Positions 1-64,000 of a stretch of DNA of 64,000 bases are shown piece after piece. The DNA comes from Asterionella formosa. Taxonomy: Eukaryota. The first letter of the stretch is position 1, and every line of letters begins with the position of its first letter. The DNA is taken from positions 1 to 64,000 of the forward strand of contig NKIB01012336.1 in assembly GCA_002256025.1 (NCBI GenBank), given 5' to 3'. The position numbers and the translations under genes were made by a program. The notes under the pieces were generated by a model, which was not told where the DNA came from, searched no databases, and saw only the letters and a program-made list of their open reading frames with translations.

Positions 1-758
1 GCTACAACAATGACCAAGGCGTTGCCCATGCACAGCGATCTAATTGGACCATTTTCAATAGGACCTCTATCGTCGATCCATTCCCAGTGAATGAATCATT
101 TCCATATTCGGGTCCACACCCTATGAACGAAATTCTTGAAATGGAACTAGAGCTTGTTCTAGCTTTGATTAACATTGCATGATGATTGACGTTCCTTATA
201 TACACATGCCTAACGTAGAGGGCCCTTGTGCTAAAATTAGAGCCACACCAAAAACCGAAAAATCATTTTTAAGTTGGCATTCCCATTAAGGTCAGGTTAA
301 ATCTTTGCTTTATTGTAATATTTGATAAAGATAGCTAAATCGTTAGCTTCAGCACAATTACCGCACCCTACTTGCTGGTATACCTTTCCTCAGCTCATGG
401 CTGATTGCCGCAGACGCCTCGGTGTGAGCGAAAACGTCTTCAAGGGAATGAAAAAGCTTTCATCCCATAAATTCAAATTTCAGTTCGTTGCAAAAATTTC
501 ATGAGGAAACTGACGAGTTTTGAAGTGAAGGTTCGAAGCAAGCGATCATCGTCCTTGCTGCGGCTGCTCCTATCAAATCATACTCCAGAGTATTTCTTTA
601 CTTTTGTATTCGTTGGCTCCGTTATTGTTCAGTCCTACTTTATACATCGCCCGATTTTCCATTTACATTGATTCCATTGACAATCATATTATTGGCTATT
701 ATTAATAGCAACCGAGTGACGACAACATTGAACAGCAAGAACAAAACATAACAAAATC

Positions 759-1064
759 ATGACCACAATTTCTAATTTCCGCTCAGTTGAAGATGGTACG
801 TTTTTAATGTTGCACCCTAATTGGGTCGCCCTATTGGTTTTATTCCAGTTGGCTAATTGTTTCTCATGGAATTTCACAGAACCTTCTGAAAATTGGACCA
901 TTGAGGAACTCATGAATTGGTGTCTTTTAAAAAGTCAAACAGCGACAGATGAAAAGCTCGCGGCGTTGCTGGAAGCCATGGACCAAAAGTTTCAACAAGG
1001 CAAAACTGATGTGTTGAATTTTCAAGAAAATGCACTAGCCAAAACGGAGTCTTCCAACAACAGT

Positions 1065-1098
<34 letters not shown>

Positions 1099-1457
1099 CT
1101 AGCAACACAAGCAACAAGGTCAAGTACATTCATGTGACGATTTCCACTGGTCCACATGCATCCGATGAACCAAAGGTGTTGGCTCCGACAGAAAAAGTCC
1201 CTTGTTGGGTGGGTCGGTCCGGAAGTAAACGATTTAGGGACAAGGGTCTTTCCTTACGTAAAGATTTGGAGGTTTCTACGACTCATGGCAAGTTTGAACT
1301 TGTGAGGGGCAAACCTTTCTTTACTGATACTGGCTCCTCCAATGGGACGTCGATTGATGGAGCAGAGATTGTACCGAATCAAGCCTATGAGCTCAAGGAA
1401 GGAATGAAACTAATGTTCGGATCGACTCTGTGTACCATTAGCTTGGAAATGGTGTAA
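759..1457 (+). CDS. FHA-domain protein; probable 84-nt intron at 796-879
   Basis: C-terminal FHA signature (VGR...VSTTHG...DTGSSNGT). A GTACGT...TTCACAG in-frame intron explains the hydrophobic stretch in the ORF. Confidence 0.8.
1055..1098 (+). repeat. (AAC)n microsatellite encoding poly-Asn inside the FHA gene
   Basis: Run of aac triplets seen directly. Confidence 0.9.
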
Positions 1458-1748
1458 CGTAGGTTTTGTCCTTAGGATACTTAATAATACATGGCTAGGA
1501 GAATTTTAATAATTTTTGAGACGATTTGTCGATTAATTTTCAACTGTTGGCTTGCAGAAATTTTGATGTTTGCGCTTGTATCGGTAATATCTTTCTTGTT
1601 TGATGAAACATAATCAATATTTATCCAGCACGACATGATGATGAACAGTAGTCGAAATAGGATGATATCTTTTGTGAGTTATTCATTATTATTATTTCCA
1701 AATTGACACACACAAGTCCACCAATCACCAGCACCATCGGTCGTCTGT

Positions 1749-3303
1749 CTAAATATAGAATCCTTCAAATTTGACTCCCACTTGAATGAGTTCCGCTTGC
1801 ATTGCAATCTCCGCCACCCCCACCGCCTTGGTGGCCGCATCTTCCAAATCATCCGCCAAGATCATTCTAAAGCCACACCCTTCAATCAATGTTTTGGCCT
1901 CCTTGACATTGGTCCCCTGAAGGCGAATGACAATGGGTTTGCGAATCCCAATTTCCTTGGCCGCATTGATAATTCCTGTCGCAATGACATCACAACGCAT
2001 AATTCCTCCGAAGATATTAACTAAAATCGCTTTGACACGAGGGTCAGCATTCAAAATCTCAAACGCCTTTTGAACCTGCTGTTCATTGGCGCCACCACCA
2101 ACGTCCAAAAAGTTGGCAGGCGATCCTCCCTTGAGTTGAATAATATCCATGGTAGCCATGGCAAGACCAGCTCCATTCACCATGCAACCAATGGTGCCGT
2201 CAAGTCCAATGTAGTTGAGATCATATTTGGATGCTTCGACTTCACGGGGGTCTTCTTGTGTCATATCGCGGCGAGCGAAAATGTCTGATTGACGAAAGGC
2301 CGCATTGTCGTCAAAGTTGACCTTGGCGTCGCACACGACCACATCACCTTCAGGTGTTTCGGCAAGAGGATTGATTTCAACCTGAGTGCAGTCGCATGCC
2401 AGAAACATCTCGTAGAGGTTCTTCATCAAAACAATGGCCTTATCATGAGCTGGCAATCCTTCTTCCAAGCCCAGGTGAGTAGCCATACGATGAGCCTGCT
2501 CGTCCAACAAGCCAAGAGTAATGTCGATGGGTTCCGTAAAGATGAACTCCGGATTAGAGGCAGCCACATCTTCAATGCTGGTTCCTCCCTTTGGAGAGCA
2601 CACAAGCAATGGCCCCTGTGCATGTCGGTCCATGAGGATGGATAGGTACATTTCATGTCTAATGTACATGCGTTCCATGAGGAGTACCTTATTGCATATG
2701 ATTCCATTGGGTGCCTGCTTGGTTACGAGTTCTTGCCCCAGCATTTCCTTGGCGAAGCTGCGTGCCTGTCCATCCTTTTTGACCATGTGGACTCCGCCCT
2801 GAAAGCCGTTCTTGAAGCGACCGAGGCCTCTACCTCCGGAGAGCACCTGTGCCTTGATGACCACGTCCTTTCTAGGGGTACCGGCTGTGTGAAGTAGGAC
2901 GAAGCAAGTGTAAGGTAAGGGTGAATGATGCGATGAAGTTCTACGTTGATTGTTTCTGCTGGAAGTTTAGGTTGATTGTTTCTGCTGGAAGTTTGCACCG
3001 ATCATCCCTTCGAATGACTATCAGCAAGAGACTCGTCTCGTTCTGCTCTCAGCTCTGCACTCCAACGCGACTGTGTATAGACACAACACCACCAACAACA
3101 AAGGACTTACGCTTGTTGAGCTTGTGATTGTAAATTTGTTCCGCTTCCTCTGGATCGTCAGCTACGTAATTAGCTGGTGTTGTGATGTGATGCGAGTTCA
3201 TAATTTCCATGGAAACGTATTCGTGCACATTCAAAGAACGCGTCGCTCCAAGTGCTGAGACGCGGCGATGCGTCAACAAGCGACGACAGGTGTTGGATAA
3301 CAT
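1749..3303 (-). CDS. sucC: Mitochondrial succinyl-CoA ligase beta subunit; exons 3303-3111 and 2884-1749
   Basis: Motifs LNVHEY, VIKAQVLSGGRG, GCMVNGAGLAMATMD and NFLDVGGG; Arg/Ser/Leu-rich presequence. GT-AG intron 2885-3110 joins in frame. Confidence 0.95.
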
Positions 3304-4362
3304 TTTCAAAAGGATTCTTTGAGAGAGTGTGTATGTATATCAACAATGATGTTGATTGCTGCCCGGTTCACTGTGAAAAACAAATACCGGTAGGATTCAT
3401 GATGCCCAGCAGGCTCCTTACAAGGTTCATCATATGTGCACTCCGAGTAGTCTACAATTTATTATACTTTTATACCGGTGTATATATACCGACGGAACTA
3501 CTGGTACTATGCAGCATATAAAGGTCGTATTTGAAGATAATAAATATATGAAAAGCAAAGAACAAGAAACCGACGCATCATTCCTCGGCAAACTCCAATC
3601 ATAAATGCATACTAGTAACGCTACTAAATTTTTTACTGTACCGGTGGAACCGGTACAAGAACTTGGTTGCACTTGCTTGTTTCAAGCGACGATTCGATTA
3701 TGATACACAAATAACATAAATATACCTGTATGAATATATGCATGTAGGCCAAAACTGTGCATTTACCTCCAGAATCTAGGGCCAGAATATTCTAACAAGC
3801 GGCATAAAAGAACACCAGATCAAAGATCCAGCTTGCTTGATGGCTTTTTGGCAAGGATTTCCCTACTGGTAGCCGTTTGGGTGAGACCCTATGTAGAAGG
3901 TCACGAGTAAGACTCGCTACTGGTACGAGTTGTTAGTCACGAGTTGTGGAGGAATAAGGAGCCTTCAAAGAACTTAGTTATTATTCATTTACGGGTACCG
4001 GTACATAGATATATGATGGCAACATAGCCAAGGATCAAGAGCCACTGCATTGGTCACCACTGCGAGGAAAGTCCACCAAATCCTCCATTCAATATTTGTT
4101 CTTGGTGAGGTTGTTGCTCCAATCCACTTGGTCGACTACCAACAGTACGCCAGTCACTATCGCAAGGATCTGCTCTATGCGAGAGGCAGGCAGGACCGAG
4201 TCCTGGAACAACTCAAGGATCAAGAAACAATTTCGAAAACAACTGCCATAGTGACAAGAGATATGAAAGCGCCGTAACAATTGAGACAAGCCCTGTGATA
4301 GCACAATTGATTTCGTTACTGACAACAATATGTTGATGGAGTGATTCGCCAATACTTTGCAC

Positions 4363-5007
4363 TCAACTTAACATGAAAATTCTCTTTGCCACATCCTCCA
4401 CCATCCAATCAATCCCTTCCACTAATCCGTTTCCCGTCACGGCGCTACAAGACATAATACTCCAATGTCGGTCCTGACTCATCTTGTCCAATTCCAGTAC
4501 TTCATAAATGTCTTCCTTCGACAAGGCTCCATCCAGATCTTGCTTATTGGCAAATATCAAAAGCGATGCCCCCGCCAATCGTTCTTGCTGTAGCAACGAT
4601 TCCAATTCTTGTCGACACAGTTCCAGACGCAGCTTGTCTGACGAGTCCACTACCCATATCAATCCATCTGTCGACTCAAAGTAATTTCTCCAATAGCTTC
4701 GAATGGATTTTTGTCCGCCCACATCCCACACATTGAGTGTGTAGGAGCGATGGAACAACGTTTTGATATTGAATCCCAATGTTGGTTCAATGGTATCAAT
4801 AGGCTCGCCACTGAATTTGCGCAAAATTGTTGTCTTTCCGGCATTGTCCAATCCGAGAATGAGGAGTCGCACTTCTCGTTCCTTGGCCTTGACCTATAAG
4901 TTCATGTCGGAACTTCGAGTGAGTGAAGAGTATGTGCTGTGCTGTGCTGTCGGATGTTGCGGTTCCACTTGATATCGTACCTTTTTTAGAATCGTTAGCA
5001 GACCCAT
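4363..5007 (-). CDS. ARL2: ADP-ribosylation factor-like GTPase 2; exons 5007-4981 and 4893-4363
   Basis: Spliced N-terminus [31 protein letters not shown], plus [23 protein letters not shown] and NKQD. Confidence 0.93.
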
Positions 5008-5599
5008 GACTCTGCCGTATTTGCGTCCGGAGTATGAGGATGGTGCGTGCAGTGATCACACAGCAAGGGGGAAGGATGTGATGGGAGGAAAGGAAAGGAA
5101 AGCACCAGCCAGGGCAAGCAATGCCTGCAGAGGATGTGGTGTGGCTCGATTTAATACCGGTACCCTGGTACCGGTACTCTTTATACATTACCTGTATATT
5201 ACGCACTATGAACCAGTACATATGTCCTGCTATCTAACAAACTACCGGTAAGTACCTGTTTTTTGTTTTTTTTGTACCGAACGTCTGATATCAAGAGAAC
5301 CCTACACTCCAGCACTGATTCTATTATTGGTCCTGGTACTCCTAACCCTAACAAAGTACTGGGTACTGCCACACCTCTGGACTGTACCAGGTGACCAGGC
5401 ACCGTACTAACCCTATCAGCTCCTCTAAGATACTACTTTTATGTACCGGTAGCCGGTATTGCGTCATTATTTATAACTATACCCCGATAGCATTGTTGGA
5501 TCAAAATAAGGAAACCATCGATTATAGTCTACGACCCTCCTATTGTTCATTCCCTGTCTACTCAAGCAACATCCACGTGCTGCAGCTATTGTCTGTTCT

Positions 5600-6538
5600 A
5601 TGATGACTCCTCGAAAGAAAAGCGAAGACATGATGGTCGTGGTCGACGCTCGGCCCTTGCGGACAACGATACGCCAAGCAGTCTCTCCCTACCTTCCACC
5701 GCCGTTGGTTCAAGCGATGCACGATACGATAGATCCTGCTCTCAAGCCATTTGTAGGAGAAGAAGCCACCATTACGATTGTAGGCAGTCTGCTTTTGGCG
5801 TTTCTGATTTATCACTTTCTCAAGGTTGCCACTGCCACATTTTCCAACAAAAAGGCCGTGGCGCGGGACGACAACGATGAGGACGTGTTGCTCGAGAAGG
5901 TATTGTCCAAGCAAGCCTACCAAGACACTGTCGTATTCGCGGGTCCCATGCTAGCTGGAAAAACGAGGTTACTGTATTGGCTCTGTCATGATCAACCGAA
6001 TGTGCAAACTGTCGTGTCGATGCGCCCCAATGTTGCATTCAAAACAGTCAGTGTTGGCACAACGCAAGACCAAAAAACAACCACCACTCGAGTCATGGAC
6101 TATCCTGGTCACTTATCTATTCAATCTTCACAATTGTTGGATGTTTTGGACAAACGTATTTGTCTCGTCTTGGACAGCACTCAACCTGTCGGACCTGCAG
6201 CGGACATTTTGTTTCAACTATTGAGTTTGCCACCACCATCATCGGGCTCCGATAACAAACGACAAATTTTGATTGCATGTCACAAATCAGATATCAAGGG
6301 AAGTAAAAACCATAAACGTATCAAAATTCAACTAAGGAATGAATTGGAGCATATTCTCAGCATCCAAACAACCTGTTCCTGGTGGCAGCCGGGAAAGCCA
6401 ATTGTATGGGAGGAGTTGGACTCTGCCGACATTGCATTCTTGTCAACAAGTTGTGAGGATGACCACATGGGGATGAAGGAGTTAAACAATTTCGTATGTG
6501 AAGGGACCCTCCCAGAGGATGCTGTCAATCGGAAATAA
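5600..6538 (+). CDS. SRPRB: Signal recognition particle receptor beta subunit (GTPase)
   Basis: N-terminal TM segment; G1 GPMLAGKT, G3 DYPGH, G4 HKSD; IKIQLRNELE helix. Confidence 0.8.
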   Translation: MMTPRKKSEDMMVVVDARPLRTTIRQAVSPYLPPPLVQAMHDTIDPALKPFVGEEATITIVGSLLLAFLIYHFLKVATATFSNKKAVARDDNDEDVLLEKVLSKQAYQDTVVFAGPMLAGKTRLLYWLCHDQPNVQTVVSMRPNVAFKTVSVGTTQDQKTTTTRVMDYPGHLSIQSSQLLDVLDKRICLVLDSTQPVGPAADILFQLLSLPPPSSGSDNKRQILIACHKSDIKGSKNHKRIKIQLRNELEHILSIQTTCSWWQPGKPIVWEELDSADIAFLSTSCEDDHMGMKELNNFVCEGTLPEDAVNRK

Positions 6539-6670
6539 AGGAGAGAGAAGGGGAAATCATTGGGTTAAAATTCGGTAGCAATCGTAACATGACTCTCGTT
6601 GTTTAGTGCCAGTTATGAAGTTCTAGTTTCTCCTTTGTCTAATACCAACCAAAAATGCTACCGGTACGGA

Positions 6671-6818
6671 CTATGCACCTGACCAAGAAACAACATTTAC
6701 CGGTATTTGAATATTTAATATGCATAAAACTCACAGCCACCATCCATGTTGATCGGACAACATGCTCATGGCGCTTCAAACAAGCACGGATCTAGGGCGT
6801 ATGGAGATGTTCATAGAT
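6671..6818. repeat. Diverged ~150-bp copy of the 3' end/3'UTR of the amino-acid transporter gene (17641-17786)
   Basis: ctatg(c/t)acctgaccaagaaa...ctcacagccaccatccat...catgctcatggcgcttc...ggatctagggcg...catagat is present at both places. Confidence 0.85.
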
Positions 6819-7099
6819 CAATTGATTTAAACGAATAACTTATGTGGCAATACATTTGGGATATTCAACAGCTATCGAAGGTGTACCATGGCGTGTAATT
6901 ATTCACAAAAGACCTTCAAAACACAAATGGATCAACGGCGATGTTACATGATGTGATGCAATTAATGCATATGCAAGGAAGACTATTTTGCCAACCCTAG
7001 GATGTAAATCATGTGAAAAGAGTCAGCAATGATTTGATAAGGAACTTTAGAAGTTTAATTTTTTGCTCAATGGCTAACAATGATAGGCGTAATATGAAG

Positions 7100-9257
7100 T
7101 TAAATGAGGAGAAAGAAAACAGAAGTCACGAAAGAAATGGATTGCGCCAGAGTCTTCATGTCATCACTAGGACTGTCAGAAGTGGAGTCTGTCATATCTT
7201 GAATTGGAACCAAAGGACTAGTATTATTGCAACCCCCACCAACTTTGATCTGAACGGACTTGTCATTCGATCCAGTATAGAAAAACCTGTTTTCGTACAG
7301 GGTGACATTGCCAGCATCAATGCTCCAAAACCCCGGGTATATTCCTACATATGGTATGCATGAGTGAAGTGAGTGCTGGCTGACGAGCAACATGGTAATG
7401 CCACGTATGGGTACACATTTTGTAAGAGTCTTACCGCTGCCAGAGATATCGTCGAGGAAGAATTCATACTCGCCAGTTGGAAGGGCCACTGGGAATTCGT
7501 ACGTTTTAAGGCGATCGAGCATACCTGTATTCCCTGCGCCAATATCGAAAATGAACTTTTTCTTCATAGTGCAAAGGTTGAAGTACCCGATGTCTTTTAT
7601 TTCTTCGGGGATTGTGTCAGTGTAAAGAGTAACAGTTATATTTGCAGTAGGACCAGGGACGATTTGCGGTGTACATTGACCAACTCGGACAGAAGCATCA
7701 CTAATAACTGCAACAATTACTGAATCGCTAAAGAAGGCATTTCCTGGAGTGATTGCGTGCAGCACCTCTCCATTTGATTCGAAGGTGGCACCTCCAGACT
7801 GCAGTCCTGAAAAAGGGACAACAGCCAAGTCAACTTGTTAGTCAGTTCTCCACTACAAGTAGCCACAGTTATTTGTTTGTCACTTTTGATGCTTTTGTGC
7901 TTACCGTCGTTTCCGTCATCAAAAAGACCCAGTTTGTATTGTCCGATGGTTGGTAGGGTGATGGACTTGCTGTATTGCGTATTCGCTTGGTCAAACCCCA
8001 AAAACCAATGCTCCCCGGTACACATATCCCTAAAGAACAAACGTGTTTCTCCAGGATTGGCATCGGTCGTGACTGTGATATTAACTGTTACTGTCGGACC
8101 CAACACATAGGATGTCCGCGGGTCAACCGATATTATGACCTGATCATCATCGTCATTGGGAGGTGGTGGCTCGGCATTCGGGTTGTCAGTGCAAGTTCCC
8201 TCCATGACACAGGATATCCAGTTTTGAAAGGCACTGACTCGAGAAGATACATCAGGCACATTGTCCCGGGCACATCCTTCTCCAAACGATGTAAGTCCAA
8301 CCAAGACATCCTCCTCTGGAGTTTTACCCAAGACGATAACGGGGCCACCTGTGTCAAGTAGTAGAAGTGCTCACATGTGAGAATTACTTTTGGTATGCAT
8401 CCAGCATCGACATATCGAAACATGTAAGTGCTTACCTGAGTCCCCCTGACATGATCCCTTTCCACCGCTCTCGAAACCTGCGCAAATTTGTAAATCCGGA
8501 ATGATGTCTAATCCAAACAGAGTGTCAAGGTAGGATTTGATGCATTGGTCCATATTCACTGCTGGGACATCAACTGTTAACAGCATATCGGACAAATCCC
8601 CTTCATCTTGAGTAAATCCTAATCCAATGGTAGTAAGTGTTTGATTGTCCAGTGGGATAGATGAATTCTCATTGAGAGTGATTGGAGGAATACCAACAAC
8701 TGAAGATTCCAAAATCAAAATAGCAATGTCGTTTGAAACTGTGTCCCGGTCGTCGTTCGTATAGTTGGGGTGGATGTGGATTTCCGTGAGTTGAATGTAC
8801 GATGGATCATAATTTTAGTCAGTAAAATTGACAGCCACAACGGGAGGAACAGCAAAACCTTCTACGACACAGTGGGCTTATGATGTATTAGAGTATAGTG
8901 AAATGCAACAAGCTTGTTAGAGATGGTGATTGATGATTGAATCAGGATTCATCTTTGAAATTACATACCTGCTGTGATTACAACATTGTCGCGAATGAGA
9001 GATCCACCACAAAAAAACGAATCAACAGTATTGTTTTCGAATATTGCAGTGAAATAAGGAAATCTTGTTTTGCTAGCCGTAGCGCCACCCACAATACGAA
9101 GAATTGAGTTTGAATTGATGTTTGTCCTCCTGGTAATGTCATCATTTGCCCCAATGACAACATCCAAGAAGCCGGAATTAGTGTCAACATTGACTGCAGT
9201 ACCGGTATGGAGAACAACCAGTATTACAACAGCCAGAAAATGTACATTGAACTTCAT
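7100..9257 (-). pseudogene. S1 serine protease copy 1 (5 exons), disabled duplicate of 22444-24703
   Basis: RIVGG, TA|AHC, NDIA and GDSG motifs. In-frame TAA at 8815-8817 (TTC in copy 2) and an early TAA at 7100-7102 (TTT in copy 2). Confidence 0.8.
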
Positions 9258-10251
9258 TTTGATGAAAAGGTGTAGCGAGCGCAATAAAATGGAGGAAATG
9301 AACGATAAATTTTGTTACCGGTAGTGTTTTTGATATAAACAATTTATGGACACAGTTTTTCACCGTCTTGTATGCTCTTAAAGTACCTGGTACTCTCGGT
9401 TCCAGTATAGTTGGTTGTGTTTAGTTGCCCCACCCTTAGGTCCACTGCCTCACATGAAGCGCAAACCCCCCGCCCTATTTAAAAAATCCGAACATAATGG
9501 TGTATATAATATATTTTCTAAAAAGTCAACAATTACCTGTAGGTGAATCTTGGGTCATTTTAGGTAATTGCTTCGACACCGAAAATTCAGGAAATGTCTG
9601 ATAATATTTTCTCGTTCTACAGACAATTGTTGTTACAAGTTTACAGAGAAAGTTAAACTTCCTTTTCAGTTCTTGGAATTTTAGGTGCGGGAAAACCTAA
9701 TAATGACTCACTGCATTCAATGCTTTTGTACAATGTAAAAAGGATGACGGATTGTGAGGGTGCATACCGGTAGAGGTCAAAATCTGATGCATTGGATCTA
9801 CCGCTTTCCTGCCTGTATACTCTGTACTTACCTGGGACTAGTACTCTGGTACCTGGTACCAGCTATAATGGTTCTAAATATGTGTGTCTGAAATGCTGGA
9901 AATGGAGATTGATGTACTCCACGTACATCTAAGTCAAGCGGGAGACTTAGGGAATGAAGAAACCATTTTTATCTCTAACAGCAACAAAGGAAACGAATTT
10001 TGGGAGGAGGGATCAACAGCAGTTATCATTATTGCAATTTGTTTAATTACCAACAAAACTGGTTGCATGGCTGAAGAATGGCAACTATCTGCTCATGACA
10101 CTGCCAAGCGCATTATGCTCCGGCAATGTATGCAGGACGCAGCTCGCATGGTCAGAGAGAACAATTCTAGTCAAATTTACATCCACAATTGGGAAGGAAT
10201 AGGACAGTTGATGGCCCTTCTTACCCCAATTGTTATTTCTGCTCGAATGTT

Positions 10252-10483
10252 TGTTCAGATCTATACTATTACGCATATGATTGAAGAGGCTTTTGAGGAA
10301 TACAAAGAGTTTGAAGCGACGATCAAAGAAGGAGAGAATCAAAATAAAATTATAAAGTGTTATTAACAATGCAATATTTAGTTCCGAGGAAAAACAGGAA
10401 GAAGAATTCTGACAAGGTGACCTGTCAGAATTTCGATCGGTCTGACCAACATACATGTATATTTATTCATGAAGAGATTAACA
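10252..10483 (-). repeat. 3' LTR of copia-1
   Basis: TGTT...AACA termini; about 9 mismatches to 16337-16568; preceded on the minus strand by purine-rich TTGAGAGGAC. Confidence 0.93.
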
Positions 10484-13400
10484 TAGTCCTCTCAAGTGGT
10501 ATTCGTGGAATATCTCTTGCAGTTAATGCCATAATATGTGACAACATAGTTCAAGATGTTTATGTGGGGGTAACCATTTGGTTAGTAAATCTGCAAGATT
10601 GCTGGCTCCAGGTTCATGATGTATTCTCATAGCCTCTGCTGCGATGCATTCCCATACTTTGTGATAGGCAATCGAATTATGTTTTTTTTGTAGTGTTGAT
10701 TCTGGTCTAGTCACATTCATCACCACACTGTTATTGTCGCAGAATGTATTAATAGGTTCTTGAACGGGTATCCCCAGCATGCGAAGTTTATAACGCATTG
10801 CGTCATTCATCTCCGCAGCAATTTTGAGGGCGACAAACTCAGATCCGAAAGTGGAAGATTCAATCGTGTTTTGCCGTTTTGAATACCATCGAATTGCAGT
10901 GCCATTTAAGAATAAGATAATACCTGTATTAGAGCGACGTGTCACCAGGTTGGTTGCATGAGATGCATCGCAAAACAGGTTGATTTGAAGTCGTTGACTT
11001 TGTGGTTTTGGTGCATTAGCCGGGATGTCTTCTTGAACATCAGGGTAGAATTCTTTCCAGTTAGCCGATGCCCATGTTTTATCTGACCAATCTTGTTCAC
11101 AAGGGTCTATAACCGATTTGCATGAAATATGTTTTCGAAGATATGCGAAAATGCGTAATACAGCCACCATATGACCTTGGCAAGGGGCCGCCATGAAAGA
11201 GGCCATGGTAGATCCTGATTGTGCAATGTCAATTTGTCCCAGTTCAATGGCCCATCATAAAATTTCTATATAACTTTGGTATAGGTGGGTGTCTGTATTG
11301 CTCAAGAAATCCGATGTATCCAGCTCAGGATGATAGTCTGGTAGGGCTGGAGAATCCAACTTTGCTTTGAATAATGGTTTTAATGGGCAGTCCATATGAT
11401 TGTTCAATAACAGGAATAGCTTTGGCAAGATAGTCTTCAGCTGAGATATTCCATGTTTCTTGCCCATTGGCCAATTGATATTTACCTATCTTTGCTCCCA
11501 GATATCTTGTAGGTGGTCCAACATCTTTAAACGATATAGGAAGGGAGGATCTGCAAATGAGCATATGATTGTGCTGGGATCCTTGGAAATACATAGGATG
11601 TCATCAACATAAACAAGTATGTATTCATAATATTCGAAACCCTCTCTTGTGACAGCCTCTCGATACCACATATCAGGATCCGCGTAACTTGGGATGAAAC
11701 CGATGTCTCGCAGCGTGGCTGCAAAGTGCGAGCGCCAGGCGGCTCCAAGCTCTTTAAGCCATATAAGGCACAAACAATGATGGCAAGTTTGCCTTCATCT
11801 TCTCCAAATTCAGGTCCGGCTATTGCATAAACTTTCTCTTCTGTGCTCGCATTTAAATAGGCGTTGCCTATGTCTGCCATCATAATACTTAGTTGATTGA
11901 CTGCAGCGATGAGAAAGGCGATTCGGACACTGTCTCTGGAAACAACAGATGAGTAGGTTAGGGATACAGGGGGGTCGGTTTTGTGGCCTCTTGCAACCAA
12001 ACGAACCTTTCTAGTAAAATCCATCTTGATATCGAAAATCATTTTCATAGGGATGTGTTTGTAGCCAACTGGTGGCTGGCAGTTTCTCTCATTGAGATCA
12101 AATGCAATGCGGACATTTGTCATTTCCTTCATAATTGCTTCATGCCATAAATTGTTATTGTTTCTACTGTCAATTTCTAGTGCTTCTGCCACCGTGAGGG
12201 GCAAAGGGAGACCGAATTTAAATTCAGTTTGGATTGACCTCTTCTGTGATAGTTTAATTAATCGTTGTTGTTTATGGAGTAGATGTTTAGACCACCAGTC
12301 AAAAGCTGGTTCGGTGTCAATTTTGTTTGCAATGGCGTAATTTGCTATTTCCACAGAATTTGATTCCTTCAGTGCCTTTAATGGTAGCCAGGAAGTGGTG
12401 CCGTCTTTCCATTCCACTTCAAATTGCCATCCTGCTGTCGTCTTTTTCTTTACTCGTTTTCCTTGAACAGACCTAAATTGATCTGCTTTGTCTATGGCCC
12501 TGTTGTTCTTGCAATGGTTAATTATTGCAACAAAAAGACGGTGTTGTTTACCCTCAGTGTCAATTTGGGAGTACATGTGTTCTGCAAGAATATTATATGC
12601 TATGTCTTGTTGTTCTCCATCTTGAAATTAAACGGTGAAGATTCGGGAATCTAGTTTTGGGTTAGCATGTTTCCTGCCAATATAGAGTCCCTCCAAATTC
12701 CTTTTGCGTCCTAGGACTTTGGCAATCTCGTTGCGGTCCCCTTTAGGGAAGTAAACCTCTGCATTGACAAACTCATTTGGGATAGGTGTAATTTCTGCCA
12801 TTATATTAGCCTTCTCGTCAATGACTGAATCAATATCGTCATCAGCATTAGGCGGTTCCAACAGCTCCTTGTTTGGAGCATTGTGTATAAGGGTTTCGTC
12901 AAATTGAGAGTTAATCTTGGTAATTTGCTTGTCAAAAACATGTCTCATTGTTCTTTCTGTCTCATCAAGCCATTCTTCTCGCATGAGCGGACGGACTGTG
13001 GATTGGGCAATAATTTTGCCATTTTCTTTTAGAACATAGTAGCACATACCCTGTCCAATGTTTTCTGCCACTCCCAGCCATCGGCCAATGTCATTTTCGG
13101 TTCCCCCTCCCCTGACATCTTGATACTTGACCCAGCCATAGAAATCAAATGGTAAATACTCAGAGATGTCAGGGGTGATACCGGTGAGCAATTCAAGTGG
13201 GGTACAATCATGAGTTAAAGGGCGCGCCATCCGTTTGCAGATCTGAGAAGTGTATTTAAGACCGTAGTACCAGAAGCATTCTGGACATTTGGTATGGTGC
13301 ATGATGCGCCTGTAGTGTCTTTTTAATTCTTGTATTTCGCATTCAGCCCGGTTTTGCCAAGGGGAATAGGGCTCGGTGAGACATTGTTGGAAAAGATATT

Positions 13401-16336
13401 TCTTCCTAACATGTTCCCAGTCAGAACCAGTTTCTTCTCCAGCATTGTCAGAAACTAGGTACTTAGGGATACCAACAGTGGAACAATAGAGGTCAAGTTT
13501 GTCAAAAGCTTGTCCTTTATTTGTGAGAGGGTAGGTACGTGCGTGACCACCATCTGTGTCGTGACAAACAATTGTGCACATGTATTACCATGGATGCTGG
13601 TGATTTCATCAAACAATGTGTCAGTGAATACGCCAGAATAGAGATGGGGGTAACTGAGATGTGCCTGTCTTGTGCGGAAGCGGCGAGTAAATTGGTTGTC
13701 AATATAGCGCATGCCTCTTTATGTAGTTGTATCCATAATGTTCTTAGCCAAAGATTCACTGATTCCCCAACGTTGTGCAAGAGTAGCATGGTCGATTTGG
13801 GATCAGCGGTCCATACTAGACATGTTGGCAATAAATCTATTCTGTAGAAAGTCATATGGGATTTCAGTTTGGGGGATCACCTGCTTGATTAGATGTGACA
13901 GACACCATTTTAATGCGGTGGGGATGTGATAAGTGTGGGCGCTCCTGTTCAATAAAACGGGTGTCATATGGATCCCATTCTTGTTGGCTTGCCATTTCTA
14001 TCCAATTGCAGTGTTTCAATTTATCTTCTGTGGGTAGTCTGACTGGAAAGTATGATATACAACCATGAAGTTGAAAAGGAATTATTAGCCCAGATGAGGG
14101 ATCTTCCATTCCATGGATCAAATGATGCGAATGTTGGCAAGGTAGTAGTGGATCACAAACCAAGCCATTGTCACACACCTGTTGTGGTGGAATCAGGGAT
14201 GTAACCATTGTTTTTTCAAAATAGAAGGCTTCATTGAAGACCAGTATGAATGTTTCATGTTCAGCAGTGTCATATGCTGTTGCAATTTGTGCAATAGGAA
14301 TACCTGTTATTGCACCAATATCGCTGTGAAAGCCGCTAACATCGGCAATGCGACCTGTGTGATGTATGAGAGCAAACCCTTGGCCTGCACATACAGTATC
14401 AGCTCGAGTGTCAATTTCAGCTCTATACCAGCCAATATAATCATCTGACTCTAGCTAGTATCTTGTTGATTTTGCCAATGTGGCAATTGCTGGACATGAT
14501 GGCACCCATTTTATTGTGATGACCAAACCGCTGTGCTGCTCCTGATGGTGTTCCCGGCATGTTGGGATGTGGTACCCCTGATGGGAGGGTATTTTGTGAG
14601 ATGCCGCTGACCATGGAGGAATTGTCAGCTGTTGTATCAGTTGTAATTGCTCCAACTGTGCGCGTAGTTGTTGCCATACCAGGATTGGCTATGTCAGCTT
14701 GTTGGAGGGCATTGCAACCTTGCAGCATGTATTGTCTTTGTTGTGGGGTTAAGGAATCCAACACCTCTTGAGGGATATAGTCAGTTCCTTGGTCACATCC
14801 ATGACCTCGACCTGGTGTCCCTGCTGTATTGTTCTGCCCACCACATCCTCCCCTTGAACTATTGTTCTGGTATCGTCCACCTCTATACTAGCCACCTTGT
14901 CCTCTATCGTTGTCATGACCTCGGCCGCCACCTCTAAATGTGTGGGAGTTTGCATTGCCTATATTTCATTCATCACAATTACGTGTGTTTGAGGATGAGG
15001 CGGCTGGCTTCAACTGGTTACAGAGGTCCTTCATCTTGATTACTGCAGCTTGGAGGTCTGCTTTTGTTTTTTCGTTGTCCATGATGAGGAATTTAAGTCC
15101 TTGCATGCTCTGGTGTTTGATACCATCCAGAAATTTACAAACTTGTGTAAAACCATCACGTTGGACATTTACTTCTTCCATTTCAATGTTGGAAGTTATA
15201 TGAACTGCGCAATACTGTTCAAATGTGAATTGAGATCTGTCTTCTCTGTAGAATGCATTATCGATTCTTGCATCTGCATCTTTAATCCTAGCGTTGCGTG
15301 AATCTTGACCATCCATCATCGTTATAATCATCTGCCATGCTGATCTACCATCCTGGGTGGAACGGTAATGGCCAACAAGTGCTTCCATCGTGCCACCACT
15401 TGTCCAGCTTATTAAGACTTGGAAGAATTCATAGTTGTCTGCTTGATAAACACTCCCGTGATGTGGGGTATCCCTGATAATCACACTCATGTTATTGTCA
15501 TCAGTTTCAATATGTTCTTGTTCTTCTCTTATGAGGTATAGAAAAGGGATATTGTTGCGATTGTGGCGTTTAGCCATATAAGCAATGAGCTCTTGTTTTC
15601 TCTTACGCCAATCTTGTGGTTTGCCAAGTCATGGTTCAGTTTCTTTAATATCACGGACATTGCTTCTTTCTGAGGTGTCAATGGTGCGCTTTTGGCCATT
15701 TCCAACCTGTTCAAGCATTTTTGTTAGTTCTTCATTTGTAAAATAGTTTGAAGATACATTTCCGAAACCTTTATTTGCCTGTTGTTCTTTGATCCACATC
15801 TTAAATGCCATCAGTCGCATTTTCTTTCCAGCTGTAGGGCGATTATTGGCTTGAAAACTTGACATGAGAGTCTTGTCATCAATATATGAGAGCTTGGATG
15901 ACATTGAAATGTCTTGCATGATCAAACGATCTGCTTGTCCTTCGTTCAATTGCACAACATGGATCAGTGCATTTTTAAAATGTTCTCTTTCGCCTGGGCG
16001 ATCTTTGTTCTGTTTGGCCTTGCCGACTTTATATATTTTTTGATGAGTGGAATCTATCCAAGAACACCAGCACACAATCCCTCTTCTGGTGGAATTTTAT
16101 GTCGCAATGACAAAGTGTGTGAACAATGACACCCTGTGTCTTACAGTCCTTTGACCTGTTACTCCAAAGTTGGATGATCTGCTGTTAAGACAGTGAGATA
16201 CTGTGACTGTTTGTAGTGCTTGTGACCGGCGCAACTTCCGGCACTTGTTGCTCACAATGGCGCAATCGCCATTGCTATCGCTCGATTCTTCTCAAACCTT
16301 CTCTTCCCTCTATTGAGTGCTGTGGGTTTGATAAAC

Positions 16337-16568
16337 TGTTCAGATCTCAACTATTACGCTTATGATTGAAGAGGCTTTTGAGGAATACAAAGAGTTTGAA
16401 GCGACGATCAAAGAAGGAGAGAATCAAAATAAAATTATAAAGTGTTATTGACAATGCAATTATTAGTTCCAAGGAAAAACGGGAAGAAGAATTCTGACAA
16501 GGTGACCTGTCAGAATTTCGATCGGTCTGACGAACATACATGTATATTTATTCATGAAGAGATTAACA
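16337..16568 (-). repeat. 5' LTR of copia-1
   Basis: Same 232-bp length and termini as 10252-10483. Confidence 0.93.
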
Positions 16569-17757
16569 TATGTTGGGATACATTGTCCTATACATGCCTG
16601 ATAGCGATGACATGCAATGACATGCATCTGTTGTTAGGCCAAGCATCCTTCATAAGGGTTTTTATGATTTGTCCAAATGATTGCAAGAAATTTGCGCAGA
16701 GTTCTTGCAGTGTCACAAAAACGATTTGGAAGGACATTTTAGTGCAGAAACAACACCTATTATGAGGAATCAATTCAAACAATTAATGTCCAAACATCTA
16801 CCAACAAAAGAAGAATCCAAATTGTCAAAGGCAACCAATCATGGCAAATCAAAATGAGAAGATTGGGTATAAAGTTCGTTGTTGTGAATACAAGTGGATG
16901 TTGCAGTCAAGAAAGTGATTTGCATTCAGAACGAGGATGAATGATTCATAATTTTGTTATCTCTCATGTAATTCTTCTCTTAAAAGTGATGTCTGGCACC
17001 ATTTTAGCTTTCAACCAAGGGTCTCTCGAAAATCATCACAATCTTGTCAGTTCGACTTGAAACATTGCACTTTATAATGAACTTGTACAATTTCTGAAGG
17101 ATCTGTAAGGAAAGATTTGAACTTCACATTGACTTGCAAGCCAGAATTATTGGGAGGCATATTGACAGAGATTTCAAAAACTTCGGCCATATAGTGTTTA
17201 GTGATGGTTTCTGCTTTTGTGGTGATGAAAGCCCTTGTCAGACAAATGGATTGAATGAAAGCATCAACACCAGCCATAAGACAAGAGGCAATTGCAATAA
17301 CAGAAGCTCTTATTTTCTAATGTACTAGGAGTATACGTAGAGGAAGGCTGATGAGTGTTGCCATCGCGATGGATATAGTCTTTATCCTTTGTGGTGTTTA
17401 ATTCCAAGTAAAATTAATGGCAACAAATTCAAATGCTGAGTCTTATGCACATGTTTGTGGAGACAAAAAATGGCTAACTGTTTTGCCATTCTTGAGATAT
17501 ATTTGTGAAATGTCTCTGTAAAGATTCATTTTTTTCTGAAGATACAATTTACAAAGTATTTGCATCTCTGTTAAAGGGCAGGTCTTAACAGAGAAATGGC
17601 CATCCATGAATCCAAAGACAAACAAGTCTAGAGCATATTACTATGTACCTGACCAAGAAATAACATGAACCAGTATTTAATATGCATAGCTAATACTCAC
17701 AGCCACCATCCATCTTGAACAGACAACATGCTCATGGCGCTTCTAACGAGCGCGGAT

Positions 17758-19605
17758 CTAGGGCGGATGGAGATAAACATAGATATTGGATACAACACCA
17801 GCAACAGCAGCAATCACTCCAAAGACGATGTAGAATATGCTGAGCCAATAATCTCTCGATCGAGGGCCAATTGTTTCAACTTCATCATCGCAATTATCAA
17901 AACTTTCACTTCCTTCAAACGCCAACTTTTCACGAATCGCTGATCCTCCCTTAGACGCGAATGAAACCCAAATGGGCATAAGCATGGGGTACCACCACCA
18001 CGGCTTGGATTGTTGCTCTAAATCTATAACAACAGCTGTTTGCATAGTGGCATTGGCTTGGCCTGCCACGGGAAGCTCAATATCTCCCATCGAATGTGCT
18101 TTCCGTTTTGAGTCACAAATCTTGCGTAGATACTCCAAAAAAGCATCCCCATTCACTCCCAAATAAACCATCCCTGGTGCTATGTATGAAATACATGACC
18201 CACCCAATGATCCAGTAATGCTCAAAACAGGTCCCAAATCATCCACAATCAAAGCAGGAATGAGAGTCATGAGATATATCCCAATTGTCACAACATGTCG
18301 CCGTCCTAAGCCACAACACATTGGTGCAAACGTCATACCATCTTCTTTTATTGGTCCGTCCATGTCGCCGTTAAACAAAAGTTTCACAACCACATGTCGA
18401 GCTACAAATGATTCCATTGGGTAAGTAAAGAACATGGTAAATGCCAAAAGTCCCCGAGCCGTGTTGGCTTGGACAGAGGAGGCATCAAAGTTGTTTAAAA
18501 TATCACCCTGTGTGTCACCCAAAAAGCCTAGATAGCCACATATCCCCAGTATCAAGCACATGATTGCAGCCAATGTGAGACTTCGAAAGGTAACGGTACT
18601 CCATCTGGTACTTGTCTTGTTCTCTAATGATCCACTAACGATAAATGCAGAATGTTGACATGCCATAGCAGTGGACAGAATCCCTAATCCAACAAAAAGC
18701 GTTGGATTGACCGAGTCATTCTTCAGTACTTGTGCCATGCCACCTGCTTCTGCCACCGTCTCCTTGATGGGTGAAACAATGGCAACAAAAATGACCAACA
18801 CAGCATCTGCCGAGACACTCAAGAACGAAGTAAATGACAACGATGCCATATCCCTCTGGAGGGCCAATGGTAAGATAATGATGAGAGTGGTAACCACCAT
18901 GATGAGTTCACGTTCCACTCCACCATTGATACCGTGTGATAAGCCAAGAATGGTAGGGATGGTGTCCTTGATAATTAACAAATATGCCACCATGGCTCCG
19001 TATGCTAAAATGAACATCCCGAGTAATATGAATCTACTGCCAATGACGCCATAGGGGTATGCCATAAGGTCTTCATAGGTATGTACATTACGGGATTTCA
19101 AGAGGGGGTGAAAGGAGGCTAGCTCAACAATCATGCGGAGTGACTTGTCTGATTTTGTGGTGCATGGTAGTTGTGTAGTAAATAAAAAGAGTTGTTCCAA
19201 AAGCAAAAAAGTTAGCGCATGTGCTAGAATAATGTTCCTACCGGTACTCCATGTGTCACTTGACATGAACATTGCCAGCACCCACTCAACTGTAACAAAA
19301 ACACTCACTACCCGGTACTTACCTGTCAAATAGGAAACTAAAATCAGTAAAAAGACTCCTACAAGCAATCCAGACTCCCGAAATGCATATGGAATCCCAA
19401 TAATGCCAGCCCCCACAATGGAGTTTACAAGATTTGATGATGTTCCAAAGATACCTGACTTTTTGATGGGAAGGCTAATGGTGCTGCCAGAAGTAGCTGT
19501 CGCTCTCGAACGACCGGAATTCTCCATCAGCATGGAGGTACCCACGACGGCATCAAAGTATTCCACATGACTGGTGTCAGTAGCAGTTTCGTTGCCCGGT
19601 ATCAT
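17758..19605 (-). CDS. Amino acid transporter, Aa_trans/SLC38 family; intron 19149-19322
   Basis: NLVNSIVGAGIIGIPYAF, AMACQH and TYPME motifs; many TM helices; in-frame GT-AG intron. Start codon uncertain. Confidence 0.9.
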   Translation of the reverse strand: MIPGNETATDTSHVEYFDAVVGTSMLMENSGRSRATATSGSTISLPIKKSGIFGTSSNLVNSIVGAGIIGIPYAFRESGLLVGVFLLILVSYLTGKYRVVSVFVTVEWVLAMFMSSDTWSTGRNIILAHALTFLLLEQLFLFTTQLPCTTKSDKSLRMIVELASFHPLLKSRNVHTYEDLMAYPYGVIGSRFILLGMFILAYGAMVAYLLIIKDTIPTILGLSHGINGGVERELIMVVTTLIIILPLALQRDMASLSFTSFLSVSADAVLVIFVAIVSPIKETVAEAGGMAQVLKNDSVNPTLFVGLGILSTAMACQHSAFIVSGSLENKTSTRWSTVTFRSLTLAAIMCLILGICGYLGFLGDTQGDILNNFDASSVQANTARGLLAFTMFFTYPMESFVARHVVVKLLFNGDMDGPIKEDGMTFAPMCCGLGRRHVVTIGIYLMTLIPALIVDDLGPVLSITGSLGGSCISYIAPGMVYLGVNGDAFLEYLRKICDSKRKAHSMGDIELPVAGQANATMQTAVVIDLEQQSKPWWWYPMLMPIWVSFASKGGSAIREKLAFEGSESFDNCDDEVETIGPRSRDYWLSIFYIVFGVIAAVAGVVSNIYVYLHPP

Positions 19606-20130
19606 GATACAATGACCGGATGACTTGACTAGATTGTAGACAAGCAAGTGCTGCGGTCGCTCGAGATCAGTAGGCCGCTGACGGAACCGAAAACAACAAG
19701 GCTTTCGATGAATAAAATTGTATGTCTATTGTTGCGTTCTTATTGCAGGGACTGAAGTGCACATAAGAGTGAGAATTGTGGCCAACACTATCAAGATGTT
19801 GTTGGACTCAAGCAATAATAGCGAAGAGTGAAGTAGTAGACTGTAGACAGCTGCAGGCTCAGAATCAATGTGGCCGTACTCCAACATTGGATTACACGCA
19901 CGTATCCACGTAAAAATATTGAGCAGTCTCTATATTGTTCTGTTCAAATATTCAATACCAAGTCATTGCTAAATGACGATGGATATACCGGTACCCGTAC
20001 TTCCCCAATTTAATTTTATTCGTATGCTATGATATACTACATACTACGTACATGCATTTCGTCATTTCTAAAATTGCTTTTTTCAAACTTACTACGCTGC
20101 CGTACACTCAGCCAAATTAGGATGAGAGGC

Positions 20131-20229
20131 ACCTGCAAGTTGCGGTCATTTTACTTTAACTAACATTTTAATCTGAGATAAAGACAGCTAAAGCTTTAGT
20201 TGAAGCAAAATTACCACAACTTGCTGGTA
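20131..20229. mobile_element. ~100-bp MITE-like element (family A)
   Basis: TIRs acctgcaagttgcggtcatttt...aaaattaccacaacttgctggta; internal aatctg.gataaaga.agctaaa is shared with other copies. Confidence 0.75.
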
Positions 20230-20590
20230 CTGGTATTTCCTTCATGGATTTTACATGTTACGGAGGGACCCCCTAGCCGAATCTACCGGTAACAAGCACC
20301 GGGGGGGGGGGGGTACCAAAATGGGTGTACACCAACATTTGTCAGTTTTCGTCGGTTACTAGTGAACCCCCTTCGGTTTCCTGTTTTCACCATGATTTTC
20401 ATCATGTAAAATTGTTTCTCAGCGCTGGTCCGCAAAATCATCACCCTTTCTTTCATCTGATTGACGCTGAGCGAGGTGTGACCTGATTGCACCATTGCAC
20501 ACACAGACACGCACTATATATAAATATATATCTTCATACATATTTGCTTCGCTGCACATGTCGTCGGCAGACGACGCTGGATAGAATACT

Positions 20591-22039
20591 ATGAAAACTG
20601 TCGACATTGTCGCTAACAATGCGGCAATGGATATTTGTCGAGCCCTCCAGTTGCACGACTGGGACAGTGTCAATGAAATCCTCTATTCAATACCAAGCCG
20701 TCCCCTTCCAAATGTCACCTTAATGGCGGGGAAGTCTGCCCTCCATATTGCAGCCTTATCTGATGCTCCGCTCTACTTAATTGCTACATTGATTCAATCG
20801 TTCGGAGTGGAGAGTGCCTCCATGCCAGACAAATTTGGCAACATGCCTCTGCATTTGATGGCCATGACAAGCACAAGTTTGCATGCTATTGACCTAGTTG
20901 CACGAGCCTATCCATCTGCAATTGTAATACACAATAGCAAGGACCGGGATTTCACACCAATGGACCATTTGTTCAACCGGGGTGGGCTCGATGACGACGA
21001 TGGTGAACTGGTGGAAGGGTTCGTCACTATGGCAGTTTCCAATCTGCTTATCATATATCCAGACGCTATCAATGACGTGGATTCAAATGGATGCACCATT
21101 CTACAAAGATGCTTAAGGATTGCGAGAAGGGTTGATACTATCCTGGACGTGACTCGCATTTTGTTGGCAAAAAAGAAACAACTTACTGAAATGGCTGACA
21201 AAAATGGCGCAACTGCACTTCTCGACGCTTCCGGTGTTGATGGTGGAGGAGAAATTGTGAAAGTAATACTTCAAAATTCACCAAAGCCTTTATGGACAGC
21301 CCAAGACAACAAGGGACGCACAGCTCTGCATTTATCCATCTATAATTTCTCATCTTTGGACGTTGTCCTTGAGTTGGTCCAGGCGTGCCCTGATCTAGTT
21401 CAAATTCAAGATTTACAAGGAATGTCGCCCATTGATTACTCACTCGTCTACGGTTATTGTGGAGGGATTTCTGTCGTTTCAGTCGTTGACTATAGACAGA
21501 AGATTCAAGAGAACCTAGATATGGATGGGGTTTTGACATTTCGAAATTTATTTGCCGCCTTGTGTGTTGCTGGACCACATGCACATGCCACGTTCAATGG
21601 CTCGCGCATTGTTCATGCTGCCATGTACACTCGCCGATGTCCCATGAAAGTTGTGGTCATATTGCTCGCTGTCTTACCCCAAGAGATTGAGATTACTGAC
21701 TTGAATGGGAATTTACCTATTCACATTGCGGCACAAATCAAACCTCGTGACGAACTCGACATGATGGATTTCGTGGAGGTGTTGGTGGAAATTTGCCGAT
21801 TCTTTCCAGATGGAGCTCGAAAACCGAATTTACAAGGAAAGCTGCCGCTAACACTAATGATTGGAGCACAGCAACCTTGGCATATTTTGAGTATTGTGTT
21901 GGGAGCACATCCGGCAGCAGTCCTTGATCAAGGATTAGGACGTTTTGCAACATGCACACTACTCAGTCGACTCGATACTGAAGTGCGCTATCGGCTATTA
22001 CGGGATGCACCATTCTTGTTAGAGCAATATCGAACATAA
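20591..22039 (+). CDS. Ankyrin-repeat protein
   Basis: Repeated GKSALHIAA, GNMPLHL, GRTALHL, GNLPIHIAA and GKLPL motifs. Confidence 0.85.
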   Translation: MKTVDIVANNAAMDICRALQLHDWDSVNEILYSIPSRPLPNVTLMAGKSALHIAALSDAPLYLIATLIQSFGVESASMPDKFGNMPLHLMAMTSTSLHAIDLVARAYPSAIVIHNSKDRDFTPMDHLFNRGGLDDDDGELVEGFVTMAVSNLLIIYPDAINDVDSNGCTILQRCLRIARRVDTILDVTRILLAKKKQLTEMADKNGATALLDASGVDGGGEIVKVILQNSPKPLWTAQDNKGRTALHLSIYNFSSLDVVLELVQACPDLVQIQDLQGMSPIDYSLVYGYCGGISVVSVVDYRQKIQENLDMDGVLTFRNLFAALCVAGPHAHATFNGSRIVHAAMYTRRCPMKVVVILLAVLPQEIEITDLNGNLPIHIAAQIKPRDELDMMDFVEVLVEICRFFPDGARKPNLQGKLPLTLMIGAQQPWHILSIVLGAHPAAVLDQGLGRFATCTLLSRLDTEVRYRLLRDAPFLLEQYRT

Positions 22040-22443
22040 GCACAGCATAATGCTCTACGCCGAAGAAAGTTTCACTATGTAGAGAAACTTCGTCGCTTAT
22101 AGATAGTTATCCATCGATTCTATATTCTCGCTAAGGGAAGGGGTGGTACTTTTTTTCAAAGAATAGTCACAAAGCTGGTGACCTACTTCAGAAGAATATA
22201 CCGGTACATCAATTGATTAAAACGAATAACTTATGTGGCAATACATTTGGGGTGTTCAACAGCTATCGAAGGTGTACCATGGAATGTAATTACTCACAAA
22301 AGACCTTCAAAACACAAAATGAATCAACGGCGATGTTACATGTGATGCCATTAATACATATGCAAGGAAGACTATTTTGCCAACCCTAGGATGTAAATCA
22401 TTTGAAATGAGTCAGCAACGATATGATCATCAACTATAGGAAT

Positions 22444-24703
22444 TTAGTTTTTTGCTCGATAGCTAACAAGTAAAGGCGTAATATGAAGAAAAATGAGGAG
22501 AAAGAAAACAGAAGCCACGAAAGAAATGGATTGCGCCAGATTCTTTGTATCAGGCCTTGAACTGCTAGAATTGGATTGTGCCAGATTATTTTTGTCACCA
22601 CTGGGACTGTCGGCACTGGAGACAATCATATTTTGAATTGGAACCATAGGACTGGTATCATTGCAACCCCCGCCAACTTTGATCTGAACGGACTTGTCGT
22701 TCAATCCAGTATAGAAAAACCTGTTTTCGTACAGGGTGACATTGCCAGCATCAATGCTCCAAAACCCCGGGTATATTCCTACATATGGTATGCATGAGTG
22801 AAGTGAGTGCTGGCTGACGAACAACATCGTAATGCCACGTATGGGTACACATTTTGTAAGAGTCTTACCGCTGCCAGAGATATCGTCGAGGAAGAATTCA
22901 TACTCGCCAGCTGGAAGGACCACTGGGAATTCATATGTTCTAAGGCGATCAAGCATACCTGTATTCCCTGCGCCAATATCGAAAATGAACTTTTTCTCCA
23001 TAGTGCAAAGGTTGAAGTACCCGATGTCTTTTATTTCTTCGGGGATTGTGTCAGTGTAAAGAGTAACAGTTACATTTGCAGTAGGACCAGGGACGATTTG
23101 TGGTGTACATTGACCAACTCGGACAGAAGCATCACTAATAACTGCAACAATTACTGAATCGCTAAAGAAGGCATTTCCTGGAGTGATTGTGTGCAGCACC
23201 TCTCCATTTGATTGGAAGGTGGCACCTCCAGACTCCAGTCCTGAAAAAGGGACAACAGCCAAGTCAACTTGTTAGTCAGTTCTCCACTACAAGTAGCCAC
23301 AGTTATTTGTTTGTTACTTTTGATGCTTTTGTGCTTACCGTCTGTTCCGTCATCAAAAAGACCCAGTTTGTATTGTCCGATGGTTGGTAGGGTGATGGAC
23401 TTGCTGTATTGCGTATTCGCTTGGTCAAACCCCAAAAACCAATGCTCCCCGGTACACATATCCCTGAAGAACAAACGTGTTTCTCCAGGATTGGCATCGG
23501 TCGTGACTGTGATATTAACTGTTACTGTCGGACCCAACACATAGGATGTCCGCGGGTCAACCGATATTATGACCTGATCGTCATCGTCATTGGGAGGTGG
23601 TGGCTCCGCATTCGGGTTGTCAGTGCAAGTTCCCTCCATGACACAGGATATCCAGTTTTGAAAGGCACTGACTCGAGAAGATACATCAGGCACATTGTCC
23701 CGGGCACATCCTTCTCCAAACGATGTAAGTCCAACCAAGACATCCTCCTCTGGAGTTTTACCCAAGACGATAACGGGGCCACCTGTGTCAAGTAGTAGAA
23801 GTGCTCACATGTGAGAATTACTTTTGGTATGCATCCAGCATCGACATGTCGAAACATGCAAGTGCTTACCTGAGTCCCCCTGACATGCTCCCTTTCCACC
23901 GCCATCGAAACCCGCACAAATATGCAAATCCGGAATGATGTCTAATCCAAACAGAGTGTCAAGGTAGGATTTGATGCATTGGTCCATATTCACTGTTGGG
24001 ACATCAACTGTTGACAGCTTATCGGACAAATCCCCATCATCTTGAGTAAGTCCCAATCCAATGGTAGTAAGTGTTTGATTGTCCAGTGGGATAGATGAAT
24101 TCTTATTGAGAGTGATTGGAGGAATACCAACAACTGAAGATTCCAGAATCAAAAGAGCAATGTCGTTCGAAATTGTGTCCCAATCCCCATTCGTATAGTT
24201 GGGGTGGACGTGGATTCCCGTTACATTGCGGACTTGAATGTGCGATGATAGATCATAATTGAATTCAGTAAAATTGACAGCCACAACGGGAGGAACAGCA
24301 AAACCTTCTACGACACAGTGGGCTTATGATGTATTAGAGTATATTCAAATGCAACAAGCTTGTTAGAGATGGTGATTGATGATTGAAAAAGGATTCATCT
24401 TTGAAATTACGTACCTGCTGTGATTACAACATTGTCGCGAATGAGTGATCCACCACAAAAGAACGAACCACCATTATCGAAATCGAATAGGGCAGTGAAG
24501 TAAGGGAATCTTGTTTTGCTAGCCGTAGCGCCACCCACAATACGAAGAATTGAGTTTGAATTGATGTTTGTCCTCCTGGTAATGTCATCATTTGCCCCAA
24601 TGACAACATCCAAGAAGCCGGAATTAGTGTCAACATTGACTGCAGTACTGGTATGAAGAACAACCAGTATTACAACAGCCAGAAAATGTACATTGATCTT
24701 CAT
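22444..24703 (-). CDS. Secreted/membrane-anchored S1 serine protease copy 2 (5 exons), with two repeated C-terminal modules and a hydrophobic tail
   Basis: Signal peptide, R-IVGG activation site, His (TA|AHC), Asp (NDIA) and Ser (GDSG); Ser-rich linker then a hydrophobic C-terminus. No stops seen in the inferred exons. Confidence 0.88.
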
Positions 24704-25227
24704 TTTGATGAAAAGGGGAAGAGAGCACAATAAAATGGAGGATTCGGACGATAAATTGTTTTAGTGTTATTAAAATGATTTATATTTATACACCCATGTT
24801 ACACCGTCTTGAATCATATATTGAGTCATGAATTATTGGAACCAGGTACTACCGGTACCGCTTATAGAGAGGCTGATGTACAACAAACAGTTCATTGTCG
24901 TGAAACTTGTTTACTGTTTTTTAGTCATGGCACGAGTGATGCATCTATGAGTAAAAATTGACGTGTGCCGGTATGCATTTACCGCAGGTTTATTAAGTTT
25001 TCATTCATGCGTAATGGGCAAGAGTTGGCAAATGCCTACTGGTAGTAAAGAAGCAAAAAGAGCGAAATACTGCAGTGGCTTCGATTGCATGTGATAGACA
25101 TCCAATGCGAAGGTTACTTGCTTGGGACTAAGTACAGTAACTGAAAAAACCAGCAAAGCATGTTGCACCTTTGCAAACGCGGTAACCCTACACTACCATT
25201 AATCGTGTGTACCTCGAGATCAAGAGG

Positions 25228-26208
25228 CTATATTCTTACAATCATACATGTTATATCGTCGACCTTGCCTTCTATTGGCAAATCGCTAATCCATGCTCGC
25301 TTTGCTGCTTCCGCCAAGAGTCGACCCGAATCTTGAAAGTCATGATTTACAGACCTCATTACAACATCTTTCACTTGTTCATTTGACAAAACATCCCACA
25401 CCCCATCTGTCGCAAGGACTAGAGTACTCCCTTCATTCAGTACCGTCTGCTCCATTAAAATAGGTGTTGGCAAAATGCCGGCTCGCAACATGACCGAATT
25501 CCCCAATGAGCGTGTCATGGCAATTCCTTGTGGTCCATAAAAGATATTTCCAAAGGCGTCCACCCGCCCTTCTCCCGTCTTCACTCTGGTCGATTCTAAT
25601 GGCATGAGTTTGGTGATTGTTTCCAGTGTCAGGGGTATAATGGCATTATTACTGTCAATTAGTATGGCCCTCGAGTCACCAACATGACCCAATTCCAGGC
25701 GTGTCCCATTCATGATTACACCGACAATGCATGTCGTACCAGATCGACCTGCAGGCACGTTGGGATTCTGCATGGCCGACCATTGAGCCACGTGAAATGC
25801 CCGGCACAAGGGGTGTGAATAATGAACTCCGTCGTTGTCTTTGCCGATGTCTCTCAACCTCGCTTGATAGTCTTGTAAGTCTGCGTTCGGGACATGATCG
25901 ACAGACAAGAAGCACTCGTTCAAGATGGAGGGAAACTCGTGGCTCAAAAAGCGAGTCAGCAAATGCCCCTTGAGTCCATGGCCATCCATGACTCCAAAGG
26001 CGACTGTCTTGCCATCGTCTAATTCGTGATGGAAGAATGAGTCTTGGTTGACCTTGGAGGGTCGATCGGGATCACTTCCTGGTAACGAATAGGAGGAAAT
26101 CGACAACTGAAGAGCGAATTGATGGCGATGAAGTGGCGCGAACGACGGAAACGCAAAGGAGGCTGAAGAAAGGAGCGAGAGGGGAATTGAAGATTTTAGG
26201 AATCGCAT
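25228..26208 (-). CDS. PP2C/PPM protein phosphatase with an N-terminal targeting presequence
   Basis: NQD, GVMDGHG, SGTT, HVGDSRA, MTRSLG, ATDGVWD and DDIT motifs. Confidence 0.9.
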   Translation of the reverse strand: MRFLKSSIPLSLLSSASFAFPSFAPLHRHQFALQLSISSYSLPGSDPDRPSKVNQDSFFHHELDDGKTVAFGVMDGHGLKGHLLTRFLSHEFPSILNECFLSVDHVPNADLQDYQARLRDIGKDNDGVHYSHPLCRAFHVAQWSAMQNPNVPAGRSGTTCIVGVIMNGTRLELGHVGDSRAILIDSNNAIIPLTLETITKLMPLESTRVKTGEGRVDAFGNIFYGPQGIAMTRSLGNSVMLRAGILPTPILMEQTVLNEGSTLVLATDGVWDVLSNEQVKDVVMRSVNHDFQDSGRLLAEAAKRAWISDLPIEGKVDDITCMIVRI

Positions 26209-27013
26209 TGGTACCCGTCGGATTCTTCTTATATCTCTTTTTCGTAAGTGCGTAGTTTAAAATGGAACACGTAAAATGGTGTTCATCAAGGGTGATTTAT
26301 GTAATGCCATTGAGATGATTTACATCGCGGTACGAATAGAAGCAATGGAATTTGTGTTTGATTGCATCCCGTCGTATAAAATGGCTTTGCGTATGGTGTG
26401 TACACAGGTATAGTAATGAAAAAAAATACAGGTATCATGCACATCATGCATCACAAATCAAATCCATATTACCGGTACACACACTGGAGGAAAGTACGGT
26501 ATAAACTATATGCATCAAAGGATTACCGGTATGTGTTATGTACCGTTATATCCCAGCAATTGCAATGGACAACATAACCGGGTGTGCAACACAATCCATC
26601 AGGTCAAAACGTATTCTGCATCTACGTACTAAGAAGGTATTGCTTTTTGAGCAATGCAGTCATCGATGGGATATCGGCTAATATATACCGCCGGGAATAG
26701 TCTACCGTTATGTGTCTAACCCATTTACGGGAATTTCAGTTCATTTGCATGAGGCCTTCTCCTAGTATGCGTAGTATCTTGTAAGAGTTGTCTACCCTGA
26801 TGGTAGGTCTACTGGTCTTTATATAGACATAGGCAGCATGCAGAAGCTATAGGTTTTTACGAGGTTACTACCTACCGAAACTTGGAGACAAACAACACGA
26901 AAGATTGGAAATTTTGTGATTGTTTGGCAACAAGATTTCGAAGGCGAAGAACAAGCTAGGTAAAAGGCAAGACTTTTAGAAACGCCTGCAAATGATATTG
27001 ATGCCTTGTCGCT

Positions 27014-28124
27014 TTAGACCTAATAGTAGTAACAAAAGTGGAATGGCAGACAAGAATGCACGACGTTAGTCATACAAAACGTAGCAATTCAACCGCTTTG
27101 GACGGTTCATATGGTGCGAGCAACCACATTGCGACACAATCAATTTGCTGTGCTTTACTACTTTTACATACCGCTGGGATGGGGACTTTAGTTTCCTTGG
27201 GTGCTGCCTTGGGTGCCTTGGTTGCAGTGGGATCCTTGGTAGCCTTGGGGGGCTGTTGTTGGAGAAGCAAGAACCAAAAAATAGTGTAAGACATTTTCTC
27301 GTGTAGTCGTAGCTAGCTGCCAACCAGTTTGCTGTTTCCAGCGCAGCACTCCACGGTATGTGGGTGGCTGATTTGACGATGATGGGAACGTGTCGATGTA
27401 GTTTAGCTACTACGTACCTTCGTATCGACGCCTTTGAGGATTCTAGTGCCCTTTTTATGCTTCTTCTTTCAAAAAGGCAGAAAAACGCATGGAGGAATAT
27501 TAATGCAAAAGGTTAGCCATAATGCATGTCATCAATCACGCACCAAACATGAATAGAACGAAGCAGTTCCATGAGCTTGCTTGTGCACACTCTTCCATGT
27601 TGTGGCTACACGCATCCATCAAGAAAGGTGGTGGTCTAGTACCAGTACATACCTTGGGGACTTTTGGGACCTTGGTGGGTGCCAATGGTGGCGTGGAGGC
27701 AGTGGGTGCCGCGATGGATACGATGGGTGCCGCCGTTGGTGACTTTGGTTTTTTGTGTGTCTGTTGTAAAAGAAACAAGACGGTGCAAAATTGTGAGACA
27801 CTGGTTATTGCGCTTCGTCTTGCTTGTTAGTGGGGTCCGCTTAGCTAGTAGTATTGCAACCCGTACGTACCTTTCGGTCAAGTTTGAGGACTCTATCCTG
27901 TTAGTATGGCGAAGGCGACGCATGATAGCATGCCAGTGTTAGAAGGAGTCACAACCAAATTAGTTTCGATGCTCCTCGAGCTTCTTATTCCACCGTTGAT
28001 TTCAATAATGATTGGTCAATCCGCATCAACGTGGTATTCTACATACCTCAGAGGTCTCAATGGGGTCGGCCATGGTCGAGTGGACGATTGCAGCGACCAA
28101 GAGGAGAGAACGAATAGCCTTCAT
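27014..28124 (-). CDS. Silaffin-like secreted Lys/Pro/Thr-rich precursor, 115 aa; exons 28124-28047, 27897-27871, 27760-27653, 27465-27418, 27252-27172, 27019-27014
   Basis: Five phase-0 GTA(T/C)GT...AG introns give a signal peptide, RVL and RIL sites, and KXXK repeats. Confidence 0.72.
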
Positions 28125-30862
28125 GTCGATGGTTGTATGAAAAAAAATGAGAAACACGTTTATAAAATGTACTGTTCTTAGTTTATGTACCTTACCTTGC
28201 TTCATTTGCTTTCTGAGTGATGACAATAAGTCAACAATTAGCTGGCTCGCTCGTCACATTGTACTTGATTCCTTATAAAGGTACTGAGCATGACCCTGCG
28301 ATGTGTGAATAACTGCGGTTGTTTCCACAGAAGAGTACCGGGTGGTCCATTGAGATCAGCAAAGCAATAAAACAAAATGACCAAGCAAGATCGCTCAGAC
28401 AATGAAGAATGAGATGGCTGTCAATATATATACTGGTAAATACATTTACATTTTCTAAACGTATGAGCGAATTGGGCCTGAAGTTCACCTGCCTTTCTTT
28501 ATTGCCGCCGCATTCATATGAATATTTGAATAGAGGCCATATTTATGTGAAAACATGCTTAGGACGGGTATGCACGACGTTGAGTTGACGTTGAAAGGGC
28601 ATGGTCATAGGTCGGGTTATAGGTTTGTATCTATCCGTACGTACATAAATCACCTCGCAGGTACTAGTTGGAGAGCATTCTCCTAAGAGGTACGCTCAGG
28701 AGTACCGCAGGTGTACTTAGAGTAAACAATGACCGGCAATAAATATCGGATTTCTTTGTTTTGCTTCGAGGGTGCCAGGGTATACTTGATCCCAAGTCAG
28801 TGTTCACAACCGTTTTTGTAAGCATACCGGTAGTTCCGTCTACAATATGTAAACAGTCACATGCTTTCAATTGCCCTGTCGCCCGGCTGACTCGTACTTC
28901 GGTCTTGTTGTCGTATGGCTGGCTCGCATTGTTCTAGTATTCATGTCCTAGTCATTTCCGATTGCCATACATATTTAAAATGCCCTCTATATCGATCTTG
29001 CCCCAACCATACATTGTAAAGTAGTGCCTCTGCTGCTAGCTCTCAGCCGAGTACCTGGAACCTTCGCATTGTTTGCACTCCGTAACACTTGAATTGCTTG
29101 CTTGCTGATTTGACAATCTTTGTGCTTCAACTTGTTTCTTATTGCATCTGCACCAGATACATCTACCGGTGTATACAAGCCAAGTAATGCACAACTCTAC
29201 TTTTCGAAATTTCATGTACAATGCATGTGGTCTGAATAATTTGTTCCCCTCCTGCTTTTTCTGATAAGATAACTTTTAATGGGTTTCATGTGAACAAGTT
29301 TCATTGAACTCTAGACTGAATTCTTAGTTAATGTTTCAAATATTCCTTTCAATGTTCAACTTACATTACTTTCTTCATAGCCTAGTATGAGGAAATTTTA
29401 AGTCTGGAATGCTGCCAAGAAGATTTGCTGAGAGATGAAGAAGTCGAAAATCGCAAATTGCCACGATTTCATAATTTCAGAGATTCATCACTCATATGTC
29501 GGTATGTAGAAACCATTGTAGACTTTGATCACAACAGGGTAACCCAAGTAAAGTGAACACTACAACTTAAATTGTCAACATCTCCAGCATTGTCACTTTG
29601 TCTTCATCCACTTGTCTTGATTGCTTGGTGTCTCATCTTGCAGCATCTCATGGGTTGATTGTAGTGTTCAGGTAGCCGCTTGGAGCTGAGGGCATTGCGC
29701 ACATTCTCCTTGATAAGAAAATGAGATGGAGAAAAACCTTCTTTCAGTAAGTAACAAGCAGCAGACCACTAAATATCATAGTAATTCATTTTGTCCACCA
29801 GAATCTCACTCTCTTGTCCCTTTTCATTCCTCTTCTTTCTTGTGGAAGCAGCGATAATGATGACATGAGGAGGAATGGATTAATTTCACAGATAACTTTC
29901 GCCATGGAAGTCAAAATATCCTTCAAATCGGACATTTGGTAACCAGATAAGGAACTGATTGGCGAAGGTTTCAAGCAGTAACATGACCATCAACAGATCA
30001 GCAGAGACAAGCATAGCAACTAAATGAGAATTTGAATGGACAAATGCAGCAACATAGGATTGGCAAAATGCGATCCTACTAGAACTTGCTGACAATGATT
30101 AGATGTTGCTGACAATGACTAGAATTTGCTGACTACGACTAGATTACTGAATGGTGAATTCCATTAGTAAACTGTCTTCCAGTTGCTAAATACCATTACC
30201 ATTAGTAGTAGGTGAAGACAATTTCAGAGCACGACTTGGATTTAATGTTTGATGATTTAACATTATAGAAAGTTACTGAAGAGAGTCAGGAATGGAAAGA
30301 CAGTCTATCTCGTCTGGTAGGCATGAAGCTTGGGACGAGTCACTGGGTGTGAGTTGAAACTGAAAAAGTGCGCATAAAACGTGCGATACCCAGCCTTCAT
30401 GGTGCGTGCTTATTTACATAAAAAAAAACTCTAGAAATAATGAGAAGCTATATTGTAGTCCCTTTCCATATGTATTCTACACAATTACTAAATGGATTCT
30501 CATTTTTTTCTACTTTCAATGAGCGAAGTCTATGTTCCTTCAGGTGACCTATTTTTCAAAAATGCATAAATTCCCATAAATTTCATTTCATGCAAACGGA
30601 AAGGGAAACAGGTATATTCCTTATTTCAACATTTCAAACGTGACTTCGCCCTTCCTGGTGATATCGCTTTTTCGTTTTCTGGACCTTATTTCATTGTTTA
30701 GTGTACATCTGTTTCTAGGTTCTCCATCCGATTGTTTGTCGTAACCTGTTCATCACTGAGAATTCGACACCACTCTGTACGAACATCCTCTTGATCCTGT
30801 TGGTTCCCCATCAACCCTAGCTACCTGCCGAGATTTAAGCAATCGGTCCTTATTCTTGGAGA

Positions 30863-32618
30863 ATGCTTCGCAAGTCTCCCTGTAAAATCAGCTGGATTAT
30901 TTTCCTTGTGTCCTTTGCGGTATTATTGGGAGCGAAAAGGAGTCAGTCCATGTTGCCAAGATGTGCGATTTCTTCGATGGCAAGGCCAACGTCCATTTGC
31001 TTCGTTGCAGGATTTAGATCTCAGAGAGAGGCTCTTGTGCATCCATCTCTAACATCCACAGCCATAGCTGCTCGGCGTGGGGTTGGATCAGTGAGGACGA
31101 GATCCTTCCTCCGGGAGCTTCGTCTTGTTGTAGGTGATGTTATTGCCGCTATAGGACTTATTGAAGCTGTTATTGTGGGCCTAGTTATGGACAAGACACA
31201 GCATTCTTGGGAATTGATACACAGTATAGATAAACTTCGAAATTATCTTCGGAAAAGCGGTGTTCAGTTGGAGTTGGAAGGTGCGCTGACACCAAGGTTT
31301 GCGACCAACTTGCTGATTCTGCGGAAAATCCAACAGATCTCCTTGGATCACGGGGAAAACATGTGTGAAACCCATGGAAGTTCAATCACCACAGTCGATG
31401 AAGAGGCACTAAGGTACAGTGTGAACACTTCGTTTGATTATTTAATTTGATAGTGTAGCGCTCATCGCCTTCGAATATCTTTCGGATCACGTTTCCCGAT
31501 TGCTTTTAGGTTCATGCGCTACGCTAATGCTGCTTATGGTACAAAGGTCATGCGAGCCGCAGAATATGCTACGCAGGGGAAGATTATCACGCGTAGCAAT
31601 TCGTTCACTAAAGAGCGAATCATCTGCCATATCTTAGAACAAGCTAATGCAACCACAGTTGGTCCAAATGCAACAATTGATGTTAAAATCATCACGGAGG
31701 CTAATGCTAAGGAGAAATATTTGAGGCACTTCGTGGCAGTAGACCATTATAAGAAAGCAGTAGTTTTGTCCTTGCGAGGAACTTTCAATCTTCCAGAGAT
31801 GTTGGACGATGTTGTTGCTTTCTCAGGTACGAAAGTGTTGTCAAATGCCGCCTATCAACTCCTGCCTTCTAAATATGAACTGACTTGATCGCACTCATGG
31901 AACATTTTCCATTTCCTCCACAGCACCATTTCTTGGAGGCGAAGCACATTCCGCGATTGCTGAACTGGCAAATAAAACTTGGGAAAAGGCCAGCTGTACT
32001 GTCAAAGACGCTCTCGAAAAAAACGAGGGTTACGACCTAGTGTTAACAGGTCACAGTCTTGGAGGTGGCGCAGCCTGTCTACTAAACCTACTGCTACATG
32101 AGAACAATGGTCAACTAGTGAATGGCAGAAGTGCGAGGTGTTTTGCTTTTGCGTCGCCACCTGTATTTAGTCCGATTGCATTAGCACCTGAAGCAATGAA
32201 AAACGCAGTTAATTTCATCCACAAGGATGATGTTGTGCCATTCTTATCTATAGATTCAGTGCGACGTCTCGGCGCTGGTATTATTAAAATTGATGATGTG
32301 ACGAAAAAGATTGGATGGTTAAAAAGCTCCCAGCTCGCAACCGGGTCTGAACCAATCAATGAAGAGCTTCTCATGAGTGTGAACAAAGCATTGAATCAAG
32401 ATTTGAAAACGATAGAAGGAGCACCGGCCCTTTGCATCCCTGTGGGGGAAAACATTTGGTTGACTGAGGCACCCACGAAGGGAGGTCAATACATTGCTAA
32501 AAAAATTGATTCTTTGCATTTGCTACCTCATGGAATACAGTGGAGGACGTGCATGATACAAGATCACATTGCATCAAGATATGTGTGTGCCTTGAAGAAC
32601 GTCATCAAGACAAGGTAA
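30863..32618 (+). CDS. Class-3 lipase (DAG-lipase-like), 3 exons (introns ~31414-31509 and ~31827-31923)
   Basis: YANAAYG, VVLSLRGT, LTGHSLGGG, FASPP, DDVVP and QDH motifs. Confidence 0.88.
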
Positions 32619-32681
32619 ATTGGAAGTTGCTTCTTAACCAAAGTGTTTCTCGTTTTAAGTTTGTGTCTAGTAATAAATGTG

Positions 32682-34262
32682 TTACTACCATAGCTTAAGA
32701 GTTCCTTTTTTGGTCCTTCCATTGCTGAAGGCTATAAATAATCGCTTTCATTGGATGGTGCAAAATACTTGCTATTTCAGGGCAGCTGACATCTAAATGT
32801 GACATCGCCCGCTGTCAGTGACGGCGCACAACCGTTGCTAGAAAGACGGAATTTTCATTCGTCACATCAAAAGAGCGAAGAACTCGCCTGTTCGCTGATA
32901 CAAGAAAACCCCCACGTCCGCAAGGGATCACAATCATTAATTGAACCTGAATGTGAAAAGGAATCAGTGAGTGGACATTGGGGCTACCACTCTCCGCAGA
33001 GGAGTCATCTTCCACATGAATAACTATTGACGTGCCAATGTCGGTCAACTGCACGCCCAGCGATGTTGGCGGGAGGATCGTTATATGTTCTGCAGACTTG
33101 CCGTACCACGCTTGTTCTGTTCCATCCGTGGAAGCCGTAAATACTTGAAACACTCCCTCTCCAAGTACATTATACTAACAACTGTTGACATCGCTAGAGT
33201 GCCCCGAAACTCTTTCAGTAACAGGGATGTCCTTAATGAGGATTCGCGACAAGCTCCATCATGACTGGCAGGCAGCATCTGGGGCACCCATCCGGAGAAA
33301 AGCAGAGGTACAAATGGACTGACCGGGACACGCAGAAATTGTGCGGAGACACGAATCTGTTTCTAGTCCTAATGCCTTTACATCACCGTTTGCATCCCAT
33401 GTGGCCAGTAACAGTCCATCATTGCTTCTAGCAATACATGTTACACTTGAGTAATCATGACGCATGAATTCTTCGTTGTTGGTTAATTAAGTCCAATCGT
33501 TTCGTAAATTTCGGTGTGGATCCCAAACTGCAAGTCATCCATATGATTATCCGGTAACTAATCCAGATCCATCTGGAATGCATATTGCAGCTTTACAAGT
33601 GGCATTTTTCAATATGAAATAATTGTGGAATAGACCGAAGAAGGGAGGAATTCCTTGATACCCGGCGGTATCTTCAATGGCTGACGTTGGCAGCACTCGT
33701 GACACTCCCAAAACAAGATCAAGTTTGCATTTACGCTACGTCTGAAATGCCGTTCTAATTCAAGAAATACTTGTCATTGGAGGTTCGCCAGTATTTCTTG
33801 CCGCTTGATGGCTTGTTGAAGCAATGTTGTGAGGCGAAAAGCTCGTAATTATTGAGAAGAGCTTGACAGATTTTCTCCCTTGTTTTCCCATTGGTCCACT
33901 CAAGTAATCATCATTTGCTAAGGTTCAGAACAGTATGTATGATTTAGATGTTCTGCAACAAGCCGCATGGTCAAATGAGTCGGTTCCACCCCACTTCTCC
34001 AGTTTCTGCCAGATCTAAAATCGCCATTTCGCAAACATCGGCCAGTAGATCATTAGGAATTCCGCACTTGAGCACGTCAATGGTTTCTATGCTGGCAAGG
34101 ATAGCACCCCAATTTCCGTTGGTCGCTCACGTGTTCCAGATCCTATAGGCCACGCCGGCCCCACAAAGGCCAGATTCTTCACGCAGAATCCGACAACTTT
34201 CTGAGAGACTGGATCAATCGCACAATGTCGGACGAATCGATCTTCAGTTCGTTGGTGGCCAT
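32682..34262 (-). pseudogene. SMU1: SMU1 (WD40 spliceosomal protein) pseudogene
   Basis: Fragments in order: IDSSDIVRLI, GNWGAIL...CEMAILDLAETGE, PDGSGLVTG, LKEFRG, TASTDGT, HHP...GTLKLW. Many stops and frameshifts. Confidence 0.8.
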
Positions 34263-34617
34263 ATCTTTATGTTCATTGCAACCACTGATGGATTCCACTT
34301 TGTGATGGCAGCCGTCAGGCATGCATCGACTTTCCGGGATCGGTGAATTCCTACGACATGTACTTAATCGTGCTACCGGTAAATGGACGTTGGACTGTGC
34401 CGTAGACTTTATATGGGAGATATATCTTCCATTATAAAAAAAATCTTGGCAATCATTATCATCCATGACATAATTATAATTTCGCTAGAGGTAATAAACC
34501 AGTAAAAGAGGTTCGAAAAAAGGCAATTGTTAACAGCAACATCAATAGATCATCACAACACGGTACCCAGTATTCCTATAGAAGCTCCGATTCGTCTTGC
34601 TTTCCTATTTATCAATC

Positions 34618-36330
34618 ATGTCAACTCCCTCCTCGTTTGAACGTCTATATCGATCTGAAACTGCGTCAACATCTGCCAAGCGTCATAATGCTACACACAA
34701 TCCCATTCCATCCGCCAGTGCCAGCGGCGGCAGTCGCAGCGACACTTCGGCTCCTCCTCGTCCTGTACGAGGAGAGCCTTCCCATTTACCTCGCGTCGCT
34801 ACGCTTCCGAGTCCTTCCCGGCTGGTGGTGAGTCGTTCCAGGATTTCATCCTCGCTACAAAATCCCCCATCGAAACCGAAAGCAAAGGTCCCAACTGTGA
34901 GCATGACAATGACATCTGCTCCTACTGCGACAAGAAGTTCTGCAGTAATGACAAAAGCTGTAGTAACTAAAAAATCAAATTCCACGAAACCTGAAGTAAC
35001 AACCAAAGTTACTATCGTACCTGCAACGAGAACTGGAAATAAATCAAAGGCTGTCACTAAAAACACAGCACCCACTGCAAAAAAGGTACTATCTCAACCA
35101 AAGCAGAGGACGTCTAAAGCCCCTTCATCGGCAACAATGATTCTAAATGAAAAGGAAGAAATTCCAATATCATCAGACAATAACACTTCAAATTTCCCAG
35201 TAGTTACATTGATAAAGAATGTACCATGCAAGGATGAAGCTGTAATTGAAGAGGCAGTGCTAGACCACATACCATCGGCGGTCCTACACATGGATGTTCC
35301 ACCAAAAGACGAAGCTATGGCTCTATTTGATCGAATTGACTACAATGGAAATGGGTTTCTGTCTCTTGCTGAGCTAGACAAGGCGGTTCTGGAGCTATAT
35401 CCGGAATGGAACAATAAGCCTGCCATGATGAGAGCCTACAAGTCATGTGACACGAATGGAGATGGGTTCGTGAAACAACGAGAATTCGAGATGTTCCTTC
35501 GGTTCCTAGTTTATTACAACAATCTCTGGCATGATTTTTCCCAAGGCGACAATGATAAGGATCGACGATTGACAAAAGATGAGTTTTTGTCCCTTGCAGC
35601 CAAGATGGAGATAGAATCCCCCGAAGCTGCTTTTGAAGAGATGGACCAGAATAGTGGCGGAGTAGTCCTTTTCGATGAGTTTTGTACATGGATGGCCAAG
35701 AACAAAAGTGATTGGGGACTGGAAAGGAGGGACTACACTGAAACTACGACTCCTTCTCCAACAAGGGAGACTGCTACTTCTGAGTCCACACCAGGCCAAA
35801 CTCAGATTGATCATATATCTGCAAGTGAGGAAGCAGTGCCATCTTACATACCATCGGCTGTCCTGCATATGGATGTTCCACCAAAAGACGAAGCTATGGC
35901 TCTATTTGATCGAATTGACTACAATGGAAATGGGTTTCTGTCTCTTGCTGAGCTAGACAAGGCGGTTCTGGAGCTATATCCGGAATGGAACAATAAGCCT
36001 GCCATGATGAGGGCCTACAAATCATGTGACACGAATGGAGATGGGTTCGTGAAACAACGAGAATTCGAGATGTTCCTTCGGTACCTAGTTTACTACAACA
36101 ATCTTTGGCATGATTTTTCCCAAGGCGACAATGATAAGGATCGACGATTGACAAAAGATGAGTTTTTGTCCCTTGCAGCCAAGATGGAGATAGAATCCCC
36201 CGAAGCTGCTTTTGAAGAGATGGACCAGAATAGTGGCGGAGTAGTCCTTTTCGATGAGTTTTGTACATGGATGGCAAAGAACAAAGGAGAATGGGGAGTG
36301 GGGACTGTAGATGCTTCACACTCTAGTTAG
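34618..36330 (+). CDS. EF-hand protein with two near-identical calflagin/FCaBP-like domains and a basic S/T/K-rich N-terminus
   Basis: LFDRIDYNGNGFLSLAELDK, DTNGDGFV, DNDKDRRL and DQNSGGVVLFDEF are each present twice. Confidence 0.85.
   Translation: MSTPSSFERLYRSETASTSAKRHNATHNPIPSASASGGSRSDTSAPPRPVRGEPSHLPRVATLPSPSRLVVSRSRISSSLQNPPSKPKAKVPTVSMTMTSAPTATRSSAVMTKAVVTKKSNSTKPEVTTKVTIVPATRTGNKSKAVTKNTAPTAKKVLSQPKQRTSKAPSSATMILNEKEEIPISSDNNTSNFPVVTLIKNVPCKDEAVIEEAVLDHIPSAVLHMDVPPKDEAMALFDRIDYNGNGFLSLAELDKAVLELYPEWNNKPAMMRAYKSCDTNGDGFVKQREFEMFLRFLVYYNNLWHDFSQGDNDKDRRLTKDEFLSLAAKMEIESPEAAFEEMDQNSGGVVLFDEFCTWMAKNKSDWGLERRDYTETTTPSPTRETATSESTPGQTQIDHISASEEAVPSYIPSAVLHMDVPPKDEAMALFDRIDYNGNGFLSLAELDKAVLELYPEWNNKPAMMRAYKSCDTNGDGFVKQREFEMFLRYLVYYNNLWHDFSQGDNDKDRRLTKDEFLSLAAKMEIESPEAAFEEMDQNSGGVVLFDEFCTWMAKNKGEWGVGTVDASHSS
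35268..36287 (+). repeat. Intragenic ~440-bp direct repeat (period 579 bp)
   Basis: 35268-35708 and 35847-36287 are nearly identical. Confidence 0.95.
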
Positions 36331-36982
36331 GCTACGAAAGGGGCTTTATGATTTTACACCCAATTGAGATTGCCTTTTTGATTTTGCCTTGGAACTGTAA
36401 GTTAAATAAAGGAGTTATTCCAAGGGACAATGGGTATCTTGTTGGGGGTTAGGGAGGATTGACTAGTTTCTTCAGTAGGCTTTTTTTGTCAAAAGACTCT
36501 GTGTTAGCGTCCAGGAGTCATAATTCAGCATTGATTGAATCATTTTGTTGAGGAGGACATCATGTGGACTGTGTATTTGTCCGGATAAAATGATCGATGT
36601 ATCATTGCATGCTGATTTACACAAGTGCGAGAATTCAGAAGAGTATAATCCCTACAGTCTACCGGTAGTGGTATACCTATTTCTACTTGATCTTTTGAGG
36701 GAAATGCAATACAACACGTCCTGATGAAATTTTTTGTGACTAAACATTTCTTTGATTTCAATCAAATCAAGAAATTGCATTATTTAGATTCAGCTGCGAG
36801 AGCTTGTCGATGCAAAATCGCTGTAGTTTGTCAATGTACTCACAGAAAACAAAACTATTCCAGCCTCTGGTATTCAGTCACGTAATAAGCCACACTTTAA
36901 GCCCGCCACTTAGATACAAAAAATCCTTGAGTTGGTCTGTTGAGTGGCTATAGCGCTCTCTCAGATTGATGGGGATTCATGC

Positions 36983-38314
36983 TCATCTCGCCACTGTTGG
37001 AAAGGGCTCCTTGTCCATATTGGTTCTAGCTTGGCGCCAATGTTTCATGGGTCTTCCGAACGGATCTGTAAATGGCCGAATAACTTGACCTTGATTGACA
37101 GCCATGGATGCCTCCGATCCGCACGTAGCGTCTCTTAGAATTTCTTTGCTAATGTGGGTTGGAAAGTTTTGATTCTCGATGTCGTATCCAAAGTATTCCA
37201 AGACCGTTGTACCATCTTCCATTCCTTTGGCTTGCCGTGAAATTTGGTGAAGCTCCCGAAGCAAGTCGTCTGAGTAGCGCCCTTTGCGCAAGGATTTGCC
37301 AACAGAGTCCTTTCCGGATGTAGCGGACCTTGGCTTGTAGGAACCCAATTTGGAAGAGTCATGATCTGATCCACATGCATGATCGATACGTGTTTTCCAA
37401 TTCATTGATAAAACCCGTTCACCTGTCAAAAACCTAACGACGCGCTCCATTTCCTGTTTCATTTCAAGAATCAAATCTTCAAATCGCACCAACAATACCG
37501 GTATATCAGAATTCAACCAAAATTGATGAAACTGAATCCAAACGCTCATTTCATTCTTGGCAAGGGCTTGAAATGTGTCTTGGTACTTATCATAAATGTC
37601 ATCCGTCACAGTTTTGGTATGCGTATTGGTTAGATTAAGGTTCCAGTACGAGTCAATGGCATCATAGGGATTGCGAATCAATAGAATCACGCGATGTCCC
37701 TCAAATGTGCAGCCCACTCGTTCGGGGAAATGTGTCTTTACCACGTGAACCCGCTTTGTGACCCCTTCTCCCACTAAATTATGCTCCACCGCCAAAGCCT
37801 TGCTGAGCGTCCGATCGGGTCGATTGTCAGATCCAGTCACCACGCCGGTCGTTCGTTCTAGTAAATTGCGAAGTAATGTGTTGCCGGAACGAGGATAACT
37901 GGCGAGAATAGTTGTACCATTCGATGGTTCCTGAAAATGCAGAAATCGCAGCAGCTCTTGTTCAGCTGGGTATCGAAGTGGGGCGCTAACTGCTAGCTTT
38001 GATTCCAGGAGTGCCAATTCAGTCATCGACATGTTCGGCATGTAGGCAGGCCGCAGATGAGACCGAAGCCTCAATCGCCTCGTGTTCAACCGATCCAACA
38101 ACGTGATTGGATCTTGCGCAGGATACACCTTGTACCTATGTCGTTTTCTTGGTTCAAGGACCTTCAGACCATTCGAAGGCAAGCGAAACAGAGGCAACGT
38201 CCCGTGAGCCAAGCGCTTATTTGTAATCAGGAAGCAGGTGCCATCCACCTCTGTCAGATACGAAAGAATCACCGATAAAGCATACCGCTGTAAGGCATCT
38301 AATCGGGGACGCAT
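36983..38314 (-). CDS. PAPS-dependent sulfotransferase
   Basis: 5'-PSB SYPRSGNT, VKTH, 3'-PB LIRNPYDAIDS, and VRFEDL. Confidence 0.85.
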   Translation of the reverse strand: MRPRLDALQRYALSVILSYLTEVDGTCFLITNKRLAHGTLPLFRLPSNGLKVLEPRKRHRYKVYPAQDPITLLDRLNTRRLRLRSHLRPAYMPNMSMTELALLESKLAVSAPLRYPAEQELLRFLHFQEPSNGTTILASYPRSGNTLLRNLLERTTGVVTGSDNRPDRTLSKALAVEHNLVGEGVTKRVHVVKTHFPERVGCTFEGHRVILLIRNPYDAIDSYWNLNLTNTHTKTVTDDIYDKYQDTFQALAKNEMSVWIQFHQFWLNSDIPVLLVRFEDLILEMKQEMERVVRFLTGERVLSMNWKTRIDHACGSDHDSSKLGSYKPRSATSGKDSVGKSLRKGRYSDDLLRELHQISRQAKGMEDGTTVLEYFGYDIENQNFPTHISKEILRDATCGSEASMAVNQGQVIRPFTDPFGRPMKHWRQARTNMDKEPFPTVAR

Positions 38315-38390
38315 GTAACTAGTGGAAGGAAGCGACGAGAGATGAGTACAATCTCACCATTGAATCTTGAATGGAAGAAGGGTGAAAATG

Positions 38391-38678
38391 TGTTCAACTT
38401 TATGGCGCTTCTTCCCATCGCGCTCCAGTGTACCTACCAGGTAGTACTGCTGAAGGCAACACATGCCCGAGGTGGTCTCTTCCGTGCGAGTATACCTGTA
38501 CATGCGTTCGAGGCTGGATGGCGCGAGTAGGTTGACCGTACGAAATGACCAGTCAAGATCTTTCTCGCGCCTTTTCGTCTGCATATATTATTCGGCTACT
38601 CGTATATAAAAACTGTCCATTTCTGTTTAGACATTCCTCAGACTACATCTAGTCTTCGGATACCTGTCAATATCAACA
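38391..38678. mobile_element. Diverged LTR-like fragment related to 45252-45609
   Basis: Shared gacc.gtcaagatctttctc...gtttagacattcctcagacta...tagtcttcgga...cctgtc.a.atcaaca. Confidence 0.65.
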
Positions 38679-41650
38679 GCCTAACATATTCTGACAAAAA
38701 TGATGGGGATGCATCTTGAATTATCATTACCTGCACATATTATATGAATCAGAAAGGGCCAGTGGTAGTGCATGTTTTATGTGCACCTTTTAAGTTGATG
38801 CTCTCCCAATGGATTGTTTCATACCTGCCAGATGAGATAGACTGGCTTTACATTCCAAACTCTCTTAAGTAACTTTCTTCAATAAATGTTAAATTATCAT
38901 TCTTGTTGTGTTCTGATCATCAAAATCGTGTTCACTACTACTGCTGGTAATGGTATTCGCTCAGCAACTGGAAGCATGGTAGTAGATGCTTCCATGGCTA
39001 ACAGTTTATCATGTTAAATACTGAAGGTTAGACACGACCAAGGGTGGAGACTGCCTGCGAGTATTCTTGTGTTCGAGGCTTGGGAGGCTTGAGTAGGTTT
39101 ACCAAAAGAGTGGCACCCCTGGCGCTGCAAGAAGGTTGACCTGCAAGGGCCTCCCAATTTGAGTACACAAGATTATGAGTAGGCAGACTCCTCCAAAGTA
39201 GGGTCTAGAACTAGGCAATTCACAAACTAGCTATCGGCGCGCTTTTCGCCACTACATTGCCCTTTCAGTTAACATTGAAAACCTATTTTAGATAGTTTGT
39301 ATGTTGGATGCGAACTAGCCAATTGCCCTTCATATAAAACTACATATATTGTATATTTCAAAAGTTGAGTTTTTGATTACTCAATCCTGCAATTGCCCTT
39401 CATAAAAACCTATTTTGTAAATTTCATATGATCCGTTTTTTGACTGCCAAACTACCTTCAATATTTTCAATAGCCCCCAGATTTTATTGCCGAAATCGAC
39501 TGCCGTTTATTTAAGGTAATTTGATTACTGATATCTAGTACAGCCCCTCAATTGACTGCCATTTACTAAAGAAAATCGACTTCCGAAATTGGAAGAGTAG
39601 GAAAAACCATGTGAAGGCACGAAATGATGATTTTCTGTTAACTGTCAATGGAAATTCCACAATTTAGGCATGATCCGATGTATAAAAACTCTGTTCATTG
39701 ATGTCTCAAAAATTGAATCTTCATCAAATGAATCTGACTGGTTGTTGCATGATTCGACTTCTGGTGACACTTGCTTCATCACAGTGGCGCCAAATTCTCG
39801 TTATTTTCATCAGACATGATCAGCCCTTTTAATTTTAACTATAATGCTTTGGTATGCTTTATAAGTGTCCTACCTCACAGAGTGATCTCGGCAGCAAGTT
39901 TTAGTGCTCAATTGTTGGCTTTTTCCGCTGTTCTAAAATAGCATAGTTTCTGTAGGTTATCTAATCACAACCCTACAGTGATTGTATAAAGTAACTACAT
40001 CACTGCGTTACAATCACATTTTTCATCATGATGATGATGTTGATCCTGGTACTTGAAGTTTTGCTTCCAGCACCAGGGGTTCCCCCAATCACAATTCTTA
40101 GCATCAAGATTCCTTATTCCAGAAATCTCCTTGTTTACCAGTATATGCATTTCATACTAGTACTGATATGAATGCACAGAAGTGCAAACTGCTGTAGTAC
40201 ATACTGGTATGCATCATATGAACATACCAGTACACAACATGGATGATGGTTTATTCACTGTAAATACATGCATGATTAATACAATCGCTCATGAATCGAA
40301 CATGAGAAATTTACCATTAGTAATATTGTAACAGACCATGATAAAATTATTTTTAATTTTCGATTTTGTACAACTACTTAACGCTTTTATTAGTTGCTTA
40401 GATAGAATACGTTTTTCACTGCTAGCAAGTAGTGAAAGAAACGTTCACGTAGCTTTGATATTCATTGCAAAATAGCTAAAAAAGGCAGAAGCAAAATGGC
40501 GCTCGACTGCAATGACAATTTCTTCATGATTTCTTGTCAGATCAAAACCCGAGAAGTCTCTACATAACCATCATACATCAAGTAGACATATACTACAACA
40601 TCAGTAGTAGCTCAGTAGCTCAAAATAACAATCGAATTTATAATTCGTGATTTATCTGTTTACAATAGGCGTACAATCATTGTCATGATGTTGCCACTAC
40701 TACCGGTACTGGCGCAAACATCATCATGTTCCAAGAATATACATGCTTGTAAAATACATTACAACCATATACTGTACCGACATGTAGTAAATTGTACTCA
40801 TCGGTTCAGTACACATATGGTACCAGGCACCATGAATAGTTATTATGTACAATATACAGGGATGTAGGCAGAGAGTATATTAAACATAAATGTACCACTA
40901 TATTTATTCCTGTACATTTAGCTACACTCATTGGCAGCGCTTGACAAACATATTCTTTGATTCGCTCTGTGCACACATTTGACCATGACGGAATCTAGCT
41001 CTCCAGTAAGATCCCCGCCCATTTTTTGGATTGGAGTGTTTGAGATTGCTGGGGTAATGAGTTTTTCCTAAAATAGTTACTGCCAAATCGAATTCTAGCA
41101 TATTAGACAGTATTCAAAATCATCATGCCACAAATGAAAGATAACCGTTATCCAAGCTAGGCAGAATATTTGTTTTTGTATTGGATCTTGTTCAGGCGTG
41201 TATATCCGAGATGTCCAAATCGTCATTTTGGCAATTTTATCATAACTTGGTGGTAATACCACCTAAAAACTTAGAGTCATCCTTATTTTACCCTATGTTA
41301 TGACTCAAATTATTTAGTCTGAATGCATGGTAATGTTGAAGCAAGTATGAGGGTTATTTTAGGTCATCCTCTCGTCAGGTACCACTATGTTTTAGTATTA
41401 CCTTTTTAGATAGTTCTATATCATTGTTAGACAAAGAAGGCCATAGATAGAGACTTTCATTTCTATATTCTTATTGTGAGTTACTAAATTAGTTTAGGTT
41501 GTTTGGTTTGAATAATCAAACAAACCATTCTCCAACTGCTGTTTGCATTTCTAGAATTATCTATCTCACACTTACTGATCATAGAATTGGCCAACGTTAA
41601 CTTCTCCTGTAGCATCAAACCACTCCTCCAGGGTGCTAGATAAAAACCCC

Positions 41651-41851
41651 AATCATAGCAAGGTTTGGAAACTGTTTTTTCAGAAAATCATTCTTCAAAA
41701 TTAGGTTTTGATAATATTGAAATTAATTGGCCAGCTTGAAACCATTAGAAATTTCCAAATGTCTCTAAGTATTATTACTGGAGAAGTCAAATTTGAGTGC
41801 CTGCCAATGCTGCATTCCAGTTTTGGCAAAATGACAGCAACTTGCAGATTA
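41651..41851. mobile_element. Terminus of a larger DNA transposon sharing the family-A TIR
   Basis: Reverse-complement match over ~200 bp to 63675-63875; ends ggcaaaatgacagcaacttgc. Confidence 0.7.
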
Positions 41852-41869
41852 CCAGGGTGCATCACAGAG

Positions 41870-41971
41870 TACCTTGCAAGCTGCAGTCATTTTGCTTAAA
41901 CTAGCATTTTAATCTGGGATAAAGAAAGCTAAATTCTTTAGTTTTAGCAAAATTACCGCAACTTGCCTGTA
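41870..41971. mobile_element. MITE family A copy
   Basis: tacc.tgcaagctgcagtcattttgct...agcaaaattaccgcaacttgcctgta. Confidence 0.75.
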
Positions 41972-42934
41972 CTGAAGACCGCGTGAAGTCCTGCTGGTAC
42001 TTTCGTAGGTACCGGTGTATTGATTGTGAAACAATGAACACCAGTGCGTACCACATACCTACCTGGTACCGGTACCCCCGGTAGCTATCATTTTTGTATC
42101 TACATATGTTTTCAAGGTGGAGACACGCACGGACAAATCAAACCGATTGAACTCATAGCATTGTCAGACATTGCATTTACCGGCAGAAATGACACTGCCC
42201 GTTGCAGACTTACTGTACGGCACATGGCTGTATGACGTAGGGAGGCACATCTGCTCATACCGCTAGTGCATTTCGTCGTGATCGGTCGCGCGAGTGTCAC
42301 CATGGAGTGACGTAGATTTCTCTTCGTGGCTCTACGAGAACGCTGGTATGCATACTTTAGTCAATATTCACATTCGTCAGCAGTACCAAACGGGGAATTG
42401 TTCCCCTGAAGCCCTTCTGACATTTTTGAAGAACGCGACAAAAATAGCGTTGTTTTGTTAGCAATTCCATACTGGTAGACCACTTGTAGGACCTGGTATC
42501 GGGGTATTGGGGTATCGGGAAAAGGAGACTTGGAGCTGATGATCTTACGATGTTGTTGCAACAGCTATCAAGGACCGGTAAACTAAACTCCAATGTAAGA
42601 ACTACCGGTGGTTTGCAACGATTTGAGCACAAGCAGAGTAATCGTTGCACAAACATGGATCAATAGAAGGAGAAATCTTTTTCAAAGTGGAGAATCCATC
42701 GTTTTAGAAGAGCTACTTTTCGTATTCGGTGGTTGAATCCTTTGCCTCTTGAAAACGCATGAAACGCAATATTTGAGACCCCGAATAGAATTCGAGGACC
42801 AGATTGTTTTCTGGAACGACTACCTCTTCCCAATTCTTTACACAAGTGATTACTATAACCCAGATTTCTATTTGAATCAATTCCCTATATCATTTTATAA
42901 TGGCGAGCTGTACCACGAACTTTCATTCTATATT

Positions 42935-43663
42935 CTAAGCCACTGCTTGGGCAAAAGCTTCCGAATCACGGTATAGCAGGTGCTTTCTTTCCTTCAGAAA
43001 CTCAATCCATTGCTTCCAGTGCTCCTTGCGAACATAATTCATCGGCATGTGACCGCGCACATCGCTCATGAGTAACATCTGGGGTGCCTTGCCCATCAGA
43101 AAGTCCAGCAACTCCAAGTTCGGTTCTGAAGTCCAGCAACTGTAATGTAACGGTGTTCTTCCAAAGTCGTCATGCACCCATAAAGACACACCAGCTTCCT
43201 CCACCATAAATCGTACTATCTCCGTATAACCACGTCGACAGGCCATGTGTAGGAGAGATTCACCAAAGCGATTGCAACAGGAAAGTGATCTGCCATTAGC
43301 ATGGAACTCCTTCAGCTTGTCCAAGTTTCGTGCCCTGAGTACTATTACGATTTCAAGGCTGTACGCTGCAATGTCATCATCGCTGGGTCTGTGCTGGAAT
43401 AGATTCGACTCGGTGGACTTGTTAACGGGTAACGACGACGCGGAGACAACGTAATCGATGGGAGATACAATGTCATCCAAATCCAATCTTGATGTGCTCT
43501 TTACTAGACTCGAATATGACGTAGAAGAGGGGATGTTTTCGGCTTTATCTACTAGTCGCCGCCTCTTCTTCTGCGACCCAAAGCAGGCAACTGATGCAGT
43601 TGTTTCTAACAAAAGATCACCCAGTGTCATGGTGTTGCCTGTCGGAAGCATTTTGATTTGCAT
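42935..43663 (-). CDS. Ankyrin-repeat protein
   Basis: CNRFGESLLHMACRRG, DDFGRTPLHY and DVRGHMP motifs. Confidence 0.85.
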   Translation of the reverse strand: MQIKMLPTGNTMTLGDLLLETTASVACFGSQKKRRRLVDKAENIPSSTSYSSLVKSTSRLDLDDIVSPIDYVVSASSLPVNKSTESNLFQHRPSDDDIAAYSLEIVIVLRARNLDKLKEFHANGRSLSCCNRFGESLLHMACRRGYTEIVRFMVEEAGVSLWVHDDFGRTPLHYSCWTSEPNLELLDFLMGKAPQMLLMSDVRGHMPMNYVRKEHWKQWIEFLKERKHLLYRDSEAFAQAVA

Positions 43664-44278
43664 TGCTAATGCCGAATCTGTTAATAAATTTTAACCTGAG
43701 CTGTAGATGTCGTCGATTTATCTCATGTCTCAACAGGGCCACTGCTGGAAACGAGCAATTATATTGTGAGCAATGCATTATTACATAGGTAACAAAGAAT
43801 CAAATGTGTGTACGTCTGCTTACGTAGACTTGTCTCGGCTTACATATGGAGTTAGTATGCGTAGTATAAAGGTACATCGCATCGAATGATTGAAAGAAAG
43901 ACAACAGGAGATCCGCAAATTTACGTGGAGAAAAGTGATGTGGCAAAGTTTAAGGCAACGTCAGGTCTAGAGAACCCAGAGGCTGAGTCATACATTTTTG
44001 ATCTGTCAGCAATTCACTATCGGTACTCAACAGATGCCCCATTTAAAATAAGAAATTTGTAGTCTACCGATTGTTAGAAGCCTGAATGTGATTCGTAGTG
44101 AACAGAAAGACCCGGACATGTTTGTTACCGCCATATGCTCCAACCTTGTGAAAGAACAGATAAATCTTACAAATACGTGGCGAGGGTGTCGTACTTCCCA
44201 AACATAATAATGGTATATCACCGGAAAAAGAATTCTCAACGTGCGTAAAAGCACTGGAACTGGTACGATGTACACGGT

Positions 44279-47200
44279 TGTTGAAATGGTCCGTACTCCT
44301 TCCCGCGGGCTGGGTCTCTCTTCACGTAGACTCTTACGTGATCGTAGTACTACCTAGTACCACTTACTTTCTCTCTTGTCTCTGCTTCTAGCCTTCCTGC
44401 TTGACCTTGCTGTCAATTAACACACTGTTTCCTCAGTTGAAAATCTAAACTCAAATTAAATTATAAGCTAAACTAAATGTTTCCTTTCCATGCATCTTTG
44501 CTTCCTGCAAAGTCGTTCTAAGACTCTCTTCGAGTTTCCACTTAACATTTCCATAGAAATGTTCAATCTTTGATCTCGTTAGACAGCTGATTGACATGGC
44601 AATGCAATATTCGACTCGTTCGATTATCCACAATCCTTGTGACCCAGGCTAATATTCTTGACATCCTCCCCATTGCCATGCTCAAGAGGCTGTAACATCG
44701 TTCCACTCTGAACTGGTTCTGACAATCTCATATGAATCTGTTCCTTCACGTTCTTAGTCATAGTAATGTCCGCAAAATTATCTTCCGACCTTATAAAAGT
44801 GACTTCCAATTCTTCATCTTCAATCATGTCCTTTACATGATGATACTTAATATCAATGTGTTTTGTCCTGGTTCCAATTTGCTGATTCTTCGCGATAAAA
44901 ATAGCTCCTGTATTGTCTTCTCATAGGATACTTGGTAACATGACCTTAGCACCAGTAACCTCATTCAGTAGCATTGCTATGAACTTGATCTCTTGTCCAG
45001 ACTGGGACATCGCCACATACTCGGCTTCCGTGCTAGACAGCGTAACCGTTTGTTGTCCCTTCGACTGCCAACTGATAAGTGCCCTGCCAATAGTAACAAG
45101 ATAGCCAGTCATGCTCTTCCTGTTAACCTTATTAGCAGCCCAGTCACTTTCCACGTAGGCAATGACTCTTAACTCTTTTGGCTTACGTAACTTGAGAACT
45201 CTATCCTCCATATTGGATAGGTAACCAATGACTCTTGCCACTGCATGCCATTGTTCGTTTCGACACATCCTTTCCTACAGGAATTCTCATAGCTAGTGCC
45301 CTCTCGTTTTCTTCGTCTCTGTTTTTCTTTTTCTTTTCTCTTTTTTTCTTTCTGTTCTTGCTGAGGACTCGAACTGTCAACCTCTGGTTTTCACGTACTT
45401 CCTCGTTCCACTTGTAGTAATGAGCCCGCTACCATGTTAAAATATATGGCGCCTACTCTAGCGTGCTCCAGTACTGCCCTGGAATGACCGGTCAAGATCT
45501 TTCTCACACCGCTTGTCTGCAGATTCTTCTGTTATATAAATCCTGTCTTTTCCCGTTTAGACATTCCTCAGACTAGTACCTAGTCTTCGGACTCCTGTCG
45601 ACATCAACAGCCTTTGGTAATCCTGGATCAGAAGCCAGACTTGCATTGTACACAAAATTCACCTGTGTATTCTTCGTAACTTCCTTAATGTCATCCACCT
45701 CGATAACACCAGGCATCTCAGTATCTCCTGAAATTTTCACAATTTTCGTACTTGTAGGATTGAACGATGAGTCCAATCTTTGCATTTCACGTGCCAACTT
45801 CGCTTGCTTGTTAGACTGAGCACTCTCGGCACGTTTAGCCTTCACAATTGGGTTGTTGGTACCTGTAACCTCGTATTTTGTAGTACCATCTATCTTAGTT
45901 GATTGTTCAGTTTTCCTCCCCAATTCTTGCTTTTCATCATCTTCATCTTCATTATCGGACACTTCTCGAGGTCGTTCGAACTCGTCATAAAAATCGTCAT
46001 GCAATTCTTCATTAACTTTTCGTACTGATATCTCCGTATCCTGTTGGTTGGTGACTGGTTTGCACATTTTCTCTAGTCCATCGTCCATGGCCATCACCCA
46101 ATACTGATTTCCCACAGCGGATTTTGCGTAGGGTCCACTAATATCAATAAACAGTCTTTCTCCTGGTGTCGTAGCCTTCTCTTGCGTCATCTTGGGTACT
46201 GTGCATGCTTTCTTTGCCTTGGCTGCTGCACATCCGGCGCACACCTTTAAATTTCCAACAAGTTTCCACCCAAATAATTCGATGTCTCACGAAGACATTT
46301 TTCCCCCACATGCTGTCCAAGCATTTCATGCGCTTCATTTATTTCCACAATCACATCATTATTTTCGTTCGCGTTGCTTTTCTCGATCGTTTCACCTATC
46401 GCTTTCGTAGTTTTCTTCTTTACGTCGACTTTTGTCCATTCATTCTCGTCTTCTTTATCGTAGTCGATACATTGTTGTGTTGGCTTCTCGCTTTCTTGTT
46501 CAACCTCCAACACCGTTTCCTTTAGAATAGGCGTTCCTTGCACATGGTATATTGCACCAATTGTCCTCTTTTCATCACGTTTGCAGATCAAAAATCCGTT
46601 GTTGTTTCTGATCGTCATCTTATCATCATCAAACATAACTCTATTTCCCTTGTCAATAATTCTCGAAATACTGATGATGTTCTGCTTGAACTCCGGTGCA
46701 TAGAGCACATTGGTGAGTTTCAACACTTTTCCTTTGTCTGTCGTCGTAAGGGTCACTGTGCCTGATACAGTTGCAACAATTTCTGTGCTGTTTCCCACAA
46801 GAACAGTTTCACGCACTGCGCGCTTGTCCTCCATGATGCGCTCATCATTGCATATATGTACCATTGCACCACTATCTAGTAGCCAACGGTCCTTATGCAC
46901 ACACGTATGATTTACCTCTTCGTTGTACCTTGCCTCAATACACGTTACCACGAACATTCCTTGCGTAGTGGTGTTGGCATCTTCTCCCTTCTGTTAGATT
47001 GGTGCATTTTGTTGATTATTGCACTCACTGGCATAGTGCCCCATCTTCTGGCAATTATAACACTTCACATTCTTTCTCTTATTTCGTTGCTCGGGAGTTA
47101 ATTCTCTCTTTTCTGTAGTATTGCCCTTGCTTCGGCAATCAACTGCCTTGTGGCCATACTTGCCACACTTCCTGCAGTCTCCCTTAAACTTGCTTTTTGA

Positions 47201-48305
47201 AAAGAAGGCCTGCTCGCCATTCTTACTGGTCTTGGTTTCGTCACGCACATGCAAATCGTAATAGTCGCGTACATTCTTCATGACCTCTTGGATCGTGAGC
47301 TTGGAGCTCGCGAGACCAAATTTTCCAACCACCAAACTCTTGTAGACTTCCGGTAGGTTGTTGATAACGTGGGCCACATAGGCACCATCCGAAATTGCGG
47401 AGCTCGTACGGCTCAATCGTTCTCGAATTCTATCCAACTCCACAAACCAAATGTCGGGGTTCTCATTCTCGTTAATCGTGCATTTTGTCCACTGACCTGA
47501 CAAGGCAGTCACATTTGCCATATTACTTGACTCGTATGTAGACACTAATTTGTCCCACGCTTCCTTCGCATTTCCATTGGGGAACTCTTCACTTCTGGCA
47601 CCATTTACGTATCCAAAGAATGGTCCACTCTGACATGCCATAATCAAACTTGCATAGGCAACCGTATTATTTCGTTTCGCACGCTTCTCATCATTGTCTC
47701 TTGGAACAATCTTCACTCCAGCTGAATCTCTCTCACCTGATGATACTTCATCTCCATTTAGGATTCCTTCAAAACCTTTGTAGCAGGCATAGGCCACAAA
47801 CTTCGCTTTCCAAACGTGCCACTTGGCATCGGTACCATCAAATGTTAGCAACCGCACTCCTGACGATTCGTCGTCAATTCCCATCTTGAGTACCCTTTCA
47901 AACCTATTCGCTTTAAAGCGTGTTGAAATGGTCCGTACTCCTTCCCGCGGGCTGGGTCTCTCTTCACGTAGACTCTTACGTGATCGTAGTACTACCTAGT
48001 ACCACTTACTTTCTCTCTTGTCTCTGCTTCTAGCCTTCCTGCTTGACCTTGCTGCCAATTAAGACACTGTTTCCTCGGTTGATAATCTAAACTCAAATTA
48101 AATTATAAGCTAAACTAAATGTTTCCTTTCCATGCATCTTTGCTTCCTGCAAAGTCGTTCTAAGACTCTCTTCGAGTTTCCACTTAACATTTCCATAGAA
48201 ATGTTCAATCTTTGATCTCGTTAGACAGCTGATTGACGTGGCAATGCAATATTCGACTCGTTCGATTATCCACAATCCTTGTGACCCAGGCTAATATTCT
48301 TGACA
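44279..48305 (-). mobile_element. Ty1/copia element 2, internally deleted (gag, PR, partial IN, RT end, RNaseH)
   Basis: 385-bp LTRs at 44279-44663 and 47921-48305 (~5 mismatches); PPT GGGGAGGA. Gag with two CX2CX4HX4C knuckles; PR WLLDSGA; ERLFIDISGP; RNaseH SSTEAEY. No RT YVDD core. Confidence 0.93.
45252..45609. mobile_element. Solo-LTR-like insert nested in copia-2 where the RT core should be
   Basis: TGTT...AACA ends, non-coding, related to 38391-38678, and separates pre-RT from late-RT coding sequence. Confidence 0.65.
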
Positions 48306-48332
48306 CACAGTACCCTGGTACTATTATCCATT

Positions 48333-49083
48333 CAGAGGTCGGTGAAAGTTTACTGCAGTATTGGATACTGATACTGCTCCAGACGCAGTATCAGTATACC
48401 AGTATACTGTCATTCTATATTCCAAATACCATACAGGTACTGTTCAAAAATTTTGCCAGTATACTGCTATGTAGGAATCTTCAGAAAATCCGGGATGTCT
48501 TGTAGCATTGGAGAGCGAAATTCCGTTCAATGCTTGGGCTATTAAGCAACACCAAAATAGAAAAAATCGGCATATTATAGAAATTATATTTGTCTTGACC
48601 TCCTCCTTGGTATGTCTGTTAGTTGTGAAAGGCTCTTTTCCAATGCCAAGCACATTCTTACTTGTGTGAGGAAGTCAACATCACCTGCTGTGTTTGAAGC
48701 GATGCTATTTCTAAAAATGAATAGACTATTTCTAAAGATGAATAGACATTACTGGAATGAGGTTGTGTTCAGTAAAGCAATGGGTAGGACTATCACATTA
48801 GAGATGGATGATGATCAATTGAACTAAAGCACTTAAGTAGCTGCCATGATTGCCTGCTGCATCGTTTGTTATTGACCGAAAAAATAAAAGAGCGCAAGCA
48901 CACATGACTGAGTTACAATAGCAATACTGCTTTGGAAGCAGTATCAGTATACTGGTATACTGTCATTTCAATATAGAAATACTTAACTGTTCGCCAAGAA
49001 GTGAATACAATATACCAGTATATTGTCATTCTCTAAAAAAGCCCACAGTATTAGCTACTGCAGTATGATATCACCAACCTATG
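48333..49083 (+). mobile_element. Non-autonomous hAT derivative retaining the C-terminal dimerisation domain
   Basis: SVSCERLFS...FEAMLFLKMNR...YW at 48612-48827. TIRs CAGAGGTCGGTGAAA and revcomp CATAGGTTGGTGATA (12/15); subterminal cagtat repeats. Confidence 0.75.
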
Positions 49084-49130
49084 ATCTGTACTATGATACA
49101 GTACTATGCACACACAAACAGGCAAGGGAG

Positions 49131-49228
49131 AACATGCAAGCTCCGGTCCTTTTGCTTACATAAACAATTTAATCTGGATATAGATAGCTAAATCTTTATC
49201 CCAGCAAATTTTCCACAAGTTGCTGATA
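49131..49228. mobile_element. MITE family A copy (degenerate)
   Basis: tgcaagctccggtccttttgctt...aatctggatatagatagctaaat...agcaaattttccacaagttgctgata. Confidence 0.6.
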
Positions 49229-49255
49229 TACCTGGTCCTCCGAGTACCAGTTATA

Positions 49256-49460
49256 AATGGCTTAGAGCCACATTAATAATTCATTTTCCGAATAATTCTA
49301 GATTTATGCTAAAATCGATCCCCTCTTTCGCCCTTTGGCACAATATTAGTCAGTTCATTAATCTACATGAGAATTAGATCATTTTTTACTTGACCACATA
49401 TTAACTGAGATCTATCCATTTTAAAAGTGACAAAACCGGTCGAAGTGGCTCAAAGCCATT
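49256..49460. mobile_element. ~200-bp MITE-like element (family B)
   Basis: Inverted repeat aatggcttagagccac / gtggctcaaagccatt (15/16). Confidence 0.5.
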
Positions 49461-50088
49461 GATTAAAATTTTACCAAAGACTACATGTAGTTATTTTTAT
49501 AAGTGACATGAGAAAATAATATATATCATTTGCATGTTTTTTCGCAGTAGTTGCATCGTTCACATACTACTGGTGGTGTTCCCATTTTATCTTGTCAGTT
49601 CCATCAAAGATTCCTCGCATTAAACACTGGTGGTTCTCCCATCATCATATCTTGTCATGCAATAGGAGTGACCGAAGGGTGAGGAAGTGGCGCCATTGCC
49701 GTTGCACCTGGTACTGCAGTGCTGTCAAACATCATGGTATCTGGTAAGTAGAAATTGCTTTGTTGTTGGTAATAGAAGATCGACTGCTCGCTTGTATCAC
49801 ATTGCCATTGTTTTGGTTTGCGCCACTGTCCACTCTGCAGACTGTTTGCTTAGAGTTCTAATCGCATAAATCTTGTTTGCAAGCGCCATGTGCGCATCGA
49901 TTTCCTTATTCTTTGCTTCTGTTTGCTGATTCGACAGTCCGGATGGAGCAAGTAGTAACAGTATTTTGCACAACTGGGATTGATTGCTGAGGAGAAGCGC
50001 AATAACTCCCAGAAAGAGCAAAGGAATGACAAGAATGGGTAATTGATGATTGAGGCATGTAAGGATTATAATATCCAGCAAATGCAGC

Positions 50089-50352
50089 AACATGACAAGT
50101 AGGAGAATGGGTTGGTTGTGAAGGAGGCTTAAAATGTTCCTGAATGGTGCTTGATGCTGCCGGGGATGATGGATAACATGACCAAGAGGAGAATGGGTAG
50201 GTTGTGAAGGAGACAGGAAATTTTCCTGAATAGATTTCGATGGGTATAATATCTAACATGACCAAGAGGAGAATGGGTAGGTTGCGAAGGAGACAGGACA
50301 CGTTCCTGAATGTTTTTTTGATGGGGATGATGTCTAACATGACCAAGAGGAC
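50089..50352. repeat. Degenerate ~80-bp tandem repeat (about 3.5 units), with a further copy at ~51507-51597
   Basis: The unit aacatgaccaagaggagaatgggtaggttgtgaaggagacagga recurs. Confidence 0.8.
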
Positions 50353-51665
50353 GAGAATGGTTACTAACACATGATCCTGAAATTAAAGATCATCTCTGCA
50401 CCGTGACAAGCAAGAAAAACTGAAAGAACAACGCTTCAATTCACACAATGATGATAAATCTTGCGGCTTAGATGGGCTGAAAATGGAAAAGTGAACTGAA
50501 TCTAGCTATCATGGTATGTCAAGAGTACATGCCAAGGTGATCAGCCAATTGATGGGTTCACAAAGACAAAATGATTGCCTCCTTCCCTAGCAATTCAAAA
50601 GCACAGTTTGCATTCAGTGGGATGCCACCAATGTCGATCAAAAACTTGTAAATGCTCTTGTTGGATCAATGAGCCACTGTTAGAACATCACTGACACATG
50701 TTTGTTTTTCAATCTTTCAGGATAATTTTAATCAAAGAGTTTTGTTGTAAGTTATAAATCACATTGGTGGAACGGTTAATTGATTTGTACTTAGGTGATC
50801 ATTGACTGACACATTATTTTACTGAATTATGCGAAAAGTTCATCGATTTCTGGTAAGTGGAGCATGCTAAAATGGGACTGCAGTGTTGAGATATAAACAA
50901 AACAATGCTAACGAGCGAGTAATTCCTTCTAATTATTATTATGATTAGGAAATCAAAATGGGTAAAACAGAATTGGATCAAAAGGAAATGAGATTTGCAG
51001 CAAGTAGTCAGATGAGTTTTAGAATCAGCAGAGTGGAAGGGAAGCGGGAGGCATGCATCAAGAGCATTGAAGGGAGGCGGGGGAGGCATGCATCCTCACA
51101 AGCATTGAAGGGAGGCAGGAGGCAGGCATCAAGAGCATTGAGACAATGGAAAAAGGGAACAATGGCTGTTTAACCACACAAAATGTAGAAATATAAAAAT
51201 GACTTCGTCATACATCAGTAAAATTACAATCCATTTCAACCTATTTTTAAGAGCTATTTCGATTAGAGTTACCATCATAGGATAAGGATATATATATGAT
51301 AAAAGAATGTACATCATAGGATAATGTTTTGATAATTATATGGTGGTTTGATTATTATTAGTAAGCTTAGCCTGCTCACTTTCATAGTATGCATTTATCA
51401 TACATATAACGAGGAAATATGTATCATGCGCAGAAAAATTCTGTGCCAGCCAGTTATCGTATGATACCCCTGATCTTATAAGTACTATATTTTTATTTGC
51501 AGACATAGGTTCTTGTGAAGGAGACAGGAAACGTTTCTGAATGGATTTTTGATGGGGATGATGTCTAACATTACTAAGAGGAGAATGGGTAGGTTGTTAT
51601 TATTTTCAACCAGAGGGAGCAGCTACTATGATATCTGATATGTATTTTGGTATCAGGTAGCTATG

Positions 51666-51765
51666 TATCTGCAAGTTGTGGTAATTGTGCTGAAGCTAAA
51701 TTTTTAGCTTCCTTTATCCCATATTAAATTGTTTATTCAAGCTAAATGACCGCAACTTGCTGGTA
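51666..51765. mobile_element. MITE family A copy (inverted orientation)
   Basis: tatctgcaagttgtggtaattgtgct...aaatgaccgcaacttgctggta. Confidence 0.75.
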
Positions 51766-53090
51766 TGTGTAATACCAGCATGTATGCAGGCATAGTATAG
51801 AAAGCTGTACTTTTTTATATGTACCCAATCAATAGCAAAGAATCATTCTCATTTTTCGAGGAGAAATTCGTTATTTTCATCATGGTCAAGGCGGAGACAG
51901 AATATGCAGGATTCTCCAGCCGCTCACAAGAACTACTCCTACACTGTAGCGTTTCGTATCTAGAAACAAATCACAACATCTAAGCTAAATAATTATATGC
52001 TAGTGTCTACAAGGGCTACCTCAGGTACCCTGAGCAGCATACAGAATATCCTATATCTATGAGCCATAGCTAGTATATGTAATCTGTATGATATTTGCAA
52101 ATATGGTATGCCGGTGCATTGTATGCTGTTACATCAGGCGTGATAATGACTGTTACTATGTCTATAGATATAACGTTATGTATTTTCATACATGGCTAGC
52201 AGTATTGCTTAGCATGGTTATTAGGGTGTATGTAGTACATAGCTAGTTGTGAATATTCATGTATATACAGGTACTTTATTTGCATAAGGGTCATTCAGAA
52301 AATGTATTTGTATTTGCCCTCAAGTTATAGTTGTTGTCAGCAAGTTCTATTCGGACTCAGCAAATCTAACCATGTATACATACACCTGTATTGTTGCGTG
52401 GGATTGCTCACTGTCCAACACTAAGGGAAAACCTTTCACCTTTGAAAAGGTTTGATTTGGAGAATATTAATTCTTTCAGTAATATGCATAGTTTGTTGAA
52501 AAGTGACTGAAGCATTAACATGCACTTGAATAATAGTATAAGGAGCGGTCTTCGTCTGTAAATAGAAAACCGTTGGGCCTAACAGTTTTGCTGTAACACC
52601 CACTGCCCCAAAAATTCTCAGTATGACGTACCATTTTTTGATTGATCATACAGAAAAACTGATTGATCTGATTGATTGATTAATTTTATAGCATTGATCT
52701 TACATATAATTAGCATAGATCACATGCATATTATGTAATATCCAATCGATTGCATTTGTAACATTGATAACAACGAATCACATTTAGCATACACTCATCA
52801 TATATATAAATGAGTTTCAAATCAATAGATCATACAATATGCTTATGATCAATACAGCACTCGCACTCTTATTATCAACTAACGTTTTGGTTTTCGATCT
52901 AAAGATAGTAATCGTGAGATCAAATCAGTTATTCATTCGGTCTAACCTTTGGAATGCAAATATCAAATAGAAATTTTAGCTTTCGATCTAATGTTCATTA
53001 CTACTGATCTAACTACTTTCTCTCATTGATACCAGGAAATGACCATCCATTTTGATTTTCACCCTTAAATTTCATTTTCATAAATGTATC

Positions 53091-54992
53091 CTAACCATAC
53101 TTTGTTAAAGGTGCTGACTCACTTCGTTTCCCCATAAAATTAATTTCTCCACTGTATCGTAGTTGTAGTAGTAATTCCATAAACTTCACAGTTTTAAAGG
53201 GACCACATGACCATCCACCATCCTTGGTTAGTTGGAAAATCTTTGAATCTGAATGTTTCGCTATAAAACATTTCAGAGGGCCTTTCCCACGGAAACCACC
53301 GCCCACCTTAAATTGAGGTTCCACGTTGGTGTAACCTCCGATTTTTGGTATCTCACTGAATGTTTTCAGAAAACTCTCTTGACATCTGATCGAGCCTTCT
53401 TCATGCCAGATTTCCATTTTTCGAACTCGGTTTTGAATTTGACCATAGCTTTAGAGAAAATAAATTCTTTGTTAATATCTACACCAGGGCAAATACGATA
53501 TTTGCGTGCAATCTCGTGAATGCATTTCAAATGACTTTTCAAACTAGCTCCATGTTCAGGATCACGTACTTCAACGTTGCCTTCGTTTTGATAAAAACAA
53601 TATAGAACATAATGTTGATGATGTCGTGTTTGTAAATAAATCAAAATAAGGAATTCAATGGAGGGTTGGAGATAAAAACTGTTAGATGGATGAGGACGTT
53701 CAGTATTCCAGTCATTTCTGTCATGAGATTCAACAATTACATGAATGTTTGAGGGATGCAGTTCATGAACAATGACCTTCACAATGGCGGTCACAATTTC
53801 AATATCCCAATATGCACATTGTCCAGTTCAATACGATTGTCCCTGTACTGCTTCTCTGACAATTTAAGGGAATACTCATTCTTCCTGCAATATTGACGTA
53901 CTTCTGAGGGGGAGCGAGAGTATGTATTGTAGTAAAGCTTATGTGACTCCGGACCCAACGGAAGTGGGAACCGGAAAGGTGAATCAAATACTTGGCAATT
54001 CACGCAGAATGGGCAGGACATGCTTTCCACAAAAAAATAGGGTGAAACACTATAAAGGTGATCGTTGAAACATTCCAATTTGTCGCCATATCCCGAAACA
54101 GCAGCTGCTACCTTTTCCTTTATCGATTTTTCGATACAAGTAATTGATGTGTTTCTTCACTTCTCCTCGCTCTTTCGCATAAATATTTATGAATTCCTTC
54201 ATCAAATAATTTCAATAATGGTTTATCATTACAGGATAAATCACTTATCTCCTTGATCTGCTCATTTACTGTCCCAATGACCGCAACAGTTTCGGAAATC
54301 TTTGGTAAGTAGTCATGAATTACATCCAGACTGGCGACCATGTCCTGTTTCAATATTTCCAACTCCTTACTATATAAATGGAACAAATCACTTTCCTCCT
54401 CGACCTGTTTTTCTTTATTTACTTTCCCAATCACTCCTACAATTTCGGAACTCTTTGGTGACAAGTCATGGACTGCTTCTTCCGGATTGGCAACCATGTC
54501 TGGAGTTGCCTTTAATTTACATTTTGCTTTTGCTTTGGAAGGAGGAGATTTTATATGAAGTCTATCAGATTCGATAGACTCAATTAGACGCTCTGAGGAA
54601 GTAGAAACAAGATCTACCACGGGCATACAAGCAACACGATCTTTACTTCTTGGAATGGTATTGGGAGAAGATGAACTGGCATCAACTATTTCGTTTTCAC
54701 TCACCTTTGTCAATTCATAAACAGAGAAGAAACGACGTTGGTGATCTTTATTTGGAATGACAGGTATGGCTAATTCCATTGGCTTGTCAGGAAAACAAGT
54801 TTCCCAATTTTGGCGATGCTTCTCAAATGTGGCCGTAATGGTGCAGAGAAGCTTGTTCCTCTTTTCTTCTGCATCAATACCAGCACCAACAATATTAGTA
54901 AAAATACAGGGATCATTTGAAACGCCCCAATAATAGAGAAATTTATCAACATCATTGGACTCATTTCGACAACCATTGTTGCTGTACAACAT
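53091..54992 (-). pseudogene. Frameshifted gene with a C-terminal Ulp1/C48-like protease domain, probably TE-borne
   Basis: Four consecutive minus-strand ORFs; HYVLY...EVRDP (His, Asp) and QLTKDGGWSCGPF (Gln, Cys). Confidence 0.5.
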
Positions 54993-56040
54993 TGGAATCA
55001 GCTATTGATTGAATAATGGTTCTGGTACCCTCATAAATATTTTACACTTCTTTGGAGTGGCAAGAACATATGTGTGGGACAAGCTACACTACGTAGATAT
55101 AAGCTATATAAATATAGAGGTCACTTTGTGGAAAGTAGTATATGTGTGGCAATGGGGTTAGGCTGTCCTATATAGTGCCTCTGATGTTGCCGAAAAAGAG
55201 ATTTCTTAAAACAATGGGATAGTACAATGTTATTAAGCAAAGTTACGATTGTTATTTCGAACCCCCTGCTATTCAAGGTTCATGTGATGCTACTATTTCC
55301 TGAATGAAATGAAGCTACTTCCTGTTTAGTGATGCTGCTGCGGCTCTAATTCTGCATCATACAAATGTTCTCGCCAATAGCTAGTCAATGAGAATACAAG
55401 ACCCATGATTAAGGCCACGAGCAACAAACAGTGCCGCCATCTGGTCCATCTTCACTTTGATCCACATCTCATCTTGGAGAAGAGATTCGAAATACAGATC
55501 AATGTTCGCAATGGGCGAATTATGATCAAAAGGTACTATCTTATTGATTTCGGTTGGAATTGGAATTGGAATCGGGTATGGCCTTCAATGCATCGTTCTC
55601 CAATTCAGTCGTATAAATTGACCAAAGCTTTTGATTTCGAGTAACAAACAAACAATCAAACTTCGCCAGCATAATTCCCCATCAATATCGAGACCATATC
55701 ATTCGTTATAAGACTGAGATCATCGTCGTCCCTGCAAGAAGGTAGCTCATAAGGGATTCAACGAACGCACATGGCTTGTAAGAAATTCGATTACTGATAT
55801 GCAAATGGAGAGATAATGACGAATACTACCGGTACAAGAATTGGATCAAAGCATGTACCAGTAGAGCATTCAAATCGGAACAGCAACAAGGAAAGCACCG
55901 TTTTTGCACAGAATTCATTCTAATAGCATCATCGGGTATAAGGTTTACATACACATAAGGTGATCTGTGTCAAGTCATAAGCTTCGCTACAACAATAATT
56001 GATCAAAGAGCAACAGCTATTGATCAATCAAACAATGTAT

Positions 56041-56392
56041 CAATATATCAAAGCATTTGGTTAGCAGATTAAATTTGATACCTACTAATATATATGACTT
56101 CTATCTATGCGTAACCTGACGTGTGCCAGAAAACAATCTGACAAGCAAACAAAATTGATTGACCACACCAACACGGTCATTGATACATCAAAATTATCAT
56201 CAACATAACAAAACATTTGATCAATATATCAACAATATTGGTTAACCAATTAGATTTGGTAACTAATATTTACGAGTTCTTATATATGCATAACCTAACG
56301 TGTGCATGCTAGTAACCTAACGTACAAATTTGATTGGTCATACAGACATGGCTGTTGATATATCAAAATTATCATCAACATGTCAAAATATT
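56041..56392. repeat. Two-unit ~180-bp degenerate tandem repeat
   Basis: caatatatcaa...ttggtta...taacct.acgtgtgc...atcaaaattatcatcaacat occurs twice. Confidence 0.75.
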
Positions 56393-57261
56393 TGAATAGT
56401 CAATCACTTTTTTAACGTATGCTGAGTAAAACGTTAGATCTAATGGAAAATCTATTCACAGACGTTTCCAACAATCATCCAAAGTTGTTGGGCTTTTCAA
56501 TAAGATTAAAATCTCGTCTCCAGATTGGTAATCACAAGATCGACGACGGAAGTTAACATGAAGTCTTTCGTCAATCATCACTTTTCGATGTTTATTAATG
56601 GTAAATCTGTAATCAATGGAATATTTAGATATTGCCTATTCCGAGCAAGTATTATCGGTATACAACCAGACAATAAAATTCCACCAATTCCGACCCCCCC
56701 CCCCAGATTGATGATCACTTTGTCTTCAACAATACTTGTTCCTTAAAAGGATGAACAAACTTGTTCTTCCAGAATGAATTTTTCTAATTTCTTTTGTATA
56801 TTTTGTTATGTAAACAGCTACGAATGGCCACTCTAGTTGACCGAATACAAAAACTGCTAAAAATAATAATTAAGGGAATCACATTAAGGGTGCTGCATTT
56901 GAACCCTTAGGCAAAAATTAAAAATATTGGTTGAATTTTATGGGCTAATTTTGAATGACGTCGTTATTCCATTTGAAATTTTAAATCTGTGAAATTTACG
57001 CATACTTAGTACATAGATTCCTTTTCGAATTCGCTTAATGTATATAAAAACATTCTACATCGCTTGATGTAGTATACCGGTATATGCCCTTTAATACGAT
57101 CAATATCTATGTATCATATGAGCTGGCATTATGGCAAATATTGTTGATGAACACCAGTAAGAAAAAAAGGTAACAATCAACCATTAGCGAATTTACACAT
57201 CACAATGATGACAACGGCAATGACGAATTAGTTGATTGTAGAGTCAGATGTGGAGGGATGC

Positions 57262-57618
57262 GAGGATCGCATCTCCTGAGAATGCGGCGATTTCGATTGT
57301 CTTGAATGGGAGGGCCGATGGGATGAAGTCGAAGAGTTGGCCCTGGTGGAGATGTTCTTTGAACAAGGTGAATCCATTCTCACCATGTTGAAGGATGAAG
57401 ACATGACGGCATCAAGAACCCGAAATCTTCTTTCAAGTTTTTAAACAAAATATTCTGTGGACCTTTGGAGAAAGGTGTTCAAATCCAACTTCCTGATTGT
57501 TGTTTGAAGGGACGAGTTCGATCCCTATTGAAGATTAAGGATCCAACCGAATTGTACACTGGTTTCAAACCAACTTCCAAACAATCCAAATTTTACTATT
57601 TTCATTCATTTCACTAGT
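57262..57618 (+). pseudogene. Frameshifted remnant with a P2X7-ballast/KolX-like C-terminal motif
   Basis: GPLEKGVQIQLPDCC...RVRSL...YTGFK at 57459-57569. Confidence 0.45.
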
Positions 57619-58651
57619 AATTCAACTTCAATGCATCTACGTACAATTTTTAAAAAATTGGAAGTGAGGCGGCATGGTGCATTCAACTTGCTTTTATACA
57701 ACTTTTTAAAACATTGTCCCATAGTCTTACACATCTATGATAACAGAAAAAACTTGCCACGCTTCAGTGGTGGACGTATTTTAGCAGAAATTGGAGTTGG
57801 TGATAACAAGGGACATTAGAATATAATCAACAACACATATTAGAATTATTGGTGTCCTACAATCAAAGAACCTCTTCCTGCAATAACCACATCTACCACA
57901 TCTACTATCAAACCAGCGTTTCAAAAGGACGAGATTTTCAGTGGAGGAACACTCTATCTGGTACAGAACTCATGTCAGCTTTTAGTAATATACCACGACT
58001 TACCATTAGTTACAATATGGGCTGCTGGCAGCAGAGATCCAGTTGGAATAAGTAAAACTTTGTAAGTGGAAATGCATTCTATATTAGTGGCTGCAGAAGA
58101 AAGATAGTAGACTATTGAGTAAAATCTAAGGTCTGTAATGTGTGCAACAAAGCTAGCTATCCGGTACAAGGTAAAATGTAAGCAATGGAAAATATCACAA
58201 TATGAAAAGAGAAAGGCAGTGCATTCAATACCAAATAAAGAGACTTCCACTAGTAAAGAAACCCAAGTTCATTTCTGCACTTTCTCATCAGATCCTATAT
58301 CCTGACAATTTATAGAGTGGACCTACACTCCTATTTTTTCCGAAGACTGTATGTAAGCATATGGAAAGGATGTCTAATGGTTAAAGCTCCATTGAGCATT
58401 ACATATATTTATTTTAGACATAAAAAGTATGTGTTTGATAAGTCTGACTAAATATTTTTTTACTCTACCTCGAGCCAGGGGTTCAAATGCAGGAACCTTA
58501 AAATCATGTATTGTGTAACTTAGAAAAAAAAGGATAAAAGAAAGGAATCCCGTGCATATGGGCCATCAAATTGCTTGAGCTCGCGCGAAAATAAATCATT
58601 CATTAGAAGTCCGTGATTCATTGGTCTTGATTTCCAGCAAATGTATTGCTG

Positions 58652-59974
58652 CTAATCTTGGTCATCATTATTATCTTCTTCGGCCATGTCGTCCATATTT
58701 TGTGGTGCTGCAATTATCCCGGGCTGCTGGTGTTCGCCTTCTACCAAAGCAGGACGAAGAACGGCCGTCGGTTTCCACATGGGTAAAATGCTCAAAAAGA
58801 AAGAGCCAATCAAATAAACGACATCGAGCAGCAACCCTGATACCCCTCGATTGTGAGGTGGAGCAGGCTCAATGTTGCCACCCAGCAAATTGTCCTGTCC
58901 AATGGGATTTAGAAGGTCATTTGCCCCCACCGCCACTCTCACCGCAGGTAGTGGTAAATGATTGGGATCAACCACTTCACCACTGTAGATGCGTAGTGGA
59001 TACCCTTCCTTCCAAAAGAAGGTATATAAAAATTCCACATAGCCACTTTGAATCAAGAGTCCTACCATAACCAGCAACATGACCAAATTGAATTTGAGTG
59101 AAGCACTCCAAAAGGATTCATTCATGTTTGTACTGCTCTCTTTTGAAATCAATATGGCGGACAATATCGATACCATGAAAAAAACTTTGAAAAACAATCT
59201 ACCGTCCAAGCGAACATGACGTTGATGCATGATCCAAAAGAGTCTTATAATATCCGCTGTATGAGATGCAGAAATTTGAGCTATAAGCCCATTGACATAG
59301 TTGTACCATTGAGTAAACATGTTGGGTGGACCAGCAGGGGCTGGCTGTCGGACCAGCGGTTCTGCTGCAGGTGCAGGGGGTGGTACAAAAAGCGGAACTT
59401 CTCTCTCATGGTGCACAATCTGTTGTGGCAAAGAATCCTCTTGCAAATTGTATTTTCGTAGTTGCTGTGAGGTGAGATTCTGAACAATAATGGTCAAATC
59501 ATCCAATCGTCGTTGCATATTAAGTATCATAGTTGCTTGACGTTGTAGTTCCTGTAAGGTGGCAGTATCGGTAGCAGTGGCGTCTCCAGCTGCGGTGAGT
59601 GTGGCAACATCATCATCCTTTTCCATAACATTTGAAAATCTCAGATCCGCGGCATGGACAGCCATCGTTGCTGCCTGCGTAGAAGGCTGAATCGTGCCAC
59701 CTGGATGGTTCAGTGTCAATTTGGATTCCACACTTCTTTCCTCATTCCTCTGCTCTGCTGGATCATTGATCGAACTTTCATAAGTTCCCATCATATCACA
59801 CAGAGCCTTCATGGAGACTGGATCGAGTTCTAAGGATGACAAGTCGTTAGCTTCCAAAAGTTGATGGACCATTTGCTCCGTCCCTTCGTTCGGAATTGGC
59901 TTATTTTCATCGTCCGGAATATTTCTGGCTTCCAGGCGACGAAGGGTTTCCTCTCTGTCAGGTGCAGTACTCAT
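58652..59974 (-). CDS. Membrane protein of unknown function (coiled coil, TM helices, HERP-like C-terminal FFLSILP)
   Basis: 440-aa uninterrupted ORF with plausible composition. Confidence 0.7.
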   Translation of the reverse strand: MSTAPDREETLRRLEARNIPDDENKPIPNEGTEQMVHQLLEANDLSSLELDPVSMKALCDMMGTYESSINDPAEQRNEERSVESKLTLNHPGGTIQPSTQAATMAVHAADLRFSNVMEKDDDVATLTAAGDATATDTATLQELQRQATMILNMQRRLDDLTIIVQNLTSQQLRKYNLQEDSLPQQIVHHEREVPLFVPPPAPAAEPLVRQPAPAGPPNMFTQWYNYVNGLIAQISASHTADIIRLFWIMHQRHVRLDGRLFFKVFFMVSILSAILISKESSTNMNESFWSASLKFNLVMLLVMVGLLIQSGYVEFLYTFFWKEGYPLRIYSGEVVDPNHLPLPAVRVAVGANDLLNPIGQDNLLGGNIEPAPPHNRGVSGLLLDVVYLIGSFFLSILPMWKPTAVLRPALVEGEHQQPGIIAAPQNMDDMAEEDNNDDQD

Positions 59975-60223
59975 GTGCGTTGAATTGAATTGTTGCTATA
60001 ACTGATAGTCTATGCTCTTCTTGTTTCTGTTGTTTGTTTGTATTTCGTGTTGCTGTTCCTTCAGCGGCCTTGCCTCAATGGGAGGAGGACGCTAAATACC
60101 ATATGTACTATGCGTGACTCCTCTCTGTACTACCGAATTGTAGGATAAATAAATACAATTGGAAAGGGCACGCAGCAGCAGGCAGAAGGATGCATATGGA
60201 GATTCCCTATACATATAGTTGAT

Positions 60224-60297
60224 GGGGGGTGGGGTGGGGGGGGGGGGGGAAAAAAAAGAAAATTTAGAAGTTGAATGGTNNNNNNNNNNCCCCCCCG

Positions 60298-60351
<54 letters not shown>

Positions 60352-60355
60352 CCCC
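60224..60355. other. Assembly gap (10 N) flanked by poly-G and poly-C runs
   Basis: Ns at 60280-60289 and long homopolymers. Confidence 0.95.
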
Positions 60356-60632
60356 AATTCATGAATCTTGATGATGATGATGGTCTCCCGTTCATATATA
60401 TTCATGAATACCTACATACATAAACGTGGTCCTGTCCGACCTCTGTCGGATCTCAACCACAGGCGAGAAACAAATGCAAATGCCAAACAAAACCAACCAA
60501 CGCAAAGGAAATACAAAATATCCCGGCACGCACACTCTGCGGTCTCCCCCAAGGTCATTGCCAGAGCAGCAAATTATCGATTATTCAATTGCTGTGCATT
60601 GCATCTAAGAAGGTAGACTAGCTATCCTATAG

Positions 60633-61891
60633 ATGAAATTTATAGTCGGAGCTTCAAGCGTCCTGGCATTGCTGTCAGCAACTGCAAGTCCAATTGCTGC
60701 CAAGAAGGAGGCCGGCGAGTTTGATCCCAAGGCGCACACGGATTGGGGCTCCTACTATGATCCAAAGTCCATCTTTTGCGGAAAGCATGACTGCTACAAG
60801 ATATTGGGATTTGACTTTGAAGATTATGGATCACCGGAGCTGAAGGAAATCACGAAACGCTACCGGTCCTTGAGCCGCTTGTGGCATCCTGATAAATCGA
60901 AGCACAAGGATGCCAAGGAGAGATTTGTGGTACGTCGTGTCAAGTGATTTCTCTTTCCTTGCTACCGTCGTTTCTAACAACAACCACTCGGACTGATTCG
61001 TCTCTCACTCTCTCTTGCGCGCTCGCGCTCATTGACACTATCATTTAGAAAATCGCTCGGGCCTACGAAGTGCTAACGGACAAGGACGTGCGCAAGGAAT
61101 ATGACAAAATGCGATACGACCAAGAAGCCTATTATCAAAAGTACGGATCCTCTGTTTTGTACGACTACGCGCCGAAGAGCGATACGCTCGCTGTCATTTT
61201 CTTCTTACTTGCCATCGGATCGGCCATTTCATGGTTCTTTCAGCGTCAACATTGGCAAAATGTCGCCGACAAGCTCATCAAGGCGACGGTGGACGATTTG
61301 AGCCTCAGAGAAGGAGGAACACCGGAATCAAAAAGTTTAAGGAGCAAGGCCTTGGAAATCTTGGCGGAACGAGAAGCAGCGGCTTCTGCGACTACTACCA
61401 CTAAGGAAGGCGACGATGACGGGGACAAAAAGGCCAAGAAGAAGGCCATCAAACTCACAGCGACGGAGAAGCGAAAAGCCCAACAAGATGCCTTGCGGCC
61501 TATTATTGTTGAGCTGGTGGAGGCCATTGAAGACTTTGGTGCGGGATATCACAAGCCCACGTGGAAGGATTTGTTGGTGGTCAAACTGGCATACATGCCA
61601 GTAACATTCGCTTCTGGCCTTTGGTGGAACACAAAGTATATGGTCAACCGTATTTCCGGCAAGGAATTGACAGACGAAGAACGCGAAGTGTTGACGCGAC
61701 GAGCTATTGGCGAAGTCAATTGGTTTTCGTCGTCGGAAGAAGATCGTGCGAAATTTTTGTTGATGGATTTGTGGAAGCCGGGCAATATGGTCGAGTGGGA
61801 GGAAGAACGAGAAATTAGCATGTTGTCAGCTGGAGATCAAAAGAGATACAAGAGAATGCAGAAAAAGGGCAGTTCCTTCAAGGAGGAATAG
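60633..61891 (+). CDS. ER J-domain protein, DNAJC25-like; intron 60930-61048
   Basis: Signal peptide, FCGKHDCYKILG, WHPDK, spliced RFV|KIARAYEVL, and TM segments. Confidence 0.88.
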
Positions 61892-62252
61892 AGAAGAGAA
61901 GCAAGTTGTATGAATTGGTGGGCCAATGAAGATTGAAAAGATCATTATTTCAGATATTTATGTTACAGGCTACGTAAAACGATTCCATACGGTCTAGGAC
62001 AGATTTGGATCACAGTTACATATTACATACAGTACATAGCTAGCTTACCGATACATATTGCCGGTAGGCTTCAAATTATGATGTACCAGCAACCGGTATG
62101 TTAGTTCTGTACAGAGATATACCGGTTCGGCAGCATCCATGATGCGCGACAGAAATCATACTTCTTTCTATGCGATAACGGTAATACTCCACATTATTTA
62201 GTTGTTACTTCGACCGGCGGCACTCGTCGCGTCAGTGCCCTCAACCACGACG

Positions 62253-62969
62253 ATGAACATGACTACAAAACCAACGCGACGATTTTGGAACGCGGCAGCG
62301 ACGCTTATTGCAGTGACGGAGCAACACCCCTTCCTAGTGGCCATGGTAGATGGCTCCTTGGACATGGAGTCCTTTCGATACTACGCAGTGCAAGATGCAC
62401 TGTACCTCAAAGATTTTGCAGCATGTCTCCGTCGACTTGGGAATAATACCACAATACCAGAACACTACCAACAGCGACTCCATGCCTTTGCCAAAGGTGC
62501 CGAAGAAGCTGAGATGAGTTTGCACCATTCCTTCTTCAAAATGTGGGACATTAGTGCGGATGGAGTGGAACAAATGCCAAACAGTTTGCTGTACACCAGT
62601 TATATGGAGCGCATAGTAGCGACCAAGTGCCATGAGGAGGGGCTAGCAGTCTTGCTTCCTTGTTTTTGGATATATTGGCATGTTGGCAAGTGTATGCTCA
62701 AGTTGCGACAAGAATTGGGAGACTCAGTGGCGAGACCTACGCAGTTTGACGCCTGGATTGACATGTATAGTGGGGATGAATTTGAAAAGGAAGTTATGGA
62801 CTACATTGACATGGTGGACGACTCCTGTAAGGGTGTTGGTGAAAGCACATTGAAGGAAATGGAGAAGCACTTTATCATGTCTTGTAAACTCGAACACATG
62901 TTTTGGGATCAAGCACAGTACAAGATGGAGTGGCCCGTCATCGTTGGGTCTGCACAACCTGAGCATTAA
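62253..62969 (+). CDS. tenA: TenA (thiaminase II / aminopyrimidine aminohydrolase), Cys-containing type
   Basis: HPFL...FRYYAVQDALYL, YTSYM, LLPCFWIY, WIDMYS and LEHMFWD motifs. Confidence 0.9.
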   Translation: MNMTTKPTRRFWNAAATLIAVTEQHPFLVAMVDGSLDMESFRYYAVQDALYLKDFAACLRRLGNNTTIPEHYQQRLHAFAKGAEEAEMSLHHSFFKMWDISADGVEQMPNSLLYTSYMERIVATKCHEEGLAVLLPCFWIYWHVGKCMLKLRQELGDSVARPTQFDAWIDMYSGDEFEKEVMDYIDMVDDSCKGVGESTLKEMEKHFIMSCKLEHMFWDQAQYKMEWPVIVGSAQPEH

Positions 62970-63674
62970 CGAACTATAGCATACTATAAATAAGGCTATT
63001 CAAAAATCATGTTCTATGCAATACAAGGTAATGCAACCAGGGCCGATTCATTCTCTTATCTGCAATCAATTTTCACCATTCCTTCATGAAGGAGTGACCA
63101 TGGAAAGCCTTTCAAACAACCTCTCTTATTGGGTCATGGAAGTGCAATGACAATGAACTGAGAAATAGGAAGGCTATAATCTGCTATTACTTTATGTACA
63201 AATGCTTGATAACATGTATATTAAACATGACAAACGCCATCAACTTTCTCCAACCACTCTCATTGCCTGTGACATTATTGACAAAACCAGCCATGACACC
63301 CTCTCAATTAATTCAGTAGTTCGATACTGTCTCAGTATTTTATACAACACCAAATTTTGATACATTCTTGTGATTCGAATGGATATTGGGTGAAGGTTCC
63401 TTGGCTGTCTATATTCCTCCAGAAATCAGTTATCAATCCTGGAAGTCTGGGCATGGTATTCTCATCAACCACAAGGAGTTGCCTTGTGCAGTGCCTCATG
63501 CAGCTTGGAAAGCAACAGCTTCATGAACTCAAATACTGATAGTATTGCAATGCTTGTATTATTCACATGTTGTTCAGTGGATGGCAAAACCCTTTCAGTT
63601 AGTCATTTTTGGTACTTTAGAAATAGCTATATATGTAAACCACATTTCTTCATTATTCTCAAGGGTACCAGAGG

Positions 63675-64000
63675 TACCAGCAAGTTGCAGTTATTTTGCC
63701 GAAACTGAAATTTGGCGCCAGCAGACACTCAAATTCGAATCCTCCGGTTGAATAAATTCGACATATAGAAATTCCTAACGGTTTTTCGCTGGCCAGTTAA
63801 TTCAATTTTAACAAAATCTAATTTTAAAGAATGATTTTCTGAAAAAACCAGTTTCTGGACCTTGCTACATTTGGGGGGGGGGGTTCCCTCCAATCTCAAT
63901 TCTGAGTGTTGACATTCCTTATTCCAGTATTCTCCTTGTTAACATGCATTTCATAGACTACTACAAGGGAATGGCTCAGTTGGTTGGGCACATTGCATTT
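63675..64000. mobile_element. Left terminus of a DNA transposon with the family-A TIR, extending out of the window
   Basis: TA-CCAGCAAGTTGCAGTTATTTTGC start; inverted match to 41651-41851. Confidence 0.7.

Follow-up and report, generated by a model that had tools for sequence, protein, structure and literature searches.

A weakly expressed, spliced gene of Asterionella formosa predicted to encode a small lysine-rich secreted precursor

Do six short stretches on one strand of an Asterionella formosa contig form a single gene, and could the product take part in silica formation? A reading made from the letters alone (the sequence-only reading) had proposed that they are spliced into the precursor of two Pro/Thr-rich polycationic peptides used in cell-wall silica formation. 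The locus was followed up in the window, the whole stretch of DNA analysed (64,000 nucleotides, 64 kb), and in RNA contigs, a related strain, sequence collections and published descriptions of diatom proteins. ORF-based gene callers would miss such a gene, because its longest exon has 108 nt.

Gene structure and transcripts

Joining the exons at the acceptors of the sequence-only reading reproduced its 115-aa peptide letter for letter, with all six exons at the predicted places on the minus strand (Table 1). The exon lengths were all multiples of 3, including those of the four internal exons (4/4), and every intron was in phase 0 with GT..AG ends, as that reading had stated. It was also right in placing each RXL site on a small exon of its own (27 and 45 nt). 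On its two strands together, the 64-kb window contains 29 copies of GTAYGTA, against 9.58 expected and a top value of 17 in 100 shuffles. Five minus-strand copies, lying inside 0.9 kb (0.08 expected), coincided exactly with the five predicted donors. The GC content was 0.55 in the exons and 0.41–0.47 in the introns.

Table 1. Features of the locus, in transcript order, with the evidence for each
Feature	Position	Strand	Evidence
Optional leader intron, 77 nt, GT..AG	28119..28195	-	joint 28117/28195 (cut +1), one X1 contig
5' leader, minimum extent	28125..28168	-	unbroken 28046-28168 in intron-1-spliced contigs X3-12, X4-17
Exon 1 (78 nt): start codon, signal-peptide-like residues 1-19, start of putative acidic pro-piece	28047..28124	-	joined to exon 2 in X3, X4
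Intron 1 (149 nt, GTATGTA..CAG)	27898..28046	-	RNA joint in X3 and X4; 4 X2 differences inside
Exon 2 (27 nt): micro-exon with first RXL (RVL)	27871..27897	-	X3-12, X4-17 alignments end at 27871
Intron 2 (110 nt, GTACGTA..CAG), predicted acceptor	27761..27870	-	sequence signals; retained in X1-3, X3-11
Exon 3 (108 nt): lysine cluster, Pro/Thr/Ala-rich core, KVPKVPK	27653..27760	-	3' end joined to exon 4 in X4
Intron 3 (190 nt observed; 187 nt in earlier model)	27463..27652	-	joint 27462/27653 in X4-16
Exon 4 (45 nt observed; 48 nt from 27465 in earlier model): lysine/histidine cluster, RIL	27418..27462	-	flanked by two joints in X4-16
Intron 4 (165 nt, GTACGTA..CAG)	27253..27417	-	joint 27252/27418 in X4; retained in X1-2, X3-10, X4-15
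Exon 5 (81 nt): C-terminal basic Pro/Thr/Ala/Lys-rich peptide, KXXK spacing	27172..27252	-	5' end joined to exon 4
Intron 5, predicted (152 nt, GTATGTA..TAG; CTAAC 47 nt before acceptor)	27020..27171	-	sequence signals
Exon 6 coding part, predicted: one codon + TAA	27014..27019	-	sequence reading

The RNA evidence came as contigs from four lake/freshwater metatranscriptome runs (X1–X4) of two studies, and spliced contigs were present among them. Three of the five predicted introns had RNA joints: intron 1 in two runs (X3 and X4), and introns 3 and 4 in one (X4). Introns 1 and 4 were joined as predicted. Intron 3, on the other hand, used an AG 3 nt downstream of the one in the sequence-only reading, at a tandem AAG|AAG acceptor; this joint has three ambiguous letters, and its ends are GT..AG only in the placement chosen. 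The single mRNA contig across intron 3 gives a product of 114 aa, one lysine fewer than in the earlier model. All four joints observed (4/4) were GT..AG on the minus strand, and genes on the plus strand were rejected.

No joint for intron 2 was present among the contigs of the four runs. Two contigs (X3-12 and X4-17) ceased aligning exactly at the end of exon 2, without reading through into the intron. This implied that the donor of exon 2 was used, the support for intron 2 lying at its donor. At intron 5 and exon 6 there was no joint, and the model there is a predicted one. RNA cover was absent at 27099–27155 and over most of the 3' end, which says nothing for or against the model. Cover over exon 6 was uninformative for this gene, because contigs of a strongly expressed neighbour overlie it (to 27056 in X4). 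Were intron 5 retained, the frame would extend by 32 residues to a total of 146 aa. The modular alternative splicing that the micro-exons had been thought to allow found no counterpart in the RNA, as none of the four joints listed skipped an exon.

The depth of contigs at the gene was 2–14, compared with 500–1500 for the neighbouring transcript. No Rfam family matched 24500–30500 at E <= 0.1, and the deep contigs of the neighbour are thus not those of a known RNA family. For introns 1, 2 and 4, the depth of unspliced contigs equalled or exceeded that of spliced contigs. The X1 contig with the leader intron removed kept introns 1 and 2 and extended past 28400. Removal of the leader intron loses the start codon (28124), and an upstream ATG (28205) is then joined out of frame. 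Should transcription begin near 28400, uORFs would lie upstream of the start codon. The gene is real, transcribed, spliced and weakly expressed.

A related strain was represented in run X2 (95–99 % identical), whose contigs had even depth and were unspliced throughout, and may be DNA or pre-mRNA. None of the 16 listed differences (0/16) fell in the 258 exon bases among the 892 covered (P about 0.004), with 0 in each of exons 1, 3 and 4.

Features of the predicted product

The first 19 residues resemble a signal peptide by eye, with K and R in the n-region, a 9-residue hydrophobic core and small residues at -3/-1 (T-M-A before the putative cut). An acidic stretch of 8 residues follows, and then RVL (residues 28–30), so that the putative pro-piece has 11 residues including RVL and a pI of 4.05. 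The second RXL is RIL (residues 78–80), behind a lysine cluster. Two RXL sites compare with 0.13 expected (P 0.004, 100,000 shuffles), and two of the three arginines of the mature part sit inside them. The KXXK motif occurred 10 times against 3.5 expected from shuffles (P 0.0002). The residues at its X positions were V, P, A, T, E, H or K; S or G occurred in none.

Lysine accounts for 17.5 % of the whole product (114 residues) and for 20 % of its mature part (95 residues). Serine makes up 5.3 % overall and 4.2 % of the mature part, in which five of the six serines lie. The product is Pro/Thr/Ala/Lys-rich, contains 3 His and is devoid of Cys, Trp, Tyr, Phe, Asn and Gln. Windows with at least five lysines per 12–14 residues were found at 28–44 and 61–84, some of the lysines being adjacent. 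The maximum of 6 lysines per 14 residues compares with a shuffle mean of 5.7 (P 0.54), which is clustering no stronger than the composition gives.

Two other destinations of the product were considered and rejected. A histone H1-like nuclear protein was discarded because of the signal-peptide-like start. The ASAFAP rule places an aromatic residue or Leu at +1; here Asp follows the putative signal cut, and plastid targeting was discarded.

Cleavage at both RXL sites would give peptide 1, of 50 residues including the RIL end, with 11 Lys, a net charge of +12 and a pI of 11.4, and peptide 2, of 34 residues, with 8 Lys, a net charge of +5 and a pI of 10.0. Many precursors of cationic peptides are generally built from a signal peptide, an acidic pro-piece and a cationic peptide. 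The two short peptides (net +12 and +5) behind such a start might accordingly have another job once freed by RXL cleavage, whether antimicrobial, allelopathic or metal- or DNA-binding. We hold this to be very improbable: neither peptide shows amphipathic or Cys-stabilised features, their Pro/Thr-rich disordered composition differs from that of most such peptides, and we know of no secreted cationic-peptide system of that sort in diatoms.

Likeness to diatom wall and silica proteins

Precursors of diatom biosilica-associated proteins are described with a signal peptide, a pro-piece, RXL and KXXK; RXL is located shortly behind the signal peptide, where peptide units end, or in both places (PMC5525289, PMC5647440, PMC4557024). 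The same placement was found here, with RVL 8 residues past the putative cut and RIL at the end of peptide 1. RXL likewise closes the repeat units in precursors of silaffins, frustulins, cingulins and silacidins, and lysine modification is proposed to use KXXK as its recognition site (PMC4557024).

The product resembles silaffin precursors (Cylindrotheca fusiformis Sil1p; Thalassiosira pseudonana Sil1-4) in the signal peptide (by eye here), the acidic pro-piece with RXL, the basic lysine-rich, RXL-ended peptides and the KXXK lysines (PMC4557024). TpSIL1 is further like it in having Pro-rich parts and PT repeats, and many Si-responsive silaffin-like proteins are also reported to contain Pro-Thr repeats (PMC5501833). 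Silaffin precursors are very serine-rich, however, and have S/G as the X of KXXK, whereas the product has 5 % serine and hardly any phosphorylation sites. It consists of two units without a long repeat array, and the likeness described here is one of layout. Silaffins proper are proteins isolated from biosilica that precipitate silica, with methyl or polyamine groups on their lysines and phosphate on their serines. Self-assembly and silica targeting driven by phosphoserine are described for silaffins (PMC4557024); with few serines, these would be missing here.

The product falls outside two published screens for silaffin-like proteins. The screen of Scheffel et al. 2011 (quoted in PMC3478156) looks for an ER signal peptide, lysine >=10 % and serine >=18 % per 100 residues; the product has the lysine and, as read by eye, the signal peptide, but not the serine. 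That of Brembu et al. 2017 (PMC5501833) looks for repeated KXXK, 1–6 residues apart, in which X is S or G, and such motifs were absent. A pentalysine cluster, the mark of a class of silica-targeting proteins, is defined as five non-consecutive lysines in 12–14 residues (quoted in PMC5501833, PMC9650480). The silaffin-like/KXXK proteins of T. pseudonana (PMC3478156, PMC5501833) share with the product the ER signal peptide (by eye here), RXL, KXXK 1–6 residues apart, lysine >10 % and windows of >=5 Lys per 12–14 residues, and are unlike it in serine >=18 % and in X being S or G; its lysine clustering, too, stays within what its composition gives.

The proposal of a silaffin-like precursor was borne out in part. 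The acidic piece, the two RXL sites, the enriched KXXK and the signal-peptide-like start (by eye) were all found, but the composition (serine 5.3 %; X never S or G) lies outside both screens. Diatom silica-forming proteins are not conserved in sequence and have been found through composition screens. As these demand serine, a serine-poor RXL precursor rich in Lys, Pro and Thr would be missed.

Silacidins are acidic, frustulins have acidic Cys-rich domains and coat silica rather than form it, and pleuralins have PSCD domains. The product, in contrast, is basic, unlike silacidins, and lacks Cys, unlike frustulins and pleuralins. It is like these three and cingulins in having a signal-peptide-like start and RXL, and cingulins also have KXXK regions (PMC4557024, PMC9650480). 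In cingulins, Trp- and/or Tyr-rich regions alternate with KXXK regions (PMC4557024); both W and Y are lacking in the product.

Siliplant1 (Slp1) of sorghum is another basic secreted Pro/Lys-rich protein with RXL ending its repeat units (bioRxiv 10.1101/518332). This plant protein is 524 aa long, contains seven repeats with His/Asp-rich and Pro/Thr/Tyr-rich domains, and consists of His to 11 %, whereas the present protein has 114 aa, 3 His and no Tyr; the likeness implies no homology. A Pro/Lys-rich, serine-poor Siliplant1 peptide precipitates silica in vitro via lysine amines (bioRxiv 10.1101/518332). This shows that silica chemistry is within the reach of a Pro/Lys peptide poor in serine.

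The product could instead be a secreted structural or surface protein without a role in silica, such as one of the organic casing, a mucilage or adhesive protein, or an extensin- or mucin-like Pro/Thr-rich wall protein. We regard this as rather unlikely, though to be weighed seriously. RXL would then be a general secretory pro-protein processing signal, and the lysines would bind acidic polysaccharides or the finished wall electrostatically. The composition, rich in Pro, Thr, Ala and Lys, with little serine and six residues missing, would suit such a protein, as would the outcome of both screens, and mucilage had already been given as an alternative in the sequence-only reading. Typical adhesive or mucin-like proteins are large, whereas the product is very small (~10 kDa mature, with peptides of 34–50 residues), and the strong enrichment of KXXK also speaks against this reading. 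The RXL sites point both ways: in one source they had so far been found solely in biosilica-associated proteins (PMC5647440), and frustulins contain them too (PMC4557024, PMC5647440).

We tentatively favour, with a probability somewhat short of even, a genuine nuclear gene of five or six exons that encodes a secreted pre-pro-protein of ~114 aa with a role in silica or the wall. Judged from its sequence, the product is a credible candidate for a protein of the cell wall or biosilica, such as diatoms commonly have, and by analogy it may plausibly take part in silica formation. Beyond transcription and splicing, we infer the steps that follow, including RXL cleavage, lysine modification and silica association. 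Residues 1–19 would direct the chain into the ER and then be removed. The diatom RXL endoprotease would cut away the 11-residue acidic pro-piece ending in RVL, and the same enzyme would cleave after RIL to give two disordered polycationic peptides of 50 and 34 residues. The i/i+3 lysines in the Pro-rich stretches may be substrates for the methylation and aminopropylation known from silaffins and cingulins. On arrival in the silica deposition vesicle or in the wall, the peptides would attach to silica or to acidic components of the matrix and assist silica precipitation.

If the peptides are in silica, a wider rule set for finding biomineralisation proteins would follow, together with two short natural Pro/Lys peptides from a freshwater source for biomimetic silica work. 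If they are outside silica, the locus would be one more low-complexity secreted diatom protein among many.

Relatives, internal repeats and neighbouring genes

The homology queries were single exons with flanks, 36–74 residues long. Exon 3 gave 0 matches at E <= 0.001 with phmmer against 1,835,955,588 representatives. With 4 intron codons added, it had 7 word-sharing candidates and 0 matches at E <= 10 among 5.8 billion clusters (longer proteins). With 12 intron codons, it had 595 pattern matches in JGI metagenome contigs, 0 of them confirmed by tblastn, and the exact 27-mer of exon 2 was found 0 times in metagenome contigs. With queries so short and low in complexity, these null results are weak evidence. 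The 74-aa open frame of exon 5 and its flanks matched one ENA metagenome ORF (P0019) at 73 of 74 positions, exon 5 being identical, and by this identity P0019 clearly comes from the same species. In single-exon searches, the gene product is without detectable relatives and has no link to any localised protein.

Exons 2 and 4 share a 13-nt stretch, TAGA[G/A]TCCTCAAA, around both RXL sites, identical at 12 of 13 positions. It is unique to these exons in the 64-kb window, and its score was reached by 2 of 2000 shuffles. The ends of exons 3 and 5 share a 52-nt similarity, which exceeded all of 300 mononucleotide shuffles (300/300) but is of low complexity. Intron pairs compared for internal duplication gave z <= 2.6. 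To judge from the sequence, a two-exon module, made of an RXL micro-exon and the basic exon behind it, seems to have been duplicated. A tblastn search of the window with the spliced product found nothing except the gene itself below E 0.05, and a composition scan matched the gene locus and one unrelated stretch, 61373–61450.

The locus might also be a young orphan transcript with little or no function, an inefficiently spliced unit upstream of a strong neighbour whose low-complexity frame gives no stable protein. Its low depth, abundant unspliced contigs and isoform without the start codon would fit this, as would the uORFs before the start, if transcription starts near 28400. So would the lack of relatives of the searchable exons in the sets of 1.84 billion representatives and 5.8 billion clusters, although searches with low-complexity queries of 36–74 residues are low in power. 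We consider it improbable, given the exons free of strain differences (0/16, P 0.004), the phase 0 kept by all internal exons, the non-random RXL and KXXK, and the 13-nt stretch conserved at both RXL sites.

The favoured reading, a secreted precursor with a role in silica or the wall, may be carried further. The gene could belong to a serine-poor silaffin class of freshwater diatoms, in which every-third lysines on Pro-rich, polyproline-II-like stretches bear polyamines. An RXL micro-exon and a cationic exon would form a duplicable phase-0 module; the number and charge of the silica-forming peptides could be tuned by duplicating exons, by the tandem AAG|AAG acceptor and perhaps by skipping exons. 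We offer this extension as a speculation of low probability.

Observations were also made on the surroundings of the gene, and by these the source would be a freshwater alga with a red-type complex plastid, most likely a diatom. The runs containing the locus are lake or freshwater metatranscriptomes. A neighbouring PP2C has a signal peptide at its start, followed by the ASAFAP-like SSAS|FAFP, and its Atlas query led to Haptophyta or viruses and was uninformative. The ASAFAP motif fits stramenopiles, cryptophytes and dinoflagellates alike (PMC4329603). For the amino-acid transporter in the window, the nearest Atlas cluster was mostly Bacillariophyta (score 0.97; phylum known for 39 of 64 members).

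Exon structure and transcripts

Joining the six pieces of the minus-strand gene by their coordinates (Table) gave the 115 residues of the sequence-only reading letter for letter. All introns had GT..AG ends, and the length of every exon was divisible by three. All five predicted donors were GTAYGTA, on the minus strand inside 0.9 kb; the motif occurred 29 times on both strands of the 64-kb window, against 9.58 expected and a maximum of 17 in 100 shuffles. CTAAC-like branch motifs were present 42–67 nt upstream of the acceptors of introns 1, 2, 3 and 5, and GC was 0.55 in the exons versus 0.41–0.47 in the introns. These signals exceeded chance by far.

Six RNA runs, all of them lake or freshwater metatranscriptomes and drawn from three studies, contained 17–49% of the sampled words of the locus. 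Four of these runs, from two studies (X1–X4), were aligned to the locus. Because the contigs are assembled, they inform on presence and joints, not on levels.

Among the five predicted junctions, those of introns 1 (27897/28047, in X3 and X4) and 4 (27252/27418, in X4) were found as predicted. The intron 3 joint was found in one X4 contig, which also held exon 4 in full together with the joint of intron 4, but with the acceptor shifted by 3 nt. The second AG of a tandem AAG/AAG was used, so that exon 4 was 45 nt rather than 48, and the mRNA therefore encodes one lysine fewer (114 aa). Every joint read CT..AC on the plus strand, and the RNA was therefore minus-strand.

No joint of intron 2 was seen in contigs of the four aligned runs. 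Two contigs (X3-12 and X4-17) aligned precisely up to the final base of exon 2 and had two unaligned letters beyond it; these contigs thus did not run on into intron 2. No joint of intron 5 was seen in the four runs, and 27099–27155 was without cover in contigs of X1, X3 and X4. In both X3 and X4 the exon 5 contig stopped at 27174 and lacked the last two bases of the predicted exon, possibly because of a heterozygous site or another junction.

The gene is almost certainly real, with the predicted exons 1–5 correct save for the 3-nt acceptor shift. The one-codon last exon is plausible by its signals, and probably genuine. Retention of intron 5 would extend the frame 32 residues further, to 146 aa.

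The gene's own contigs had a depth of 2–14. Unspliced contigs over introns 1, 2 and 4 were 100% identical, and their depth equalled or exceeded that of the spliced ones. One unspliced contig, in X1, had an additional 77-nt GT..AG joint in the leader, which takes out the start codon and brings in an upstream ATG in a different frame. This contig was therefore RNA, in a non-productive form; the others may be pre-mRNA or DNA carry-over. None of the four joints seen skipped an exon, and regulated, modular splicing was left without support.

If the leader intron stays in, the upstream ATG shares the reading frame of the main ORF. A TATA-like run on the leader side may mark an upstream start site, which, if true, would place several uORFs in the leader.

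The strain in X2 was 95–99% identical and unspliced, with cover from 27334 to 28225. Its listed differences, 15 substitutions and one insertion, were all in introns or the leader, with none within the 258 exon bases among the 892 covered (P = 0.004 if evenly spread). An ENA metagenome ORF (P0019) agreed with the open frame spanning exon 5 at 73 of 74 positions, and the one difference fell within the intron 4-derived part. An orphan transcript that is barely functional is improbable.

Apart from this same-species ORF, no relatives were found by single-exon queries of 36–74 residues, searches of little power because of the query length. Silaffin-type proteins are defined by composition, not homology. 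No paralogue was found within the window.

Features of the gene and its surroundings
Feature	Position	Strand	Length	Remark
Upstream TATA-like run	~28424–28432	minus		
Upstream ATG	28205	minus		
Leader intron	28195–28119	minus	77 nt	
Exon 1	from 28124	minus	78 nt	start ATG at 28124
Exon 2	27897–27871	minus	27 nt	
Exon 3	27760–27653	minus	108 nt	
Exon 4	27465 or 27462 to 27418	minus	48 or 45 nt	
Exon 5	27252–27172	minus	81 nt	
Exon 6 (proposed)	27019–27014	minus		terminal coding piece, one codon + TAA
Introns 1–5		minus	149, 110, 187/190, 165, 152 nt	
PP2C unit	25228–27056	minus		
TATA-like element in PP2C unit	near 26816–26823			
GTACGTA in PP2C unit	near 26629			
PP2C gene	26208–25228	minus		ATG to stop, directly downstream
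Protease gene	6951–9257	minus		trypsin-like, multi-exon
Protease gene	22340–24703	minus		trypsin-like, multi-exon
LTRs between proteases	10252–10485, 16337–16570			96%; RVT_2 at 11527–12627
Short copia-type element	44279–48220			LTRs 44279–44578, 47921–48220
EF-hand protein gene	34582–36330	plus		582 residues; repeat at 35240 and 35819
Unassigned ORF	58655–59995	minus		447 residues

Predicted product compared with biosilica proteins

By eye, residues 1–19 resembled a signal peptide: K and R lay close to the start, the hydrophobic core was nine residues long, and T-M-A preceded the putative cut. From the inferred cleavages, the pro-piece would be an acidic octapeptide plus RVL (11 residues, pI 4.05). 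The first predicted peptide (50 residues, 11 Lys, net +12, pI 11.4) had lysine clusters at both ends, a Pro/Thr/Ala/Ile-rich core and RIL at its end, and the second had 34 residues, 8 Lys, net +5 and pI 10.0. The product contained 17.5% K, 14.9% P, 14.0% A, 11.4% T and 5.3% S, and no C, F, N, Q, W or Y.

The lack of W and Y ruled out a cingulin. Silacidins are acidic and were ruled out by the basic product, and frustulins and pleuralins by its lack of Cys.

Shuffling the mature part 100,000 times put the two motifs above chance: there were two RXL (shuffle mean 0.13, P = 0.004) and 10 KXXK (mean 3.5, P = 0.0002). The most lysines in any 14 residues was 6 (mean 5.7, P = 0.54), and the densest lysine window was therefore not above chance. 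The pentalysine cluster, five non-consecutive Lys in 12–14 residues (as described in PMC5501833 and PMC9650480), formally occurred at two places, but not beyond composition.

As had been noticed, the RXL sites lay on small exons, the 27-nt exon 2 and the 45-nt exon 4. The donors after these two exons were GTACGTA, and the other three GTATGTA. Exons 2 and 4 had a common 13-nt stretch (12/13 identical), unique in the window, with a score reached in 2 of 2000 shuffles; exons 3 and 5 were weakly similar over 52 nt at their ends. Together these similarities suggested a duplicated two-exon module.

An N-terminal RXL marks the pro-peptide cut in most diatom biosilica-associated proteins, and RXL had so far been reported only from silaffins, silacidins, cingulins and frustulins (PMC5647440). 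In Sil1p, RRIL or RRNL closes each repeat and is then trimmed away, and KXXK has been put forward as the motif recognised for lysine modification (PMC4557024). The product matched this precursor scheme well: predicted signal peptide, short acidic piece, RVL, Lys-rich peptide, RIL, Lys-rich peptide.

The product fell outside both operational definitions of 'silaffin-like'. In the Scheffel screen (quoted in PMC3478156) a protein needs a signal peptide and, per 100 residues, at least 18% Ser and at least 10% Lys; serine here was 5%. The Brembu screen (PMC5501833) takes KXXK in which X is S or G, and here neither residue occurred at X.

We best read the product as a secreted pre-pro-protein of the diatom cell-wall or biosilica class, cleaved at RXL. 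Cleavage would release two disordered, polycationic peptides rich in Pro, Thr and Lys. Pro-Thr repeats are common in Si-responsive proteins, TpSIL1 among them (PMC5501833). Sorghum Siliplant1 also has RXL at repeat ends, and its serine-poor Pro/Lys-rich peptide precipitates silica via lysine amines (bioRxiv 10.1101/518332). These two findings keep a silica reading alive despite the scarce serine, and we tentatively consider action in or on silica, at somewhat below even chances. A secreted wall or mucilage protein with no part in silica formation is somewhat less likely.

The Scheffel screen alone gave 89 candidates in T. pseudonana (quoted in PMC3478156). Since such candidates number dozens per diatom genome, the product is a new, serine-poor case of a known type.

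Neighbouring genes

The window was gene-dense eukaryotic DNA, with Pfam matches to succinyl-CoA ligase beta, Arf, SRP receptor beta, an amino-acid transporter, ankyrin and EF-hand proteins, a sulfotransferase, a lipase, TENA, two trypsin-like proteases, PP2C and two LTR retroelements. The transporter's nearest Atlas cluster (score 0.97) consisted mostly of Bacillariophyta, with the phylum known for 39 of its 64 members; the PP2C query gave no such pointer. The PP2C N-terminus, a signal peptide followed by SSAS/FAFP, resembled the ASAFAP motif of algae with secondary red plastids (PMC4329603), and by its sequence looks like a bipartite plastid-targeting signal. With the lake and freshwater origin of the runs that contain the locus, these observations point tentatively to a freshwater diatom as the source.

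In three runs, contigs of the neighbouring transcript (depth 500–1500) extended up to 26757, 26900 or 27056; the proposed last exon lay under them. They ran about 1.2–1.5 kb to lower coordinates and therefore covered the PP2C gene. The 3' end of the gene under study either touches or runs into this strongly expressed unit. Rfam gave no match in 25228–27056.

The two trypsin-like serine protease genes were 15.4 kb apart, 85–93% identical over the repeat blocks found, and both had signal-peptide-like starts; an LTR retroelement lay between them. Secreted trypsin-like proteases are candidate RXL-processing enzymes (PMC5501833), and the nearness of these genes proves nothing about a link.

The 447-residue ORF matched no Pfam family. 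A 100% identical transcript-derived protein was present in public run assemblies, and its only 7 more distant relatives (32–53% identity) were all unnamed or 'hypothetical'. The EF-hand protein gene had an internal 300-nt direct repeat (94%). The copia-type element had 300-nt LTRs that were 99% identical, strong GC and AT skew, and Gag, zinc knuckle and Pol beta-barrel on the minus strand.
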